Assembly (NCBI GenBank): GCA_949505625.1
Contig: CATBQD010000009.1
Coordinates: forward strand, 476 to 64,475
Direction: 5' to 3'
From: an uncultured Bacilli bacterium
Lineage (GTDB): Bacteria > Bacillota_I > Bacilli_A > RF39 > UBA660
Length of the DNA stretch: 64,000 nucleotides
In this document: piece after piece, positions 1 to 64,000 of the stretch
Numbering within the stretch: position 1 is the stretch's first letter
How the letters are laid out: each line of letters begins with the position of its first letter
Position numbers and translations under genes: made by a program
The notes under the pieces: generated by a model
Seen by the model: the letters and a program-made list of their open reading frames with translations, nothing else
The model's database searches: none
What the model was told of the DNA's origin: nothing

Positions 1-3000
1 ATTAATGCATCTTATAATTATTGGGGCTCGGAAAAGGGGCCATGGTTCAAGAATCCATATACTGGTTCCTATGAAGGCGGAACATATACAGTAAGTGATA
101 ATATTCAATTTTATCCATATAATACAACATTTATTAAAAACAGCGAAAACTCATTAGAATTAATTAAGACAATTGTTTATGATGCACCTCATTTTGGAAA
201 AGTAGGAGTTAATTCTTTTAACGGAAACTATAGTACTAAACATACAGACTTTGAAGTTTCTAATGGATTAAGTTTTACTAGAACTTACAATTCTAAAAAT
301 ACAAAAGAAAGTATATTAGGTACTGGTTGGTCATTTAGTTATGATTCTTATATTGAAAAGCATCCATATGGAGATAATTCTTATATTGTTCATTTACCAG
401 ATAGTTCTGTCAATGTCTTTATGAAACAAGAAGAAAATTATATTTCATTAAATAGTAGAAATACATTTGAAATTGTTGATGAAAAATATATCATAACAAC
501 AAAAGAACAAACAATTTATACTTATAATACAAATGGAAAACTAGAAAGTATTACAGATAAGTATGGTAATAAAACAACATTAACTTATACCAATAATTTA
601 TTGACATCTATTACAAGTAATCATAGAATTTATACATTAGAATATCAAAACAATTTACTTTCTAAAATAACTGACCCGATAGGAAGAACAGTTCGTTATA
701 GTTATTCAAATGGTCAACTTACAAAAGTAACAAATACAAATAGTATTGAGACCATTTATACTTATAATGATTCAAAACAATTGGTTGGAATAAAAGAAAA
801 TAACAATGTGATGTTAACTCTAGAATATATTACAGAAGGAATTTATAAAGATTATATTTCTAAAGTAACCAATGAAAAAGGATTAATTACAACATATACT
901 TATGATAGTGGTTCTAATATGACAACAGAAACGGACTCAAATGGAAGAATTACAAAAAAATATTACGATAGAGATGGATATGTTTATAAAGAGATTAATC
1001 CAAATGGGAATACAAAAACAATCGCTTATCAATTAGAAAATAGTGCGAATAAGTATGGTGAAATTGCTTTTGTTATTGACTTTAATTCAGCTAAAACCGC
1101 CTATACAAGAGATGATAAAGGTAATATTATAAAAATAACAAATCCAGATTCTAGCTTTAAACAGTATACTTACAATTCTAAAAATCAAGTTATAAAAGAA
1201 ATTGATGAAGAAGGAAATATTACAGAATATATTTATGATACAGATGGAGTTACTTTATTAAAACAAGTAAAACCTTTAGATGGAAAAACAGCATATACAG
1301 AAGAAGCAGATCAAAATAATTTTGAAATTATCACTTATACTTATTATGATTCAAAAGAAGTAAACAATATCAAAGGTTTAATGAAAACAAAAACAGATGA
1401 AAAAGGATTAACAACATATACTTATAATAACTATGGTGATGTTATTTCTATTACAAATGGAAACAATGAAAAAACTGTTTATTCAAAAAATAAATTAGGT
1501 TGGGTTTTAACAGAACAAATTAATGATGGTTATATTACGGAATATGAATATGATAATAACGGAAATACAACAAGTATTAAAAAAGATTCTAACTTGGTTT
1601 CTAAAGTAGAATATAATTATCAAAATAAACCAGTTAAAGTATTTGATGGAAATTGTAAAGAAAAGACTGTTTTTACACCTCTTACGTCTGGACTTAATTG
1701 GAACTCTAATCATAATTTATTAACAAATGTAGAATCAGAAACTATTTGTGATGCAATTATTTATGAATATGATATTTCAGGAAATAAAATTAAAGAAACA
1801 GATAGAGAAGGAAATACTATTACTTATAAGTATGACCAATATGGAAATGTAACAGAAAAAATTAGTCCAAATGAAAGTAGTTATTTATATGAATACGATA
1901 GTTTAAATCGATTAATTAAAACTTCTTTTAAGGACGGAGAAAATATAACTTTATTAGAAGAAAAATCTTATACGATAGCTTCTACTTCTACAACTACAAC
2001 AAAAACATATACAAATGATACAGAATTTAAAACAACTGTTGAAAGCTATAACAATAGAAATTGGAAATCTATAGAGAAACTTGAAACGAATCAAGCAACG
2101 ATTAATTATTATAAAAATGGTCAAATATATTATACAGTAGATAGAAATGGTGGATATACTTATTACTATTACAATAAAGCAAATCGATTAAGTAAAAAAT
2201 GTATTCAAGCCGATAGTTATTATATTTGTACACTATATACTTATGATAATAGTGGTAGATTGATAGAAGAAAAATTAGGAAAAAATAAAGTTTCTTATAA
2301 TGGTACTCCATCTAGTTATATTGTTACAACTTATCAATATAATGACATAGGACAAGTCATTAAAAAAATAACTTCAAGTGGAGAAGAAATAGAATATACT
2401 TATGATATTTATGAAAATGTCATCCAAGAAAAAACAAAAATAAGTGAAGACAAATATCAAACGAAAACATATGAATATAATTATTTAAATAAAGTAACAA
2501 AAGAAAATCTAGAAGGAATTATAACAACATATGAATATGATGGTGTTGGAAATATTATTAAAAAAACAACTGGTGAAAATGTAGTTACAAAATATGAATA
2601 TAATAAAAACTATCAAGTGACTAAAACAATATTGGATAATATTACTCAAGAAGAAAAAATGTATGATAACATGGGTAATATCATTATAAAAACAGATTCA
2701 AATGGTAATGCAACCAATTATATTTATGATAAAAGAAATAATGTGATTAAAGAAACAAATGCAAGAAATTTAGTAATTATTTATTCTTATGATTACAATA
2801 ATCGTTTAATAGAAACAAAAGATGCTAAAAATAATGTTATTCATTATGTATATGATAAATTTGATAATGTAATTTCTAAAACAACGAATGATACCATTAC
2901 TTATCAATATACTTATGATAAGAATAACAATGTTTTAAAAGAAATTGACCCATTAGGAAATACAACAACATATGCTTATGATAAAACCAATAAAGTAGCA

Positions 3001-6000
3001 AGAGTTACTGATAAATTAGGAAATTATAAGACATATGCTTACAATGTTTTACTGAATGTAGTAACCGAAAGAAATGAAAAAGGTATTTATATATATTATA
3101 CATATGATGATAGAGGTAATTGTATTGAAAAGAAATTAGGTTCCACTATCATTGAACAAAATGAATATGATTTGATGAATAACTTAGTGAAAAAAACAGA
3201 CGCTAATAAGAATGTAATGACATATGAATATAATGTTTTAAATCAATTGATAAAGAAGACAAATCCATTAGGTTATATAGAAGAATATGAATATGATAAA
3301 AATGGCAATTTAATTAAAATGAAAGATTATCAAAAAGAAATATTGTATTCTTATGATAATAGAGGAAATTTATTAAAAACGGTAGAACAAACATTAGATG
3401 GAAAAGAGAAAATAGAAACATCTAAAGTATATGATAATAATAACAATGTGATTAAAGAAATAGATGGAAATGGCAATATAACAACTTATACTTATGATGG
3501 CTTAAATAATGTTATTAAAATGAAAAATCCATTGAATCAAGAAACATTATATGAATATGATAATAACAATAACTTAGTGAAAGAAACAAACTATTTAGGA
3601 GATTCTAAAACTTATATTTATGATTCTTTTGATCGATTAATTGAAAAGAAAAATGAATTAGGAGAAACGATTGAAAAATTAGAATATGATTTCAATGGTA
3701 GACAAGTTAAAAGTATAGATGGATTAGGTCATACGACTACATTTGTTTATGATAAATTAGATAGAGTGATAGAAAAAATAGATTCATTAAATAGAAGTGA
3801 AAAAACAACTTATGATGCATTAGGAAATGTATTGACAAAAACAGATGCCAATGGAAATATTACAAAATATGTATATAACGACTTTAATAAAGTAACAAAG
3901 GTAACCAATGCATTAAATGAAAGTACTATCTATACATATGACAATAATAGTAATCTATTATCAGTAACAGATGGAAATAGTAAGAAAATAATTTATACTT
4001 ATAATGCTTTAAATTTAGAACTAACAGAAAAAGATGCATTAGGATTTATTGAAACAAAAGAATATAATTCAAATGGAATTTTAAAGAAAAAAACAACCAA
4101 AAATGGTTCTGAAATTAATTATACTTATGATATTCATAACAGATTGATTAAAGAAAATGATATTACTTACAAATATGATAATAATGATAATTTGTTAGAA
4201 ATTAAGGAAAATGAAAATGTAATTACTAGAGCTTATGATCAGTTAAATCGAGTAACAAAGAAAACAGAAAATAATCTTACAACAACATTTACTTATTCTG
4301 ATTATAGTGAAAAAACAGTTGATCCAAAAGGAAATGAAACAGTAAAAAACTATGATAAAGTAGGAAGATTAAAAGAAGTAGTTGGAGAAGCAGTTTATAC
4401 TTACAACTTAGATGGAACTGTTAAAAAAGTAACTTATCAAAATGGTTCAACTGAAGAATATAGTTATAAAGATGATAAGTCATTAGATACTTTAGTAAAT
4501 ACTTATCATGAGAAAGAAGAAACTTATCGTTATAGTTATGACAATAATAAAAATATCATTTCAAAATATGAAAATGGAAAAGAAACGAGTTATACTTATG
4601 ATGCATTAAACCGATTAAAAACAATTAGTGAATTCAGTTATAACGAAATAGAAAATGAAGAATTAGAAAAAGTAGAAACACTACTTACTACATATCTTTA
4701 TGATAAAGCAGGAAATAGAACCAAAGAAATAACCAGTAATATTACAAAAGAATATACTTATGATTCTAATAATAGACTTACAAAAATAATTGAAAAAGAA
4801 GATAATATAATTACAAAAACAACTATCTATACTTATGATAGTAATGGAAATCAGTTAACAGAAACCGTGAATAATGAAGTAAAAGAAACAAGTACTTATA
4901 ATGAAAGAAATGAGTTAGTAAAGGTAGTTACAGATAAAGAAACTATATATACTTATAATCCAGAAGGAAAACGAATTCAAAAACAGCAAGATAATAAAGT
5001 GATTAAATTTGTTTATGAAGGATTAGATGTTATATTAGAGTTAGATGAAAATGATAATGAGTTATCACATAATACATATGGATTAGCTTTAATATCAAGA
5101 GAGAACTCTAGTAAAGGATATTATTTATATAATGGTCATGGAGATACAGTAAGTATTGTAAATGAAGAAAATAATTTATTAAATAGCTATACATATGATG
5201 AATGGGGAGTTATAATAGAAAGTAATGGAGAGTTTGATAATCCATATAGATATGCAGGATATTATTATGATTTAGAAACAGATAATTATTATTTATTAAG
5301 TAGATATTATAATCCAGAGATAGGAAGATTTATAAGTGAAGATACCTATAGAGGAGATTATAATGACCCACTTAGTTTAAATAGATATGTATATGTAATA
5401 AACAATCCATTAATTTATATTGATCCAGATGGGTATTGGCCTAAATGGTTAGATGATTTTGGAAATTGGATAGGAAAGCGTGGGAAAGCTGTAGGAGAAG
5501 CAGCATATGAGTTTGTAGTTGATACAGGAAAAGGAACGTTAGATTTATTAGGAACAGTAAGTGGATATGTTATATCAGAAGCTGGAAAGTTTACAAATGG
5601 CTTGGCTTATGATATGGGAATAATAACAGATTATAATTATGCAGATGCTCAAAAACTTTATGGGAATTTGCATGATGTAACGAGTATGAAATTAGCCCAG
5701 ATGCCAGAAAATATAATAACAGGAATACAACAGAATTTTACTACAACATTTAATTATGATAATTTTATAAATTATTTAACAACAGATAATTATAATGATA
5801 TAAAAAATTATTCAAAATCAGTAATACAAACAGGAGTAACATTATATGGAGGATATAAGACAGCAAAAGGAATAAATAATTTAGCAAATGTAGTAAGTAA
5901 TGTAAGTATAACAACAAAACAAATACCAATAGGAAGTGTTATAAATAATAATGGTACATTATCATTAACAACAGCAACAGTACCAACTATAACGGGTATT

Positions 6001-6396
6001 AATGTAGCAACATTAAATCAAGCAATTATAAATGGAAGTATAGGAATAGCATCTATATCTACTAATGGAAATTATAATAAAAATAAACATCCTGATCCTT
6101 ACAAAAAATTCGATTTAAATAATCCAGAAAGCTTTAGAGGCGCAAAATTAGAAGATGTAGAAAATTTTATGGATGAGCATTTAAAAGATAAGACTTTAGG
6201 AAAAGGTAAACATCCATTTGAGAAAGATGTTTTGGGAGATGGAAATGGTGTGCGATATTATACTAAGAGTGGTCAAAATTTTGAATTAAACTATGGTTAT
6301 GATAAAACAATTTATGGCGGAGGAGATGGAATACATCAGGGACCATATTTGAAGACTACAGTTGGTTCAAAAGTGGTACATATTCCATTAAAATAG
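1..6396 (+). CDS. Rhs/YD-repeat polymorphic toxin, 5'-truncated by the window edge. Reading frame 1 is open from base 1, and the ORF track's Met at 421 is internal. It comprises the RHS core plus a pretoxin region and C-terminal toxin tip CT1.
   Basis: Translation from base 1 has no stop and contains an N-terminal-region motif of Rhs/teneurin proteins (SFTRTYNS...GTGWSFSYD). There are dozens of YD repeats (YxYDxxGN). The RHS core ends with the conserved NPLIYIDPDGYWP motif (DPxG boundary) at ~5400, followed by ~320 aa of non-repeat sequence. Confidence 0.85.
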   Translation: MNASYNYWGSEKGPWFKNPYTGSYEGGTYTVSDNIQFYPYNTTFIKNSENSLELIKTIVYDAPHFGKVGVNSFNGNYSTKHTDFEVSNGLSFTRTYNSKNTKESILGTGWSFSYDSYIEKHPYGDNSYIVHLPDSSVNVFMKQEENYISLNSRNTFEIVDEKYIITTKEQTIYTYNTNGKLESITDKYGNKTTLTYTNNLLTSITSNHRIYTLEYQNNLLSKITDPIGRTVRYSYSNGQLTKVTNTNSIETIYTYNDSKQLVGIKENNNVMLTLEYITEGIYKDYISKVTNEKGLITTYTYDSGSNMTTETDSNGRITKKYYDRDGYVYKEINPNGNTKTIAYQLENSANKYGEIAFVIDFNSAKTAYTRDDKGNIIKITNPDSSFKQYTYNSKNQVIKEIDEEGNITEYIYDTDGVTLLKQVKPLDGKTAYTEEADQNNFEIITYTYYDSKEVNNIKGLMKTKTDEKGLTTYTYNNYGDVISITNGNNEKTVYSKNKLGWVLTEQINDGYITEYEYDNNGNTTSIKKDSNLVSKVEYNYQNKPVKVFDGNCKEKTVFTPLTSGLNWNSNHNLLTNVESETICDAIIYEYDISGNKIKETDREGNTITYKYDQYGNVTEKISPNESSYLYEYDSLNRLIKTSFKDGENITLLEEKSYTIASTSTTTTKTYTNDTEFKTTVESYNNRNWKSIEKLETNQATINYYKNGQIYYTVDRNGGYTYYYYNKANRLSKKCIQADSYYICTLYTYDNSGRLIEEKLGKNKVSYNGTPSSYIVTTYQYNDIGQVIKKITSSGEEIEYTYDIYENVIQEKTKISEDKYQTKTYEYNYLNKVTKENLEGIITTYEYDGVGNIIKKTTGENVVTKYEYNKNYQVTKTILDNITQEEKMYDNMGNIIIKTDSNGNATNYIYDKRNNVIKETNARNLVIIYSYDYNNRLIETKDAKNNVIHYVYDKFDNVISKTTNDTITYQYTYDKNNNVLKEIDPLGNTTTYAYDKTNKVARVTDKLGNYKTYAYNVLLNVVTERNEKGIYIYYTYDDRGNCIEKKLGSTIIEQNEYDLMNNLVKKTDANKNVMTYEYNVLNQLIKKTNPLGYIEEYEYDKNGNLIKMKDYQKEILYSYDNRGNLLKTVEQTLDGKEKIETSKVYDNNNNVIKEIDGNGNITTYTYDGLNNVIKMKNPLNQETLYEYDNNNNLVKETNYLGDSKTYIYDSFDRLIEKKNELGETIEKLEYDFNGRQVKSIDGLGHTTTFVYDKLDRVIEKIDSLNRSEKTTYDALGNVLTKTDANGNITKYVYNDFNKVTKVTNALNESTIYTYDNNSNLLSVTDGNSKKIIYTYNALNLELTEKDALGFIETKEYNSNGILKKKTTKNGSEINYTYDIHNRLIKENDITYKYDNNDNLLEIKENENVITRAYDQLNRVTKKTENNLTTTFTYSDYSEKTVDPKGNETVKNYDKVGRLKEVVGEAVYTYNLDGTVKKVTYQNGSTEEYSYKDDKSLDTLVNTYHEKEETYRYSYDNNKNIISKYENGKETSYTYDALNRLKTISEFSYNEIENEELEKVETLLTTYLYDKAGNRTKEITSNITKEYTYDSNNRLTKIIEKEDNIITKTTIYTYDSNGNQLTETVNNEVKETSTYNERNELVKVVTDKETIYTYNPEGKRIQKQQDNKVIKFVYEGLDVILELDENDNELSHNTYGLALISRENSSKGYYLYNGHGDTVSIVNEENNLLNSYTYDEWGVIIESNGEFDNPYRYAGYYYDLETDNYYLLSRYYNPEIGRFISEDTYRGDYNDPLSLNRYVYVINNPLIYIDPDGYWPKWLDDFGNWIGKRGKAVGEAAYEFVVDTGKGTLDLLGTVSGYVISEAGKFTNGLAYDMGIITDYNYADAQKLYGNLHDVTSMKLAQMPENIITGIQQNFTTTFNYDNFINYLTTDNYNDIKNYSKSVIQTGVTLYGGYKTAKGINNLANVVSNVSITTKQIPIGSVINNNGTLSLTTATVPTITGINVATLNQAIINGSIGIASISTNGNYNKNKHPDPYKKFDLNNPESFRGAKLEDVENFMDEHLKDKTLGKGKHPFEKDVLGDGNGVRYYTKSGQNFELNYGYDKTIYGGGDGIHQGPYLKTTVGSKVVHIPLK

Positions 6397-6409
6397 AAAG
6401 AGGTTCAGT

Positions 6410-6808
6410 ATGAAAGAAAAAGACTTATTATCTTTTTTAGGAGATATAGTAGAACAGGATAGTGATTTAGAAACTTTGAAATCTAGACATACTATACACA
6501 ATTACGGTAAGTGTAGTTTAAATATGTTAAAAAGGATTATTATCTATGGATTAGAACACCATATATTAGAAGTATCAAAATATGTGCGCTCAGAAAAAAG
6601 ATATATTAATTTAGAACTAATGGAAAGTAAAAAAATAATTGAAAATGATAATTATTGGGAAAATGGCGAAAATGAAGTATATTATGTCACCTTTATAGAT
6701 ATTCCACACTATTTCTTTATTATATTTGGTCCATATGGTGTAACTGGAGAGCATGCTTTTGAAGGAGCGAAAGTTCCAGATGAATTTACGCAATTTATAA
6801 TTGAGTAA
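6410..6808 (+). CDS. Putative immunity protein cognate to the Rhs CT1 toxin tip
   Basis: A small ORF lies 13 bp downstream of the rhs stop with an RBS (AAAGAGG) 7 nt upstream of the ATG. This is the canonical position of rhsI immunity genes. There is no recognisable family. Confidence 0.5.
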   Translation: MKEKDLLSFLGDIVEQDSDLETLKSRHTIHNYGKCSLNMLKRIIIYGLEHHILEVSKYVRSEKRYINLELMESKKIIENDNYWENGENEVYYVTFIDIPHYFFIIFGPYGVTGEHAFEGAKVPDEFTQFIIE

Positions 6809-6825
6809 AAATATGTTTTAACTAA

Positions 6826-6857
6826 GCCAATCAAGTGATTGGCTTTCTCTATCTTTT
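6826..6857 (+). terminator. Rho-independent terminator after the imm1 gene
   Basis: Perfect 8-bp inverted repeat GCCAATCA/TGATTGGC (6826..6843) followed by TTTCTCTATCTTTT. Confidence 0.5.
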
Positions 6858-6938
6858 ATGTACATTAAAACTGTCCAAGTAAATAAATTACTCAAAGTTA
6901 AGCAGCTGACTTAGTAATCGGCATAAAAACAATAAAAA
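6851..6938. repeat. Cassette-boundary repeat, copy A (full length)
   Basis: ATCTTTTATGTACATTAAAACTGTCCAAGTAAATAAATTACTCAAAGTTAAGCAGCTGACTTAGTAATCGGCATAAAAACAATAAAAAG. Related copies occur at 9938..10027 (full), 11237..11263 (left half only) and 14231..14280 (right half only). Confidence 0.8.
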
Positions 6939-6956
6939 GAAACCAAGCTAAGTTAT

Positions 6957-9511
6957 AAACAGATGCCAATGGAAATATTACAAAATATGTATATAACGAC
7001 TTTAATAAAGTAACAAAGGTAACCAATGCATTAAATGAAAGTACTATCTATACATATGACAATAATAGTAATCTATTATCAGTAACAGATGGAAATAGTA
7101 AGAAAATAATTTATACTTATAATGCTTTAAATTTAGAACTAACAGAAAAAGATGCATTAGGATTTATTGAAACAAAAGAATATAATTCAAATGGAATTTT
7201 AAAGAAAAAAACAACCAAAAATGGTTCTGAAATTAATTATACTTATGATATTCATAACAGATTGATTAAAGAAAATGATATTACTTACAAATATGATAAT
7301 AATGATAATTTGTTAGAAATTAAGGAAAATGAAAATGTAATTACTAGAGCTTATGATCAGTTAAATCGAGTAACAAAGAAAACAGAAAATAATCTTACAA
7401 CAACATTTACTTATTCTGATTATAGTGAAAAAACAGTTGATCCAAAAGGAAATGAAACAGTAAAAAACTATGATAAAGTAGGAAGATTAAAAGAAGTAGT
7501 TGGAGAAGCAGTTTATACTTACAACTTAGATGGAACTGTTAAAAAAGTAACTTATCAAAATGGTTCAACTGAAGAATATAGTTATAAAGATGATAAGTCA
7601 TTAGATACTTTAGTAAATACTTATCATGAGAAAGAAGAAACTTATCGTTATAGTTATGACAATAATAAAAATATCATTTCAAAATATGAAAATGGAAAAG
7701 AAACGAGTTATACTTATGATGCATTAAACCGATTAAAAACAATTAGTGAATTCAGTTATAACGAAATAGAAAATGAAGAATTAGAAAAAGTAGAAACACT
7801 ACTTACTACATATCTTTATGATAAAGCAGGAAATAGAACCAAAGAAATAACCAGTAATATTACAAAAGAATATACTTATGATTCTAATAATAGACTTACA
7901 AAAATAATTGAAAAAGAAGATAATATAATTACAAAAACAACTATCTATACTTATGATAGTAATGGAAATCAGTTAACAGAAACCGTGAATAATGAAGTAA
8001 AAGAAACAAGTACTTATAATGAAAGAAATGAGTTAGTAAAGGTAGTTACAGATAAAGAAACTATATATACTTATAATCCAGAAGGAAAACGAATTCAAAA
8101 ACAGCAAGATAATAAAGTGATTAAATTTGTTTATGAAGGATTAGATGTTATATTAGAGTTAGATGAAAATGATAATGAGTTATCACATAATACATATGGA
8201 TTAGCTTTAATATCAAGAGAGAACTCTAGTAAAGGATATTATTTATATAATGGTCATGGAGATACAGTAAGTATTGTAAATGAAGAAAATAATTTATTAA
8301 ATAGCTATACATATGATGAATGGGGAGTTATAATAGAAAGTAATGGAGAGTTTGATAATCCATATAGATATGCAGGATATTATTATGATTTAGAAACAGA
8401 TAATTATTATTTATTAAGTAGATATTATAATCCAGAGATAGGAAGATTTATAAGTGAAGATACCTATAGAGGAGATTATAATGACCCACTTAGTTTAAAT
8501 AGATATGTATATGTAATAAACAATCCATTAATTTATATTGACCCAGATGGGCATTTACCTAAGTGGTTAAAAAGTATTGTAGATGATGTATCTAATTTAG
8601 GAAAGACATTAGGAGCTACAATACATGGAGGAGCACAAGCTTTAGGAGATGCGATTATAGGACTTGGACAAATGACAATTGATGGTGGAACAATATTCTT
8701 ATATGGAAGTGCAGCATTTGGAAATGAAATCTATCATAATTTAGGATTATTTAGTGATGAAGATTATGAAAGAAATTTAGACTATTATACAGATAAGTTA
8801 ATAGATAGTGGAAGTAGATTAAATCCAATAAATGCAATAAATGGAATAAAAGAAAACTTTGCAACAACATTTAATTTAGATAACATAGAGAGATTTGTAG
8901 ATAAAGATACTTCATATTTTGATAAGGTTGCATATGCAAATGAAGCAACAAAGACAGCAATGACAGTATATGGAACATATAAAGTAGGAAAAGGTATTTA
9001 TAATAAAGTTACACAGCCATCATCATTTGGAGAAATGAGTAAAGCAGATGCATCAGGTTATAAAAATTATTGGAATCAAGTAAAGCAAGGCTTGACAGTA
9101 GAACAAAGATATAATTTACAAAAATTTGGGACAATGAATACTTTTGCAGATTATATGACTTTAGATGATGCAGCAAATTATAATCAGCATTGGGAACAGG
9201 TAAAACAAGGTTTAACTGCAGAGCAAAGATATAATTACGCTAGGTATGGTAATTTTGAAGGTGTGCCGATTCAAAATAATCCACTTACTGGCTATACTAG
9301 ACATGGATTAAATTCTGCGATAAGTCATGATGGAGTAGGAATTCGTCCAAGTAGTATATTAGATACAGTAAAAAATCCATTAAAGATAAGACCAGGCACA
9401 GATCATACAGTAAGATATATTGGAAAAGAAGGAGTAGTAAATTTAAACTATGATGGCAAATTAACTACTACTTGGTCAAAAGGAAGCGCATATTGGAGGA
9501 TGAAAAAATGA
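6957..9511 (+). CDS. Orphan Rhs C-terminal module (promoterless) carrying an alternative toxin tip CT2
   Basis: 6957..8552 is a near-identical duplicate of rhs 3839..5434 (constant offset of 3118 bp). Only one mismatch was noticed, GATCCAGAT versus GACCCAGAT. It is in frame and open from the TAA at 6954. There is no ATG start or RBS (the ORF track uses TTG at 7262). After the shared DPDG motif the sequence diverges completely (HLPKWLKS... versus YWPKWLDD...) to a different ~320-aa C-terminus. Confidence 0.8.
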
Positions 9512-9777
9512 GTAATAAATTAACAAACGCGGATATAGAGGAAATTAATAATTGTTTTTCACAGTTTCATAGAAATGATTCTTTTTTGCCAATAACATTA
9601 GAAAAAATAGTAAATAATAAAGAATTGTTAGAAGAATGTTTATTTTGCGTGGATGATATGTATCATCATGCTGGAGTAAAAGAGGATTGGGAACCTAATG
9701 ATTATGGTCTTTTGCTATATCACATAGAGGAGAAAATAAATAATCGCATCTATTTTTTGCAAGATAATGATAGTTAA
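9508..9777 (+). CDS. Putative immunity protein cognate to orphan toxin tip CT2
   Basis: The ATG at 9508 is preceded by GGAGGA and overlaps the orphan rhs stop codon (GGAGGATGAAAAAATG). A small acidic protein in the immunity position. The ORF-track start at 9472 lies inside rhs and is unlikely. Confidence 0.5.
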   Translation: MSNKLTNADIEEINNCFSQFHRNDSFLPITLEKIVNNKELLEECLFCVDDMYHHAGVKEDWEPNDYGLLLYHIEEKINNRIYFLQDNDS

Positions 9778-9794
9778 GAAAGGTAATAACTAAG

Positions 9795-9831
9795 GGGTGT
9801 CATGAAATAGCAGTGTGACACCTATTTTTTA
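9795..9831 (+). terminator. Rho-independent terminator after imm2
   Basis: GGTGTCA..TGACACC stem followed by TATTTTTTATTTT. Confidence 0.5.
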
Positions 9832-9937
9832 TTTTATTGCAATTTTTAAATTTAATAATTCATTATGAAATATAGGTTTTAATAAATAGATATAAAAAGA
9901 CTATATGAAATTGTTTTATTTCATGACAGCCAATTTC

Positions 9938-10027
9938 GCCATCTTTTATGTACGATAAAAATTGTCTGAGTAAATCAATTAGTCAAATTTAAATAACTAA
10001 CTTAGTAATTAGTATAGAAGCAAGAGA
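9938..10027. repeat. Cassette-boundary repeat, copy B (full length, ~75% identical to copy A)
   Basis: ATCTTTTATGTACGATAAAAATTGTCTGAGTAAATCAATTAGTCAAATTTAAATAACTAACTTAGTAATTAGTATAGAAG aligns along its length with copy A. Confidence 0.7.
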
Positions 10028-10159
10028 TAAGGAACAGAAAATGATAAAGTTATAGTTTTCACTTTCTTTTCACAAATGATTGATTTTAATGTATGTATAT
10101 GTTACTATATGGTTAATAGTAAAGGATAGTGCTAAAAGTATTATTAGGGTGTATAGTAT

Positions 10160-11167
10160 ATGAAAAAATTAAGTGTATGGTTTCGTGAAGTTATGGGCCT
10201 ACTTTTTTGGGGCTTTTTGCTTGTAATTGCTATTTCTGGATTGTTTACAGGATCAAATTCAGTTATAAAAAATTTAACATCTGATTGTGTGATTTATACA
10301 GTAGAAGATCTGGAGAAATGTTATAATGAAAATCAATATGTTGAAGTTCATACAATGCAAGTATTAGATGGTGGTTATGAGCATATTGAAGATAACAATG
10401 GAACTGGAAAATTTGTAATTATAAATCTAGATGGACATGGAATGATTTCTTTATTAAAAGAATCATTAGCAGACTCATTATTAACAAATGAAATAGAACA
10501 GGTTGTTATAAAAGGAAAAATTGAAAAATTCAGTCAATCTAATAAAACAGTGAGTGATAATATAGAAAAACAATATAAAGAAGCATTTAAAGATGTGCAT
10601 ACTGAAGAAGAACTTGCAACTTTGTTTACTGCCATTCAATTTAATCAATATGATGCTGATAAGGGAACTTTAATTTTTCTTTTGGTCTTTTATATTGTTG
10701 CTATAATATGGTTTTTGTCAAGAATCATTCGTAAAATTCCTGGTGTCATAAAGCCAGAACAATATCATTTTAATAATAGTGTTTCTATTAGAGAAAAACC
10801 AGATTTTAATAAAGTTTTAGAAGAATTTGACTCAAAAAAATATTATTTTCAGTATAAAAATATCTATATTACAGAACACTATTTGATTAAAAAGAGAGGA
10901 AAACGATTACATGTTACTTCTAAGGATTGCATTGCTTGGATTTATGAAAAAAAGGTAACCGTTAATTTTATAACTTATTCTCACTATATAGTGGTTCATA
11001 CATTTGATAGAAAAAGAGCTTTACGTATTACAGTCAATGAAAAAAATAAAACATTTATTATGGAAGCATTAAGAAAAGAGTGTCCAAACGCAACTTTTGG
11101 ATACAACTATTCTCTTGCAAGTTTATGGAGAAAAAATCCAGAGCGTTTTATAAAAAATAACGAATAA
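10160..11167 (+). CDS. Membrane protein with 2 TM segments (N-terminal and central) and a C-terminal soluble domain, function unknown
   Basis: ORF with hydrophobic helices LLFWGFLLVIAISGLF and LIFLLVFYIVAIIWFL. The C-terminal region (YKNIYITEHYLIKKRGKRLHV...) is loosely reminiscent of a bacterial PH-like fold, which is weak evidence. It lies between two copies of the cassette repeat. Confidence 0.5.
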   Translation: MKKLSVWFREVMGLLFWGFLLVIAISGLFTGSNSVIKNLTSDCVIYTVEDLEKCYNENQYVEVHTMQVLDGGYEHIEDNNGTGKFVIINLDGHGMISLLKESLADSLLTNEIEQVVIKGKIEKFSQSNKTVSDNIEKQYKEAFKDVHTEEELATLFTAIQFNQYDADKGTLIFLLVFYIVAIIWFLSRIIRKIPGVIKPEQYHFNNSVSIREKPDFNKVLEEFDSKKYYFQYKNIYITEHYLIKKRGKRLHVTSKDCIAWIYEKKVTVNFITYSHYIVVHTFDRKRALRITVNEKNKTFIMEALRKECPNATFGYNYSLASLWRKNPERFIKNNE

Positions 11168-11236
11168 AAATGTATCAGTTTGCATTTAATTAAATTTTAC
11201 TTTGTTCATTTAAAGATAACTATTTATAATATTTTC

Positions 11237-11263
11237 CCATCGTTTATGCACATTAAAAATATG
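11237..11263. repeat. Cassette-boundary repeat, copy C (left half only)
   Basis: CCATCGTTTATGCACATTAAAAATATG matches the left ~25 bp of copies A and B, then diverges. Confidence 0.6.
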
Positions 11264-11334
11264 AAAATTCTGTTTATATTGATTAAACTATGGTAAAATA
11301 ATGTTAACTTATATATTTAGCAGTGAGGAATATT

Positions 11335-14247
11335 ATGAGAGAAAAATCAAATAAAAACCAAAAGAAATATGACGGTATTTTTTTAGAAAAACCAATTAGT
11401 AATGCTAATGAAGATGTTTTTGGCATTTCTCCCTATGCAGAACAATTGTATACTGCAATTGAAAATGAGGCTAAATTTATAGCAATTGATGGTCAACATG
11501 GGAGTGGAAAATCTAGTTTAATTAATATGGTAAATGATATAATAAAGAAGCCGAAAAAAAAGCATTTTTGGAATCGAAAACAAAAGAATTTTTTTGTCAA
11601 TATTAACTTTTTAAATATTAATGAATCTAGTATTGAAAGTAATGAAATTGTTTCTTCTAACGAAATCGGCGAAAATTGTAAAGAAAAACAGACAAATCAA
11701 AGTATTATTAATAAATATCATAGATATTTTGTGAACCAAGTTGCAAATGATTTATATAGAAATCCATATGATATTGAAAAATTATTTTATAATAATTTTA
11801 TTTCCTATTCTACAGTTTCTTTACAAAATCATACAAAATGGAAAATGATTATTGATAAACTATTATTAATTTTATTTTCATATGCTGTAGTATATTTATC
11901 ATCTTTTAGTGCATTAGAGGACACAAAAGTTTTCAAACCAGTGAAAGAATTGGCTACTATAATATTTTGGATTTCCTTATTTGTCATATTAATCCTCCTA
12001 GTTCTTTATGGATATGGATTTTATAAACCAGAAAAATCTGAGCAAAGTCCAATGTTAGATGTTGATAAATGTAGAAATAATCTATGCAAAATATTATTTA
12101 ATGTAGTTCCTAAGAAGAGTAATGTATATTTTATTATTGATGATCTAGATAGAGTAGATAAGACCTTGCAGTTACAAATTATTTCTCTATTATATAATGA
12201 ATATTATCCATTAGATAATCTTATTAAAAATATTAATCTAAAATTTATTTTTATGATAGATATTCATAAATTAAATGAGAATGATGTTGATGCATATAAA
12301 TTATTTGATTATATTATTAATGTCTCTAATAATCAACCTATAGTTTTAAGAAATTACATTGAAAAAATGATTGAGGAAGATGCAATTTTAAGATTAATTT
12401 TTAAAGATATAAAATCAAGAGATTATATTATTGGCTTAATTGCAAATCATTATTCAAAAATAAGAAATATCAAACATTTATTTAACCGAATTATTATGAA
12501 ATATTTGTATTTAAAAAATCAAGGGTATCAAGATATTAATAGAGAGCAATTAATAATAATAAGTTTACTAGCTGGTTTAAATGAAACTGATAAATTGAAT
12601 GAAGCATTAGATATAGCAGTTAATAAATCCATAAATCAAATATCTGATGATGGAAATGATAAAGGTAATAAAGATGATAAAAAGATGTTTACAATTATTA
12701 AAGAAGTGCTTCGTAAAAACTTAATAGATAATAATTTCTATATTTATCTATATAATTTTATAGATGTAAATGATTTATTAACTTCTGATGAACAATTGAT
12801 TTATAAAACTGCAAATGATAATTATTCTTCAACAGAAGAAGATTGGACACATGTATATGAAATACTGGAAGGTGACGGTGTATCATTTTCCAAAATATAT
12901 AATCAGATTTATAAATATTTAAGTAATAACGGAAAACTGTTAATGTTGGGAAGCCCTAAATTTTATTACTATGTTAAAATGAATTTCTCACTAAAAGATA
13001 TTGATATAAAAGATGTATATAAAAATCAATTTATACATTTATCTTTTTCAAACATTTGTGGAACGGATGGAATAATTTCTCTACCTTCTGAAGAAACTGA
13101 GACTTTAAATAATTATTATACTGAATATGTAAAAAATGTTAATAATGAAGAAGCAAAAGAAAGATTCATAGTAGAATTAAAAGAATTTATAACCAGTATG
13201 AAGTGGAATATAAAGTATTTTAAATTATCAAATTTTCTAGATTCAGTTTCATTAGAAAAAGATCTCTTTGATTTGTTATATAGTCAAAAATATAATGAAG
13301 TTCCAGTTATCTTTGAAATGATTTTAAATGGTTGTTTGAAGTGGGAAAATATAAAAGCATTTATTGATGATGATATGATAAATGACATTCTAAAAATAGA
13401 AGATATAGAATCAAGAAAGAAGTTAGAGGAAAGTATATTAAAAGTTGATATTCCATTCAATCACATATTATCTATTATTTGTAATGAAAAACAAAAATTA
13501 ACTGATATTGATTCTTATCTAGAAAAGATAAATGAAATGGAGAATAAAACAATTTCATTAGAAAAATTGGCAAAGATTATTGAGCTTTATGGATATAAAG
13601 AAATTTTAGATAAGCATATCATAGCTCTTTTAGATAATGATTCTAAAAAAGTAGTTAATTTCTTCAAGCAATATGAATTGAATTTATCAAAAAAAATATT
13701 AAACCATTTAAATTCAATTCGATATGTATACTCTTATAATAAGTTTTATAATGATTTATTTATAAAAGAAAAATATTATAAATTGTATATTTATTCCAAA
13801 GCAATAGAGAAAAAGTCTTTTGAAGTAGAAAGCAAACTGAAAACTAGGAAAGAATATATAAAATCCTTGATGGATGTGTATATAAGAATGGATGAAGGAT
13901 TTAAAAGGTATCATTTTTCGGATAATTTTAAAATCACTATTATTGACAATTTCAAATTAGATGATTTTGAAATTACAGAAGATAATTTTTGGAAAATATT
14001 AATATTAATTCCCAAAATTAATGACTATAGTAAAGCACAGAAATTTTTTGAAAGAATAAGAGAGTTGAATCTATTAAAAGCCTTTTCTAAATATTGTAGT
14101 AATGAATGTAAAGAATTAGAGTTTATAAAAAACTTGAGGATGTATGCAGAAGAATTTGGAGACAAATCTGATAAATCAATATTAACTAGAGCCAAAAGAA
14201 AATTGGAAAACGAAATGGAAAAATCAAAATCAATTACTCAAAGTTAA
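11335..14247 (+). CDS. KAP-family P-loop NTPase with 2 TM helices inserted in the NTPase domain
   Basis: Walker A IDGQHGSGKSSL. Two hydrophobic helices (LLLILFSYAVVYLSSF and IIFWISLFVILILLVLYGYGF) lie between Walker A and Walker B. The Walker B is VYFIIDDLDR, the hhhhDDLDR motif that is the KAP hallmark. The likely start is the ATG at 11335 after GTGAGGAA (the track's GTG at 11323 is the RBS itself). An extended -10 element, TGGTAAAAT, lies at 11291. The last 7 codons and the stop are encoded by repeat copy D. Confidence 0.75.
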   Translation: MREKSNKNQKKYDGIFLEKPISNANEDVFGISPYAEQLYTAIENEAKFIAIDGQHGSGKSSLINMVNDIIKKPKKKHFWNRKQKNFFVNINFLNINESSIESNEIVSSNEIGENCKEKQTNQSIINKYHRYFVNQVANDLYRNPYDIEKLFYNNFISYSTVSLQNHTKWKMIIDKLLLILFSYAVVYLSSFSALEDTKVFKPVKELATIIFWISLFVILILLVLYGYGFYKPEKSEQSPMLDVDKCRNNLCKILFNVVPKKSNVYFIIDDLDRVDKTLQLQIISLLYNEYYPLDNLIKNINLKFIFMIDIHKLNENDVDAYKLFDYIINVSNNQPIVLRNYIEKMIEEDAILRLIFKDIKSRDYIIGLIANHYSKIRNIKHLFNRIIMKYLYLKNQGYQDINREQLIIISLLAGLNETDKLNEALDIAVNKSINQISDDGNDKGNKDDKKMFTIIKEVLRKNLIDNNFYIYLYNFIDVNDLLTSDEQLIYKTANDNYSSTEEDWTHVYEILEGDGVSFSKIYNQIYKYLSNNGKLLMLGSPKFYYYVKMNFSLKDIDIKDVYKNQFIHLSFSNICGTDGIISLPSEETETLNNYYTEYVKNVNNEEAKERFIVELKEFITSMKWNIKYFKLSNFLDSVSLEKDLFDLLYSQKYNEVPVIFEMILNGCLKWENIKAFIDDDMINDILKIEDIESRKKLEESILKVDIPFNHILSIICNEKQKLTDIDSYLEKINEMENKTISLEKLAKIIELYGYKEILDKHIIALLDNDSKKVVNFFKQYELNLSKKILNHLNSIRYVYSYNKFYNDLFIKEKYYKLYIYSKAIEKKSFEVESKLKTRKEYIKSLMDVYIRMDEGFKRYHFSDNFKITIIDNFKLDDFEITEDNFWKILILIPKINDYSKAQKFFERIRELNLLKAFSKYCSNECKELEFIKNLRMYAEEFGDKSDKSILTRAKRKLENEMEKSKSITQS

Positions 14248-14280
14248 ACAACTGACTTAGTAATCAGCATAAAAGCATAA
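14231..14280. repeat. Cassette-boundary repeat, copy D (right half only; ~90% identical to the right half of copy A)
   Basis: AATTACTCAAAGTTAAACAACTGACTTAGTAATCAGCATAAAAGCATAAG versus copy A AATTACTCAAAGTTAAGCAGCTGACTTAGTAATCGGCATAAAAACAATAA. Confidence 0.75.
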
Positions 14281-14285
14281 GAAAA

Positions 14286-14306
14286 AAGGAAGAAGACTTC
14301 CTTTTT
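14286..14306. terminator. Bidirectional hairpin terminator shared by the KAP NTPase (+) and the yjcZ-like gene (-)
   Basis: GGAAG AAGA CTTCC followed by TTTTTT, and preceded by an A-run on the other strand. Confidence 0.45.
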
Positions 14307-14482
14307 TAGTTATTAAATGCTCTTGCGCCAATAACGATTACTAATAAGATAAATAGGACTAAGATGATAGCAGCACCATATCCAGCACCACCACCGTATC
14401 CGTAGCCTCCACCATAAGATGGATACCCAGAATTGCAGCAACAGTTATTACCATAACCGCTGTAACCACCGTAATAATACAT
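14306..14482 (-). CDS. YjcZ-family-like small Gly/Tyr/Cys-rich sporulation peptide with a C-terminal membrane anchor
   Basis: MYYYGGYSGYGNNCCCNSGYPSYGGGYGYGGGAGYGAAIILVLFILLVIVIGA. Glycine-rich peptides with this hydrophobic tail (xxILVLFILLIIVG) are the Bacillus YjcZ sporulation family. The true start is likely the ATG at 14482, 6 nt after GGGAGGG. The ORF-track start at 14497 lies inside the RBS. Confidence 0.5.
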   Translation of the reverse strand: MYYYGGYSGYGNNCCCNSGYPSYGGGYGYGGGAGYGAAIILVLFILLVIVIGARAFNN

Positions 14483-14590
14483 TATAATCCCTCCCATCTA
14501 ATCTAATATATTGTATTAAACTGTCAAAATAATGTTTATGAAATTCACCTATTTTTGAAAAATTGATTGTGAGATAATCAAATATATGTT

Positions 14591-15790
14591 ATGATTAAAT
14601 ATAGAGTAGGTGAGGATATGATCAAGCAAATAAGACGTAACTTACATGATTTAGATAAACCATTACTCTTTATTACTGTAGCATTCTTTTTGTTTGGATT
14701 ATTCAATATCGTAACTGCCTCTAGTAGAGAAGCTGTTGTTAGATATGATGCTTCTATGTATCATTATTTCTTTCAGCAATTAAAAATGCTTGCTATTGGT
14801 TTTGTAGGATTTTTAATTATCATTAATGTTGATAGTAAAAACTATCCAAAATGGGCATTTTTCTTATTTATAGGAGTCTTATTTTTATTAATTTATTTAT
14901 CTTTAGCTGGAACAGAACATAAAGGCGCTAAAAACTGGGTTAATATTATGGGATTTTCCTTTCAACCTAGTGAATTTGCGAAACCCATTATTATCGTTTC
15001 TTTAGCTTGTTTATTTGACTTATTTGGTAAAAAATTAAAAAATAAACGAATTGCTCATTATGATATGATATCTGTTATTTTGATTGTAGGATTATTAATT
15101 CCTGTTATTGTCTTTTTGCAGAAAGACTTTGGAACCATGTTAATCTTAATGACGATTTTCTTTGTAATGTTTTTTGCAAGCCCCATTTTAAGAATAGAAA
15201 AACTAAAAACTTTTTTCTTATTAATTGGACTTGGTATTGTAGCATGTGCTATGATGATTATGGTAAAAGGATATATTTTATCTCCAGCTCAAATGGCTAG
15301 ATTTGATTTCTTTAATCCTTGTTCAAAATATGAAGAAGGAGGATATCAAGTCTGTAATGGCTTTATCGCTTTTAACGATGGAGGACTATGGGGGTTAGGA
15401 ATTGGAAAAAGTAAACAAAAATATTCATATATACCAGAACCACATACTGATAGTATCTTTGCAATTATAGGAGAAGAATGGGGGTTTTTAAAAAGCACAT
15501 TGATTTTTATTGTTTATGCATATATCTTAAAACGGATCTTAGATCTATCATCCAAAGCGAATACAATAAGAGGAAAATTTATTTGCTTAGGCGTTCCTAC
15601 TTATATATTTTCCCATGTTTTAATTAATTTAGGAGGACTATTTGGAGTGATCCCATTAACTGGAGTTCCACTTCCGTTCTTATCATATGGAGGATCATTT
15701 GCCATTTCTTTAATAGGATCATTAAGTCTGGTACAAAGAATTCATATAGAAACGAAAAATCAAAAAATTAATATAGGAGGAAGAATATGA
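14591..15790 (+). CDS. SEDS-family peptidoglycan glycosyltransferase (FtsW/RodA/SpoVE)
   Basis: Multi-TM protein with the conserved SEDS loop GIGKSKQKYSYIPEPHTDSIFAIIGEEWGF. An alternative start lies at 14618, just after GGTGAGGA. Confidence 0.8.
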   Translation: MIKYRVGEDMIKQIRRNLHDLDKPLLFITVAFFLFGLFNIVTASSREAVVRYDASMYHYFFQQLKMLAIGFVGFLIIINVDSKNYPKWAFFLFIGVLFLLIYLSLAGTEHKGAKNWVNIMGFSFQPSEFAKPIIIVSLACLFDLFGKKLKNKRIAHYDMISVILIVGLLIPVIVFLQKDFGTMLILMTIFFVMFFASPILRIEKLKTFFLLIGLGIVACAMMIMVKGYILSPAQMARFDFFNPCSKYEEGGYQVCNGFIAFNDGGLWGLGIGKSKQKYSYIPEPHTDSIFAIIGEEWGFLKSTLIFIVYAYILKRILDLSSKANTIRGKFICLGVPTYIFSHVLINLGGLFGVIPLTGVPLPFLSYGGSFAISLIGSLSLVQRIHIETKNQKINIGGRI

Positions 15791-16158
15791 AAAAAAATGG
15801 ATTTACGTTAGCTGAACTTTTAGGAGTAGTTGTTATTTTAGGACTTTTACTTCTTCTTGTATTCCCATCTGTCGTAAAAGAATTAAAAGAAGGAGAATCA
15901 AATATTGAAGGAGCTGTAGAACAAATTATCAAAAATGGAGCTTCAAACTATATTGAAAATAATAAAAGTATTTATCCATCAAATACAAATGCCACTTATT
16001 GTATTACTTTAAATACTTTAGTAAATGCAGGAGAAATCTCTAAAAGTTTACTCATTGATAAAAAAGGAAAGGCTTTGGATTTAGGAAAAAAAGTAGAAGT
16101 TCAGATTCAAAATGGTCAAAAAACTTATAAAATGAATGATCAATGTCAAAATAGTTAG
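15787..16158 (+). CDS. Type IV (pseudo)pilin, ComGC-like
   Basis: N-terminal class III signal MKKNGFTLAELLGVVVILGLL (G/FTLxE prepilin cleavage and methylation motif). Two Cys residues near the C-terminus. Its start overlaps the SEDS stop codon (ATGA). Confidence 0.75.
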   Translation: MKKNGFTLAELLGVVVILGLLLLLVFPSVVKELKEGESNIEGAVEQIIKNGASNYIENNKSIYPSNTNATYCITLNTLVNAGEISKSLLIDKKGKALDLGKKVEVQIQNGQKTYKMNDQCQNS

Positions 16159-16201
16159 GATTTTATAAAATAAATTTAGTATCATTTTATGAGGTGATAA
16201 A

Positions 16202-16867
16202 ATGATACTAAAAATAAGAAAAGAAAAAAAGGCGCTGCTGATTATAAGTATCATTCTTTTTTTATTTTTAATGAATTTTTTCTTTCATAGTGAAAAAGAA
16301 CAAATAATTGAAGAAGCTATTGTAGAAAAAGAAGAAATCTTTAAAAATAAAACGATACAAGTAGATATTAAAGGAGCAGTAAAAACTCCTGGAGTATATG
16401 AAATGGATACCAATTCTAGAGTACAAGATCTAATTTTAAAAAGCGGTGGATTATTAGAAAATGCTTATGTAAATACCATCAATTTAAGCAAAAAATTAGA
16501 AGATGAAATGGTTGTCATTATTTATACCAATGAAGAAATAAATACATTTTTAGAAGAAGAAACTAGAATAATGAAACAAGAAAATACTTGTGTTTGTCCA
16601 AAAGTAGAAAATAATGTTTGTATAAAAGAAGCTACTACAAATAAACCAACAGCGAACAAAGAAGATAATGCTACTAAGAAAGTCTCTTTAAATAATGGAA
16701 CTAAGGAAGACTTTGAAACCCTTTCTGGAATAGGAAGTTCAAAAGCAAACGCAATTATTGAATATCGAAATGAACATGGCAAATTTAATACTATTGAAGA
16801 AATAAAAAATGTAAGCGGAATAGGAGATGCAACTTTTGAAAAGATTAAAGAAAATCTTACACTCTAA
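16202..16867 (+). CDS. comEA: ComEA DNA receptor (SLBB + tandem helix-hairpin-helix)
   Basis: N-terminal TM, SLBB-like VDIKGAVKTPGVYEM...RVQDLILKSGG, and C-terminal HhH motifs EDFETLSGIGSSKANAIIEYRNEHGKFNTIEEIKNVSGIGDATFEKI. Confidence 0.85.
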   Translation: MILKIRKEKKALLIISIILFLFLMNFFFHSEKEQIIEEAIVEKEEIFKNKTIQVDIKGAVKTPGVYEMDTNSRVQDLILKSGGLLENAYVNTINLSKKLEDEMVVIIYTNEEINTFLEEETRIMKQENTCVCPKVENNVCIKEATTNKPTANKEDNATKKVSLNNGTKEDFETLSGIGSSKANAIIEYRNEHGKFNTIEEIKNVSGIGDATFEKIKENLTL

Positions 16868-18878
16868 GATATTTTATATTCTATTCCTTTTATTTTTGTT
16901 CTGTTATCTTTTCTTTTCGTATCAATTTGTTAATTCCAAATATTCTTCTAAAGACCAAATATTTACAGGAACTATTTTATCGAAAAAGATAAATGAAAAT
17001 TCAGCGATTTTAGAAATTAAAGCCAAAGAAAAATTATTAGTTTATTATAATTTTTCTTCTATAGAATTTGTAAACAAATTAAAAATTGGAGATGTGATTC
17101 AAGTAAAAGGGATTTTAGAAGTTCCAAATCGCAATAGCAATTTTCATCTATTTAATTATCAAGAATATTTAAAAGGAAAGCAAATTTATTGGATTTTAAA
17201 AACTGAAAATATTATTTTAAAAGAATCTTCTAAGGGACTTTATCTATGGAAAGATAAACTAATTAGAAGACTAGCAAAAAGAAAAAATGCCTCTTATTAT
17301 TTTGCGTTTTTATTGGGAGATAGTTCTAAATTAAAGTTTAAAAAGTTATATCAGGACTTAGGAATTAGTCATTTATTTGCTGTTTCTGGAATGCATATTC
17401 TTTTTATTGCAACAATATTATCAAAATTGTTTCAAAAAATATTTCATAAGGAAATTCACTCTTTTTTGTGTACTAGTTTCATATTAACATTTTATGTTTG
17501 GCTATTATCAGATAGTGCTTCTGCTAATAGAGCTTACTTTTTATATATTTTGTCTTTTTTAAATAAATATTATAAATGGGAATTTAGTTCCCTAAAATTA
17601 CTTTATTTTGTCGCTTTTATTTCATTATTTAGAAATCCTTTTTGTTTTTTGCAAATCGGTTTTCAATTTAGTTTTATCATTTGCTTTTTTCTAATGCTTC
17701 AAAAAAATACTTCAAAGGGATATTTGAAAAGTTTGTTTGAAACCTCCTTTTTGGCCTTTCTAGTAAGTATTCCACTTTCTATATACCATTTTAATCAAAT
17801 TCATTTAGGGACAATATTATTTAATATGGTCGCGGTACCAATTGTTACTATAGTATTGTTTCCATTAGCCTTTTTATCATTCTTATTAGAACCATTAGAA
17901 GTTTGTTTTACATTTTTAATCTTTTTATTTGAGACCTTGATGCAGATATTTCAAGTTTTTAATTTTTTAAAGCTCACTTTTAAAACTGTTTCAATTTTAT
18001 ATATTGTTTTTTACTATGGAATTTTGATTCTTGCTTTAAAATGTTCTAAAAAATGGTTACTATTATTTTTACTTCTTTTGAATATTCATTTTTCTCTTCC
18101 ATATTTATGTACCCATTATTGGATTGATATGATTGACATTGGGCAAGGAGATGCGATTTTAATTCGCTATCCCCATTTAAAGGAAACCATATTAATAGAT
18201 TGCGGAGGGATTTTACCTTATGGAACCCAACAAACATCAAAAGCAGAAACAGTATTGATTCCTTATTTTAATGCTTTAGGAATTAAGATAATAGATACAT
18301 TCATAATTACACATGGTGACTTTGATCATATGGGAGAAGCTATTAATTTAATTCGCGATTTTAAAATAAAAAAAGTAATTTTTAATGTTGGAGAATATAA
18401 TGAGTTGGAATTAGAATTAATCAAAGTTTTAAAAGAAAAGAGGATCCCTTATTATCAAAATATAAAATCATTAAAAATGGGAAAAGAAATTATTTATTTT
18501 TTAAATACGAAGGATTATCATAATGAAAATGAAAATAGTTCTGTTATTTATACAAAAATAGGAAATCAAAAGCTTTTATTGATGGGAGATGCTGGAATTG
18601 GAAAGGAAAAAGATATATTAAATAAGTATGATTTACAAGACATCGATATTTTAAAAGTAGGTCATCATGGAAGCAGTACTTCTTCAAGCAAAGAATTCAT
18701 TAATGAAATCGCTCCTAAAACATGTTTGATATCTGTGGGCAAAAACAATCATTATGGACATCCAACCGAATCAGTTTTGAACGTTTTAAATGAATGCGAC
18801 ATATATCGAACTGACATTCATGGCGGCATAGAAATAAAGTTAGGTAAAAAACAATATAAAATTAGAACAGTTAGTTAG
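16827..18878 (+). CDS. comEC: ComEC/Rec2 DNA internalisation channel with a C-terminal metallo-beta-lactamase domain
   Basis: Polytopic competence domain. The C-terminal MBL has motifs ITHGDFDHMGEA and KVGHHGSSTSS. It immediately follows comEA. The exact start is uncertain (overlap with comEA). Confidence 0.85.
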   Translation: MQLLKRLKKILHSKIFYILFLLFLFCYLFFSYQFVNSKYSSKDQIFTGTILSKKINENSAILEIKAKEKLLVYYNFSSIEFVNKLKIGDVIQVKGILEVPNRNSNFHLFNYQEYLKGKQIYWILKTENIILKESSKGLYLWKDKLIRRLAKRKNASYYFAFLLGDSSKLKFKKLYQDLGISHLFAVSGMHILFIATILSKLFQKIFHKEIHSFLCTSFILTFYVWLLSDSASANRAYFLYILSFLNKYYKWEFSSLKLLYFVAFISLFRNPFCFLQIGFQFSFIICFFLMLQKNTSKGYLKSLFETSFLAFLVSIPLSIYHFNQIHLGTILFNMVAVPIVTIVLFPLAFLSFLLEPLEVCFTFLIFLFETLMQIFQVFNFLKLTFKTVSILYIVFYYGILILALKCSKKWLLLFLLLLNIHFSLPYLCTHYWIDMIDIGQGDAILIRYPHLKETILIDCGGILPYGTQQTSKAETVLIPYFNALGIKIIDTFIITHGDFDHMGEAINLIRDFKIKKVIFNVGEYNELELELIKVLKEKRIPYYQNIKSLKMGKEIIYFLNTKDYHNENENSSVIYTKIGNQKLLLMGDAGIGKEKDILNKYDLQDIDILKVGHHGSSTSSSKEFINEIAPKTCLISVGKNNHYGHPTESVLNVLNECDIYRTDIHGGIEIKLGKKQYKIRTVS

Positions 18879-18892
18879 TAAGGAGAATGGAA

Positions 18893-19559
18893 ATGAATTA
18901 TATAAGAAGGCTAAGGATTATAGTAAAAATAGAAACGATTTAAATACTTACTATAAAGCTGGCAAACTTTTAGCGGAAGCAGGCAAGCATTATGGAGAAG
19001 GAATTATTAAAGAATATTCAATGAGACTAACCAATGAATTAAATCTAAAGAAGATATTGCAAAAATAAAATATTATATTGAAATAGTGGAAATTCAAAAT
19101 TTATCTGTTAGATAGTTAAGACAGAAAATTAAAAATAGTTCATATGAGCGATTGCCACAAGATACTCAACAACAGTTAGGCATTGGAACTCAATTTTATG
19201 TAGAAGCATTAATCAAAAATCCTATATTAATTAAAAATAGTAAGCATTGTAATGTGTTATCAGAAAAAATGGCAAACCAATTGACATTGGAGAATATTGA
19301 TAACTTTTTATTAGAACTTGGGAAAGATTTTTGTTATATTGGCAATGAATATAAAATTAAACTAGGAGAAAGGTATAATTATATCGATTTATTACTTTAT
19401 AATATAGAATTCAATTGTTATGTAGTAGTAGAACTAAAAGTAACAGAATTAAAAAAAGAACATATTGGATGGATAGAAGTTTATATGAATTGTATAGATA
19501 AAAATTTAAAGAAAATAAATCAAGATAGAACAATAAGAATTATTATTTGTAAAAAATAA
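18893..19559 (+). pseudogene. Degraded DUF1016/YhcG-family PD-(D/E)XK nuclease gene (frameshift, in-frame stop, N-terminal deletions)
   Basis: Fragments are spread over three frames: MEMNYIRRLRIIVKIETI*, then YYKAGKLLAEAGKHYGEGIIKEYSMRLTNEL (DUF1016 N-terminal motifs), then LSVR*LRQKI (a stop in the conserved WSVRELxRQI position). Finally an intact C-terminal PDDEXK core, FLLELGKDFCYIGNEYKIKLGERYNYIDLLLYNIEFNCYVVVELKV...TIRIIICK. Confidence 0.6.
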
Positions 19560-19876
19560 TCAATTTATAATGGCATATTGTTCTGATGAAAGAATCTTAT
19601 CTAGAGAATATGAATTACTATAATGAATATGCAAATATCTTTTTTATAAAATTTGAGTAAAAATTAGAACAATCATTTGAATAAATGTGAAATGAAATAA
19701 AAAAACACTTATTTTTGACACATAATGATGAAAATTGAATATACTATTTATAAAGATATAGAAAGAAAAAAGAATACAATTGATAAAATGGGGTATCTTA
19801 ATAGTATAAATTAAAAAGTAATAGAATTGTTTCAACAGGTTTTCCCTAAGACACGTTACCCATCGGTGGCGTTTTA

Positions 19877-19905
19877 TATAGATTTGAGGCATAAAATGCC
19901 TCTTT
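19877..19905 (+). terminator. Rho-independent terminator upstream of dnaG
   Basis: GAGGCAT AAA ATGCCTC followed by TTTTTGTGTATTTTTTTT. Confidence 0.6.
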
Positions 19906-19988
19906 TTGTGTATTTTTTTTAAAATATTCTTAAATTTTAAGGATTTTTAAAAGTTTTGTCGTATATTATTAGTAGGGAGTCTGATAAT

Positions 19989-21740
19989 ATGCCTTTGATA
20001 AGCCCAGAAGAAATTAATCGCATAAAAAATAGCAATGATATTGTAGATACAATATCAAAGTATATTCCACTTATACCAAAAGGGAAAAATTTTTTTGGAG
20101 TTTGTCCATTTCATGAAGATCATTCTCCTAGTATGAGTGTTTCCAAAGAAAAACAAATTTATACTTGTTTTTCATGTGGCGCAACAGGGAATGTTATTAA
20201 ATTTATTGAAGATTATGAAAATATCAGTTTCATGGAGGCGTTAAAAATATTGGCAGATAGAGCTGGAATTGTATTGTCAATAGGCACTATTCAAAACAAA
20301 GGAATAGATAAAAATGGCCCTCTTTATGACATTTATGACTTGAGTTCTAAATTTTATCACAACAATATTAATACGACATTAGGAAAAGCAGCAAAAGAAT
20401 ATTTAAAACAAAGAGATATTGATGAAGCTATTATTAAAGAGTTTGGAATCGGTCTGGCCTTAAAAAAGCATGACATGTTATTGAACCTTCTTGTCAATAA
20501 AAAGTTCGACATGAATCTTCTTATGAAAAGTGGATTGGTGGTTAGAAATGAGCATGGCTATTTAGATTCTTATTATAATCGTATTATGTTTCCTTTGTGG
20601 GATATTACAGGAAAAGTAGTAGGATTTAGTGGAAGAATTTATAATGGTGAAAAAGATGCTCCAAAATATATTAATTCTAAAGAATCTGAAATTTTTAAAA
20701 AAGGAGAACTATTATATAACTATCATCGAGCAAAAGATGAGGCCAGAAAGGAAAATAAAGTCATTATTATGGAAGGCTTTATGGATGTTATTAGAGCTTA
20801 TACAATTGGAATAAAAAATGTAGTTGCTATGATGGGAACAGCTGTTACAAAAGAACAAGCATTACTTATAAAACGGATGGCAAAAAATATTGTTCTTTGT
20901 TTTGATGGAGATCGAGCTGGAGAAAAAGCTACTTTGTCTTGTTCGGAAGAACTATTAAAAGTCGGGGTAACCCCTAAAATTGTTCATTTAGAAGAAGATT
21001 TAGACCCAGATGAGTATATTAGTAAATATGGAAAAGAAAGATTTCTGGGAAAACTTGAAAATCCAATGAATGTTATGGATTTTAAATTATCTTATTTCAA
21101 AAAACAGAAAAATTTATCTAGTGAGCAAGATGTTGCTAAATATGTTAGTGATGTATTAGAGGAATTAACAAAAATAGATGATGAAATTTTAAAAGAACTA
21201 ACACTTAGAAAAATCAGCGAGGAAGCAAAATTAGATGTTGAATTCTTGAAAAAACAATTGGCGTCAAAAGAAGCTCCAAAAAAAGTAGAAGAAAAGAAAA
21301 TTCAAAAGAAAAAAATGAATAAATATGATAAAGCACAAATGTATTTATTATATTATATGTTAAGAAGCAAAGAAGTTATACGCTTGTATAATCAAAAAAT
21401 TACATTTATGCCTACAGAACAATATCGTAATTTAGCATTTCATATTAATTATTATTATAAGCTTTATGGTGATATTAATATATCATCTTTGATTGATCAA
21501 TTTGAAGATAACAGAGAATTGATCAGAACATTAGGAGAAATTGAACAATTAAGTTTAAAAGAGAATTATACAATTGATGAAATAGAGGATTATTTAAATA
21601 CTATCAAGGAATATAATATTAAAAACGGACAAGCAGAGTTGCAAAGAAAATTAAAAGAAGAACGAGATATAAAAGAAAAAGTGAGAATTGCAAATGAAAT
21701 ACTTGCATTAAAAGTAAGGAGAGACGAAAATGATAAATGA
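19989..21740 (+). CDS. dnaG: DNA primase DnaG
   Basis: CHC2 zinc finger [47 protein letters not shown]...CFDGDRAG. The ATG at 19989 follows GGGAG. Confidence 0.9.
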
Positions 21741-22818
21741 AATTAAAAGTTTTGAAGAAAGAAAACAAGAATTAGTCAAAAAGGGAAAAGAAAAAGGATT
21801 TATTAGCTATGAAGAATTAGCTGTTGCTTTAAAAGGGTTAGATTTAGATGCAGATGCTTTAGATGAACTATATAATTTGTTTACTGAAAACAATATTGCC
21901 ATTGTTTCTGAAGATGAAAGCGAAGGTGGAAATGGTGGAAGTGTTGATAAAATTTTATTAGATGATAATGCTTTAACCAAAGATCTAACAATTAATGATC
22001 CTGTTAGAATGTATTTAAAAGAGATTGGTCAAATTAAATTATTAAGTATGGAAGAAGAATTAGAATTGTCTGATCGTATTCGTGAAGGCGATGAACAAGC
22101 AAAAACAATTTTGGCAGAAGCTAATTTGCGTTTGGTTGTTAGTATTGCAAAAAGGTATGTAGGAAGAGGTATGCTTTTTCTAGATTTAATTCAAGAAGGA
22201 AATATTGGGTTAATGAAGGCTGTTGATAAATTTGATGTATCAAAAGGATTTAAGTTTTCTACTTATGCGACTTGGTGGATTAGACAAGCAATTACAAGAG
22301 CAATCGCTGATCAAGCTCGTACAATTCGTGTACCAGTACACATGGTGGAAACGATTAATAAATTAGCTCGTGTTCAAAGACAACTTACATTAGAATTAAA
22401 TCGTGAACCGAGCGAAGAAGAATTAGCAAAAAAAATGAATGTTTCTGTTGATAAAATTCGAGATATTTATAAAATTTCACAAGAGCCAGTTAGCTTAGAA
22501 ACGCCAATTGGTGAAGAAGATGATTCACATTTAGGTGACTTTGTTCCAGATGAAAGAAATATGAGCCCTGAGGAATATGCAACGAATGAAATGCTAAAAG
22601 ATGAAATTTCTGAAGTACTTCTTACTTTAACAGAAAGAGAAGAAAAAGTGATTCGTTTGCGTTTTGGATTAGAAGATGGAAAATCTAGAACGTTAGAGGA
22701 AGTAGGACAAATGTTTGGAGTTACACGTGAACGCATCAGACAAATCGAAGCCAAAGCATTAAGAAAACTTCGCCATCCCTCACGTTCTAGAAAATTAAAA
22801 GATTATATGGGGGATTAA
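21730..22818 (+). CDS. sigA: RNA polymerase sigma factor RpoD/SigA
   Basis: Region 2.x [34 protein letters not shown]. Region 4.2 [29 protein letters not shown]. Canonical dnaG-sigA operon. Confidence 0.95.
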
Positions 22819-23471
22819 TGAAACTATCAAAACGATTACAAACCATTGCAGATATGATACCAGATGGTGTTCGTGTGATTGATGTTGGATGCGATCATGC
22901 CTTGTTAGATATTGATCTAACTCTAAGAGGAAGTAACGAATGTATTGCGAGTGATATCAATGAAAACGTACTAAGAAAGACGAGAGAAATGATAGAAACT
23001 TATCAATTGCTAGATAAAATAAAAATGATAAAGAGTGATGGTTTAACAGAAATTAATTTAGAATCAGATGATTTTGTAGTAATTGCTGGAATGGGAACTT
23101 CTACAATCTTAAAGATTTTGGAAGAAAAAAAACCTACACAAATGATCATTCAAAGTAATAATGATTTAGAAGAATTGCGTAGAAAGCTTTCAAGTAGATA
23201 TGGTTTTTCAATTATTGACGAACAAGTTGTTTTAGAAAAAAATATTTATTATATTATCATGAAACTAAAAAGAAAAAATGTTTATTATAATGATAAAGAA
23301 TGCTTGTTTGGACCAATTCTGATTACTAAAAAAGATAGCTTAACGAAAAATTATTTTGAATATTTGTTAATGAGAAAAAAGAAAATCATAGATTGTCTAC
23401 CTATAAATAATAAAGAGCGAAAAAAAATTATGATAGAAATTTCTTATTTGGAAGATATTTTAAAAGGATAA
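22818..23471 (+). CDS. trmK: tRNA (adenine22-N1)-methyltransferase TrmK (YqfN-like)
   Basis: [34 protein letters not shown] matches the TrmK N-terminus. It sits downstream of sigA as in Bacillus. Confidence 0.7.
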   Translation: MKLSKRLQTIADMIPDGVRVIDVGCDHALLDIDLTLRGSNECIASDINENVLRKTREMIETYQLLDKIKMIKSDGLTEINLESDDFVVIAGMGTSTILKILEEKKPTQMIIQSNNDLEELRRKLSSRYGFSIIDEQVVLEKNIYYIIMKLKRKNVYYNDKECLFGPILITKKDSLTKNYFEYLLMRKKKIIDCLPINNKERKKIMIEISYLEDILKG

Positions 23472-23495
23472 CACTGTTATCTTTTTTTTTATAGA
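23467..23495 (+). terminator. Terminator after trmK
   Basis: GATAA CACTG TTATC followed by T9. Confidence 0.45.
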
Positions 23496-23548
23496 TTTAA
23501 TCATTTTGGAAATACTAATAAAGAAAAAACTGTTAGGATTTAACAGTT

Positions 23549-23935
23549 TTAAGCAAAAAAAGTGGGACCTACATCATTGGTAGAAGTTTGTTTTGATATA
23601 GTGTCTGTAATATTTTTTGAGTAGTGATTTTGCTCTAGTGTTTGAGGTTTTTGTTCTTTTATATCCACTTTTTTGAACTCATTCATAACTCTGAACATTG
23701 TTTTTGCATTTTTCATCATTGGTGATACTTGTTTTACAACTGGAATTGCTTGGTTTACAAAATTTAGTGTTCTTTGTGCTCCATTTAGGAGACTAGAAAA
23801 ACTAAAACCTCTGCCAATACTACTTCCTAATAAATTTGTTGTAGGGGCAGAAAGTGTGCTGTAAGGATATAGAAAATAAGGGTTATAGTAATTCATGCTA
23901 GTACTCCTTTCTAAGTTATTATATGAATTTGTCAA
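23549..23935 (-). CDS. YqfQ-like (VrrA family) protein
   Basis: The central region NFVNQAIPVVKQVSPMMKNAKTMFRVM resembles the conserved YqfQ core. YqfQ is the neighbour of sigA-yqfN in Bacillus. A 10-bp-stem hairpin (AAAACTGTTA/TAACAGTTTT, 23527..23551) at its 3' end acts as its terminator. Confidence 0.5.
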   Translation of the reverse strand: MTNSYNNLERSTSMNYYNPYFLYPYSTLSAPTTNLLGSSIGRGFSFSSLLNGAQRTLNFVNQAIPVVKQVSPMMKNAKTMFRVMNEFKKVDIKEQKPQTLEQNHYSKNITDTISKQTSTNDVGPTFFA

Positions 23936-23942
23936 AAAAAGT

Positions 23943-23970
23943 TTTACAAAATCAAAATATGTGGTATAAT
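23943..23970 (+). promoter_or_regulatory. Sigma-A-type promoter for the pilC-pilD operon
   Basis: TTTACA - 16 nt - TGTGGTATAAT (extended -10) about 50 bp upstream of pilC. Confidence 0.5.
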
Positions 23971-24017
23971 CTTTATAGTATAAAAGAGTAGAGGAGATTG
24001 GAAGGTGTTCTTTTGTT

Positions 24018-25913
24018 ATGAATATGTTAAAACAGCTGGTTATGACTCCGGTCTATTTAATTAAATGGTTTTCATTAGGCTTCTTTTTTACTATGTGGTT
24101 TTTTATTTCTACAGTTGTAAATGTGGTTGGCTTTATTGTTATGTACCCATCTTATGTGGTTTATAAGATTGTTAGGTTTACAGTAAATGTTGTGGGAAAA
24201 TTAGTGTTATTTTTATCATATGGAGTGTATAGAATTGTAAAACTAATTTTCTTCCCAGTATTAATATTAGTAAAGCCAAAAGCGAAACCAGGAGTAAATA
24301 CAGTATCAGCAGCGAAATCAGAAAAAGCAGTTAAAGTTGATGCTAAGAAACTAAAAAAGGCAAAAGCATTAGAGGAAAAACAATTACGAATCGAAAAAGA
24401 AAAAGAGGAAAAAGCTAGACTTGCTGAAGAACGTAAAAAAAGAAAAAAACGTGAAAATGAATCATATGTTAATGAAAATGTTACAAGAGAAAAGAAAAGT
24501 TTTGGAGATAAAATAAATGATGCCTTACTTCATATGGGGAAAGCTCCAAAACGTATGGTTGAGGGCATTCAAAAACGTTGGAATAATACATCTTTTGTAA
24601 AAAATGCTAAAAATAAAAAAGACATTAATCGTCAAGCATTATTGATTAATTTTGAAGGTGATGATGCTAAAAAATCTGATAAGAAATTGATGTATGAATA
24701 TGAAGGAAAAAATGTAGAAGGAAAAATTGTAAAAGGCTATTTTGAAGCTTATTCAAAAGTAGAAGTTCATTCATTCTTATTAAGTGAAGGATTTGAAGTT
24801 TATAGCATCAAAACAAATAAGCTAATTCAGTTATTACATAGTAATGCTACTGGAAATACATCTAAGATGAAAGTCAAAGATATGATTTTCTTCTTAACTC
24901 AGCTTTCTACTTATATTAAAGCTGGAATTCCATTGGTTGATTCATTAAAAATATTAACTAAGCAATTTAAAAATAAAACATATCAACGTATTTTTAGAGC
25001 AATGATTTATGATTTGACAATGGGAGAAAATTTTAGCTCCGCTTTAGAAAAACAAGGTAATGCTTTTCCAAGATTGTTAATTAACATGGTAAAAGCATCA
25101 GAAATGACTGGAGAACTTCCTGAGGCATTGGATGATATGGCAGATTATTATACTGAAACTGAAAGAACAAGAAAACAAATGATTAGTGCTATGATGTATC
25201 CAAGTATTGTATTTGTAGTAGCAGTGGCAGTAGTAACATTTATCTTGTTATATGTAGTACCAAAGTTTGTAGAGATCTATAAAACAATGGATGAAGCTTC
25301 TATTCCAGAATTTACAAGGTTTGTATTAGCTGTTAGTGATTTCTTACAATCATATTTTGTATGGATATTAATTGGCTTAATTGTATTTATATTGGTTGGA
25401 AGATATTTATATCATAATGTAAAAGTAATTCGTACAATGATTCAATGGACAATTATGCATTTACCAGTATTTGGGAATGTCATTATCTATAATGAGGTTA
25501 CTATGTTTACAAAAACGTTTAGTTCTTTGTTAGCACACAATGTATTTATTACAGATAGTATGGAAGTTTTAAATAAAATAACAAATAATGAAATTTATAA
25601 AATGTTAATTTTAGATACAATCACGAACTTAGCAAAAGGTGAAAAAATATCAGAGGCATTTAAAGACCACTGGGCATTTCCTCTTCCCGCTTATGAAATG
25701 ATTGTAACAGGAGAAAAAACTGGACAATTAGCTGAAATGATGGCAAAAGTATCTAGTTATTATCAAGATTTACATGCCAATGCAGTTACTAGAATCAAAT
25801 CTTTCCTAGAACCTGTATTAATTATTTCGCTAACTGTAGTTGTAGGATTTATCGTATTAGCAGTTGTTATTCCAATGTTTAATATGTATTCTTCAATTCA
25901 AGGAATAAGTTAA
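24018..25913 (+). CDS. Type IV pilus / T2SS platform protein PilC/GspF/ComGB family, with an unusual ~230-aa N-terminal extension
   Basis: C-terminal two T2SS-F repeats (..LLINMVKASEMTGELPEALDDMADYY.. and ..EMIVTGEKTGQLAEMMAKVSSYY..). The N-terminus has 2-3 TM helices plus a K/E-rich coiled-coil, which is not typical for PilC. Confidence 0.8.
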   Translation: MNMLKQLVMTPVYLIKWFSLGFFFTMWFFISTVVNVVGFIVMYPSYVVYKIVRFTVNVVGKLVLFLSYGVYRIVKLIFFPVLILVKPKAKPGVNTVSAAKSEKAVKVDAKKLKKAKALEEKQLRIEKEKEEKARLAEERKKRKKRENESYVNENVTREKKSFGDKINDALLHMGKAPKRMVEGIQKRWNNTSFVKNAKNKKDINRQALLINFEGDDAKKSDKKLMYEYEGKNVEGKIVKGYFEAYSKVEVHSFLLSEGFEVYSIKTNKLIQLLHSNATGNTSKMKVKDMIFFLTQLSTYIKAGIPLVDSLKILTKQFKNKTYQRIFRAMIYDLTMGENFSSALEKQGNAFPRLLINMVKASEMTGELPEALDDMADYYTETERTRKQMISAMMYPSIVFVVAVAVVTFILLYVVPKFVEIYKTMDEASIPEFTRFVLAVSDFLQSYFVWILIGLIVFILVGRYLYHNVKVIRTMIQWTIMHLPVFGNVIIYNEVTMFTKTFSSLLAHNVFITDSMEVLNKITNNEIYKMLILDTITNLAKGEKISEAFKDHWAFPLPAYEMIVTGEKTGQLAEMMAKVSSYYQDLHANAVTRIKSFLEPVLIISLTVVVGFIVLAVVIPMFNMYSSIQGIS

Positions 25914-25940
25914 CAAAAAGAGAGTAGAGGAGTAAGTACT

Positions 25941-26717
25941 ATGGAATTATACTATGCAATTACATTCTTTATATTTGGAACTATTTTTGGTTCTTTCTAT
26001 AATGTTGTTGGGTATCGATTACCAAAAGGAGAATCAATTTTGTATCCTCCTTCCCATTGCCCAAATTGTAATCATAGGTTAGGACCATTAGAACTTATTC
26101 CTATATTCTCTTTTTTTATACAAGGAAGAAAATGTGTAAGTTGCCATCAAAAGATTTCTTGGTTTTATCCAATCTTTGAGTTTAGTTGTGGTTTGTTGTT
26201 TGCAATTGCTTATTTAGTTTTTGGTTTATCGTTAGAACTTGTAATTGCACTTACTTTTATTTCTATGTTGTGCATTATTGTATTAAGTGATTATGAGTAC
26301 ATGATTATTTCGGATGAAGTTTTAATATTTTTCAGTATTGCCCTTATGGTTGAATTTCTAATAAAAGATGGCCTTGCTGCTACTGGAATGCATTTATTGG
26401 AAGGAATTTTAGCATTCTTTACTATGTGGGGAATAAAAAAAGTTGGAGATTTTATGTTTAAAAAAGAATCTATGGGTGGTGGAGATATTAAGTTAATGTT
26501 TGTGTTTGGCTTAGTTTTAGGATATCCTCTTTCTATAGTTTCTATCTTTGTTGGATCAATTATTGGCCTACCAATTTCTTTAATTATTGTAGCTAAAAAG
26601 AGTAATCATGAAATTCCATTTGGCCCATTCTTAAGTGCAGGGGCTTTAATTCTACTATTATTACAAATTGATTTTAATGAAATAATAAAAGCAATGGAAA
26701 CTTTATTATTAATATAG
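25941..26717 (+). CDS. Prepilin peptidase (A24 family; PilD/ComC)
   Basis: Zn-binding CPNCNHRLGPLELIPIFSFFIQGRKCVSCHQKI, the active-site region GGGDIKLM, and polytopic membrane topology. Confidence 0.85.
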   Translation: MELYYAITFFIFGTIFGSFYNVVGYRLPKGESILYPPSHCPNCNHRLGPLELIPIFSFFIQGRKCVSCHQKISWFYPIFEFSCGLLFAIAYLVFGLSLELVIALTFISMLCIIVLSDYEYMIISDEVLIFFSIALMVEFLIKDGLAATGMHLLEGILAFFTMWGIKKVGDFMFKKESMGGGDIKLMFVFGLVLGYPLSIVSIFVGSIIGLPISLIIVAKKSNHEIPFGPFLSAGALILLLLQIDFNEIIKAMETLLLI

Positions 26718-26787
26718 AACTAATAGGTTCTTTTTTTATATATAAAAAGATATGTATTTACATATTAACGTTGTAAGATAAAAGAAA

Positions 26788-26815
26788 AAGAAGCAAATTT
26801 TCGTTTTTGCTTCTT
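26788..26815 (-). terminator. Terminator of pilB (minus strand), overlapping its stop codon
   Basis: AGAAGCAAA / TTTGCTTCT 9-bp perfect stem with an 8-nt loop. On the minus strand it is followed by TTTTTCTTTTATC. Confidence 0.55.
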
Positions 26816-28379
26816 ATAAAGAATCTAAATCAACATCTGCTGCTTGCATCATAATTTCATCAATACTACGTACAGCATTTGTTGGAGTAGTTGTTCTTTC
26901 CCTTGTCATAGTGCTTCTACTCGGGGTAGAGCTATTAACTGCTGGTCGTGATGGCATTTCTCTAGATGGTTGTTGTGGACTAACAGGTCTTGGTTGAACT
27001 GGTCTAACTGGCGTTTGCCCACTCATTGCTTCAGTCTCTGTTCTTCTTATCTGGCCTTCAGCAGGTCTTTGAACTGGACTTGTAGGTCTTGGAGTAGCAG
27101 TTCTATTAGGATTTTTATTTGGTTCTATAGAACGATGTGTGGAATCTGTATAGTCAAGCGCTGTTTTTAAATCAAATGATCCAGCCAAATTATCATCATC
27201 ATCTAATTCAATTAATTTTAAGATTTCTTCAAATGTTGTTAATCCTTTTTCAACTTTTTCAAGTCCATCTTGAAGTAGAGTAATTACATCAGTATTATAT
27301 ACTAATCGACGTAAATCCTCTTTGCGCATATCTTGACTGATTGCATCTTTAATTTCTTGATTGATTAATAATACTTCATGAATAGCAATTCTTCCTTTAT
27401 ATCCATTTCCGCATTCAGGACAGCCTTCTACAGAATAAACTTCATTTACTTCATGCCCTAAAACCTTTCTAAATAGATCTTTTTCATATTGATTGGTTGG
27501 TCTTTTAGAACGGCATTTTGGACATAATTTACGAGCTAATTTCTGAGAAATGATTCCTTCTAAAGCACTTGATAATAAGTAACGCTCTACATCCATATCA
27601 AGTAAACGCTCAATTGTGTTTAATGAGTTATTGGTATGGATTGTTGATAATACAATGTGGCCTGTAATAGAAGCACGAACTGCAATTTTAGCAGTTTCTG
27701 TATCACGAATTTCTCCAACCATAATAACGTTAGGGTCTTGACGCAAAATAGAACGTAAAGCAGTTGCAAAGTCTAGTCCAATTTCAGAGTTTGTTTGAAC
27801 TTGATTGATACCCTCGATATCCATTTCTATTGGGTCTTCAACAGTAACGATATTTGTATCTTCGTTATTTAATTTTTGAAGAATAGAGTATACAGTTGTA
27901 GATTTACCACTTCCTGTAGCTCCAGTTACTAGGATAATTCCATTAGGAACGCTAATCATTTTTAAAACCTTTTTATAATTTTCTTCACTAAATCCCAAAT
28001 TTTCAATTCCACTTAAACTCATTGAGTAGTCTAGAATACGAATAACAATTTTTTCTCCTTCACTTGTTGGTAAACAAGAAACACGAAGGTCCAAGTTAAC
28101 TCCCTGTAAAGTTGCTTTGATTGCACCATCTTGTGGAAGTCTAGATTCTGTAATGTTCATTCCAGAAATAATTTTGATACGTGTAACTAAGTTCTTTTTA
28201 ATTGTATTAGGAACTTCAGCATAGTCAATTAACGCACCATCAATACGAATTCTGATTTTCATGAACTCTGCATGAGGATCAAAGTGAATATCGCTGGCAC
28301 CTCTTTTAGCAGCATCAACCATAATCTCGTTTACTACCTCAACAACAGGCATTTTTTCAAAATCAAATTTTTTTAACAT
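26814..28379 (-). CDS. Type IV pilus assembly ATPase PilB/GspE/ComGA family, with a Pro/Ser/Thr-rich C-terminal tail
   Basis: Walker A VTGATGSGKSTT. Tetracysteine CPKC...CPEC. The last ~120 aa are low complexity (RTATPRPTSPVQRPAEGQ...PVRPVQPRPVSPQQPSREMPSRP). Confidence 0.85.
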   Translation of the reverse strand: MLKKFDFEKMPVVEVVNEIMVDAAKRGASDIHFDPHAEFMKIRIRIDGALIDYAEVPNTIKKNLVTRIKIISGMNITESRLPQDGAIKATLQGVNLDLRVSCLPTSEGEKIVIRILDYSMSLSGIENLGFSEENYKKVLKMISVPNGIILVTGATGSGKSTTVYSILQKLNNEDTNIVTVEDPIEMDIEGINQVQTNSEIGLDFATALRSILRQDPNVIMVGEIRDTETAKIAVRASITGHIVLSTIHTNNSLNTIERLLDMDVERYLLSSALEGIISQKLARKLCPKCRSKRPTNQYEKDLFRKVLGHEVNEVYSVEGCPECGNGYKGRIAIHEVLLINQEIKDAISQDMRKEDLRRLVYNTDVITLLQDGLEKVEKGLTTFEEILKLIELDDDDNLAGSFDLKTALDYTDSTHRSIEPNKNPNRTATPRPTSPVQRPAEGQIRRTETEAMSGQTPVRPVQPRPVSPQQPSREMPSRPAVNSSTPSRSTMTRERTTTPTNAVRSIDEIMMQAADVDLDSL

Positions 28380-28477
28380 TTAAAAATTCATCCCCTTTTA
28401 TTCTTTTGGACTAGCTTTTATCCTGAATCTATTATATAATACTATTAGAATAAATTCAAGTACCGTGGGAGGAGTTT

Positions 28478-28975
28478 ATGAAAAATTTAAATAATAAGGG
28501 GTTTATGTTGACAGAAACGTTGGTAGTTGCAGCATTTGTGATTGCAACATTAGTATTTTTATATACACAATTTAGAACTGTAAATAGAAGTTATAGTACA
28601 AGTTTTAAATATAATAACGCTGAGGAATTATATGCTCTTGGGAATATGAGTGATTATTTAAAACTAAATGGAATTAGTATGGCAGGCTCAATTGTAACTT
28701 CTAGTTCTGAACATTATTTAGACATTACTAGTTGTAGTGACAGTTTTTTATCAGAAACAAATTATTGTAATGCACTTGTAAATACATTGGGAATTAAGCA
28801 AGTGATAGTTGCAGAAGAAAATTTGGATGCCTTGAAATCCGCGATAAAATCTAATAATCGTTTATCAGAAGATATGAAAGATTTCATTTCTGTAATTAAG
28901 TATGATAAAACTGGAACGAGTTATCGAATTATTGCAGAATTTACAAATGGAACTTTTGCAACTATTACAATATAA
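28478..28975 (+). CDS. Prepilin-type N-terminal cleavage/methylation domain protein (minor pilin/pseudopilin)
   Basis: MKNLNNKGFMLTETLVVAAFVIATLVFLY (G/FMLTE motif). Confidence 0.7.
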   Translation: MKNLNNKGFMLTETLVVAAFVIATLVFLYTQFRTVNRSYSTSFKYNNAEELYALGNMSDYLKLNGISMAGSIVTSSSEHYLDITSCSDSFLSETNYCNALVNTLGIKQVIVAEENLDALKSAIKSNNRLSEDMKDFISVIKYDKTGTSYRIIAEFTNGTFATITI

Positions 28976-28986
28976 GGAGGGGTAAC

Positions 28987-29493
28987 ATGAAGAATCAAAA
29001 AGGGTTTACATTAGTAGAATTAATTGCGTCTTTTACACTTGCACTTGTCATCATGTTTTTCTTATTTCAAATAGTAATTACTGTAAAAGAACTTTATGTA
29101 TCATCAGGATTAAAAACAGAAATGCTTATTAGACAAGCTAATTTAGAACGTCAAATCGGTTTAGATTTTAAAGAAAAAGTGCTAACAAAAGTGGCTGCTT
29201 GTGGAACTGATTGTTATAAGCTTACTTTTGGCGATAATTCAATAAAAGAATTAAAGGTAGATAGAAATAAAAATACAGTTTCTTATGGAGCTTATCAAAT
29301 TTCTATTCAAGATGGTAGTAAAATTGGAAATTTTACCATCACCAAAAACACAATTTCTGGGGTATCTAGTGGAAAAAATAATACAATTCTATTAATTGAT
29401 ATTCCAATTACAAATAAAGTAGTAACAGGAAGAAATTTTGGAGTTCATATGGTTTACCAGTATGATAGTAGAAACATTAATATTGGTTTATAA
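28987..29493 (+). CDS. Prepilin-type N-terminal cleavage/methylation domain protein (minor pilin/pseudopilin)
   Basis: MKNQKGFTLVELIASFTLALVIMFFLF (G/FTLVE motif). Confidence 0.7.
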   Translation: MKNQKGFTLVELIASFTLALVIMFFLFQIVITVKELYVSSGLKTEMLIRQANLERQIGLDFKEKVLTKVAACGTDCYKLTFGDNSIKELKVDRNKNTVSYGAYQISIQDGSKIGNFTITKNTISGVSSGKNNTILLIDIPITNKVVTGRNFGVHMVYQYDSRNINIGL

Positions 29494-30468
29494 CAATAAG
29501 ATCCAAAAATCAAATAAGAAAAAAACTAAAATTGAAGCAAGTAATGCATGAATGACTCTAGCCACTAAAAATGGAAAATATCTAATTTTAGTAGAGCTGA
29601 TGATGCTGATTACTTGCATGTGGACAGAAAGTCCACCAAAGGAAAGTATCATAGCAGTTAAGATACTTTTTAATTTTAATGGAATATTTAGAACACTAAC
29701 ATATTTTAAACCTTGGGTCATTTCTACAAATCCATTTAAAATACTTTGATTATAATTGTTAAGTTGGATATTCTTATCAATAATTGTTGTAATAACCAAA
29801 AAAGTAGTTACTGTTCCTAAAATTAATAATAGAGTTGAAATACTATTTTGAAGTGCTTTCGTTAAAATTTGCCCAAAATTAGAAGGATTATTCATTCGTT
29901 TTTGGTGCATGGAACAGATTGCTTTTTTTAAAGATATAGAACTACTTTTTTCATTTGTTGGGTAAAAGTTTCGAAATAGTACTCCGATGATGATATTACT
30001 TACATAATGACAAAGTAAGATTAAAAGTCCAACTTCTTTGTTATTTAAAAATAAAATAGCAACTGTTCCTAATATGAATAATGGATTAGAAAAACAAGTA
30101 AACATTAAAATTTTAGTTCCTTCTTTTTCATCAATAAATCCTTGTTCTAATAACTCTTTTGTGTATTTTGCGTTAGATGGAAATCCTGATATAATGCTCA
30201 TAACGAATATAAATGCACAAGAACTGCTTGTTTTAAATAGACGAACCATAATGGGCTTTAATAGTTCTCCACATAATTCTATAAAACCATAGTTCATTAA
30301 TATTTCAGATAGCACGAAAAAAGGAAAAAGAGATGGGAAAATATTTTCTTTCCATATACTAAAAGAAAATGTTACTGATTCTAAAATAGCCACTCTTTCT
30401 GTTAATATTTGAACTCCAATAAAAATTAATAAACCCATTATAATAATGCTTACATATGTTTTTTTCAT
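29488..30468 (-). CDS. ylbJ: YlbJ-like sporulation integral membrane protein (nucleoside-recognition/Gate domains)
   Basis: WKENIFPSLFPFFVLSEILMNYGFIELCGELLKPIMVRLF matches the conserved YlbJ N-terminal Gate region. RBS AAAGGAGAAAG. Divergent from a ylbL-like gene, as in Bacillus. Confidence 0.6.
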   Translation of the reverse strand: MKKTYVSIIIMGLLIFIGVQILTERVAILESVTFSFSIWKENIFPSLFPFFVLSEILMNYGFIELCGELLKPIMVRLFKTSSSCAFIFVMSIISGFPSNAKYTKELLEQGFIDEKEGTKILMFTCFSNPLFILGTVAILFLNNKEVGLLILLCHYVSNIIIGVLFRNFYPTNEKSSSISLKKAICSMHQKRMNNPSNFGQILTKALQNSISTLLLILGTVTTFLVITTIIDKNIQLNNYNQSILNGFVEMTQGLKYVSVLNIPLKLKSILTAMILSFGGLSVHMQVISIISSTKIRYFPFLVARVIHALLASILVFFLFDFWILLL

Positions 30469-30512
30469 AACTTTCTCCTTTTGATGATATAATTTTAGAA
30501 GAGGTGATACAG

Positions 30513-31523
30513 ATGTTTACTAAAGTGTATGATAAAGTAAAGGAATTTTTGAATCATGAATGGAAATTTTTTATTTTCGTAGTTGTAATTAGTTTTATTA
30601 CAATGTTTGAATTTCCATATTATATAGATACTCCTGGTGGATTACTTGATGTATCTGATCGCATTGAAATTAAAGATAGTTATGAAAGCGAAGGAAGTTT
30701 TAATTTGGCTTATGTTTCTGAATTAAAGGCAACAATTCCAACTTTATTAATAGCTTGGTTTCATCCAGATTGGGATATTTTAAAAGAAGAAGAAGTTTTA
30801 TATGATAATGAAACAGCACGCGATTTAATGTTAAGAGATCAGTTATTATTACAAGAAGCAATTGGGAATGCAACAATTGTAGGGTACCAAAAAGCTGGAA
30901 AAGATGTAGAAATAAAAGAAGAACGAGTATACATAGGATATGTGTTAGAAGATGCAAAAACAGATCTAAAAGTAGGAGACCAAATTTTAGAAGTAAATGG
31001 AATAAAAATAGAAAACAAAGAACAATTATCAAAATTAACTCAAACTTTTAAAGCAAATGAAACTATCAAATTAAAAACACTATATGATGGAAAAGAAATG
31101 ATGAGAACAGCAACGTTACAAGAAGTAGAAGGAAGAATTTTAGTTGGGGTTATATTAACACAAGTAAGTGAAATGAAAACAGATCCTAAAATAGAATTTC
31201 ATTTTTCAAAAAGTGAATCAGGTCCATCTGGTGGACTTATGACAGCGCTTTCTATTTATAATATGTTAACGGAAAAAGACTTAACAAAAGGAAAAACAAT
31301 CGTAGGTACAGGAACGATTGAATTAGATGGAAGTGTAGGAAGTATTGGTGGTGTAAAATATAAATTAAAAGGTGCTGTTAAGAAAAAAGCAGAAATATTT
31401 TTTGTGCCTTCTGGAGAAAATTATGAAGAGGCTATCAAACTAAAAGCGAAAAACAACTATAAAATAGAAATTGTTTCTATATCAAATATTGATGAAGCAA
31501 TTAAATATTTAGAAGATTTATAA
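30513..31523 (+). CDS. YlbL/SepM-like PDZ + Lon-protease-domain (S16) membrane peptidase
   Basis: N-terminal TM, a PDZ domain (..LKVGDQILEVNGIKIENKEQ..) and a C-terminal Lon catalytic region GPSGGLMTALSIYNMLTEKDLTKGKTIVGTGTIELDGSVGSIGGVKYKLKGA. The ATG at 30513 follows GAGGTGA. Confidence 0.7.
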   Translation: MFTKVYDKVKEFLNHEWKFFIFVVVISFITMFEFPYYIDTPGGLLDVSDRIEIKDSYESEGSFNLAYVSELKATIPTLLIAWFHPDWDILKEEEVLYDNETARDLMLRDQLLLQEAIGNATIVGYQKAGKDVEIKEERVYIGYVLEDAKTDLKVGDQILEVNGIKIENKEQLSKLTQTFKANETIKLKTLYDGKEMMRTATLQEVEGRILVGVILTQVSEMKTDPKIEFHFSKSESGPSGGLMTALSIYNMLTEKDLTKGKTIVGTGTIELDGSVGSIGGVKYKLKGAVKKKAEIFFVPSGENYEEAIKLKAKNNYKIEIVSISNIDEAIKYLEDL

Positions 31524-31591
31524 GAAATGATATAATCTTCTTTTTTTGTCTGGATTTATGTTATAATAGAAATAAGTATAGGAGTGTTGTT

Positions 31592-34306
31592 ATGATAGAA
31601 CTAAAAGGGGTTAGTAAAATATACAGGACAAAAAGAGGAGTTAAAACATTAGCGTTAGATAATGTTTCGTTTTGTCTACCTAATAAAGGGCTGTTCTTTA
31701 TTTTAGGAAAAAGCGGTTCTGGTAAATCAACATTATTAAATATTCTAGGTGGATTAGACCAATATAATAGTGGTGATATGCTTGTTGACTCAAAAAGTAC
31801 CAAGAAGTTCTGGGGAAAAGATTTTGATTATTATAGAAATACATATATTGGTTTTATTTTTCAAGAGTTTAATCTATTAGAAGAATATAATGTTTATGAT
31901 AATATTATGCTTAGTAGAAAACTCCAAAAAGAAAAAGTAAGTCAGGAAGTTATTGAGGACTTATTAAATAAAGTTGGAATAGGCGGTCTTGGAAAAAGGC
32001 GGATGAATGAACTTTCAGGAGGTCAGAAACAAAGAGTAGCTATCGCACGTGCTTTAATTAAAAATCCAGAAATTATATTAGCTGATGAACCAACTGGAAA
32101 TTTAGATGAAGAAACTGGAAAGCAAATATTTAATCTTTTAAAATCAATTTCTAGAGAAAAACTTGTTGTAATTGTTTCTCATGATAGAGATTCAGCGCTT
32201 GCTTATGCAGATGGAATTATTGAAATAGCAGATGGAAAAATCATTTCTAACAATATTCAATTACCAATAGAAGAAAATAAAACATTTAAATCTAAAAAAT
32301 CAAAGTTACCATTTTCTGCTAGTTTAAAATTTGCTTTTTCAAATTTAGGAAGTCATAAAGTAAAACTGTTTTTTACTATTTTATTAGTTTTTATGTCTAT
32401 CACTTTTTTTGGAGCTTCTAAGATATTATCGAAATTTGATATTGAAAAAAGTCATGCCGAGACAATGGTAGAAGACGAGAATGAATATATTACTATAAAA
32501 AAAGGAACTTATGATAGTTATAATCGTAGTTGGTATAATGGTTACGATGATCTTGAACTAACAGCAGAAGATATAGAGTTTGTATCAAAGAAATTAAAAA
32601 GTCCATATGTAAATAAATATTTATTAAATGAAAATAATGAACCAGTCACTTTTGACATTGATTATAAAGGAATGTTCAATAATGAGAAAACATCATCTTA
32701 TTATTTGATGGTACCTGAAAATTTACGATTTATAGAGGCTGATTCACAATTTATCAATCAAGAAGTAATTGGAAAATATCCAAATGCTTATGATGAAATT
32801 ATGATACATAGCTATTTTGCTGATTATATTATGCAGTATGGAATTTTATTATATGAAGAGAATCCAAACCAATTTAAAAAAGAATACTATAAACCAACTA
32901 GCTATGAAGATTTTCTCACGAATGATAAATATCTAAAATTAGGAACAACAAAAGTAAAAGTTACAGGTATTATTATAGATGATACAGAACCATTTCAGTA
33001 TTTGAAAGAAATTCATTATAGAGAACAAATGGGACTCCAAACAGAAGCACTTTTGGGGGTACCAACAAGCAATAATAAATATTATGAATTTAGCGCGAAA
33101 ATTCTGAGTGGATCGACCGATATTTATGTAGCAAAAGGGTTTGCTAAAAATGTTGGATTAAAACCAAATACAGCGATTGATAGTAGCTATTATGCTGTTC
33201 AAATTAGTCAAAATGAAAAAACGAATTACGTAAGAGAAAATACTCGTTATTTAGAAAATAAAGTAAGTATTTTTAATGGTGAAAAAATAGAAACTATTGA
33301 AACGTTACAAAATAATGAAATAATTGTTTCAGAAAGCTATTTAGATACTATTTCTAAAAATGAATATACAAAATTAAAAGAACAATATATCAAAAATTAT
33401 AATGAAGAGGTTCGAAAACTAGAAATAGATAACAAAGCCATTCGAGAAGAAAATAAAAAATTATTGGAAGATTATGAACAAAAGCTAGAAAATGATCCAG
33501 AAATAGAAGAACCAATTTTAAAAGAAGAAAAAGAAATCGAATATAAAGATGATGATGAATTAAAACAGGAATTTTTGAAAAATTATGTAAAAGAAAACAA
33601 TATATTAACAAATAACATATCTCTTGTATTATCCAATCGACAAGATGCGAAACTAATAAAAAAAATTGAAAATTTAACGATTGTTGGAATTGAATTAGAT
33701 GGAGATAATGTCTATATTCCTAATACAGTTGCCCAAGAGTTTATGAGAGATAATTATTATATTTGTAATCTTTTAATTAGAGAAAAAGAAGAAAAAATAA
33801 TTGAAAAAATATTTGTAGATTTTCCTTATAATGATGCAAAATATTTGAGTATTACAACGTATTCTGGAAATATTTCAACAATTAGTTCAGCTTTAGGCAG
33901 TTTAGCTTTCTTAGCAAAATATGCAAGTTATATATTCGGCATATTTGCCTTTATTTTGCTTACTAATTTTATCGTGACTTCTATTTACTATAATAAGAAA
34001 ACAATTGGAATATTAAGAGCAATAGGAGCTAGAAAAAGAGATGTCTTTAAAATATTCTTAAATGAAGGAATGATTATCGGAGTGTTCTCTTTGCTGTTAT
34101 CTATTATTACTTTATTTGCAGCAATTTTTATTACAAATAATTATATTTCAAGTAGATTATTCTTCCATATTAATTTTATTACTTTTACAAAGGAAAATTT
34201 AGTAATTATTATTGGAAGTGTATTTATGATTATCTTTATTTCATCTTTATTTACAGTGAGAAGGATCGCAAAAATGAATCCAGTAGATGCCATTTTAAAT
34301 AAATAG
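31592..34306 (+). CDS. Fused ABC transporter ATPase + FtsX-type permease (MacB-like) with a very large extracytoplasmic domain
   Basis: Walker A GKSGSGKST. ABC signature LSGGQKQRVAIARAL. Walker B ILADEPT. Then a TM, a ~480-aa extracytoplasmic region with a coiled-coil, and three C-terminal TMs (FtsX fold). Confidence 0.8.
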   Translation: MIELKGVSKIYRTKRGVKTLALDNVSFCLPNKGLFFILGKSGSGKSTLLNILGGLDQYNSGDMLVDSKSTKKFWGKDFDYYRNTYIGFIFQEFNLLEEYNVYDNIMLSRKLQKEKVSQEVIEDLLNKVGIGGLGKRRMNELSGGQKQRVAIARALIKNPEIILADEPTGNLDEETGKQIFNLLKSISREKLVVIVSHDRDSALAYADGIIEIADGKIISNNIQLPIEENKTFKSKKSKLPFSASLKFAFSNLGSHKVKLFFTILLVFMSITFFGASKILSKFDIEKSHAETMVEDENEYITIKKGTYDSYNRSWYNGYDDLELTAEDIEFVSKKLKSPYVNKYLLNENNEPVTFDIDYKGMFNNEKTSSYYLMVPENLRFIEADSQFINQEVIGKYPNAYDEIMIHSYFADYIMQYGILLYEENPNQFKKEYYKPTSYEDFLTNDKYLKLGTTKVKVTGIIIDDTEPFQYLKEIHYREQMGLQTEALLGVPTSNNKYYEFSAKILSGSTDIYVAKGFAKNVGLKPNTAIDSSYYAVQISQNEKTNYVRENTRYLENKVSIFNGEKIETIETLQNNEIIVSESYLDTISKNEYTKLKEQYIKNYNEEVRKLEIDNKAIREENKKLLEDYEQKLENDPEIEEPILKEEKEIEYKDDDELKQEFLKNYVKENNILTNNISLVLSNRQDAKLIKKIENLTIVGIELDGDNVYIPNTVAQEFMRDNYYICNLLIREKEEKIIEKIFVDFPYNDAKYLSITTYSGNISTISSALGSLAFLAKYASYIFGIFAFILLTNFIVTSIYYNKKTIGILRAIGARKRDVFKIFLNEGMIIGVFSLLLSIITLFAAIFITNNYISSRLFFHINFITFTKENLVIIIGSVFMIIFISSLFTVRRIAKMNPVDAILNK

Positions 34307-34377
34307 TATACAAATGCAAGTCACAAGTTTGTGATTTGTATTTTTTGTGTTATAGTATTAGCAAAAGGAGTGAGTTT

Positions 34378-34881
34378 ATGAAAAAAACATTAATAATAAG
34401 TTTCATTTTGGTATTTTGTTTTTCATTAACTGGATGTAAGCAGAAAATAGAAAAAGATGATTCATTAAAAGAAAAGCAAGAAGAAAAAATTGATTTTATT
34501 ATAAATGAGCCAGCTGAATTAAATGAAATTGATGGAGTTTTAATGCGAATAAAGGAAGGAACCTTAACAAGAACAAGCGCTACAATTGTTATTTATGATT
34601 ATACAAAAGAGGATAATATTTATGGAAGTGCTTATCGTATTGATCAAAAAAAGAATGGAAAATGGGTTTCTTTAAAAACGATTGATGGAAAAGACTGGAC
34701 AGAAATTATGTGGACATTGATTGGATATCGTGTTGATGAACACGACCGTCTAGAAATAAAGATTGGATGGGAAAAAATGTATGGACCTTTAGAAGATGGA
34801 GAATATCGAATTGTAAAAAGCACAAGTAATCAAAACGATTCAAAAGAACGATACTTCTCAGTTGAATTTATACTGAAATAA
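34378..34881 (+). CDS. Lipoprotein, unknown function
   Basis: MKKTLIISFILVFCFSLTGCK (lipobox LTGC). The ATG at 34378 follows AAAGGAG. The ORF-track start is further upstream and unlikely. Confidence 0.6.
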   Translation: MKKTLIISFILVFCFSLTGCKQKIEKDDSLKEKQEEKIDFIINEPAELNEIDGVLMRIKEGTLTRTSATIVIYDYTKEDNIYGSAYRIDQKKNGKWVSLKTIDGKDWTEIMWTLIGYRVDEHDRLEIKIGWEKMYGPLEDGEYRIVKSTSNQNDSKERYFSVEFILK

Positions 34882-34983
34882 GCAAAAAATGAAAAAGCAA
34901 GAATTTCTTGCTTTTTTTGTAAAAAAAATTTGATAGAATAATAGTATCATTTTTTGTATGATGAATTCGGAAAGGAGGAATTT

Positions 34984-35703
34984 ATGAACCTAGGTGAAAA
35001 AATAGTCAAGATTAGAAAAGATAATAAAATGTCTCAAGATGACCTCGCTGAAGTTTTAAATGTTACAAGACAAACGATTTCAAATTGGGAAAATTCAAAA
35101 AATTATCCTGATATTGAAACTTTAATTCAACTTAGTGACAAATTTCATATTTCTTTAGATGTTTTATTAAAAGGTGATAAAAAAATGGTTTATAAAATGG
35201 ATAAGAAAATGAAGAATGGAAAAAAGTTTAAAATTGTTACAATTATTTTAATATTGTTACTGTTTTTTATAAGTATTTTTGGAATTTTTGCTTACCAGAT
35301 GAAAAGAGAAAAAGCTAGAAAAGAGGAGCAAAAGTATAATGCTCTTATGAATAATGTTGAAGAGTTAGGATTTCAAAAAGATGGAATTGGCTTTGCTTAT
35401 ATTGAAGAAGATGGGATAACCTATAAAGTATTTATAAAAAAACCATTACCAGAAGAAAATCGTATTAGTGCAAGTACAATCCTATTTAGTGATCAAGAAG
35501 CAATTTATGCTGATTATGATGGTAAAAAAGCAAAAGTAACTTATTTAAATGAAAATAAAATAACAGTTTATTGTGACCAAAATGGAAATTTATTGAATGA
35601 AAACCAAGAGAAAAATCATACTTTCATTTATGAGAAATATCAAGATAGAACAATTTCTGTTGTAACTAGAATGGCGAAACTGTTTGATAACATTTACAAA
35701 TAG
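34984..35703 (+). CDS. Membrane-anchored XRE-family HTH transcriptional regulator
   Basis: N-terminal HTH LGEKIVKIRKDNKMSQDDLAEVLNVTRQTISNWENSKNYP. A single TM (IVTIILILLLFFISIFGIF) and then an extracytoplasmic domain. The ATG at 34984 follows GGAAAGGAGG. Confidence 0.65.
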   Translation: MNLGEKIVKIRKDNKMSQDDLAEVLNVTRQTISNWENSKNYPDIETLIQLSDKFHISLDVLLKGDKKMVYKMDKKMKNGKKFKIVTIILILLLFFISIFGIFAYQMKREKARKEEQKYNALMNNVEELGFQKDGIGFAYIEEDGITYKVFIKKPLPEENRISASTILFSDQEAIYADYDGKKAKVTYLNENKITVYCDQNGNLLNENQEKNHTFIYEKYQDRTISVVTRMAKLFDNIYK

Positions 35704-35789
35704 TATTCAATCAAATAAAATTCATGAAATAAAAGAGAAAAAATGGACTTCTCTTTTATTTTTGTGTTAAAATAGGAACAGGTGAGACC

Positions 35790-38348
35790 ATGAAACGTAG
35801 TGAAGTAGATTTAACAAAAGTAACGCCTGCAATGAGGCAATATTTAGAAATAAAAGAAGCAAATCCGGATGTTGTTTTATTTTTTAGATTAGGGGATTTT
35901 TATGAAATGTTTTTCGAAGATGCTATCACAGTATCTAGAGAACTAGAATTAACCTTAACAAGTAAAAATGCCGGTTTAGGGGAAAAAATACCAATGAGTG
36001 GTGTTCCACATCATGCAGCCAATGTTTATATTGATAAATTAATTGAAAAGGGATATAAAGTTGGAATTTGTGAACAATTAGAGGACCCAAAATCTGTAAA
36101 AGGAATTGTGAAAAGAGGACTCATACAAATTGTTTCTAGAGGAACTATTTTTAATAATGAATCTTTAGTTGAAAATGATTTTAATTATATCGGAAGTATT
36201 TTAGATTTTCATCATGCTTATGCAATTGCTTATGCTGACATATCAACAGGAGCAATCTATGCAGAATTGGTAGAACATAATGCAAGTAAACTGGTAAGCG
36301 AAGTAGTTAGCATTGGATTAAAAGAAGCTATTATTAGTGATAAAGTGGAGAAATCAGTTGTCTCTATGCTAAAAAATCAATTTAAAATTTCAGTTTCTAT
36401 TTCTGATGCAATTGATGATTTAGAAGAATATGGATATATTTATGAAGATGTTGAAGATATGCGTTATATAGAAGCAATTAAGCATTTGCTTACTTATGTT
36501 ACAAATACTCAAAAAAGAAGCTTGTCTCATTTACAAAAAGTAGTGATTGAAGAATCAAAAAATCATTTAAAAATGGATATTCATACGAAAAGAAATTTGG
36601 AATTAACAGAAACATTGCGTTTAAAACAAAGAAATTTTTCTTTGATTTGGTTACTGGATAAAACAAAAACAGCAATGGGTGCTAGAATGTTAAAATCGTT
36701 TATTGAAAATCCATTAGTGGATAAAGAAGAAATTAATCGTAGATATGATGTAGTAGAAACATTGTTAAAAGAATTTATTTTAAAAGAGGATTTGTGTGCA
36801 GCTCTATTTGAAGTTTATGATTTGGAACGATTAAGCGGACGCGTGGCTTTTGGAAATGCGAATGCAAGAGATTTGTTACAATTAAAAACTTCATTGAAAG
36901 TATTACCAACAATTCGTGATATTTTAGAGAAAATTGGTTTTTATGAAAATATAGAAACTTTGGATGATTTATATCAGTTATTAGAAACTAGCATTTATGA
37001 AAATCCTCCTTTATCAATCAAAGAAGGTTATTTAATTAAAGAAGGATATAACGCTGAACTTGATGAATTAAAAGATTTAAGAAAAGGTGGAAAAGATTTT
37101 GTTGCTCGATTTGAAGCAGAGGAAAAAGAAAAAACAGGTATCAAAAACTTAAAAGTCGGATACAATAAAGTATTTGGTTATTATATTGAAATTTCTAAGG
37201 GAAATGTATCTATGGTAAAACCAGAATATGGATATGAAAGAAAACAGACATTAACCAACTGTGAACGATATATTAGTCCAATTTTAAAAGAAAAGGAAGC
37301 GTTAATTTTAAATGCTGAAGAAAAAATAGTAGAATTAGAATATACTTTATTTTCTGAAATTCGAGAAAAAATCAAAGGATATATTCCAAGATTGCAAAAA
37401 ATTTCTAAAACAATTAGTGAAATCGATGTATTACAATCCTTCACAACAGTAACAGAAGAAAATAATTATATTAGACCCGTTTTAACAGATGAAAAAGTTA
37501 TTGAAATTATCGATGATAGGCATCCTGTTGTTGAAAAAGTAATAGATGGGGAGTATGTTCCAAATGATATTTTGATGGATAAAAATACAGATATTTTATT
37601 AATTACGGGGCCAAATATGGCTGGAAAATCAACTTATATGAGACAATTAGCAATCACTGTTATTATGGCTCAAATTGGTTGTTTTGTTCCTGCTAGTAAA
37701 GCTATTCTTCCTATTTTTGACCACATTTTTACTAGAATTGGAGCAAGTGATGACTTGGTAAGCGGAGAATCAACCTTTATGGTAGAAATGATGGAAGCTA
37801 ATCATGCTATTAGCAACGCAACGGAAAACAGCTTGATTTTATTTGATGAACTCGGAAGAGGAACTGCTACTTTTGATGGAATGAGTTTAGCACAAGCAAT
37901 TATTGAATATATTCATGATAATATTCATGCTAAAACTTTATTTTCAACTCATTACCATGAATTAACAGATTTAGAAAAAAATTTAAAACATTTAAAAAAT
38001 ATTCATGTGAGTGCTCATGAAGAAGATGGAAATATTACCTTTCTTCACAAAATTAAAACAGGTAGTGTTGATAAAAGTTATGGAATTCATGTTGCTAAAT
38101 TAGCAAATCTTCCAGATAGCCTTATCAAAAGAGCAAATCAAATTTTAACTGTCTATGAAAACGCAGAGAAAAAAAGAGATATAAAGATTCAAGAATCTTT
38201 ACCAATTGATGAACTTGTTAGTGTACCTCAAAAATCAAAAATAGAAGAAGAATTAGAACAGATTAATCCAATGGAAATCACTCCATTAGAAGCATTAAAT
38301 ATTTTGTATCGTTTAAAAAATGAAGTAAAGGGTAAAATAAATTCATAG
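35790..38348 (+). CDS. mutS: DNA mismatch repair protein MutS
   Basis: Mismatch-binding N-terminus (GDFYEMFFEDA). Walker A GPNMAGKSTYMRQ. C-terminal HTH. No mutL follows it in this window. Confidence 0.95.
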   Translation: MKRSEVDLTKVTPAMRQYLEIKEANPDVVLFFRLGDFYEMFFEDAITVSRELELTLTSKNAGLGEKIPMSGVPHHAANVYIDKLIEKGYKVGICEQLEDPKSVKGIVKRGLIQIVSRGTIFNNESLVENDFNYIGSILDFHHAYAIAYADISTGAIYAELVEHNASKLVSEVVSIGLKEAIISDKVEKSVVSMLKNQFKISVSISDAIDDLEEYGYIYEDVEDMRYIEAIKHLLTYVTNTQKRSLSHLQKVVIEESKNHLKMDIHTKRNLELTETLRLKQRNFSLIWLLDKTKTAMGARMLKSFIENPLVDKEEINRRYDVVETLLKEFILKEDLCAALFEVYDLERLSGRVAFGNANARDLLQLKTSLKVLPTIRDILEKIGFYENIETLDDLYQLLETSIYENPPLSIKEGYLIKEGYNAELDELKDLRKGGKDFVARFEAEEKEKTGIKNLKVGYNKVFGYYIEISKGNVSMVKPEYGYERKQTLTNCERYISPILKEKEALILNAEEKIVELEYTLFSEIREKIKGYIPRLQKISKTISEIDVLQSFTTVTEENNYIRPVLTDEKVIEIIDDRHPVVEKVIDGEYVPNDILMDKNTDILLITGPNMAGKSTYMRQLAITVIMAQIGCFVPASKAILPIFDHIFTRIGASDDLVSGESTFMVEMMEANHAISNATENSLILFDELGRGTATFDGMSLAQAIIEYIHDNIHAKTLFSTHYHELTDLEKNLKHLKNIHVSAHEEDGNITFLHKIKTGSVDKSYGIHVAKLANLPDSLIKRANQILTVYENAEKKRDIKIQESLPIDELVSVPQKSKIEEELEQINPMEITPLEALNILYRLKNEVKGKINS

Positions 38349-38367
38349 AATAAAAAGGGAGGATATT

Positions 38368-38877
38368 ATGAAACTGTTAGAAAAAGAAAATTGGTGGATT
38401 TGGCTTATTTTGGCGTTTTTATCAGGCGGAACAAGTGTTCTTGTCTTAGCCGCTTTATTAGATATATATGATAAAGAAGCGTGGTATTATAGATGGGTAC
38501 AAAAATTACCAAAACCGTTATTGATTATTGGAATTTCCTTGTTTGGATTAGTATCACTATTTTCAGCTTTTGCGTTCCCATATTTATCATCTTTTGATAT
38601 GAATCATTTAAATCCAGCCTTGGCTATCGTTATTTCTATTTTGTCAATTATCTATATGATTATAGAAATTATTTTAGTGATTTTTCAAATTCAGATTGTA
38701 TGTGAAGTAAATGCGAAGTTAGGAACTCCTGGAAGTGAGATCTATTTATCACCATATATTTGGATTTTAGGACTCATTATTCCAATAATTGGCTGGATAA
38801 TGCTAATTGTAATGGTGTTTTATTTACAAATCTGGTATTTGGTGATGTTATATCGCGGAATTTATATTGAAAATTAA
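38368..38877 (+). CDS. Small polytopic membrane protein (4 TM), unknown function
   Basis: ORF with four hydrophobic segments. No recognisable motif. Confidence 0.45.
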   Translation: MKLLEKENWWIWLILAFLSGGTSVLVLAALLDIYDKEAWYYRWVQKLPKPLLIIGISLFGLVSLFSAFAFPYLSSFDMNHLNPALAIVISILSIIYMIIEIILVIFQIQIVCEVNAKLGTPGSEIYLSPYIWILGLIIPIIGWIMLIVMVFYLQIWYLVMLYRGIYIEN

Positions 38878-38980
38878 AAAATAACTGTAAAGTTGTTTTT
38901 TTCTTTGGATATTTTTTGACAAAGGAAAATATCTATAGTATAATGTTTAAAGTTAGAATAAAAGGTATGGAGGGGTAAGT

Positions 38981-40459
38981 ATGGTAAGTAATTCTAAGGT
39001 TATTTATCTACAAAAAGAAGATGGAAGAAGCATAAAAGCCTATGTAGTTAGCTTTTTATTAGATCAAACGACTGGTAAAACATATGTAATTGTTGCAAAT
39101 CAAAATGGGAAAAATGCTAAGGGATATGAAGTTGTAGAAAATCAAGCGGTTATTCTTTCTAGTGAAGAAAGTACAATATTTAAGGGATATAAAAGTAATC
39201 CTAATTTTTTGGATATTACAAATGAATTTGAAGATGGAATTAGTTTGGAATTGGTAAAAGAAGCAAAAAAAGAGGAAACCGTTGAAGTTGTTTATTATGT
39301 TTATGATAATAATAGTTTAAGTGCATATAGAGCAACTTTATCAACATCTAATGTTTTATCAAATATACATTTTTTAAAGAACTGGGAAAAAGTTCGTGAA
39401 GCTGATATTGCCCGTGTTGTAAATGAGAATCAATACCCAGAACCAGCTTTTGTTATATATGATAAAGTAAATGATCTAGAATATGGAAAAGATGGGACAG
39501 TGACACCTTTAAAGTGGGTGGCTGTGAGTGATATTCCTTATGAAAGTAGACCAGACATTTATGATGAGGCAATTGAAGACTTTTTAGATGCAGCAGAACC
39601 AATCCAGGATGAAAACTCTGGGCCTTCTCTAATTGAAAATGAACTTTCAGATGAACCAGTAGATGAACCACTTCAAGAGGAGATAACTGATATTGTGATA
39701 GACGGGAAACCAATTGTTTTTTATGTTTATGATCAAAATGTTGTAAAAAAGTATAGCGCATTATTGACTCACGAAACAGAAGATGAAATTGAAATAAAAG
39801 ATGTAAAAACGATCGAGGTAATTACTGGAGCGACCAATTTGGATATAAAACGATTCTTAGCTGGAGAAGAGGTAGTTATTGGATCTTATTTTGTAAATTA
39901 TGATGATTATAACCCAACAATTGAAAATATTAATGGAAAATTAATAGCAGTAGCAACTTTAAATAATGCAATTTGTAAAACTGAAGAAATGGCCAAACAA
40001 GCCTTTGAAGAAGACCCCGAACCAATTATACAAACAAATGAGGAACTTACTTCAAAAAAAATCTTAGTATTTAATGGTGATATTGATGTTTATGATAATC
40101 AAACTCATTATACAATTTGGGGATGCTTTTGCACTATATTATCAGAAGAACCTCTTACAATAGTTCCTGATAAAAATGGGGTAAAGACAATTATATATGA
40201 AGATGAAAAATCTTCTTCTATTAATGAAGTTTGCCAGAAATATCAAAATTTGTATCCAGGAATTTCAGTTTATTTAACTGGTGCTGAAATCAAGGGTTCA
40301 AATGAAATTATATTAAATGAATATACTTGTTTTGAACCTCAACCTGAAAAAAACGAAGGAACTTTATTAGAAAGTGGAAGAAAAGTATTAACAGAAGAAG
40401 AAATGATAGCTAAAAGAGAAAAAGAATTAGCAGATTTAAAAAAAAATAACAGATACTAA
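38981..40459 (+). CDS. Acidic protein with internal repeats (DUF1292-like modules?). The reading frame continues beyond the annotated stop after homopolymer frameshifts.
   Basis: Repeated modules, e.g. VEVVYYVYDNNSLSAYRATL and IVFYVYDQNVVKKYSALL. There is an N-terminal DUF1292-like pattern (short beta-strand / acidic / short-strand). The coding potential continues to ~40830 through an A8 run at 40438 and a T4A5 run at ~40650 (see findings). Confidence 0.5.
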   Translation: MVSNSKVIYLQKEDGRSIKAYVVSFLLDQTTGKTYVIVANQNGKNAKGYEVVENQAVILSSEESTIFKGYKSNPNFLDITNEFEDGISLELVKEAKKEETVEVVYYVYDNNSLSAYRATLSTSNVLSNIHFLKNWEKVREADIARVVNENQYPEPAFVIYDKVNDLEYGKDGTVTPLKWVAVSDIPYESRPDIYDEAIEDFLDAAEPIQDENSGPSLIENELSDEPVDEPLQEEITDIVIDGKPIVFYVYDQNVVKKYSALLTHETEDEIEIKDVKTIEVITGATNLDIKRFLAGEEVVIGSYFVNYDDYNPTIENINGKLIAVATLNNAICKTEEMAKQAFEEDPEPIIQTNEELTSKKILVFNGDIDVYDNQTHYTIWGCFCTILSEEPLTIVPDKNGVKTIIYEDEKSSSINEVCQKYQNLYPGISVYLTGAEIKGSNEIILNEYTCFEPQPEKNEGTLLESGRKVLTEEEMIAKREKELADLKKNNRY

Positions 40460-40871
40460 TAGAAATCTGCCAATAACAGAAGAATTTTTAAAAAACTGTC
40501 CAAATGATCTAGAATTTGCAAGTTATTTAAGAGCAATAGAAAATGCTGGAGTGACAAGAGAACATATGAGTGAAACAGGGTTTTTAGCTCAAGTTGAAGA
40601 AAGAAAAAGATTAATACTGGAAGCTAATTCTTTATCAAGTGTTTTAAAAACTATTTGCCTGCTAATGAAACGAATTTAAAAATGCTGAGACAGATTGAAA
40701 AATTGGAGCATTTAGGGCAAAGACCAGAAGAAATTATAGTAGCTTTGAAAATTCCAGATGCTGTTTTAGTACAATTACAGCTAGGATTACTTGCACCAGC
40801 TGTGAGTATAGAAACCCAAAGGAAAAAGTAATTGAACATTCTTTTTCTTTTATTTTATCAAGGAGAATAAT

Positions 40872-41231
40872 ATGAAACGATTAAAACAAGAGACTTTAAA
40901 TGACTATAATGAACTTACTATGGAAATGAAGAAACTAAACATGTCGAAAGAGGAACAAATTGAGTATTTAAAATTGCGATTATTATATTGCGAATATAAG
41001 TCGAAAAGAAAAATTAAAATTGAAAGATTATTGTTTTTAGGTTTATTCTTTGTCTTAATTGGGTTTTATTTAATTACTATTCGGCTTTATTTACTTGGAA
41101 TTTTAAGTATGTCTCTTTCAGGCATATATATATCTTATAAAATAATTACGATAGCAGAAGAAATTAAAGAGAATTCAAAAGGAAGCGAAAGGAAAAAATT
41201 GCTTTCTCTTTTAGCTTCTAATTTTGAGTAG
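40872..41231 (+). CDS. Small 2-TM membrane protein, unknown function
   Basis: ORF with hydrophobic helices LLFLGLFFVLIGFYLITIRLYLLGILSMSLSGIYI. Confidence 0.4.
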   Translation: MKRLKQETLNDYNELTMEMKKLNMSKEEQIEYLKLRLLYCEYKSKRKIKIERLLFLGLFFVLIGFYLITIRLYLLGILSMSLSGIYISYKIITIAEEIKENSKGSERKKLLSLLASNFE

Positions 41232-41296
41232 GAAAGTTCCTATTTTTTCTTTTGTTTTTGTTTTATTTATGATAAAATTAAAAAAGGTGATAATAA

Positions 41297-41719
41297 ATGG
41301 AACAAATGACCAGAAGTGAACTTCGTGTAAAAATTATGACAATTTTGTATCAGATTAATATTTATGCAAAGAATAAAATTAGTTACCAAGTAGAGCATGT
41401 TATAAAAGAAGTTCTAGAAGTAGAAAATGAATTTGTGAAAGATGTTGTATATGGCGTTATTACTTATCAAAATGAAATTGATAAAATTGCCAATCAGTAT
41501 TTAAATAACTGGACGATAGATCGTTTGGGAAATACAGATCAGGCAATTTTAAGAATTGGGATTTATGAGTTACTATATACATCAACCCCAGAAATCGTAG
41601 CAATTAATGAAGCTATCGAATTAGCAAAATCTTATAGTGATGATGAGGTTCGTAAGATGATCAATGCAGTATTAGATAATGTTTATCATGACAAGGAGAA
41701 CAAGAATGAATCAAGATAA
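41297..41719 (+). CDS. nusB: Transcription antitermination factor NusB
   Basis: RSELRVKIMTILYQ...DRLGNTDQAILRIGIYELLY (NusB fold motifs). Precedes xseAB as in Bacillus. Confidence 0.85.
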   Translation: MEQMTRSELRVKIMTILYQINIYAKNKISYQVEHVIKEVLEVENEFVKDVVYGVITYQNEIDKIANQYLNNWTIDRLGNTDQAILRIGIYELLYTSTPEIVAINEAIELAKSYSDDEVRKMINAVLDNVYHDKENKNESR

Positions 41720-42971
41720 GTATTTGACAGTAAGTGCAATAACCAAATACTTGAAATTTAAATTGGATACGGATGAGCATTTAAGAACTGTATTTTTAAA
41801 GGGAGAAATATCCAATTTTAAAGCTCATACTACTGGGCATTTCTACTTTTCTTTGAAAGATGAAGGTAGTAAAATTAATGCAATTATGTTTAGTACAAAT
41901 GCAAAAAAAATAAACTTTGTTCCAACAGAAGGTATGAAAGTTTTAGTTGCTGGTAGAATTAGTGTTTATGAGGCGACTGGTGGATATCAAGTTTATGTAG
42001 AGCAGATGGAACAAGATGGCTTGGGCAGTTTATATGTAGCTTTTGAAAAATTAAAACAAGATTTGGCAAAAGAAGGCTTATTTGATTCTGCACATAAAAA
42101 ACCAATTCCTAAGATTCCAACACGTATAGGAATTGTAACGGCTCCAACAGGAGCAGCAATCAAGGATATTCTTTCAACAATAAAAAGAAGATTTCCAATT
42201 TGTGAAACTATTCTTTTTCCAGCCTTAGTACAAGGAGAAAATGCTGCTAGTGATATTGCTGCTAAAATTGATATGGCTTCTCATTATGAATTGGACACCT
42301 TAATTGTTGGAAGAGGAGGCGGTTCTATTGAGGATTTATGGCCTTTTAATGAAGAAGTTGTAGCTAGAGCGATTTATTATTCTCCTATCCCGATTATTAG
42401 TGCTGTAGGACATGAAATTGACTATACAATTAGTGATTATGTTTCTGACTTAAGAGCACCTACTCCAACAGGAGCAGCAGAAATAGCAGTTCCAAATATG
42501 ATTGATTTATTAAATCATCTTGAACAATTAAAGATTCGATTAAAAGAAAGCATTTTAAAGAAAATAAATTACAACAGACTATATTTAGATAGTCTAAAAA
42601 ACTCTTATGTTATAAAAACACCAATGGTAATGTATGAAAATAGAAAACAGAAAATAGATCTCATACATTCTAAATTAAACTCTTTAATATTACATCAATT
42701 AGAATTATCAAAAGCAAATTTAGAACATATTAAAAATAATCACATTCTTTTAAAACCACAAACAATTTATGATCCCTATCAGAAAAACTTGATACAAATT
42801 ATAGAGAAATTAGAATTGCTAAATCCATTAAGTGTTCTAAAAAGAGGATATACATTGACATATCAAAATGGACATTTATTAAAAAGTGTTTTGGATGTTA
42901 AAAATGGGCCTTTGGAATTAAGATTTCAGGATGGAACTATAATTGTAGAAAAAATAGGAACGGAGGAATAA
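41706..42971 (+). CDS. xseA: Exodeoxyribonuclease VII large subunit XseA
   Basis: MNQDKYLTVSAITKYLKFKLDTDEHLRTVFLKGEISNFKAHTTGHFYFSLKD (OB-fold N-terminus). The ATG at 41706 follows AAGGAGAA. Confidence 0.9.
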   Translation: MNQDKYLTVSAITKYLKFKLDTDEHLRTVFLKGEISNFKAHTTGHFYFSLKDEGSKINAIMFSTNAKKINFVPTEGMKVLVAGRISVYEATGGYQVYVEQMEQDGLGSLYVAFEKLKQDLAKEGLFDSAHKKPIPKIPTRIGIVTAPTGAAIKDILSTIKRRFPICETILFPALVQGENAASDIAAKIDMASHYELDTLIVGRGGGSIEDLWPFNEEVVARAIYYSPIPIISAVGHEIDYTISDYVSDLRAPTPTGAAEIAVPNMIDLLNHLEQLKIRLKESILKKINYNRLYLDSLKNSYVIKTPMVMYENRKQKIDLIHSKLNSLILHQLELSKANLEHIKNNHILLKPQTIYDPYQKNLIQIIEKLELLNPLSVLKRGYTLTYQNGHLLKSVLDVKNGPLELRFQDGTIIVEKIGTEE

Positions 42972-42972
42972 T

Positions 42973-43197
42973 ATGGCAGAAAAAGAGAAAAAGTTTGAAG
43001 AAAAAGTAAAGGAATTAGAGACGATTATTAATGAACTAGAAAACGGAAATAGTGATTTAGAAGATTCTATTAACAAATATACAAAGGCAATGAAACTCGT
43101 ACAGGAATGTGATGAAAAATTAAAGTCAATTGAAGAACAAGTTAACAAAATTGTTTTAGAAAATGGAGAATTAGAATCTTTTGAAATAGAGTCATAG
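42973..43197 (+). CDS. xseB: Exodeoxyribonuclease VII small subunit XseB
   Basis: 74-aa coiled-coil. ELETIINELENGNSDLEDSINKYTKAMKL. Directly downstream of xseA. Confidence 0.85.
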   Translation: MAEKEKKFEEKVKELETIINELENGNSDLEDSINKYTKAMKLVQECDEKLKSIEEQVNKIVLENGELESFEIES

Positions 43198-43295
43198 TTG
43201 TTTAAAAATACCATTTTGGTATTTTTTTGTATTCATAATAAACTATATTTTTTTCATAATAAAAATGTAGTCTGTAGAGTGAGGAGAGATTTAAA

Positions 43296-44294
43296 ATGTT
43301 TTTTAAAAAAATTAAAAAATCGTTCCTTTTACTTCTTCTTTCATTATATATCATTCCAATAAATGTCTTTGCTTATTCAGATTATTTGTTTGCTGGGGGA
43401 GAAAATATCGGAATTGAAATTAATTCTAAAGGTGTGATGATTGTTGGACTGTATCAGGTAGAAAACAAGTATCCAGCAACGGAAGCAGGACTTAAAATTG
43501 GAGACATGATTACAACTATTGAGGGAGAACCAGTTTCATCTGTAGAAGAAATGATACAAAAAATAAATACGAGTAAAAAGGATGGAACTATTCAGATTGG
43601 CTATATAAGAGAAAATACACAAAAAGAGGCAAATTTAAAATTGTATAAAGATGAAACTGGTGCATACAAAACAGGTCTTTATGTCAAGGATAGTATTACA
43701 GGTATTGGAACTTTAACATTTATAGATCCAGAAACTAATATTTTTGGTGCTTTAGGACATGAAATTATTGAAAAATCTACTGGAAAAATTCTAGAAATTA
43801 AAGATGGAAAAATATTTGAATCAAATGTTACTAATATTACGCCAAGTAAAGATGGGATTCCAGGAGAAAAAAATGCAGAATTTTATTATGAAAAAGTAAA
43901 TGGTACAATTAGTGAAAATACAGCGCAAGGAATTTTTGGAACCTATACTGGAAAGTTTGATGGAAAAACAAAATATAAAGTTGCGAAACCAGACGAGATA
44001 AAGAAGGGAACAGCAAAAATATTAACAGTACTAGAAGATCAAACGATTAAAGAGTATACGATATCTATTACAAAAATTGATAAAAATTCCAAACAAAAAA
44101 CGAAAAATATAGTATTTGAAATTACAGATCAAGAATTGTTGGATAAAACTGGAGGTATTGTTCAAGGAATGAGTGGTTCTCCTATTATTCAAGGAGAGTT
44201 TATTATTGGTGCTGTTACTCATGTTGTTGTTGACAATCCACATAAAGGATATGGTATTTTTATTACAAATATGTTAGAAGAAGCAGAAGATTGA
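43296..44294 (+). CDS. spoIVB: Stage IV sporulation protein B (SpoIVB, S55 peptidase)
   Basis: Signal/TM, a PDZ domain, and catalytic region motifs GIGTLTFIDPETNIFGALGHEI and GIVQGMSGSPIIQGEFIIGAVTHVVVDNPHKGYGIFI. Confidence 0.85.
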   Translation: MFFKKIKKSFLLLLLSLYIIPINVFAYSDYLFAGGENIGIEINSKGVMIVGLYQVENKYPATEAGLKIGDMITTIEGEPVSSVEEMIQKINTSKKDGTIQIGYIRENTQKEANLKLYKDETGAYKTGLYVKDSITGIGTLTFIDPETNIFGALGHEIIEKSTGKILEIKDGKIFESNVTNITPSKDGIPGEKNAEFYYEKVNGTISENTAQGIFGTYTGKFDGKTKYKVAKPDEIKKGTAKILTVLEDQTIKEYTISITKIDKNSKQKTKNIVFEITDQELLDKTGGIVQGMSGSPIIQGEFIIGAVTHVVVDNPHKGYGIFITNMLEEAED

Positions 44295-44295
44295 G

Positions 44296-44326
44296 AAGAA
44301 GCAAAGTAGGCTTCTTTTTGCTTGAG
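44296..44326 (+). terminator. Terminator after spoIVB
   Basis: AAGAAGC AAAGTAG GCTTCTT followed by TTTGCTTG. Confidence 0.45.
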
Positions 44327-44586
44327 AAAAAACGAAATTTATATTATAATTTAAATAGAGATAGAGTTGGATATTTCTAAGTAACAGTTGATTATAAAAT
44401 CATTTATGCTAGAAAACTTTGTCTTTTGATCTATTTTTATACTTAAATTCTCATTGTTAAATTTCAATCAAAAAGGAGATTTTCTTTATAAAATAGAAGT
44501 AGCCATTATTTTTTATGTTTGATTAAATTTGACAATATATAGGAATTAAGAAATTTTGAAAGAATATGTAGAAAGGAAAAGAAGTA

Positions 44587-44988
44587 ATGTTAAAAGAATT
44601 TAAAGAATTTATTTCAAGAGGAAATGTTCTTGATATGGCAGTTGGAGTTATTATTGGAGGAGCTTTTGGAAAAATTGTGACATCTGTTGTAAATGATTTA
44701 TTAATGCCACTAATTGGTATTGTATTAGGTGGTTTGAATTTTTCTAATTTATCTTTTAAAATTGGTTCTGCTGAAATCCTATATGGAACATTTATTCAAA
44801 ATGTAGTAGACTTTCTAATAGTAGCAGCATGTATATTTCTTCTAATGAAAATTGTTAATAGATTAACACACAAAGAAAAGAAAAAAGAAGTCAAAGAGAC
44901 TCCAGTAAAACCTGCTGACATTATATTGTTAGAAGAAATTAGAGATTTATTAAAAGAAAAGAAAAAATTAAAGAAAACAGCGAAATAA
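44587..44988 (+). CDS. mscL: Large-conductance mechanosensitive channel MscL
   Basis: [44 protein letters not shown] is the canonical MscL N-terminus and TM1. Confidence 0.9.
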
Positions 44989-45011
44989 TCGCTGTTTTTT
45001 TATATAAATAA
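44979..45011 (+). terminator. Terminator after mscL (stop codon in the loop)
   Basis: ACAGCGA AATAA TCGCTGT followed by TTTTTTT. Confidence 0.55.
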
Positions 45012-45210
45012 TAAAGAAGATATATACATTGCTATAGTGGCAATTAATAAAAGGATAACTCCAATTTTTTTAAAATTAATATTAATTTGTTTTTTAGTTT
45101 TATTTTTTTTGCTTGTCATGAAATCACCTCATATATGTATTATAATATATTTTTTTCATTTTTGGAATATCTTTTTTTTGTTTTCATATGCTTAACTGAG
45201 GTGGAAACTA

Positions 45211-45839
45211 TGAAGAAAGAAATGGACAAGTTAAAAAGTAGAATTAAAACTAGTAAAAAGTTCACCATATTTTTCGTTGTATTATTGTTAGTTGGAGTTG
45301 TGTCAGGAACACTATTTATTACACTTTTATCATCAGCTGATAAATCTTTAGTAAAAGAATATTTGAATTCCTATATGACTCATATTGAAAAAAATAAAAT
45401 AAATTATTTGCCTATTTTTTGTAATTCTTTTTTGAAAGAATTTTTAATGTCTGGAATTATTTGGTTGTTAGGGATTTCTGTTGTAGGGATTCCTATAATT
45501 TTATTTCTATTTTTTAAAGAAGCTTTTGTATTGGGTTTTTCTATAGGCAGTATGTTATTTGTCTATAAAGGAAAGGGATTATTATATGCATTTTTTTATA
45601 TTTTCCCTTGTCAGATTTTAAATATTATTTCTTATGGTCTTTTATTAATGTATGCACTTTCTGTTTCTGTTAAAATGATAGAATCGGTATTTAAACATAA
45701 AACGATTGATTTTAAAACAATTATGAACAAATATTCTAAAGTATTAGGTATTATATTAATTTTATTTTTTATAAGTGCATTGCTTGAAACATTTTTGATT
45801 CCTAATGTTTTAAAATGGATTCTGTCAATTTTAAAATAA
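45211..45839 (+). CDS. spoIIM: Stage II sporulation protein M (SpoIIM)
   Basis: Five-TM protein. The pattern LVGVVSGTLFITLLSS...WLLGISVVGIPIILFLFFKEAFVLGFSIG matches SpoIIM (FLMGVIFGAIIVNSL...WFLGISIIGLPLIFILLFLKGVVIGF). The ATG at 45211 follows GAGGTGG. Confidence 0.7.
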
Positions 45840-45886
45840 ATACAAAAAAAATAAAGATTAATGGTATAATATATTTGGTGATTTTT

Positions 45887-46996
45887 ATGGAAAAAGTAGT
45901 GATTGGTATGAGTGGAGGTGTAGATAGTAGCGTAGCTGCAATCTTATTAAAGCAACAAGGATATGAGGTTATTGGCTTATTTATGAGAAATTGGGATGCA
46001 GCTTTAAATAATGATATATTGGGGAACCCTACTTTAGGAGAAAATATTTGCCCACAAGAACAGGATTATAATGATGCTTTAAAAGTATGCGAGCAGATTG
46101 GGGTTCCATTACATCGTATTGATTTTGTGAAGGAATACTGGGATTATGTGTTTACCTACTTTTTAGAAGAATTGAAACTAGGTAGAACGCCTAATCCAGA
46201 TATTATGTGCAATAAATATATTAAATTTGATATGTTTGTAAAAGAAGCAGAAAAATTAGGGGCAGATTATATTGCAACAGGACATTATGCTAGAATTCAA
46301 AACGGAAAATTAATGAAAGCGATAGATTATAGTAAAGATCAAACGTATTTTTTATCACAATTGTCAAAAAAACAGCTTTCTAATGTGCTTTTTCCACTTG
46401 GTGAATTAGAGAAAAAAGAGGTCCGTAAGATTGCAGATAAGTATGGTTTAGTAACTGCTACAAAAAAGGATTCTACAGGAATATGTTTCATTGGAGAACG
46501 TAATTTTGTAAAATTTCTTGAAAATTATTTGCCAAATATTCCTGGTGATATTATAGATATTGAAACAAATGAAGTAATTGGAAAACATATTGGTTTAATG
46601 TATTACACTATTGGTCAGAGAAAAGGTCTCAATTTAGGAGGCAATGATGATCGGATATTTGTTGTTGGAAAGGATTTATCAAAGAGAATCTTATATGTTG
46701 CTCATAAGGATGATAACCCTTATCTTTTTAGCGATAGTGCATTGATCGATACAATTAATTGGATATGTGATAAAAAACCACGAAATTGTTTTGCAAAGTT
46801 TCGCTATCGTCAAAATGATAATCCAGTGGAAATGGAATACCTTGATGATAACCATATTTTAGTGAAATATCCACAGGGAGTAAAAGCAGTTACTCCGGGA
46901 CAAGCTTGTGTTTTTTATAATGAAAAAGAAGAATGTCTTGGTGGTGGATTGATTAAAGAAGTAAGAAAAGAAGGGAAGAAGCTTTGGTATTTATAA
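45887..46996 (+). CDS. mnmA: tRNA-specific 2-thiouridylase MnmA
   Basis: PP-loop VVIGMSGGVDSSVAAILL. Conserved Cys residues. The likely start is M at 45887 (MEKVVIG). Confidence 0.9.
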   Translation: MEKVVIGMSGGVDSSVAAILLKQQGYEVIGLFMRNWDAALNNDILGNPTLGENICPQEQDYNDALKVCEQIGVPLHRIDFVKEYWDYVFTYFLEELKLGRTPNPDIMCNKYIKFDMFVKEAEKLGADYIATGHYARIQNGKLMKAIDYSKDQTYFLSQLSKKQLSNVLFPLGELEKKEVRKIADKYGLVTATKKDSTGICFIGERNFVKFLENYLPNIPGDIIDIETNEVIGKHIGLMYYTIGQRKGLNLGGNDDRIFVVGKDLSKRILYVAHKDDNPYLFSDSALIDTINWICDKKPRNCFAKFRYRQNDNPVEMEYLDDNHILVKYPQGVKAVTPGQACVFYNEKEECLGGGLIKEVRKEGKKLWYL

Positions 46997-47107
46997 AGTA
47001 GAGTAGGAGATTGTCATTTTCTCTACTCTTTTTTTCTTTCTAGACTTTTTGTTTACACTTGACATTTGACATAAAAGTGATAGAATGATAATAGGAGGGT
47101 TGATATA

Positions 47108-47890
47108 ATGAACCGATTGAATGAAATCTTACATGAGTTAGGAATATCAAAGGTGAAGTTAGCTAAATTCTTAGGAGTTTCCAGGCAAATGATCTATAAT
47201 TATTTGGAGTTAGATGATATTAATAAATGGCCAAAAGATAAAAAAGTATTATTATTAAATTTACTTGGAATTAAATCCCCAGAAGAATTAGAAAATATAA
47301 AAGTAGATACAGATTATATTATGGATGTAGAGGCTAGAATTAACAATTTATTTGAAAATACTCAAAAAAATATTGCAAACGAAACAAATTCAATCTATAA
47401 CGGATTGAATAAAAGACAAAAAGAAGTTATGGTAAATATTGTTGATTTGATGAAAGAACGTTTAGAAGATGACAAGGATGATGAAGCATATTATACTTTT
47501 AAATATTTATATCATTTTTTGCAGTCTTTAGATACATCAAAAGAATTAAAATATGTTTTAGCATATGTTGCGAAAGCAACTGGATTTGTAAAACCTTTAG
47601 AATTTGTATTTGAAGAAAATGAACAATTTATTTTTGAGAGTATCTTGTTTTCTGCTTTCACATTATATAATGGGGGAGGGGCCTCAAAAACAAAAATTGC
47701 TGAAACTCATAGACGTTTTGTTGCTCAGATTGAACACAAGAATGAGGAAAGAATGAGCCGTACTTTAGAGTTAAATACAATTAAAGTACAAGCTTTGAAA
47801 GAACTTGGATATACAGAGATTAACGAGAAAAATGCAGCAGAGATCTTTGAAAAGATTGCTGAAATTCAATCAAGAAAAGTTGGACAATAA
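47108..47890 (+). CDS. HTH (XRE-like) domain protein, unknown function
   Basis: N-terminal HTH LHELGISKVKLAKFLGVSRQMIYNYLE. The rest is unassigned. Confidence 0.5.
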   Translation: MNRLNEILHELGISKVKLAKFLGVSRQMIYNYLELDDINKWPKDKKVLLLNLLGIKSPEELENIKVDTDYIMDVEARINNLFENTQKNIANETNSIYNGLNKRQKEVMVNIVDLMKERLEDDKDDEAYYTFKYLYHFLQSLDTSKELKYVLAYVAKATGFVKPLEFVFEENEQFIFESILFSAFTLYNGGGASKTKIAETHRRFVAQIEHKNEERMSRTLELNTIKVQALKELGYTEINEKNAAEIFEKIAEIQSRKVGQ

Positions 47891-47892
47891 GT

Positions 47893-47920
47893 ACTACATT
47901 TTGTAGTATTTTTTTGTTGC
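47893..47920 (+). terminator. Terminator after the HTH gene
   Basis: TACTACA TTT TGTAGTA followed by TTTTTTTGTTG. Confidence 0.45.
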
Positions 47921-48229
47921 ACTTCCCCTACTTTATTTTTAAGATTTAAAAGTAGAGTAGTATAAGGTAAATTCTAAGACCAAAAACTTTTAAAAGATGA
48001 TTAATTATATATCTAAGATGCTTAAAATAAAGCTAAGTAGATAATTAATTGATAAAAAGAATCTTATGAATAATAGTGTGATTAATGATTCATTATAATA
48101 TTATAAAGTTAAAAAATAATTATAAGTTAATAATTAGATGATATATTTTATATGATAATAGTATTTGTTTTAACCATATAAAATATACTTATCTTAGTAT
48201 TATTTATAGTTTTAAATCCATATGTTTAA

Positions 48230-48257
48230 CTTTCTATAATGTATAGAATTTTAAGTT
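48230..48257. other. Hybrid dif-like site (left arm and central region identical to the dif site at 56618; right arm divergent). Putative IMEX attL.
   Basis: ACTTTCTATAA TGTATA GAATTTTAAGT. The first 17 bp are identical to the 56618 site. The right arm matches 7/11. Confidence 0.6.
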
Positions 48258-48307
48258 TATGATTAGAGAATTTGTTTCAATATTGCAAAAAAAAGGAGTG
48301 CGATAAA

Positions 48308-48454
48308 ATGATGAAAGAATATTTAGATTATTTATATTATAATGATCTTTGTGAACATTCTGGAGAAATAAAACCTTTTCCATTTTTAAAAATATTCGTT
48401 TTTGGCGGTATAATTGGTTTGACTTGTATCTTGTTTAAAAATAGATATTTATAA
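48308..48454 (+). CDS. Small membrane peptide (48 aa)
   Basis: MMKEYLDYLYYNDLCEHSGEIKPFPFLKIFVFGGIIGLTCILF. AAAGGAG lies 8 nt upstream of the ATG at 48308. Confidence 0.35.
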   Translation: MMKEYLDYLYYNDLCEHSGEIKPFPFLKIFVFGGIIGLTCILFKNRYL

Positions 48455-48487
48455 TGTATAGTAATTAAGAAAATTGGTGTAAAAAAA

Positions 48488-48718
48488 ATGAAGGAATTTG
48501 GTATTGAAAATTTAGGTGGATTAATTATAAATGCAAATGAATTACTTTTACAAACTTATATTGAAACTAGACCTAAAATAATTAAAAGAAAGTTACGATT
48601 TTTAGGCAAATATAGAAATAGAAAAGTGATTATTTATAATCCTTTTCATGACTTTTTAGGATTGCAATTACAAATGAATAATTTATGCATTCGTCATTTT
48701 ATAAAAAGAGTAAAATAG
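48488..48718 (+). CDS. Hypothetical small basic protein
   Basis: 76-codon ORF. No motif. Confidence 0.3.
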   Translation: MKEFGIENLGGLIINANELLLQTYIETRPKIIKRKLRFLGKYRNRKVIIYNPFHDFLGLQLQMNNLCIRHFIKRVK

Positions 48719-48740
48719 CTTTACTCTTTTTAATTTAAAA

Positions 48741-48808
48741 TTACAAAATAAGGCTATTGCGTTTTGTGTATGCACAAAACGTTTTCCCCCTATAGGCTTA
48801 TTTTGTAA
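48741..48808. repeat. Long imperfect palindrome (stem-loop/cruciform)
   Basis: TTACAAAATAAGGCTAT..ATAGGCTTATTTTGTAA (16/17 pairing) enclosing CGTTTTGTG tatg CACAAAACG (9/9). There is an asymmetric TTTTCCCCCT bulge. Confidence 0.7.
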
Positions 48809-49031
48809 TAATATTAATATATATAATTAAAAATAATATGTAAGAAAGTTAAGACTAACTTTCTTACATAACATCTTTGTCATTAGAGCTCCCATAAAAA
48901 AAGTGTGTCTCCCCCTCGAAAAAAACTCTTTTAATAGGTGTAGAAGTGATAAGCTTACTTTAGCGAAAGCGTTACTTCATTGCATAATGAAAATTTCTAT
49001 TTGTCCCCAAATTTTTATGCCGCGAAAGTTA

Positions 49032-49061
49032 TTGACTTTTTGTTGAGCCATTTGGTAAAAT
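49032..49061 (+). promoter_or_regulatory. Strong sigma-A-type promoter inside the IR-bounded segment
   Basis: TTGACT - 18 nt - TGGTAAAAT (extended -10), then AAGGAGAG. Only a 5-22 codon ORF follows, then a hairpin AGAGGA..TCCTCT + TTCTCAATTTT. Confidence 0.5.
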
Positions 49062-49258
49062 AAGGAGAGTTAAATTGAATGAGAGAGGAGAGTTAGTCCT
49101 CTTTCTCAATTTTACAAGTAGAATCGCTAGTTTTTATTACTGAATAATTAGCAAGAGATAGTATATAAGCGATTTCTAAAGTCATAAATTTAATAGGAAA
49201 GGTTATCCATCTTTGATAATTCATAAATTCATCTCCTTTCAATAAAAAAATCGAAGTG

Positions 49259-49468
49259 TTAAGAAAAGTCGGAATTATCTTTGAAATTATAAACGAGATT
49301 GAACACTCCATCTTCATAACGATAAACTGGAATCCAATTATCTTCTCCGACTTTTCGAAATTTCATCGCCTCGAATTCGATTGCAAAATCTCGGGCTTCT
49401 TCAAACGTTTCGAATTTCTTAGTTAAAATAATAAATCCGAGGCGTTCAAAATAAAATTCATATTCCAT
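49259..49468 (-). CDS. Small acidic protein (69 aa) inside the IR-bounded segment
   Basis: MEYEFYFERLGFIILTKKFETFEEARDFAIEFEAMKFRKVGEDNWIPVYRYEDGVFNLVYNFKDNSDFS. GGAGG lies 8 nt upstream of the ATG on the minus strand. The longer 138-aa ORF-track version starts inside the right IR. Confidence 0.45.
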   Translation of the reverse strand: MEYEFYFERLGFIILTKKFETFEEARDFAIEFEAMKFRKVGEDNWIPVYRYEDGVFNLVYNFKDNSDFS

Positions 49469-49809
49469 GTGAAATACCTCCTCTCTAGTTCTAAAAAGAA
49501 CAAAGTTCGAAGACCAAATTACGAAAAAAAAGTCAATAAACCGTGGAATAAAAACCCTATTTAAAATAGAAATTTGCATTATAACTAGCCCGATATTTAA
49601 AAACAATTTCGCCCTTAGCTTGTAATCACTTCTGCAGGAACCTGTTTCAAAGAGTTTTTTTCGAGGGGGAGACACACTTTTTTAATTAAGCGAGATTACA
49701 CAACTAATCTTACTTTTTTATTATTTTTAATCGAAAAAAATACCGTTACAATCAACGATATTTTTATTTTAAGTTCATAAGTCTAACTAAGTTATAGATT
49801 ATAATTTGA

Positions 49810-50025
49810 TTAAATTATAAAATTAAAAATTGTATATAAAATCATTCCAATTAAAGAACCCCATATAGTGAATCCACAAGCAATTACAATTCCTTCAGAA
49901 ATAGTTATTGTTGTTTCTTTTTTAAATTCACAACATTTTTGCTTATTGTCCCAAAATTCACATTCAGAATTGCATTTGTTTTTTTCTTCTTTAGTAGAAA
50001 TGAAAGGACAAAATTTTTCATCCAT
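49810..50025 (-). CDS. Cys-rich small membrane protein (7 Cys + C-terminal TM)
   Basis: MDEKFCPFISTKEEKNKCNSECEFWDNKQKCCEFKK...IVIACGFTIWGSLIGMILYTIFNFII. Confidence 0.45.
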   Translation of the reverse strand: MDEKFCPFISTKEEKNKCNSECEFWDNKQKCCEFKKETTITISEGIVIACGFTIWGSLIGMILYTIFNFII

Positions 50026-50078
50026 ATAAAATCATACTCCTTTATATATATCTTTTCTTTCTAAATCCATCACTTTTG

Positions 50079-50300
50079 TTATTTTTTAGGATAAGGTTCT
50101 TTTTTATCTGTTAACCCAATAATATAATCGACTGATGTTTCGTATAAATAAGATAACTTTACAAGTAAATCTATAGGTATAAGTCTTTTATTTAATTCGT
50201 ACATACTATAGTGCTGTTGTGATATTCCTAAAAATTCTGCTATTTGTATTTGTGACTTATCTTTTCTTTCTCTTAGTTCTTTTAATCTTTTTATTTTCAT
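50079..50300 (-). CDS. XRE-family (Cro/cI-type) HTH repressor of the prophage
   Basis: KDKSQIQIAEFLGISQQHYSMYELNKRLIPIDLLVKLSYLYETSVDYIIG. Divergent from the phage structural/replication genes. Confidence 0.75.
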   Translation of the reverse strand: MKIKRLKELRERKDKSQIQIAEFLGISQQHYSMYELNKRLIPIDLLVKLSYLYETSVDYIIGLTDKKEPYPKK

Positions 50301-50426
50301 AAATTATCTTTCCTTTATTACATTTTCTCATACATACAAAAATATGTATTGACATCACATACGTTTGTATGTTATATTATTTTTAGATACATATAAATAT
50401 ATGTATGAAGAAAGGAAAGATGAAAA
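50301..50426. promoter_or_regulatory. Prophage genetic switch: divergent promoters with three palindromic operators (half-site ACATAC)
   Basis: ATACAAAAATATGTAT (50334..50349). TTGACA (50349) - 18 nt - TATATT (50373), with ACATACGTTTGTATGT (50357..50372) in the spacer. ATACATATAAATATATGTAT (50388..50407). Confidence 0.55.
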
Positions 50427-50750
50427 GTGAAAAATGAAATTATAAAGATGAATGGTTGTATATTGTATGCTGATTTAATGAATATGACAAATAAAGATAC
50501 TGGAGAAGTAACACAAATGACAAAAATTGTTTATACAGTTGATTTGGAAGACACAGATAAGCATGTCGGAGTAGGAATGCTTGAATGTTATTTGCCAGGC
50601 AATAAACTTAATGTTTTAAATCAATTTACAAAAAGAATTGAATTACAAGGTAAACAATATATGCAAGTGTGTAGTTTAGAGTTTGAAACTAGACTTATCA
50701 AAAATGGTCAAAAATTATACATTAAGAAAATTAATAATTCTTTAATATAA
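50427..50750 (+). CDS. Phage protein, possible ssDNA-binding protein (gV analogue) by size and position
   Basis: 107 aa. First gene of the rightward operon. No diagnostic motif. Confidence 0.3.
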   Translation: MKNEIIKMNGCILYADLMNMTNKDTGEVTQMTKIVYTVDLEDTDKHVGVGMLECYLPGNKLNVLNQFTKRIELQGKQYMQVCSLEFETRLIKNGQKLYIKKINNSLI

Positions 50751-50751
50751 A

Positions 50752-59781: not shown

Positions 59782-60684
59782 CTATCCATGTGGATGAAAT
59801 TTTTTATAATCGTCCTTTAATTTTTCATTAGAAACATGGGTATAAATTTGTGTTGTTGATAAGGAACTATGGCCTAACATTTCTTGAATATCTCTTAAAT
59901 TAGCGCCATTTTGTAATAGATGTGATGCAAAGGAATGTCTTAATGTATGTGGTGAAAAAGAAGTATCTATTCCTTTTTCTTTTGCTAATGACTGTATCAT
60001 TTTAAAAATAGCTTGTCTAGTTAAGCCAGTTCCATGATTATTAATAAATAAATATTCATTCCAGCCTTTGATTAATAGTTGGCTTCGATAGTGGTATAAG
60101 TAAATATGAAGGGCATTTAATGCATAATCTCCGATTGGAACGATTCGCTCTTTATTCCCTTTTCCTATTGTTCTTACAATAGACATTTCAAAGTCAATAT
60201 CCCCTACTTTTAAGTTCACAATTTCACTAACACGCAATCCACTTGCATACATAAGCTCTAAAATAGCTTTGTTTCTAGCACTAAAGGCATCATTAACAGA
60301 AATATCAAGTAATAAGTCAATTTCTTCTATGCTAAGCACTTTCGGTAATTTTTTAGGCTGTTTTGGAATTGGTATTTCTTCAAGAGGATTTTCTTTTACA
60401 TAATGATGAATTAATAAAAATTTATAAAAGGAACGTAAACAAGAAATATTATGAGAAATACTTCTAGCGCTTTCTTCTTGTAAGGTACTAATATATGCTT
60501 CCATATTTTTTAAACTTAAATTTAAATTGAAATGATTCTTATTTAAAAACAAAGCAAATTTTTCTAATTCAAAAGTATAAGAATTCCTTGTATTTTCTGT
60601 ATATCCTTTATCAATATATAAGTATTCAATAAACGCTTCTCCATAAGGTGGCAGTATTTTTGTTCTTTCCATACGATTCACCAT
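59782..60684 (-). CDS. xerD: Tyrosine site-specific recombinase XerD
   Basis: C-terminal catalytic region HTLRHSFASHLLQNGANLRDIQEMLGHSSLSTTQIYTHV. N-terminal core-binding domain. 300 aa. Confidence 0.8.
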   Translation of the reverse strand: MVNRMERTKILPPYGEAFIEYLYIDKGYTENTRNSYTFELEKFALFLNKNHFNLNLSLKNMEAYISTLQEESARSISHNISCLRSFYKFLLIHHYVKENPLEEIPIPKQPKKLPKVLSIEEIDLLLDISVNDAFSARNKAILELMYASGLRVSEIVNLKVGDIDFEMSIVRTIGKGNKERIVPIGDYALNALHIYLYHYRSQLLIKGWNEYLFINNHGTGLTRQAIFKMIQSLAKEKGIDTSFSPHTLRHSFASHLLQNGANLRDIQEMLGHSSLSTTQIYTHVSNEKLKDDYKKFHPHG

Positions 60685-60751
60685 CTTTATTATAACAAAA
60701 TGACTATTTTTTTACTACTTTTTTTGATAAAATAAGATAGTGGTGATAACT

Positions 60752-61978
60752 ATGAATGAACCGTTAGCTGTGAAAATGAGACCAAAAGCAACAAGTGAAG
60801 TGATTGGACAAAGTCATTTGATTGGAGAAAAAAAGATTATCAGTAATATGGTGCGTAATAAAAAATTATTTTCTATGATTTTATATGGAAAACCAGGAAT
60901 TGGAAAAACGACAATTGCCACTGCGATTGTTGAAGAATTAAATCTTAGACATCGTTTTTTGAATGCGGTTATTAATAATAAAAAGGATTTTGATGTTGTA
61001 ATTGAAGAAGCCAAATTATATAATGGAATAGTTTTAATATTGGATGAGATTCATAGAATGAATAAGGATAAGCAAGATTTACTACTTCCCTATTTGGAAA
61101 ATGGTTTAATCACATTAATTGGGATGACAACTTCTAATCCTTATCATAAAATAAATCCTGCGATTCGTAGTAGATGTCAGATTTTTGAACTAAAAGAATT
61201 GTCAGAAGAAGAAGTCAAATTAGGATTAAAAAGAGCGATTGAAAGTCCTTATTTAGAAGGAATTGTGATTGATGAAGAAGCTATGAATCATATTATTACT
61301 GTTTCTGGAGGAGATTTGAGAGCCGCCTATAATTTATTAGAAGTTGCGTATTATTCGAGTGCTGATTATCATGTCACGAGTGAACTTATTAAGAATATTA
61401 ATAATAAGCCAGTTTTCTTTCATGATAAGAATGAAGATGGTCATTATGATGTGATTAGTGCTTTTCAAAAGTCTATTCGTGGAAGTGATGTCAATGCTGC
61501 ATTACATTATTTAGCGCGTTTAATAGAAGCAGAAGACTTGGATATTATTTATAGAAGAATGACTGTAATTGCTTATGAAGATATTGGACTTGCCAATCCT
61601 TCTATGGGACCTAAAGTAGACGCCTGTATTAATGCTTGTGAACGTTTGGGGTTACCAGAAGCTAGGATTCCTTTGGCAACTACAGTTGTTGAGTTAGCGC
61701 TTTCTCCAAAATCAAATAGCGCCCATATTGCTTTAGATATCGCTTTAAATGATATTCGTTTAGGAAATACTGGCAATGTACCAAATCACATTAAAACAAC
61801 CTCTAAAGATTATAAATATCCTCATGATTATCCAAATGCTTGGGTAAACCAACAGTATCTTCCAGATAAGATAAAAAATAAGAAATATTATGTTCCAAAG
61901 ACAACAAGCAAATATGAAACAAGTTTAAAAAGTGTTTATGATAACATAGAAAAAGCCAAAAGAACTACAAATGAGTAG
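60752..61978 (+). CDS. rarA: Replication-associated recombination protein A (RarA/MgsA AAA+ ATPase)
   Basis: Walker A GKPGIGKTTIA. Walker B ILILDEIHRMNK. A MgsA C-terminal domain. The ATG at 60752 follows GGTGA. Confidence 0.85.
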   Translation: MNEPLAVKMRPKATSEVIGQSHLIGEKKIISNMVRNKKLFSMILYGKPGIGKTTIATAIVEELNLRHRFLNAVINNKKDFDVVIEEAKLYNGIVLILDEIHRMNKDKQDLLLPYLENGLITLIGMTTSNPYHKINPAIRSRCQIFELKELSEEEVKLGLKRAIESPYLEGIVIDEEAMNHIITVSGGDLRAAYNLLEVAYYSSADYHVTSELIKNINNKPVFFHDKNEDGHYDVISAFQKSIRGSDVNAALHYLARLIEAEDLDIIYRRMTVIAYEDIGLANPSMGPKVDACINACERLGLPEARIPLATTVVELALSPKSNSAHIALDIALNDIRLGNTGNVPNHIKTTSKDYKYPHDYPNAWVNQQYLPDKIKNKKYYVPKTTSKYETSLKSVYDNIEKAKRTTNE

Positions 61979-61981
61979 TTC

Positions 61982-62926
61982 TTATATTTTTAAAATAAAG
62001 AGTTCGAGCGCTAAATCTTTATCTACTAATCCACTTTTAATATTGCTATCTAAGTCAGCTAATTCTTCTAAATAATGAAGTAAAACAGAACTAGAAAAGT
62101 TTCTGCTTTTTTCTAATGCTAATTTTAAACGATATGGATGAACTTCTAAGGTAGAAGCAATATCATTTGCAGTATACCCTTTTTTACTAAGTTCTTTTGC
62201 TTGATACATGATTCGGAATTGATTTGCTAGCATAATTAGAATTTTAATTGGTTCTTCATTTCTTTTTATCATTTCTTGATAAGCTTCTAGTGCAATTTGT
62301 TTATTTTTTAATACAATGTTTTCAATTAGTTTAAAAATATCAGCATCAATATTTTTTGTTGTTAAGTTTAAAATATCATCTTCTGTTATTCTCTTTTCTC
62401 CATTTTTGTAAGTTTTGATTTTGTCACATTCTTGATTTAGAATCTGAAGATTCTCTCCTACTCTATCAATCAATAATTGTATTACTTGAGAATTAATTTC
62501 ATAATCTTCAAACATTTCTTTTACAATTGCATTTATATTTTTGTTTGTTCCTAGTTCTATTACAGAACCATTTTTTTTCATTAATTTTGTTATTTTTTTT
62601 CGCTCATCTAATTTTTCAGCAATCGTAATAAATATTAAAATAGTATCAGGGTTATAATGTTCTAAATAAGAAAGTAATAAATATGTATCTTGTTCTACAG
62701 CTCCTTTTTTTGTTGTTCCAGTAAAAATATAACTATTTGAGACAATAATTCCTTTTTTATCTCCAAACATGGAAACAATAGAAGCATCTTCTAATATTGT
62801 ATTTAAGGAATCAGTTTCCAAGTCGTATTTATTAACACTGTAATCATCTAATTTTTCTTTTTCTAAGATTTCTTTTAGTTTTTTTTCTATTAATAATAGT
62901 TCTTTTCCATAAAGTAAATAAATCAT
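61982..62926 (-). CDS. holA: DNA polymerase III delta subunit HolA
   Basis: 314 aa. N-terminus MIYLLYGKELLLIEKKLKEI...DASIVSMFGDKKGIIV is typical of delta. Confidence 0.7.
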   Translation of the reverse strand: MIYLLYGKELLLIEKKLKEILEKEKLDDYSVNKYDLETDSLNTILEDASIVSMFGDKKGIIVSNSYIFTGTTKKGAVEQDTYLLLSYLEHYNPDTILIFITIAEKLDERKKITKLMKKNGSVIELGTNKNINAIVKEMFEDYEINSQVIQLLIDRVGENLQILNQECDKIKTYKNGEKRITEDDILNLTTKNIDADIFKLIENIVLKNKQIALEAYQEMIKRNEEPIKILIMLANQFRIMYQAKELSKKGYTANDIASTLEVHPYRLKLALEKSRNFSSSVLLHYLEELADLDSNIKSGLVDKDLALELFILKI

Positions 62927-63528
62927 AATTTTTTTTCCTTTCGTCTAAGAATGCTTCCAATTCCTAAAGTTAATGCTCCTAAAGAATAACCTGCTAATAC
63001 ATCACTAAAGTAATGGACTCCTAGATAGATTCGACTAAAACCAATTCCTAAAATAAATAGTATTCCGAAAATGAAAATGAACAGATTTTTTTTGCGTTCT
63101 ATAAAGTAAGTCATAAGATATCCATAAAACGATACTGAAATAATAGAATGTCCACTCGGAAAGCTATAGCCATCTATTGGAATTAATCTTAAGATATCTG
63201 GTCTTTCTCTCATAAAGAGCAGTTTTAAAAAGACAATAAAGATTACACTCATAATAAGTATGAAGCAAAAGTGTTTTAATTCTTGTTTATCTTTTTTGAA
63301 TAAATAAATTCCCCATATAATAGAAAATGCGATAATGGTTTTTGGTTCTCCTAAAAAAGTAAAGATTTTCATAATTGTTGTGATTGGTTCTTGAATGATT
63401 CCTTCTATCTTATGATATATCCATAAGTCAATAGGAAGTATTTGATTACAGATGAGTAATATGGCAATCAATAAAAAACAAGTAAAAGGAATCCATATTT
63501 CTTTATATTTTTTTATCATAGATATCAC
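62923..63528 (-). CDS. PAP2-family lipid phosphatase
   Basis: Motifs KxxxxxxRP (KLLFMRERP), PSGHS (FPSGHSII) and SRxxxxxHxxxD (SRIYLGVHYFSDV). Confidence 0.8.
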   Translation of the reverse strand: MISMIKKYKEIWIPFTCFLLIAILLICNQILPIDLWIYHKIEGIIQEPITTIMKIFTFLGEPKTIIAFSIIWGIYLFKKDKQELKHFCFILIMSVIFIVFLKLLFMRERPDILRLIPIDGYSFPSGHSIISVSFYGYLMTYFIERKKNLFIFIFGILFILGIGFSRIYLGVHYFSDVLAGYSLGALTLGIGSILRRKEKKL

Positions 63529-63590
63529 CTTTTCTATTATACCATTGATTGCTATAATTCGTAAATTAGAAAAAGAGACTTTGTAGTCTC

Positions 63591-63992
63591 TTATTCAAAT
63601 GTAATATTATGATATAGCAAAGATGCTTGTTTATCAAAGTTTTTCTTTAATAATGGTAAATTAACCAATAAAGAAATCCCTGCAATCATAATATTTAATG
63701 TATTTGATAATGATAATAATATCATCATACCAATAAAGAAACACCAGTCTTTAATTACAGCTTTTCTTAATGGTAATAAATTTTTTTTCGCTATTTTTTG
63801 ATTATTGAAAATATTGTAAACTCCAATTCTACCAGCTATGTACCAAATTGTGATATTTAGTCCTAATTCAATTGGTGTCATTACAAAGTAAAAAGCTTCT
63901 GTAGATACATTATGAATAAGCAAACGCTTTAATATCCCTACTATAACAAATGTAATAACTGCTAAAACGAGTTGTACAAGAAACACTGTCAC
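63591..63992 (-). CDS. Membrane protein, unknown. The N-terminus may lie beyond the window edge.
   Basis: ORF with 3-4 hydrophobic segments. The window ends 8 bp upstream of the first Met. Confidence 0.35.
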   Translation of the reverse strand: MTVFLVQLVLAVITFVIVGILKRLLIHNVSTEAFYFVMTPIELGLNITIWYIAGRIGVYNIFNNQKIAKKNLLPLRKAVIKDWCFFIGMMILLSLSNTLNIMIAGISLLVNLPLLKKNFDKQASLLYHNITFE

Positions 63993-64000
63993 ACAGAAAT

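Follow-up and report, generated by a model that had tools for sequence, protein, structure and literature searches.

A non-coding repeat unit at the cassette seams of an Rhs toxin island in an uncultured Bacilli lineage

The Rhs island and its genes

The window, i.e. the whole 64,000-nt stretch of DNA that was analysed, opens inside an Rhs island whose insertion site has def on one side and, on the other, a small membrane gene beside ftsW; def, an arylsulfotransferase gene, ftsW and comEA/comEC form the island flanks. Features lie on the forward (+) strand unless otherwise stated. The main rhs gene (1..6396, from the ORF list) is cut by the left window edge and ends in a toxin tip, CT1, at ~5424-6396; in another contig of the same species (L026) it encodes 2530 aa, with Pfam matches to DUF6531, TEN_YD-shell and RHS. 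The imm1 gene (6410..6808, also from the ORF list) encodes 132 aa with no family match, and its role as the CT1 immunity gene is presumed from position alone, 14 nt after the toxin-tip stop. An orphan rhs fragment (6957..9511; RHS and Rhs_assc_core matches) then ends in a toxin tip of its own, CT2. Its first 1585 nt (6957-8541) are a 100% identical copy of 3839-5423, after which identity falls to ~35%. The presumed CT2 immunity gene, imm2 (9508..9777; 89 aa), was placed by gene calls on same-species contigs. The locus has the layout of an Rhs orphan toxin/immunity array: RHS_repeat, TEN_YD-shell and Rhs_assc_core domains are present with a small ORF downstream, and a 5'-truncated rhs shares its core with the main gene and carries a different tip and an 89-aa ORF. 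Pfam searches of the immunity-like ORFs returned only Cys_rich_CPCC, in some of them.

The genes that follow are not rhs. A promoter-like segment (10056..10148), a homologue of the region between def and rhs in the same species (alignment with L026 2130-2400), precedes a DUF6709 gene (10160..11167; 335 aa; Pfam PF20456, 2e-13). Beyond it lies the KAP NTPase cassette (11271..14247), identified by homology to a second species (L013) and by a PifA match, with a promoter region at 11271-11334. Exactly one gene had been described between the last two repeat copies, and a single ORF (11335-14247; alternative GTG start at 11323) does fill this gap. Judged from its sequence, the predicted cargo protein is a KAP family P-loop NTPase, an assignment that holds: the N-terminus matches PADLOC PifA (2e-9), and there are Walker A (GSGKSS) and Walker B (IIDDLDR) motifs with two hydrophobic segments between them. 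The window protein itself falls below the Pfam reporting threshold, and homologues with 35-59% identity carry PF07693. Exact-protein look-ups for KAP, DUF6709 and imm1 found only the same arrangement within the species, and the ftsW product had no record.

The right island edge is a bidirectional terminator hairpin (14282..14307, on neither strand in particular), found by terminator scan and conserved in all related loci. Then come the right chromosomal flank, a 58-aa Gly/Cys-rich membrane ORF on the minus strand (14306..14482; 94-100% aa identity in all related species), and an ftsW/rodA-family gene (14591..15790; Pfam PF01098) that was used to find syntenic loci.

Anatomy of the repeat unit

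A repeated non-coding unit lies at the boundaries between these cassettes. From 5' to 3' it consists of an intrinsic-terminator hairpin, a T/C-rich run, box 1 (ACTGTCCAAGTAAA), an AT spacer, box 2 (TTAGTAATCAGCATA) and an A-rich tail. The first-pass annotation of this DNA gave its length as ~90 bp; with the hairpin at the 5' end and the A-rich tail included it is ~135 nt (60-135 nt as direct-repeat copies). Four copies had been reported, and all four were recovered where they had been placed, A, B and D by pattern matches and nhmmer and C by the left-half pattern: two full copies, one left fragment and one right fragment, all on the gene strand.

Copy A is a full unit (6818..6955; nhmmer 5e-28, terminator scan and alignment). 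Its hairpin is at 6824-6845 by terminator scan, and its A-rich tail extends to the orphan rhs junction at 6956/6957. Copy B is full length (9921..10043; nhmmer 3e-22, identity matrix), with the hairpin decayed to a remnant. Fragment C (11238..11262) comprises ~25 nt of the left part with no hairpin; it is too short for the nhmmer profile and was found with a 21-nt pattern at 2 mismatches. Fragment D (14227..14285; nhmmer 2e-9 for 14228-14285) retains spacer, box 2 and tail, and the ~90% identity to copy A that had been noted is borne out (90% over 50 nt). The last 7 codons of the KAP gene and its TAA (14245-14247) are supplied by fragment D, again as first described, and the ~15 bp of repeat said to be missing between C and D comes to about 10-15 nt. 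By similarity, C comes closest to the left part of B (20/24 identical) and D to A. Copy B itself might be a hybrid, its left part being like A and its right half closest to the copy in a close relative (L038) in the identity matrix, which is suggestive, in sequences too short to serve as evidence.

Are there further copies in the window? The left-half 21-nt pattern, with up to 3 mismatches, matches only at 6850, 9940 and 11238, against a chance expectation of 0.03, and the right-half 23-nt pattern matches at 6906 and 14252 against 0.01 expected, B being more diverged. The nhmmer profile gave no match beyond A, B and D in the 64-kb window, and Rfam (E<=1, positions 6000-16000) gave none. Inspection disposed of two other candidate features: a resemblance of the left part of copy A to the XerD arm of dif (TTATGT...AAA), which is not conserved in other copies, and an 18-codon ORF inside copy A, which is not conserved in B or in the close relative L036.

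The 5' hairpin matches in the terminator scan and lies directly after immunity genes. Three of its eight pairs show compensatory changes between lineages, with 98.6% of cells paired, and its tail is T/C-rich, not a pure T run. The 5' part of the unit is a predicted intrinsic (Rho-independent) terminator. A check of the repeat for an attC-like fold had also been proposed, and no such fold was found: the consensus fold of the core has 6 weak pairs at -2.2 kcal/mol, zero covarying pairs and no attC-like imperfect palindrome. Folds of single copies were not consistently better than those of shuffles and showed at most a weak AT hairpin, present in some of them.

Distribution and related loci

The unit is found after every rhs-CT/immunity cassette in the window species and in three close species (L036, L037 and L038; FtsW 93-94% aa identity) and, in diverged form, in a distant Rhs array (L116), so that the proposed association with these boundaries is upheld. 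In ~1.67 Mb of scanned contig sequence there are 30+ profile matches, all on one strand and at island seams only. The scan covered contigs, not whole genomes, and in ~1.6 Mb of other contig sequence the unit is absent; the random scatter of an REP-like intergenic element, named at the outset as the finding that would count against a link to cassette boundaries, was not seen there. BLAST of the unit against phage and plasmid collections gave no match. The strict 23-nt right-half pattern occurs 0 times in 185,579 species genomes and 0 times in metagenome contigs, a 25-nt variant 0 times in metagenome contigs and a 26-nt variant 0 times in viral contigs; the strict pattern missed true copies in L036-L038, and these zeros say little beyond 'not widespread'.

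In the distant array, the diverged unit separates at least five cassettes, non-rhs genes included. The architecture is the same and the hairpin sequence different, while boxes 1 and 2 are conserved; the Rhs core between the two lineages is 63% identical at the amino acid level over 47% of the query. Junctions are imprecise: between 8 and 28 nt separate box 2 from the start of orphan rhs fragments, and partial copies break off at varied positions.

Related loci present several states. The three close species have rhs/imm, then hairpin and intact repeat, then the terminator, with no DUF6709 and no KAP; they are the relatives, envisaged by the first-pass annotation, in which an intact terminal repeat occurs without the KAP gene. 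Four other species (L039, L040, L041 and L051) have no island and no repeat, def lying 85-170 nt from the small membrane gene. A distant species (L042) has def and a solo repeat, with no rhs. The closest KAP is in a second species (L013/L117), where the order is repeat, DUF6709, partial repeat, KAP with its own stop, and full repeat. The partial copy upstream of KAP, which runs from the hairpin through the left part into the right half, is longer than fragment C. The DUF6709 homologue (L117) is 52% identical and in the same position, and the KAP region from 11271 to 14224 is homologous to L013 at 72%. In the alignment with L013, fragment D of the window corresponds to a deletion of ~37 nt that takes away KAP's own stop codon along with the left part of the repeat.

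DNA identity between the window and this second species is 68.5% for DUF6709 and 71.6% for KAP, against 82-87% for the flanking repeat cores. The latter value is near the level at which ftsW, taken as background, has diverged between the window and the L036 group. Since repeat identity to close relatives (80-88%) is not above the coding background, it gives no independent signal of constraint or homogenization.

Origin and role of the repeat

How did the copies come to lie at every seam, and what do C and D represent? Probably, the repeat is a non-coding 3' end module of the Rhs-island cassettes, copied when a tip is displaced and reused as homology for recombination. The terminator hairpin would end the cassette transcript; box 1, the AT spacer, box 2 and the A-rich tail make up the ~100 nt of conserved spacer behind it. 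Displacement of a toxin tip downstream, or duplication of a segment, would copy the module along, which would account for its presence after every cassette in a single orientation. As the copies are direct repeats beside a fixed chromosomal flank, they might provide portable homology for RecA-type events: cassettes between two copies could be lost, copies could exchange unequally, and cassettes taken up by transformation could replace others or be inserted. Competence genes adjoin the island. The DUF6709 and KAP genes may be non-toxin cargo captured into inter-cassette DNA in an ancestor common with the second species. KAP would originally have lain between two separate copies, both eroded in the window genome, the upstream copy being reduced to 25 nt and the downstream copy losing its left part, together with the KAP stop, via the ~37-nt deletion. 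Given the two-copy state in the second species, C and D are best read as remnants of two copies.

This explanation draws on direct observations, namely the anatomy, distribution and hairpin covariation of the unit, the loci that are empty or keep a solo repeat, and the two-copy arrangement of the relative. From mosaic patterns we infer that recombination has used the repeat. The earlier suggestion that the repeats are hot spots that build the island stands as regards cassette-boundary specificity, but a role as recombination hot spots is only plausible. The imprecise junctions fit homology-facilitated or illegitimate joining. On a same-species contig (L003) the main rhs is joined to CT2 and copy A is absent; this join and the 1585-nt perfect duplication may reflect homologous exchange that is still going on within the island. 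L003 is, however, the only within-species variant, it involves the rhs core duplication, and with a perfect repeat of this length it may be an assembly collapse. Two further points weigh against the module explanation. Boxes 1 and 2 are conserved despite a diverged hairpin and Rhs core, a hint that they have a sequence-specific function beyond what homology alone would account for, and the near-complementarity of C and D would be a coincidence of two deletions.

Might the unit be retained mainly for gene expression, any part in recombination being incidental? The terminator would insulate silent orphan toxins, and boxes 1 and 2 might be a promoter, operator or RNA-processing signal for the immunity gene of the next cassette. 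The compensatory changes in the hairpin, its place immediately 3' of immunity genes and the conservation of the boxes across lineages agree with this, and immunity genes of orphan modules generally require their own expression. But inspection of the alignment found no convincing sigma-70 -35/-10 pair conserved across copies, a promoter scan was at background level, and the Rfam search was negative; KAP and DUF6709 have their own distinct upstream regions, and truncated copies are tolerated. An expression role as the main reason for retention is thus rather unlikely, though it has a real share of the probability.

The first-pass annotation had KAP bisecting one repeat copy, with C and D as its two halves. 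The halves are nearly complementary, C ending at about position 25 of the core and D starting ~10-15 nt later; exactly one gene lies between them, and there are relatives that lack KAP and whose terminal copy is intact. Moreover, repeat sequence takes up nearly all the non-coding DNA from the last immunity gene to the terminator, so a viable insertion would land there. The second species nevertheless makes the split improbable. Its order of DUF6709, partial repeat, KAP and repeat implies that the arrangement is ancestral to both species, and its KAP has a stop of its own, then a complete copy, so that the left part occurs twice. Deriving the two-copy state from a split copy needs two gains that match the consensus, while the reverse needs deletions only. 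The different affinities of C (to B) and D (to A) also speak against halves of a single copy.

Could a site-specific recombinase, either a dedicated one or one of the host, use the unit as its attachment site, which would make the island an integron-like array of toxin, immunity and defence genes? Such a site would account for a unit 3' of every cassette, non-rhs cassettes included, in direct orientation and in two diverged lineages, for boxes that are conserved while the surrounding sequence drifts, and for the solo unit that remains in an island-less genome. Yet there is no recombinase gene within 10 kb on either side of the island in the window species, and none on L116. The core is without inverted-repeat or attC-like structure, the heterogeneous junction positions leave no fixed crossover point, and the rhs fragments with which cassettes begin are 5'-truncated to arbitrary lengths. 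An attachment site is distinctly improbable. It is very improbable, more specifically, that boxes 1 and 2 are recognized by a recombinase or nuclease that acts in trans and has its gene in another part of the genome; if true, these Bacilli would possess a dedicated system for capturing cassettes, by which toxin tips, immunity genes and anti-phage genes accumulate at a single chromosomal site, integron-like in function and unrelated in site structure.

The weakest alternative, that A and B are collapsed, MITE-like derivatives of a larger mobile element (the other origin proposed for them in the first-pass annotation) or belong to a dispersed intergenic REP-like repeat, has next to no probability and is largely refuted: the unit is short, non-coding, hairpin-containing and multi-copy, but neither the KAP segment nor the unit has terminal inverted repeats, there is no target-site duplication, orientation is constant and copies are confined to island seams in the 1.67 Mb scanned, full copies occur in species without KAP, and the strict 23-nt pattern, although it also missed true copies, is absent from the species genomes searched. 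Most likely, the repeat marks the seams of an island built by recombination and is not a mobile element cut in two. No new type of mobile element or recombination system is revealed.

Relation to known systems

The island resembles the Rhs/CdiA orphan arrays described under 'C-terminal displacement' (Poole et al. 2011, PMC3150448; Koskiniemi et al. 2014, PMC3967940), where a full-length rhs is followed by a 5'-truncated fragment with a different tip and an immunity gene, and where a long identical core (1585 nt here) would let the orphan replace the active tip. It differs in that every cassette ends in a shared ~135-nt non-coding module and in that DUF6709 and KAP NTPase genes, bounded by the same module, are interleaved; the host is an uncultured low-GC Bacilli/'Tenericutes' lineage rather than a proteobacterium. 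In the T6SS effector-immunity arrays of Vibrio cholerae, successive module insertion pushes old immunity genes downstream, and homology-facilitated illegitimate recombination after transformation has been proposed (Kirchberger et al. 2017, PMC5361080). Array growth by successive insertion with downstream displacement of old immunity genes is the point of likeness. Toxin family and secretion route are different, and the conserved region of the window island is a defined terminator-plus-boxes unit after every cassette, conserved in a second, diverged lineage.

Integron attC cassettes also have a repeated element at each cassette 3' end, in direct orientation, with functionally unrelated cargo; the window island is without integrase, attI, the palindrome fold with extrahelical bases and a fixed crossover. 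The Sma/Cla repeat lies downstream of Neisseria pilE/pilS loci, and 17-bp repeats bound the vls cassettes of Borrelia. Both serve the frequent variation of surface antigens in a single cell line. They share with the window island a short conserved non-coding 3' sequence, which might serve as a second homology arm for conversion or exchange. Such switching is known of those systems, not of the window island, and the repeat sequences are unrelated.

The module offers a sequence-defined seam for the growth of polymorphic-toxin islands in an uncultured gut Bacilli lineage. Such arrays can admit non-toxin cargo (the PifA-like KAP NTPase and DUF6709) with the same boundary module, whereby loci of inter-bacterial warfare are linked with candidate anti-phage defence genes. 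The conserved boxes can be used to look for further arrays and to test whether the seam is passive homology only.

The cargo gene is itself comparable with the PifA-type KAP NTPase defence genes, in its PifA-like N-terminus, in PF07693 via its homologues and in the hydrophobic segments inside the NTPase domain. It differs in sitting in an Rhs array, not in a plasmid or prophage, and in having its C-terminus extended by 8 repeat-derived codons; its defence function is putative. More distant KAP homologues occur in unrelated contexts with no repeat, some of them on a serine-recombinase element.

Structure of the repeat and of the island

The repeat is a unit of about 135 nt, longer than the ~90 bp of the first-pass annotation, and its copies are found where that annotation had placed them. 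A profile made from full copies of the unit detects copy A (6818-6955, 5e-28), copy B (9921-10043, 3e-22) and fragment D (14228-14285, 2e-9), all on the gene strand, and no others in the 64-kb window. Fragment C (11238-11262), which its short length puts out of reach of the profile, shares 20/24 positions with B's left part. With three or fewer mismatches allowed, a 21-nt pattern for the left half matches only at 6850, 9940 and 11238 (chance expectation 0.03), a 23-nt right-half pattern matches at 6906 and 14252 (0.01), and D shares 90% identity with A over 50 nt. In copy A, the unit opens directly after imm1 with a stem-loop from a terminator scan, AAGCCAATC-N4-GATTGGCTT (6824-6845). There follow a T/C-rich run, the conserved box 1 (ACTGTCCAAGTAAA), an AT-rich spacer, the conserved box 2 (TTAGTAATCAGCATA) and an A-rich tail that extends to the orphan rhs junction at 6956/6957. 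An Rfam search of the repeat region returned nothing.

The island begins with the main rhs, which runs off the window (its product has 2530 aa in contigs of the same species), imm1 and copy A; the next cassettes are orphan rhs, imm2 and copy B, then DUF6709 with fragment C, and KAP with fragment D. At the right edge are a bidirectional terminator, a 58-aa Gly/Cys-rich membrane open reading frame on the minus strand, and ftsW. The presumed immunity genes imm1 and imm2 are assigned by position only. By exact-protein look-ups, all contigs of the window species have the same layout; all sequences are metagenome assemblies.

Distribution among relatives

Syntenic loci were fetched with FtsW from species-representative genomes, the relatives being MAGs labelled uncultured Tenericutes or Bacilli. 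In one relative (L036, FtsW 94% aa identity) the order is rhs, imm, hairpin plus repeat, orphan rhs, imm, hairpin plus intact repeat, about 110 nt and the terminator, without DUF6709 or KAP; an intact repeat lacking KAP, envisaged in the first-pass annotation, thus exists. The island also ends in a single intact copy in L037 and L038. In four other relatives (L039, L040, L041 and L051), the distance between def and the small membrane gene is 85-170 nt, with neither island nor repeat. In a more distant species (L042, FtsW 74%), which lacks rhs, def is followed after about 220 nt by a solo repeat with no hairpin, and then by the terminator. Across these loci the unit comes and goes with the island. 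The first pattern used for collection-wide scans was too strict; by profile search, all matches in 1.67 Mb of collected sequence lie at island seams on the gene strand, and phage, plasmid and viral-contig collections gave no match. The unit is not a general intergenic repeat: its proposed association with cassette boundaries is borne out, and the random scatter of a REP-like element is not seen.

A second lineage carries a related unit. A search with the Rhs core (63% aa over 47% of the query) led to its Rhs array (L116), in which a diverged version of the unit occurs five times or more with its architecture preserved: the hairpin differs in sequence (GACCAGTC-N3/4-GACTGGTC) and is followed by a T/C-rich run, then CTACTAACTGTCCAAGTAAA, the AT spacer, TTAGTAATMAGCATARRA and finally an A-rich tail. 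These copies lie 3' of immunity genes and 5' of rhs fragments with a truncated 5' end; two small non-rhs genes are likewise flanked by them. Of the eight pairs in the stem, three are changed on both sides between the two lineages and still pair, which supports the hairpin as a predicted functional terminator. The orphan fragments start 8-28 nt after box 2, at differing rhs positions, and partial copies end at differing points. The unit is restricted to certain lineages, since it is missing from a further Rhs array (L115).

Proposed role of the unit in cassette exchange

What does the unit represent? It is probably the 3' end module of the cassettes. The unit would be copied along at each toxin-tip displacement or segment duplication, and its copies could then serve as direct-repeat homology for cassette loss, unequal exchange and replacement. 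The support is circumstantial. The first 1585 nt of the orphan (6957-8541) are 100% identical to main rhs 3839-5423, and in a same-species contig (L003) the main rhs is joined directly to CT2, the orphan's toxin tip, without CT1, imm1 and copy A; both are consistent with the mechanism, the L003 join reflecting either genuine activation of the orphan or a collapsed assembly. The imprecise junctions point the same way. So may the cargo: between two species, DUF6709 and KAP are 68.5% and 71.6% identical in DNA, and the flanking repeat cores, at 82-87%, are near the ftsW background of 86-88% (window versus the L036 group), i.e. diverged cargo between ordinarily diverged flanks. Directly downstream of the island (15787-18878) are competence genes, namely a pilin-like gene (N-terminal methylation motif), comEA (SLBB and HHH) and a comEC-like gene; they suggest that the lineage may be naturally transformable, and lend circumstantial support to cassette exchange.

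The end-module reading agrees with a displacement model put forward for the effector-immunity arrays of Vibrio cholerae, in which homology-facilitated illegitimate recombination is invoked; those arrays are noted to keep a short conserved downstream region (PMC5361080). With this island, the known architecture of polymorphic-toxin orphan arrays is seen in an uncultured Bacilli lineage. Of modest interest are the defined terminator-plus-boxes boundary module and the captured KAP NTPase/DUF6709 pair.

A mainly regulatory role, in which the unit would insulate by termination and provide signals that let orphan immunity genes be expressed, is unlikely as the main explanation; it is compatible with an end module. 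Conservation of boxes 1 and 2 across lineages leaves room for such a function; that they form a recognition site appears less likely.

The KAP NTPase and DUF6709

A single open reading frame (11335-14247) lies between C and D. Its N-terminus matches PifA, hydrophobic segments separate Walker A and Walker B, and homologues carry PF07693; the predicted product is a KAP-type NTPase. D supplies the seven final codons of the gene and its stop, in line with the first-pass annotation. That KAP bisects one repeat copy, as was also proposed, is quite unlikely, as two copies flank KAP in a sister species. There, on L013 and the overlapping L117, the nearest KAP homologue (59% aa) is preceded by a full repeat, a DUF6709 homologue (52% aa), about 500 nt, a partial repeat (hairpin, left part and part of the right half) and the KAP promoter; KAP has its own stop codon, followed at once by a complete repeat without hairpin. 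The DUF6709-KAP pair between repeat copies is common to both species, so the arrangement is ancestral to them. Alignment with L013 shows about 37 nt missing at the KAP end in the window, a stretch that comprises precisely KAP's stop codon plus the downstream copy's left part, so that KAP now terminates inside D; the copy upstream of KAP is also shorter in the window (25 nt, no hairpin). To derive the L013 state from one bisected copy needs two consensus-matching gains, and the reverse only deletions. C and D are thus best read as putative remnants of two separate copies. Their near-complementarity is read as coincidence, to which the site lends itself, since repeat makes up almost all of its non-coding DNA.

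DUF6709 and KAP are adjacent in both species (window 10160-14247; L117 318-3482) and may belong together as a two-gene unit; DUF6709 is not found near more distant KAP homologues. About 80 nt upstream of DUF6709 (10056-10148) are mostly identical to the same-species def-rhs intergenic promoter region (L026, about 2200-2290), and the L117 homologue has a different upstream region. In L014, L019 and L024, KAP homologues (46-47%) are cargo of a ~7-kb element (e.g. L014 9383-16893) that also carries genes for an HTH protein, an AAA_25 protein and a large serine recombinase. With CotZ-like fragments of 68 and 80 aa on its two sides, it resembles an intervening element that interrupts a spore-coat gene. 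Another homologue (46%; L025 1-463) is directly 3' of a gene that ends in a sequence like the C-terminus of a restriction-modification enzyme, another defence-type setting, without the repeat.

Other possible origins and the right edge

A site-specific, integron-like system is very unlikely: there is no nearby recombinase, junctions vary, and the unit, for which the first-pass annotation had proposed a check for attC-like structure, has no conserved fold outside the hairpin (consensus energy -2.2 kcal/mol, zero covarying pairs). A MITE or REP element can be practically dismissed, as terminal inverted repeats are absent and copies in the 1.67 Mb covered occur on one strand and at island seams only; of the first-pass interpretation, the marking of cassette boundaries in a toxin/defence island stands, and the bisected copy and the MITE-like derivative do not.

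At the right edge, the ~110-nt segment between terminal repeat and bidirectional terminator (L036 9593-9700, L038 1005-1110) is absent from the window and L037; its first ~25 nt resemble the tail of the window's copy B. The 58-aa protein (14306-14482, minus strand) has a hydrophobic C-terminal part (MYYYGGYSGYGNNCCC...) and is 94-100% identical across all related species. Between its gene and ftsW, the intergenic sequence is 96-99% identical among closer relatives, above the ftsW coding DNA (85-88%).

Follow-up and report, generated by a model that had tools for sequence, protein, structure and literature searches.

A divergent KAP-family NTPase at the edge of an Rhs array in an uncultured Bacilli bacterium, a candidate single-gene antiphage defense

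Does the large membrane NTPase encoded behind the Rhs toxin array of an uncultured Bacilli bacterium serve in defense, and does it do so alone or with the membrane protein encoded just upstream? A sequence-only reading of this locus had proposed a candidate defense module made of a membrane-embedded KAP NTPase and a 335-aa partner. We examined both genes, their homologs and their surroundings in the window, i.e., the whole 64,000-nucleotide stretch of DNA that was analyzed. We find that the NTPase is a divergent KAP protein, which we consider probably to be a single-gene antiphage or anti-mobile-element defense (PifA/Tmn/“KAP + unknown region” type) carried as an independent cassette.

The gene encodes a divergent KAP NTPase with a membrane hairpin

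The two ORFs lie on the + strand as first described (10160-11167, 335 aa; 11323-14247, 974 aa). The start of the larger one is revised as follows:

11271-11299, + strand: promoter-like sequence of the KAP gene, TGTTTA .. TGgTAAAAT, with an extended -10
11323-14247, + strand: open frame of the KAP gene, 974 aa from GTG at 11323
11335-14247, + strand: KAP-family transmembrane P-loop NTPase gene, 970 aa from ATG 11335

The ATG at 11335 is probably the true start, giving a protein of 970 rather than 974 aa; a Shine-Dalgarno sequence (GAGGA, 11325-11329) precedes it with a 5-nt spacer, and gene callers picked the same start in three independent assemblies, the gene being called as 970 aa at loci L025-L028. 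The exact KAP sequence is present in the protein collection searched. The 155-nt gap that separates the gene from its upstream neighbor carries its own extended -10 promoter-like sequence, and the block TATGGTAAAATAATGT, with the T-rich -35 region 5′ of it, is kept ahead of a 59%-identical homolog (L030/L082). Judging from these elements, the KAP gene appears to have its own promoter.

In a Pfam profile search, PF07693 gave no match to the window protein itself, so that the profile check suggested by the sequence-only reading fails on this protein taken alone; it succeeds at the family level, as 23 of 34 full-length homologs match above the Pfam gathering threshold over nearly the whole profile. 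These include the closest one, P0001 (59% identity; 22.4 bits, cut-off 20), and P0059, which reaches 44.3 bits over profile positions 6-292 of 293. The missing match is thus a failure of sensitivity. The PADLOC PifA model is matched at the N terminus by all 34 members (E down to 7e-10), in the window protein over about 60 residues, and the QatA and BrxD models are matched by nine and three members, respectively. None of the 34, the window protein included, matches the PADLOC Tmn model, and PF20693 (YobI-ATPase) is reached by P0064 only. The predicted fold is AAA+/STAND-like, with likenesses to Orc1/Cdc6, BrxC and RdrA. Given the PF07693 and PifA matches and this fold, we therefore assign the 970-aa protein to the KAP (Kidins220/ARMS-PifA) clade of P-loop NTPases, as a divergent member.

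Conservation was judged on an alignment of 34 KAP family sequences, and residues are numbered here as in the 974-aa frame:

11491-11517, + strand: Walker A/P-loop GQHGSGKSS, residues 57-65
11833-12006, + strand: two-helix TM hairpin within the NTPase domain, residues 171-228 (AF2 and hydropathy)
12124-12153, + strand: Walker B VYFIIDDLDR, residues 268-277
12340-14244, + strand: all-alpha C-terminal region, residues ~340-974 (AF2 helices only, pLDDT mostly 80-94)

The GxxGSGKSS and hhhhDDLDR motifs noted from the sequence are found as G57-Q-H-G-S-G-K-S-S65, kept in 34/34 relatives with G57, G60, G62, K63, S64 and S65 invariant, and as V268-YFIIDDLDR277, where D273, D276 and R277 are invariant and D274 and L275 are conserved in at least 90%. 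Hydropathy and AF2 agree in placing two TM helices in the intervening stretch (175-198 and 210-228 as Kyte-Doolittle peaks, 171-197 and 202-228 as AF2 helices), and two hydrophobic segments are found there by hydropathy in every one of the 34 members. Strongly conserved juxtamembrane motifs precede (Y132 H133 R134 .. N138 Q139) and follow (G230 Y231 G232 .. K235 P236 .. S242 P243 .. D248) the hairpin. Together with the family-level PF07693 matches, the conserved hairpin supports the original description of a membrane-embedded KAP-family NTPase.

The C-terminal region has no Pfam or PHROG match, and structure prediction gives weak solenoid-type fold matches only. Its ~600 residues are private to a small family, since exhaustive searching with HMMER recovered 25 of 1.84 billion representatives, each of them either sharing this architecture or a fragment of it. 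Within the family, identity is 30-34% in the C terminus vs. 49-61% in the NTPase core. At the sequence level this combination of conserved core and variable C terminus is that of Tmn, and by analogy we regard the region as a putative sensor or specificity region.

The gene lies at the edge of a repeat-punctuated Rhs array

The surroundings of the KAP gene contain the following elements:

6825-6945 (repeat match 6881-6941), + strand: junction repeat copy 1, after the first Rhs immunity gene
9925-10035 (repeat match 9972-10032), + strand: junction repeat copy 2, upstream boundary of the DUF6709+KAP unit
10160-11167, + strand: DUF6709 membrane protein, 335 aa (PF20456, E=2e-13)
14227-14287, + strand: junction repeat copy 3, 3′ part only, downstream boundary
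14282-14307, unstranded: terminator-like palindrome between the convergent KAP and tiny TM genes, 11-bp stem with T-runs on both sides

A conserved junction repeat of ~110 nt, with three occurrences in the window where 0 are expected by chance, brackets the DUF6709+KAP pair. Copy 1 is composed of a terminator-like hairpin, AGCCAATCAAGTGATTGGC, and a T-run, followed by a conserved ~80 nt. Copy 3 overlaps the final 6 codons of the KAP gene together with its stop; it shares 85-92% identity with copy 1 and, over 35 nt, 97% with the copy at L030. Delimitation of the pair by cassette repeats is thus as proposed, but its placement between Rhs cassettes is not: all Rhs sequence (the main Rhs at 421-6396 and a single orphan cassette at 7262-9511) lies upstream, whereas downstream a tiny Gly/Tyr-rich TM gene is followed by ftsW/rodA, a pilin-like gene, comEA and comEC. 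With Rhs on one side only and division and competence genes on the other, the pair forms the final unit of the island, at its edge, and the KAP gene looks like an independent cassette that closes an Rhs toxin/immunity array of repeat-punctuated units.

Homologs keep company with defense genes and mobile elements

The KAP family is very small and patchy, with 66 full-length homologs among 5.8 billion proteins and 18 matches in 185,579 species genomes, 14 of which cover the greater part of the protein. Phage, plasmid and IMG/VR collections yielded no relatives. The locus differs in nearly every genome, without conserved synteny, and usually lies in mobile or defense islands; most of ~18 homolog contexts hold RM, Gabija, Shedu, GmrSD, Abi_2, RhuM or integrases/serine recombinases. 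Within tyrosine-integrase elements, a C5-MTase, an Eco47II or HpaII RE and an ASCH gene stand directly 5′ of KAP at L009 and L038, and further homologs occupy such elements at L015 and L018. Nearby genes elsewhere are two MTases and NgoFVII (L019), MmeI and RhuM (L017), NgoFVII, GmrSD and Shedu SduA_C (L040), a serine recombinase, two Abi_2, HipA and MazG (L041), and Gabija, 5 kb from KAP, with DpnII and serine recombinases (L005). RhuM lies directly 3′ of KAP at L011 and L039, the latter context being otherwise housekeeping. At L001/L007/L008, a 7-kb serine-recombinase element interrupts a CotZ gene; KAP is its only large cargo, alongside two HTH genes, AAA_25 and the recombinase. The recombinases linked to the family are of the large serine type (about 490-545 aa, Recombinase and Zn_ribbon_recom domains).

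The uniformly housekeeping contexts that would speak against defense were therefore not found. Because most contexts hold defense genes or integrases/recombinases, they support a defense role through guilt by association, although no RM system, integrase or other recognized antiphage gene adjoins KAP within the window. With restriction enzymes and mobile elements surrounding its relatives, the window KAP is probably a stand-alone antiphage gene.

Alternatives to a stand-alone defense gene

The defense half of the earlier proposal is thus plausible from homolog contexts, whereas its two-gene half is not borne out. The DUF6709 protein does have two TM segments, as claimed (11-29 and 172-190 by hydropathy), and is modeled as TM1, an extracytoplasmic beta domain, TM2 and a cytoplasmic PH-like domain (AF2 pLDDT 70; fold matches are to the PH domain). 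An obligate two-gene system, in which this PH-domain protein would be a membrane sensor or effector partner, could explain why two co-oriented membrane-protein genes lie adjacent without a predicted terminator in between, and why the closest DUF6709 homolog (52% identity) again stands upstream of the closest KAP homolog (59%) at L030/L031. At L030, however, 680 bp separate the two genes, a stretch that holds part of a junction repeat and a decayed ORF, and the sister strain at L082, with 98.9% identity across KAP and the 390 nt before it, carries a junction repeat and a truncated Rhs fragment directly upstream of KAP in place of DUF6709. By tblastn, no DUF6709 gene is found in any of 14 other KAP loci tested, and gene annotation shows none in another four contexts; the protein has no PADLOC match, and two of its only four homologs (P0069, P0070, the more distant ones) stand alone between a CoatF gene and proS, without KAP. 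As KAP also retains its own conserved promoter-like sequence, we regard an obligate pair as unlikely. Co-occurrence in homolog neighborhoods is thus confined, on sequence comparison, to the nearest clade, and DUF6709 is best read as a separate neighboring cassette rather than a conserved KAP partner.

Other roles may be considered for KAP itself. Its confinement with a recombinase in the 7-kb CotZ element and its presence inside four tyrosine-integrase elements (L009, L015, L018, L038) would fit a gene that serves its carrier elements or arrays by exclusion, addiction or stabilization, with phage defense only as a side effect; Tmn and Gabija in plasmid leading regions have been read as inter-MGE conflict, and a view quoted in PMC13552941 holds that phage restriction is perhaps not the primary function of PifA. 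This reading overlaps with defense instead of excluding it, but no integrase or recombinase is near KAP in the window or at L039, and tested KAP proteins protect from lytic phages by up to 6 logs (PMC13552941), which makes it rather improbable. A tie to the Rhs polymorphic-toxin locus, as a membrane guard, an Rhs-handling accessory or a large orphan “immunity” cassette, is suggested by the position of KAP directly after two Rhs-CT/immunity units, ending in the same junction repeat, and by the truncated Rhs YD fragment and junction repeats that also flank the homolog in a related species. Yet this association is limited to the nearest clade, where shared locus ancestry can account for it; neither an Rhs core fragment nor a PxxxxDPxGL-type junction occurs in the KAP unit, and the other KAP loci fetched show no Rhs sequence by tblastn, having RM, Abi, Gabija and integrase neighbors instead, so that we hold such a tie to be very unlikely. 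Least credible is a housekeeping or signaling NTPase, e.g., envelope- or sporulation-linked in spore-forming gut Bacilli: the cell-division, competence and tiny TM genes next door and spore-related neighbors at some homolog loci (GerA operon, CotZ, CoatF) are compatible with it, but the rarity and patchiness of the family, its lack of synteny, its usual site in mobile or defense islands and its fast-evolving C terminus all speak against it.

Proposed mechanism and comparison with known systems

Building on the observed motifs, topology, fold class, family size and genomic company, we infer by analogy how a stand-alone KAP defense might oligomerize, be triggered and act against phages. KAP would oligomerize in the membrane, its C-terminal region and the two halves of its NTPase domain all facing the cytoplasm. 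Recognition of a phage-encoded protein by the variable alpha-helical C-terminal region would switch on nucleotide turnover at the Walker A/B site, which the hairpin and the conserved juxtamembrane motifs would relay into an altered ion balance or energy state, much as Tmn depletes ATP, exports Mg2+ and causes plasmolysis or as PifA makes the membrane leaky, and phage replication would be arrested as the end result. Both models, from which the mechanistic details are borrowed, are only distant relatives.

PifA of the F plasmid, the prototype bacterial KAP NTPase, excludes T7 and has a membrane-associated abortive/exclusion function. It shares the KAP clade with the window family and provides the only PADLOC model matched by every member, but the match extends no further than the first ~60-70 residues of a model with 720 positions. 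The two C-terminal regions are unrelated, a pifC-like partner is missing here, and PifA is plasmid-borne in Enterobacteria vs. chromosomal in Bacillota for this family. RdrA (RADAR) and BrxC (BREX) differ further, as they belong to soluble multi-gene systems without a TM hairpin; no RdrB, BREX or Pgl genes are found near the window KAP.

Tmn is closer in layout. Described as a YobI-like transmembrane NTPase (Gao 2020, as cited in bioRxiv 2022.08.21.504612), it shares the architecture of the window protein, belongs to no conserved operon, owes its specificity to a C-terminal domain, and acts through ATP depletion, Mg2+ export and plasmolysis (PMC13001434). The window family likewise runs from Walker A through two TM helices to a Walker B with the D..R signature, is self-contained, and has a variable alpha-helical C terminus, the part that sets specificity in Tmn; the synergy partner of Tmn, Gabija, lies near a KAP homolog at one locus, L005. 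Unlike Tmn, the family lacks the PADLOC Tmn match and, P0064 excepted, PF20693, is not found on plasmids, is shorter (970 aa, whereas Tmn of E. coli clades has a median length of around 1270 aa), and yields only weak solenoid matches where Tmn has an ARM/HEAT solenoid with a proximal coiled-coil arm. Decamer formation, RIIB sensing and Mg2+ export are features described for Tmn.

The statement that KAP NTPases are mostly uncharacterized is outdated, since antiphage data exist for PifA, Tmn and four proteins with KAP and unknown C-terminal regions, and single-gene KAP/Tmn-type defenses were validated in 2026 (PMC13552941, PMC13001434). EF_KAP and three gut-metagenome proteins of that kind shield E. 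faecalis from phages, with both the Walker B and the C-terminal region needed for protection (PMC13552941). As EF_KAP is reported to work by means other than abortive infection, KAP subfamilies may not all have the same output. Compared by description, EF_KAP has one N-terminal TM helix and one in the KAP domain where the window family has a hairpin inside the NTPase domain, its C-terminal region is 322 aa long vs. about 600 aa, and it is linked to small serine recombinases vs. large ones here, the window copy having none. In common are a single gene of Bacillota or gut origin, a KAP domain with TM helix inside, a long C-terminal region without known domain or structural relative, and linkage to serine recombinases and defense islands. 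The window KAP family would thus add to a kind of defense that has already been validated, the single-gene KAP/Tmn type.

Reading frame and motifs of the KAP gene

The window is AT-rich, with a GC content of 22-34% throughout, and the two co-oriented ORFs which the sequence-only reading had proposed as a two-gene defence module lie where it had placed them:

10160-11167, +, DUF6709 gene, 335 aa (PF20456, E 2e-13)
11323-14247, +, KAP ORF, 974 aa from a GTG

In metagenome copies of the same locus (~100% identity; three independent assemblies and two short-read contigs), the KAP protein is called as 970 aa from the ATG at 11335. Because GAGGA at 11325-11329 precedes this ATG with a 5-nt spacer, we take it as the real start, while residue numbers below follow the 974-aa frame. 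A chance ORF was rejected, given that a frame of 2.9 kb at 22-24% GC is not credible as such and that the protein is conserved. We likewise rejected a pseudogene, the motifs being all intact and the sequence identical in at least four independent assemblies.

KAP NTPases (PF07693, Aravind et al. 2004) are P-loop NTPases with a Walker A motif GxxxxGK[ST] and a Walker B motif hhhhD[DE], in which two (or four) transmembrane (TM) helices are inserted within the NTPase domain, between the two motifs. The same definition is restated in bioRxiv 2022.08.21.504612. In the window protein, Walker A reads GQHGSGKSS (residues 57-65, with GQHGSGKS at 57-64 corresponding to the consensus) and Walker B reads VYFIIDDLDR (268-277, YFIIDDLDR at 269-277), and the two are separated by two hydrophobic helices (hydropathy peaks at 175-198 and 210-228, modelled by AF2 as helices 171-197 and 202-228), as the sequence-only reading had recognized. 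In A1, an alignment of 34 full-length KAP relatives, no variation is seen at Walker A residues G57, G60, G62, K63, S64 and S65 or at Walker B residues D273, D276 and R277, and all 34 members carry two hydrophobic segments between the Walker motifs. The TM helices themselves are poorly conserved, and are flanked by strongly conserved juxtamembrane motifs, YHRYFVNQ before and YGYGFYKP..SPMLD.DK after. The AF2 model built on A1 (mean pLDDT 81) displays a split alpha/beta P-loop domain of the ASCE-type, AAA+/STAND-like fold, a TM hairpin and an all-alpha part from approximately residue 340.

Assignment to the KAP clade

A search with HMMER against PF07693 had been proposed as a check of the KAP assignment, with the lack of a match as grounds for refutation, and its outcome differs between the protein and its family. 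The window protein itself has no PF07693 match at E<=0.1 (hmmscan, Pfam-A), showing only weak generic P-loop matches, e.g., NACHT and AAA_16, and direct Pfam, NCBIfam and PHROG scans gave no KAP match either. However, a search of 5.8 billion proteins yielded 66 full-length homologues with 30-59% identity, and 23 of the 34 aligned ones match PF07693 on their own (best E 8.6e-12). Their scores exceed the Pfam gathering score of 20 bits and cover nearly the whole profile of 293 positions: 44.3 bits over positions 6-292 for P0059, 35.4 bits over positions 18-292 for P0025, and 22.4 bits over positions 2-284 for P0001, the closest relative of the window protein (59% identity). Similarity to the profile across the domain is thus found at the level of the homologous family, so that the missing match does not refute the assignment. 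Since homologues match, and since the motifs and TM segments are conserved, we attribute it to a failure of sensitivity. The window protein is, with little doubt, a divergent but genuine KAP-clade TM NTPase.

Among PADLOC models, PifA is matched at the N terminus by all 34 A1 members (best E 7e-10), QatA by 9 and BrxD by 3, while the Tmn model is matched neither by the window protein nor by any of the 34 relatives. PF20693 (YobI-ATPase, the family of Tmn) is reached by a single relative, P0064, with 35.7 bits. A PDB sequence search with the family profile gave a match to the P-loop of EcfA2 at chance level only (E 0.76).

The 970-aa window protein (P0073, window 11335-14244) is present in a 15-billion-protein collection, where the representative of its 90% cluster is a 179-aa fragment; as a result, the best homologue in the word-indexed search was only 59% identical. 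We therefore rejected a real absence of the protein from the first homologue search, this being a database artefact, not a biological one, which could mislead estimates of novelty. Among 185,579 species-representative genomes, 18 relatives were confirmed, of which 14 cover most of the protein, and their hosts are nearly all uncultured gut Bacilli or other Bacillota MAGs. At 50% identity, the family falls into approximately 25 clusters, of which nearly all come from uncultured gut Bacilli. No relatives were found in the GenBank phage, PLSDB plasmid and IMG/VR collections (tblastn for phage and plasmid).

A C-terminal region private to the family

For residues ~340-974, Pfam, NCBIfam and PHROG gave no match and the PDB no sequence relative, and fold comparison returned only low-probability matches of the solenoid type (transportin, Scc2, DSR2). 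When residues 400-974 were searched exhaustively with HMMER against 1.84 billion cluster representatives, only 25 proteins matched. Given that all 25 are either proteins of 930-1035 aa aligned at the same position or short fragments, the C-terminal region is private to this family, and no other architecture carries it. It is also the most variable part of the protein, with a mean identity to the window protein of 30-34%, compared with 49-61% for the NTPase core.

DUF6709 and KAP behave as separate cassettes

The DUF6709 protein has TM segments at residues 11-29 and 172-190. Its model, of moderate confidence (pLDDT 70), shows TM1, a beta-rich extracytoplasmic domain (43-163), TM2 and a cytoplasmic beta-sheet-plus-helix domain, and Foldseek matched it to tandem PH domains (Rtt106, Spt16, Pob3) and to the bacterial PH proteins 3dcx and 3hsa, with marginal E-values and high local probabilities. 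The protein has no PADLOC match, and we found no literature on DUF6709.

Four DUF6709 homologues were found. In a related species (contigs L030/L031), the nearest one (52%) again lies upstream of the nearest KAP homologue (59%). Homologues at 40% and 37% occur without KAP in L034-L037, next to a CoatF gene and ending 4-6 nt before proS, which suggests that in this lineage DUF6709 normally serves as a membrane protein linked to the envelope or to sporulation, rather than as a conflict gene. The proS locus of the window genome falls outside the window. In two of these loci (DUF6709 at L034 7920-8936 and L037 5560-6567) the core gene order is SecG, CoatF, DUF6709, proS, RadC, MreC, MreD.

The co-occurrence of the two genes that a two-gene module calls for is limited to the window genome and L030/L031, DUF6709 being missing from every other KAP locus checked. 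Even in L030, 680 bp separate the two genes, and the gap holds a decayed small ORF and a partial copy of the junction repeat described below. L082, from the same related species, matches L030 at 98.9% identity across KAP and the 390 nt upstream of it; beyond this point, L082 shows no DUF6709 but the terminal part of a junction repeat and then a truncated fragment of Rhs YD repeats. Moreover, TATGGTAAAATAATGT (an extended -10) and a -35-like region upstream of it are conserved before KAP in both the window and L030. Because the linkage is weak across loci, L030 and L082 differ, and KAP keeps its own -10/-35-like sequence, DUF6709 and KAP behave as separate cassettes, and the two-gene module is not supported.

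The Rhs array and its junction repeat

The pair had also been described as lying between Rhs orphan cassettes delimited by repeats. The repeats proved real, but Rhs sequence is found upstream only, and 10160-14247 shows no RHS_repeat match and no Rhs similarity. The array and its surroundings are as follows:

421-6396, main Rhs gene, 3' part
6410-6808, immunity-like gene of the main Rhs
~6825-6945, junction repeat, full copy: terminator-like hairpin AGCCAATCAAGTGATTGGC and T-run, then ~80 conserved nt
7262-9511, orphan Rhs cassette
9472-9777, second immunity-like ORF
~9925-10035, junction repeat copy with degraded hairpin
~11230-11260, possible degraded junction repeat remnant, recognized by eye only
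14227-14287, junction repeat, 3' half, which forms the 3' end of the KAP gene (final six codons and stop)
14306-14497, -, 63-aa (or 58-aa) protein, almost all Gly/Tyr/Cys/Asn ahead of one TM helix (MYYYGGYSGYGNNCCCNSGYPSYGGGYGYGGGAGYGAAIILVLFILLVIVIG...)

The 5' part of the orphan cassette duplicates the main Rhs exactly (3839-4138 = 6957-7256). From its ORF start as far as the ...NPLIYIDPDG motif, the orphan protein is identical with the main Rhs, after which it carries a different C-terminal toxin and has its own small immunity-like ORF; this is a classic, and apparently very recent, Rhs cassette displacement. Downstream of KAP lies the 63-aa TM protein, which is convergent with it and shares with it a palindromic terminator-like hairpin (14282-14307), followed by ftsW/rodA, a pilin-like gene, comEA and comEC. 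The small protein has no Pfam match and presumably resembles the tiny sporulation TM proteins of Bacilli.

A conserved junction element of ~110 nt follows each array unit, namely Rhs-CT with immunity gene, orphan Rhs-CT with immunity gene, and DUF6709 with KAP, and this terminal repeat is the only sequence that the KAP/DUF6709 unit has in common with the Rhs units. Apart from the remnant spotted by eye, no further copy aligned within the 64-kb window. In the related species, the element precedes DUF6709, precedes KAP in partial form, and occurs again 10 nt past the KAP stop codon (L030 96-210 and 1839-1925; L082 1-43, 349-432 and 3467-3532). It is 84-97% identical in nucleotides between the two species, whereas the proteins it flanks are only 52-59% identical. 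No Rfam family matched over 6300-14700, so the junction repeat is not a known RNA family, and the 40 matches of its core pattern (17 specified bases) in the JGI metagenome collection were all chance matches of ~20 nt upon realignment.

The simplest reading of these observations is that the junction element acts as a downstream homology arm for the exchange of Rhs-CT/immunity cassettes, and that KAP and DUF6709 were captured into the array or overrun by it. A more far-reaching reading, which we consider improbable, would make the element a recombination arm or site within a cassette-exchange platform. In these gut Bacilli, the array past the Rhs gene would then shuffle an antiphage gene, KAP, and other membrane-protein genes, such as DUF6709, together with toxin/immunity units; such a platform would form an integron-like or rAID-like shared armoury for interbacterial and antiviral conflict, without a recombinase of its own. 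An integron attC site was rejected, there being neither an integrase nor supporting evidence. The junction-repeat array is the only aspect of the locus that could yield something conceptually new, and, together with the failure of standard profiles on the KAP protein, the only mildly surprising one.

KAP homologues keep company with defence and mobility genes

We examined approximately 18 non-redundant contexts of KAP homologues. No neighbour is conserved and the location of the gene differs in nearly every genome, but the neighbours are recurrently defence or mobility genes, so that the contexts are not the uniform housekeeping ones that would have spoken against a defence role. The loci with such neighbours are listed below.

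Neighbours of KAP homologues, by locus
L009, L038: tyrosine integrase, then C5 methylase, Eco47II or HpaII endonuclease and ASCH directly upstream of KAP
L015: similar layout to L009/L038, with integrase, methylase-cluster homologue and unannotated 126-aa ORF
L019: two C5 methylases and NgoFVII directly upstream
L017: MmeI directly upstream, RhuM directly downstream
L011, L039: RhuM directly downstream
L005: two serine recombinases, Gabija (OLD-TOPRIM and UvrD), DpnII
L040: NgoFVII, GmrSD, Shedu SduA_C
L041: serine recombinase, two Abi_2, HipA, MazG-like
L014: C5-methylase cluster C2 homologue and large serine recombinase
L018: tyrosine integrase
L001, L007, L008: KAP as only large cargo of a ~7-kb element (KAP, two HTH genes, AAA_25, large serine recombinase)

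The ~7-kb element splits a CotZ-like spore-coat gene into N- and C-terminal halves of 68 and 80 aa (L001 9378-9584 and 16727-16969), and across L001, L007 and L008 this split site holds two KAP variants, which share 46% and 47% identity with the window protein. We take the element to resemble the sporulation-gene intervening elements (skin-like) of Bacillus.

Some neighbours recur next to KAP itself. A RhuM-family gene lies directly 3' of the KAP homologue in three unrelated loci (L011 6690-7700, L017 12858-13901, L039 9861-10871), and an ASCH-domain gene lies directly 5' of KAP, between it and a restriction-modification pair, in at least two (L009 9480-9854, L038 6553-6933). Either could be a functional accessory in the respective KAP subclades; neither a RhuM-family nor an ASCH-domain gene is present in the window. 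In L005 (18014-22646), the KAP homologue is located between two serine recombinases, with a complete Gabija pair (GajA-like OLD-TOPRIM and GajB-like UvrD) and a DpnII-family gene ~5 kb away.

A proposed mode of action

While the module of two genes fell away, a candidate antiphage role for KAP standing alone is suggested by its defence and mobility neighbours, in a guilt-by-association argument, and by precedents. We consider it probable that the window KAP is a stand-alone defence gene working roughly as follows. By analogy with the known systems compared below, the protein would be a membrane-anchored, oligomeric sensor-effector, whose private alpha-helical C-terminal region may sense a phage product as the trigger. 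The NTPase would turn this signal into nucleotide turnover, and the TM hairpin and conserved juxtamembrane motifs would pass it to the membrane as the output, or KAP might simply deplete ATP. What we observe is the anatomy, the family and the genomic context, while oligomerization, trigger, output and the defence activity itself are what we infer in this model.

If the model is true, the family adds a specificity module to the recently recognized single-gene, membrane-embedded defences of the KAP/Tmn type, and the private C-terminal region of ~600 residues would be a new phage-sensing domain, from a poorly sampled spore-forming gut lineage. In addition, the window protein escapes the Pfam KAP model altogether, a caution that profile-based defence finders will under-count the KAP/Tmn-type class.

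Comparison with known systems

PifA, the KAP prototype, excludes phage T7. The likeness to it does not extend over the full length: window residues 21-80 align with positions 7-70 of the 720 in the PifA model (E 2.2e-9), and the same partial N-terminal match is seen in all 34 relatives.

Tmn likewise comprises a Walker A motif, two TM helices, a Walker B motif and an alpha-helical C terminus, and has no conserved operon (PMC13001434). It forms a decamer whose cytosolic arms bind the phage protein RIIB, leading to higher ATP turnover and Mg2+ export and to plasmolysis, and its specificity is set by the variable C-terminal region (PMC13001434). Tmn is also reported to synergise with Gabija. The window protein shares with Tmn the two TM helices in the NTPase domain, the variable alpha-helical C-terminal region and the single-gene unit with no conserved neighbour, but does not match the Tmn/YobI-ATPase profile.

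A further parallel in layout is offered by four KAP NTPases whose C-terminal regions are of unknown function (one E. faecalis protein and three from gut metagenomes), which protect against phages by up to six logs and require both Walker B and the C-terminal region to do so; the behaviour of EF_KAP is not that of abortive infection (PMC13552941). The window protein, likened to them by description, has the same TM-bearing KAP domain followed by a long C-terminal region with neither known domains nor structural relatives. In contrast, their linkage to a small serine recombinase is not found here: gene calls in the window genome include no recombinase in the 10 kb flanking DUF6709 on each side, and the recombinases linked to KAP homologues are large serine recombinases (491-544 aa; L001, L005, L007, L014, L041).

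Published experiments already provide precedents for the architecture of KAP, for its single-gene logic and for a defence role. The practical gain is therefore modest, and we regard the family as an uncharacterised, probable subfamily of an already known defence type. What it would add to these systems is a very small KAP subfamily whose C-terminal domain is private and which comes from uncultured gut Bacilli.

What the first reader, a model, noticed from the sequence alone, without database searches (positions are those of the whole stretch)
48897..49683. Perfect 35-bp inverted repeats bracketing a 0.72-kb promoter-containing segment (invertible switch or MITE?)
AAAGTGTGTCTCCCCCTCGAAAAAAACTCTTT at 48897 is the exact reverse complement of the sequence at 49649. 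Perfect IRs of this length 716 bp apart are very unlikely by chance in AT-rich DNA. Inside are a near-consensus promoter (TTGACT-18-TGGTAAAAT) followed by a strong RBS that leads only to a tiny ORF and a hairpin. A 69-aa acidic ORF on the opposite strand starts just inside the right IR. I see no target-site duplication and no adjacent recombinase, and the xerD gene is 10 kb away. Candidate explanations are an invertase-controlled promoter switch (phase variation), a non-autonomous MITE, or a phage regulatory region. It lies within the IMEX accessory arm, next to a 68-bp palindrome that shares a CCCCCT core.
Basis: seen in the sequence. Interest (0 to 1): 0.6.

Follow-up and report, generated by a model that had tools for sequence, protein, structure and literature searches.

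The report
Phage single-strand origin hairpin carrying genes
The two inverted repeats are the two halves of a long hairpin that can form only when this filamentous prophage's DNA is single-stranded; it rebuilds the kind of promoter that rolling-circle plasmids use to start second-strand synthesis, and here it is split by two small genes placed so that they could be read from it.

Summary
A perfect 35-bp inverted repeat (48897-48931 / 49649-49683) occurs only twice in the window, against about 0 expected. It is only the tip of two ~215-nt inverted arms. The left arm carries TTATGCCGCGAAAGTTA, the RSB signature of single-strand origins (sso) of Gram-positive rolling-circle plasmids, followed by TTGACT-18-TG-TAAAAT. 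The right arm carries the partner GTCAATAAACCGTGGAATAAA with the family's conserved mismatches. The same two motifs form compact ~150-nt hairpins in about 25 metagenome loci and on a Bacillus rolling-circle plasmid, with compensatory changes in at least 7 sequence variants. Related inovirus prophages at dif have the hairpin at the same position: contiguous in L062, with one ORF in the loop in L005, and with two ORFs (69 and 43 aa) in the window. The best reading is the phage's minus-strand origin, a single-stranded-DNA promoter whose loop carries genes oriented to be transcribed from the viral strand. An invertible switch and a MITE are both unlikely: there is no recombinase, no target duplication and no other copy, the promoter faces inward, and the two arms are orthologous across phage lineages. 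This is a new variant of a known kind. The function is inferred, not shown.

The parts
48897..48931 (+). Left perfect 35-nt repeat; base ('clamp') of the long hairpin, 5' side
   Evidence: pairs with 49649-49683 in the ssDNA fold; aligns with the outer RSB-like stem of L062 and the 29-nt repeat of L005
49649..49683 (+). Right perfect 35-nt repeat; base of the hairpin, 3' side
   Evidence: its inner 7 nt plus 6 nt of flank (49643-49655) are deleted in L001/L002
48894..49107 (+). Left arm (non-template side): clamp, GAAGTGAT block, 19-nt block 48984-49002, RSB, -35, extended -10, mirror copy of the RBS
   Evidence: 78% identical to the reverse complement of the right arm over about 215 nt; orthologous to the left arms of L005 and L062
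49470..49686 (+). Right arm (template side): complement of the RBS, the -35 and the RSB partner, a TTCC bulge, clamp
   Evidence: no sigma-70-like promoter is called on its minus strand
49015..49031 (+). RSB-like motif TTATGCCGCGAAAGTTA
   Evidence: 14/17 identical to the RSB of plasmid pSELNU1, TTATGCCGAGAAAATTT (PMC4598058-type citation: PMC4598088); single occurrence in the window; the pattern recovers 35 metagenome loci
49532..49552 (+). RSB partner GTCAATAAACCGTGGAATAAA (includes the complement of the -35)
   Evidence: single occurrence in the window; the same motif with the same conserved mismatches is in 21+ compact hairpins and a Bacillus plasmid
49032..49061 (+). Promoter on the left arm: TTGACT, 18 nt, TG, TAAAAT
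   Evidence: 10/12 with TG; the -35 is paired with 49531-49536, TTTGGT is paired with 49513-49518, and the -10 and start region face non-complementary sequence, forming a bubble
49057..49081 (+). Unpaired -10/+1 bubble (opposite 49487-49512)
   Evidence: arm alignment; the same bubble is present in L005 and L007
49477..49486 (-). RBS AGAGAGGAGG of the 69-aa gene; its mirror copy on the left arm is 49082-49090
49259..49468 (-). 69-aa acidic ORF in the loop (orphan protein)
   Evidence: no Pfam, PHROG or NCBIfam match; AlphaFold model pLDDT 68, beta-beta-alpha-beta-beta; start codon 63 nt after the right-arm -35, as in five other loci
49093..49224 (-). 43-aa ORF in the loop with RBS AAAGGAG; its stop lies inside the left-arm hairpin
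   Evidence: called as a gene on L001
49081..49105 (+). Small hairpin plus T-rich tail; likely end of the short plus-sense RNA made from the left-arm promoter in double-stranded DNA; antisense to the 3' end of the 43-aa ORF

Best explanation
The 0.79-kb segment is a single-strand origin / single-stranded-DNA promoter hairpin of the RSB-containing class found in Gram-positive rolling-circle replicons. It belongs to an inovirus-type prophage integrated at dif. When the viral (+) strand is single-stranded, at entry and during rolling-circle replication, the two ~215-nt arms anneal. The perfect 35-bp repeat clamps the base. The RSB helix, with its conserved internal loop, and the -35 helix are rebuilt as duplex. 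The -10/+1 region stays open as a bubble. Host RNA polymerase binds and uses the right arm as template, so the RNA is complementary to the viral strand. That RNA can prime minus-strand synthesis, which is the classical sso role. Because the loop here holds two small genes in the template orientation (69 aa and 43 aa, with an RBS 25-30 nt downstream of the predicted start), the RNA can also serve as their mRNA. Expression would then be confined to the single-stranded phase. Once the DNA is double-stranded, the right arm has no usable -10. The left-arm promoter then fires in the opposite sense and makes a short RNA antisense to the 3' end of the operon. Shown here: the anatomy, homology to sso hairpins, covariation, conservation of position and the strand logic. 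Inferred: polymerase binding, priming, and single-strand-dependent expression of the loop genes.
For: 1. The arms are homologous over about 215 nt, not just 35 nt. The ssDNA fold pairs them end to end: -129.9 kcal/mol, z = -11.1.
2. The left arm carries the RSB signature, 14/17 to the published RSB (PMC4598088). RSB lies in the loop-distal stem and is needed for RNA polymerase binding (PMC8860593). It also occurs in ssoU, ssoT and ssoW (PMC5703833).
3. The same motif pair forms compact hairpins in 21+ metagenome loci and on the 8-kb MOBV rolling-circle plasmid NZ_CP139192.1.
4. Covariation supports the pairing. In the 18-sequence alignment, 94% of cells are paired against 35-45% when partners are slid, and the covariation score is 0.23 against 0.095 (0/500 shuffles). 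The triplet before TTGAC and its partner co-vary as CTA, CCC, TTA, CCA, CTC, CAC and TCGA, and GCCG[C/T]G co-varies with C[G/A]TGG. An invariant G.T wobble marks the RSB-bearing strand as the folded one.
5. The position is conserved in the phage lineage. L062 has a contiguous 467-nt hairpin with a 65-nt loop (z = -7.3). L005 has one ORF in the loop. The window has two. Left and right arms are separately orthologous, for example the TTCC bulge occurs only in right arms, while the clamp sequence differs between phages yet stays self-complementary.
6. The RSB strand is the rep-sense strand in the window, L005, L007 and the Bacillus plasmid. All phage structural genes are on that strand.
7. Promoter and gene are coupled. 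An RBS and start codon lie 52-63 nt after the right-arm -35 in six loci with unrelated ORFs: the window, L005, L007, L006, L012 and L014. In L014 the operon includes an SSB (Pfam E = 5.6e-15), paralleling Frpo->ssb in the F plasmid (PMC9849209).
8. No double-stranded promoter is detectable for the loop genes on the right arm.
Against: - There are no functional data of any kind.
- The canonical CS-6 (TAGCGT) is not in the loop on the RSB strand. TAGCGA occurs only in an internal loop of the left arm.
- Classical ssos are contiguous, non-coding and 150-300 nt long. A 0.43-kb coding loop is untested and could hinder folding in SSB- or G5P-coated DNA.
- The packaged strand is inferred from gene orientation, not determined.
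- The loop genes could be expressed by read-through from the repressor operon, because no strong terminator was called at 49690-49810.
- The loop genes are orphans, so their reality rests on an RBS, a moderate AlphaFold model and gene calls.
- The loci were fetched with a left-arm pattern, so left-arm conservation is partly by ascertainment.
- Two metagenome variants carry a 13-nt deletion in the right clamp.
Confidence: 0.7

Rival explanations
1. Double-stranded convergent-promoter / antisense module, similar to a type I toxin-antitoxin. The left-arm promoter makes a small RNA antisense to the 3' end of a minus-strand small-protein operon. The arm similarity is a by-product of a duplicated regulatory region bound by one regulator, with no role for single-stranded DNA.
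For: There is a strong left-arm promoter and a hairpin overlapping the stop of the 43-aa ORF. The 43-aa ORF has a hydrophobic stretch. L006 has a 31-aa hydrophobic peptide behind the same hairpin. This antisense layer can coexist with the best explanation.
Against: It does not explain the RSB signature or the identity of the motif pair with plasmid sso hairpins. It does not explain compensatory changes that keep the arms complementary, the cargo-free contiguous hairpin at the same place in L062, or the lack of a -10 for the supposed sense promoter. The main products (69 aa here, 41 aa in L005) are acidic and soluble-looking, not toxin-like.
Confidence: 0.12
2. Non-autonomous transposable element (MITE) with 35-41-bp terminal inverted repeats, inserted into the prophage.
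For: It has terminal inverted repeats and is under 0.8 kb. A related ~247-nt RSB-hairpin cassette does occur with unrelated flanks in 11 metagenome loci, so members of this hairpin family can be dispersed.
Against: There is no target-site duplication. There is a single copy in the window and no exact 24-mer match in genome or viral collections. Homologous hairpins occupy the same position in phages whose Rep is 64-80% identical, with left and right arms separately orthologous. That means vertical inheritance, not recent insertion.
Confidence: 0.06
3. Invertase-controlled invertible promoter (phase-variation switch).
For: Perfect inverted repeats flank a strong promoter.
Against: The promoter faces inward and lies 100 nt from its repeat, so inversion recreates the same internal arrangement and aims nothing outward. 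There is no invertase or tyrosine recombinase within 10 kb. The window and two independent metagenome contigs share one orientation. The repeats are homologous to the stem of contiguous hairpins.
Confidence: 0.03
4. The hairpin is only the minus-strand origin. The loop ORFs are passive cargo or spurious, expressed if at all by read-through from the repressor operon, with no single-strand-dependent gene expression.
For: Classical ssos make only about 20-nt primers (PMC8860593; PMC4595007). L062 works without cargo. No terminator was called between the 71-aa gene and the right arm.
Against: The distance from the right-arm -35 to the RBS and start codon is conserved at 52-63 nt in six loci with unrelated ORFs, including one with ssb. 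Every loop ORF is in the template orientation.
Confidence: 0.25

Closest known systems
RSB-containing single-strand origins (ssoA/palA, ssoT, ssoU, ssoW) of Gram-positive rolling-circle plasmids; sso1 of ICEBs1
   Same: The RSB motif sits on the displaced (rep-sense) strand in the loop-distal stem of a long imperfect hairpin. The hairpin is recognised as a promoter by host RNA polymerase and is orientation-specific. The same motif pair is found on a Bacillus rolling-circle plasmid.
   Different: Here the host element is an inovirus-type prophage at dif. The arms are 0.43-0.5 kb apart with two ORFs in the loop. A 35-bp perfect basal clamp is added. CS-6 is not in the canonical loop position. 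The sso subtype is not assignable.
Frpo / ssi single-stranded DNA promoters of F and ColIb-P9 leading regions
   Same: A hairpin rebuilds the -35 and -10 only in ssDNA. Genes are encoded so that the incoming strand is the template. Expression is switched off by conversion to dsDNA, and the RNA can also act as a primer (PMC11541004; PMC9849209). L012/L014 even show hairpin->ORF->ssb.
   Different: No sequence relation to Frpo was sought or is expected. The host is Gram-positive and the element is a phage rather than a conjugative plasmid. The genes lie inside the hairpin loop rather than downstream of it. In the papers read, ssDNA promoters driving genes are exemplified only by Gram-negative plasmids (PMC8708921).
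Minus-strand origin of Ff (M13/f1) filamentous phages
   Same: Hairpins in the viral strand mimic a promoter, and RNA polymerase makes the primer for complementary-strand synthesis (my own knowledge; the general statement is in PMC4595007).
   Different: The Ff origin is a compact, non-coding pair of hairpins with no RSB motif, and no genes are embedded in it.
Invertible promoter switches (fimS, hin) and MITEs
   Same: Inverted repeats bracket a sub-kilobase segment that contains a promoter.
   Different: There is no recombinase, no outward-facing promoter, no second orientation, no target duplication and no multiple copies. The repeats are the stem of a conserved hairpin.

Membership tests
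RSB-type single-strand origin (sso) of rolling-circle replicons | RSB consensus (TTATGCCGAGAAAATTT-like) on one strand | tested here: met
   49015-49031 TTATGCCGCGAAAGTTA, 14/17 to the published RSB; unique in the window
RSB-type single-strand origin (sso) of rolling-circle replicons | Extensive imperfect hairpin in ssDNA, with RSB in the loop-distal stem paired to a partly complementary partner | tested here: met
   ssDNA fold z = -11; partner at 49532-49552 with the family's conserved mismatches; covariation
RSB-type single-strand origin (sso) of rolling-circle replicons | CS-6 (TAGCGT/A) in the terminal loop on the same strand | tested here: not met
   On the + strand TAGCGA occurs only at 48961-48966, in the left arm on the loop-distal side of RSB; there is none in the loop
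RSB-type single-strand origin (sso) of rolling-circle replicons | Located on a rolling-circle replicon, on the displaced (rep-sense) strand | tested here: met
   G2P-type Rep at 54754-55935 on the same strand; same relation in L005, L007 and NZ_CP139192.1. That this strand is the one displaced or packaged is inferred.
RSB-type single-strand origin (sso) of rolling-circle replicons | Contiguous non-coding element of about 150-300 nt | tested here: not met
   790 nt with two ORFs in the loop; the sister lineage L062 is contiguous (467 nt)
RSB-type single-strand origin (sso) of rolling-circle replicons | Orientation-specific promotion of ss-to-ds conversion through an RNA polymerase-made primer | not testable with these tools
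   Needs an ssDNA accumulation assay or in vitro priming
Frpo/ssi-type ssDNA promoter | The hairpin reconstitutes -35 and -10 boxes | tested here: met
   -35 TTGACT is paired; the extended -10 TG-TAAAAT is on the non-template arm at the edge of a bubble
Frpo/ssi-type ssDNA promoter | Downstream genes are encoded so that the single strand is their template | tested here: met
   The 69-aa and 43-aa ORFs are on the minus strand and the hairpin-bearing strand is +
Frpo/ssi-type ssDNA promoter | Sequence homology to Frpo/ssi of IncF/IncI plasmids; location in a conjugative leading region | not tested
Invertible promoter switch | A site-specific recombinase is adjacent, and both orientations exist | tested here: not met
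   No recombinase within 10 kb; 3 of 3 sequences have the same orientation. Raw reads were not available.
MITE | Target-site duplication and multiple dispersed copies | tested here: not met
   No duplication; one copy in the window and none in the genome or viral collections by exact 24-mer

The most novel reading that the evidence does not exclude
RSB-type hairpins may be the Gram-positive counterpart of Frpo. They would be promoters that exist only in single-stranded DNA and drive protein-coding cargo during the first minutes after entry of a phage or conjugative element. In this inovirus the cargo (two orphan small proteins, one strongly acidic) sits inside the origin hairpin itself. One structure would then couple second-strand priming, a burst of early gene expression and, after conversion to duplex, antisense shut-off from the same promoter. 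The unrelated small ORFs in L005, L007, L006, L012 and L014 (the last with ssb) would be a pool of early establishment or anti-defence factors.
Probability: 0.35. Interest if true: 0.8.

Novelty: new variant of a known kind. Interest (0 to 1): 0.6.

Why it matters
Minus-strand origins of Gram-positive filamentous phages are essentially undescribed. This one links them to the RSB-type origins of rolling-circle plasmids and conjugative elements, so the module appears to be shared across three kinds of mobile element. If the loop genes really are transcribed from the folded single strand, this is a compact timing device that expresses genes only while the genome is single-stranded. It would extend single-stranded-DNA promoters, so far exemplified by Gram-negative plasmids, to Firmicutes and to phages. 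It would also flag a set of small orphan proteins as candidate early or anti-defence factors. On the practical side, long inverted repeats around a promoter in single-stranded-DNA elements should not be called phase switches or MITEs by default, and such hairpins break metagenome assemblies.

Tried and rejected
- Rfam found nothing on the window region or on 11 related loci.
- Exact 24-mer scans of the repeat core found nothing in viral or genome collections.
- blastn of the element against 50,697 phage records gave no match.
- A Rep-based scan of viral contigs found no relatives.
- Homology searches for the 69-aa and 71-aa proteins returned only themselves. Pfam, PHROGs and NCBIfam were empty for both loop ORFs and for the cargo ORFs of other loci, except SSB.
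- The AlphaFold model of the 69-aa protein has pLDDT 68. Foldseek against the PDB gave only non-significant kinase N-lobe hits with E > 0.08, so no function is assigned.
- The invertible-switch and MITE readings were rejected for the reasons given under the rival explanations.
- I considered whether the 35-bp repeat is a dif/attP-like site and rejected it. It has no similarity to the dif-like repeats at 48229 and 56619.
- I considered CS-6 in the loop and did not find it.
- High-GC 'flipped' hairpins in viral contigs show no clear ORF behind the right arm, so promoter-gene coupling is not universal in the family.
- Similarity of AAAGTGTG in the clamp to the basal stem of the compact cassette is suggestive only and is not used as evidence.

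Full report
OBSERVATION. The repeat is real. Arms 48894-48934 and 49646-49686 are 41 nt and 95% complementary, with a perfect 35-nt core at 48897-48931 / 49649-49683. The 32-mer occurs twice in 64 kb even when three mismatches are allowed, and no match appeared in any of 100 shuffles. The promoter is present: TTGACT 49032-49037, an 18-nt spacer, TG, TAAAAT 49056-49061. So are the hairpin at 49081-49105 and the minus-strand 69-aa ORF. First, a second minus-strand ORF of 43 aa (49224->49093) has its own RBS. Second, the inverted symmetry continues far inward (48984-49002/49564-49582 and 49029-49044/49524-49539). Each arm is therefore about 215 nt, and the arms are 78% identical in inverted orientation. 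Each arm contains, in the same order, the clamp, a GAAGTGAT block, a 19-nt block, TTTAT-CC-CG, TTATTGACTTTTT, TTTGGT and AGAGAGGAG. The left arm has a good -10 and no gene. The right arm has the gene and no -10.

CONTEXT. The window is about 26% G+C and carries spoIVB-like, spoIIM, mscL and mnmA genes. An inovirus-type prophage lies between 48.2 and 56.6 kb. It encodes an HTH_3 repressor (50079-50300, minus strand), a coat-like 60-aa protein, a 578-aa and a 91-aa protein, Zot (53850-54761) and a G2P-type Rep (54754-55935). The prophage is bounded by direct dif-like repeats (48229-48256; 56619-56646). The second repeat resembles the B. subtilis dif site as I recall it from memory. Cumulative GC skew flattens at this point. 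The XerD-like gene at 59782-60684 is chromosomal.

WHAT THE ARMS ARE. A related prophage, L005 (Rep 64% identical), has the same architecture at the same position. It has a compound palindrome followed by inverted arms (29-nt outer repeat, 3749-3777/4314-4342). The left-arm promoter region is nearly identical to the window's (TTTATGCCGYGAAAGYTATTGACT ... TTTGGTAWAATAAG). One small acidic minus-strand ORF sits in between. Aligning all four arms shows left-with-left and right-with-right orthology; for example, a TTCC insertion occurs only in right arms. The outer repeat differs in sequence between the phages yet is self-complementary in each. Scanning metagenomes with the left-arm pattern returned 35 loci. 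In most of them the pattern is the 5' arm of a compact ~150-nt hairpin whose 3' arm is GTCAATAGACCGTGGAATAAA. That is the same partner, with the same mismatches, as window 49532-49552. The motif is the RSB element of single-strand origins. The published RSB is TTATGCCGAGAAAATTT (PMC4598088), against TTATGCCGCGAAAGTTA in the window. [quoted passage not shown] It occurs in ssoA, ssoU, ssoT and ssoW (PMC5703833). The compact hairpin is also present on an 8-kb MOBV rolling-circle plasmid of Bacillus sonorensis. Rfam holds no model for it.

PAIRING IS SELECTED. I aligned 18 non-identical hairpins, with the loops of the split, compact and 'flipped' forms replaced by GAAA. In this alignment 94% of cells pair, against 35-45% when partners are slid. 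Seven pairs show double changes. The covariation score is 0.23 against 0.095 in shuffles (0/500). Across all loci the triplet before TTGAC and its partner co-vary as CTA, CCC, TTA, CCA, CTC, CAC and TCGA, and GCCG[C/T]G co-varies with C[G/A]TGG. An invariant G.T wobble in the RSB helix would be an A.C mismatch on the other strand. The RSB-bearing strand is therefore the one that folds. That strand is the rep-sense strand in the window, L005, L007 and the Bacillus plasmid. Folded as ssDNA, the window element gives -129.9 kcal/mol (z = -11.1), with the arms paired from the clamp up to the RBS mirror. L005 gives z = -8.6.

A GRADED SERIES. The sister lineage L062/L063 has a Rep 80% identical and the same mnmA flank. 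At the same place it carries a contiguous 467-nt hairpin (4654-5120) with a 65-nt loop and no ORF. It has two RSB-like motifs, and the outer one (TTATGCCGAGAAAAC) aligns with the window's perfect repeat. The series is therefore L062 with no cargo, L005 with one ORF (41 aa) and the window with two (69 and 43 aa). L007 is a small replicon with an HUH Rep immediately upstream. It has a split RSB hairpin with a 42-aa ORF in the loop. The window's repeat is thus the base of a hairpin whose loop has been colonised by genes.

MECHANISM. The shown parts are the anatomy, the homology, the covariation and the strand relations. The rest is inferred from established knowledge: sso hairpins of Gram-positive rolling-circle plasmids are recognised as promoters by host RNA polymerase, which makes the primer for the second strand (PMC4595007). 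In the hairpin the left arm supplies the non-template -35 and extended -10. The -35 and TTTGGT are base-paired, while the -10 and start region face unrelated sequence and form a pre-opened bubble. Transcription would run along the right arm into the loop, giving RNA complementary to the viral strand. That RNA has the sense of the 69-aa and 43-aa ORFs. An RBS and start codon lie 52-63 nt after the right-arm -35 in six loci with unrelated ORFs. In L014 the operon contains an SSB gene. This mirrors the Frpo->ssb arrangement of the F plasmid, where ssDNA promoters drive early genes until the DNA becomes double-stranded (PMC9849209; PMC11541004). In duplex DNA the right arm shows no promoter. The left-arm promoter would instead make a short RNA that ends at the 49081-49105 hairpin and is antisense to the stop region of the 43-aa ORF. 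The 'RBS leading nowhere' is the mirror of the true RBS at 49477-49486.

RIVALS. An invertible switch fails on four counts: promoter direction, absence of a recombinase, uniform orientation in three sequences, and homology of the repeats to a hairpin stem. A MITE fails on absence of a duplication, single-copy status and positional orthology across phage lineages. However, a ~247-nt RSB-hairpin cassette is dispersed in unrelated flanks in rumen or gut metagenomes. A purely double-stranded antisense module does not explain RSB, the covariation or the cargo-free homologue. The most serious alternative is that the hairpin is only an origin and the loop ORFs are passive, expressed by read-through from the repressor operon.

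LIMITS. There are no experiments. CS-6 is not in the loop. The packaged strand is inferred. The loop proteins are orphans with no family or fold match. The loci were ascertained through the left-arm motif. Two near-identical metagenome contigs lack 13 nt of the right clamp, and one of them diverges inside the left repeat at very low coverage.

VERDICT. The switch and MITE interpretations are not supported. The element is best read as an RSB-type single-strand origin / ssDNA promoter hairpin of a Gram-positive inovirus, unusual in carrying genes in its loop. It is a new variant of a known kind. Confidence in the structural identification is about 0.85. Confidence in the origin function is about 0.65. 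Confidence in single-strand-dependent expression of the loop genes is about 0.35-0.45.

Noticed in passing
window 48740-48809; L005:3613-3674; L062:4497-4569: A compound palindrome (outer stem, inner 10-bp hairpin, 3' bulge TTTTCCCCC) folds at -22.2 kcal/mol (z = -9.3). It has a structural twin of different sequence in L005 (bulge CTTCCCCCA, z = -8.5) and a close copy in L062, always just upstream of the sso hairpin. It may be a second conserved single-strand element: a packaging signal, the plus origin or a terminator.
   Followed up: partly
window 48229-48256 and 56619-56646: Direct dif-like repeats bound the 8.4-kb inovirus prophage. The right one, ACTTTCTATAATGTATATTATGTTAACT, is close to the B. 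subtilis dif site as I recall it from memory. The left one shares only the first arm and the centre. Cumulative GC skew flattens here, so the window probably spans the replication terminus. A third partial copy is at 48450-48466.
   Followed up: partly
L008, L009, L010, L019, L022, L026, L028, L029, L031, L032, L033 (about -38 to +208 around the RSB match): A discrete ~247-nt unit, GAGGCTTCACTAGAAAGTGTGGGTA...[RSB hairpin]...ACCCACTGGTTCTAGGGAAGAGCC, is more than 80% conserved in 11 metagenome loci whose flanks on both sides are unrelated. This is a dispersed, possibly mobile, sso-hairpin cassette.
   Followed up: partly
L012 and L014 (upstream of the RSB match, complementary strand): A 'flipped' RSB hairpin (partner arm, short loop, RSB arm) is followed on the template side by an RBS, an unannotated 88-90-aa ORF and then an SSB gene (Pfam SSB E = 5.6e-15). 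This looks like a Gram-positive analogue of Frpo->ssb in the F plasmid.
   Followed up: partly
L006 (upstream of the RSB match, complementary strand): The same flipped hairpin precedes a 31-aa hydrophobic peptide, MIFNQSLDINCLGIIISFAVLMLTIIEIKRS, which resembles a type I toxin.
   Followed up: no
window 49643-49655; L001, L002: Both 99%-identical metagenome contigs lack these 13 nt, which removes the inner end of the right repeat and leaves a 28-bp perfect stem. The last 18 nt of L002 diverge inside the left repeat, but its coverage is 1.4x and the end is unreliable.
   Followed up: partly
L001, L002, L003, L064-L071 contig ends: Many metagenome contigs of this phage family end in or next to the long hairpin. 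It appears to break short-read assemblies.
   Followed up: no
L016 (RSB match at 1058): Here the left arm alone is present. It is fused after TATGGTA to unrelated sequence, giving TTGACA-N17-TACAAT in front of a gene. An sso half may have been recruited as an ordinary promoter.
   Followed up: no
window 48837-48870: A 15-bp-stem bidirectional terminator-like hairpin sits between the compound palindrome and the left repeat. It is conserved in L062 (4596-4630).
   Followed up: no
window 49810-50025 (minus strand); L005:5001-5234: A 71-77-aa protein with a Cys-rich N-terminus (CP..C..C....CC) and a C-terminal transmembrane helix is conserved next to the repressor in this phage family. It has no family match.
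   Followed up: no
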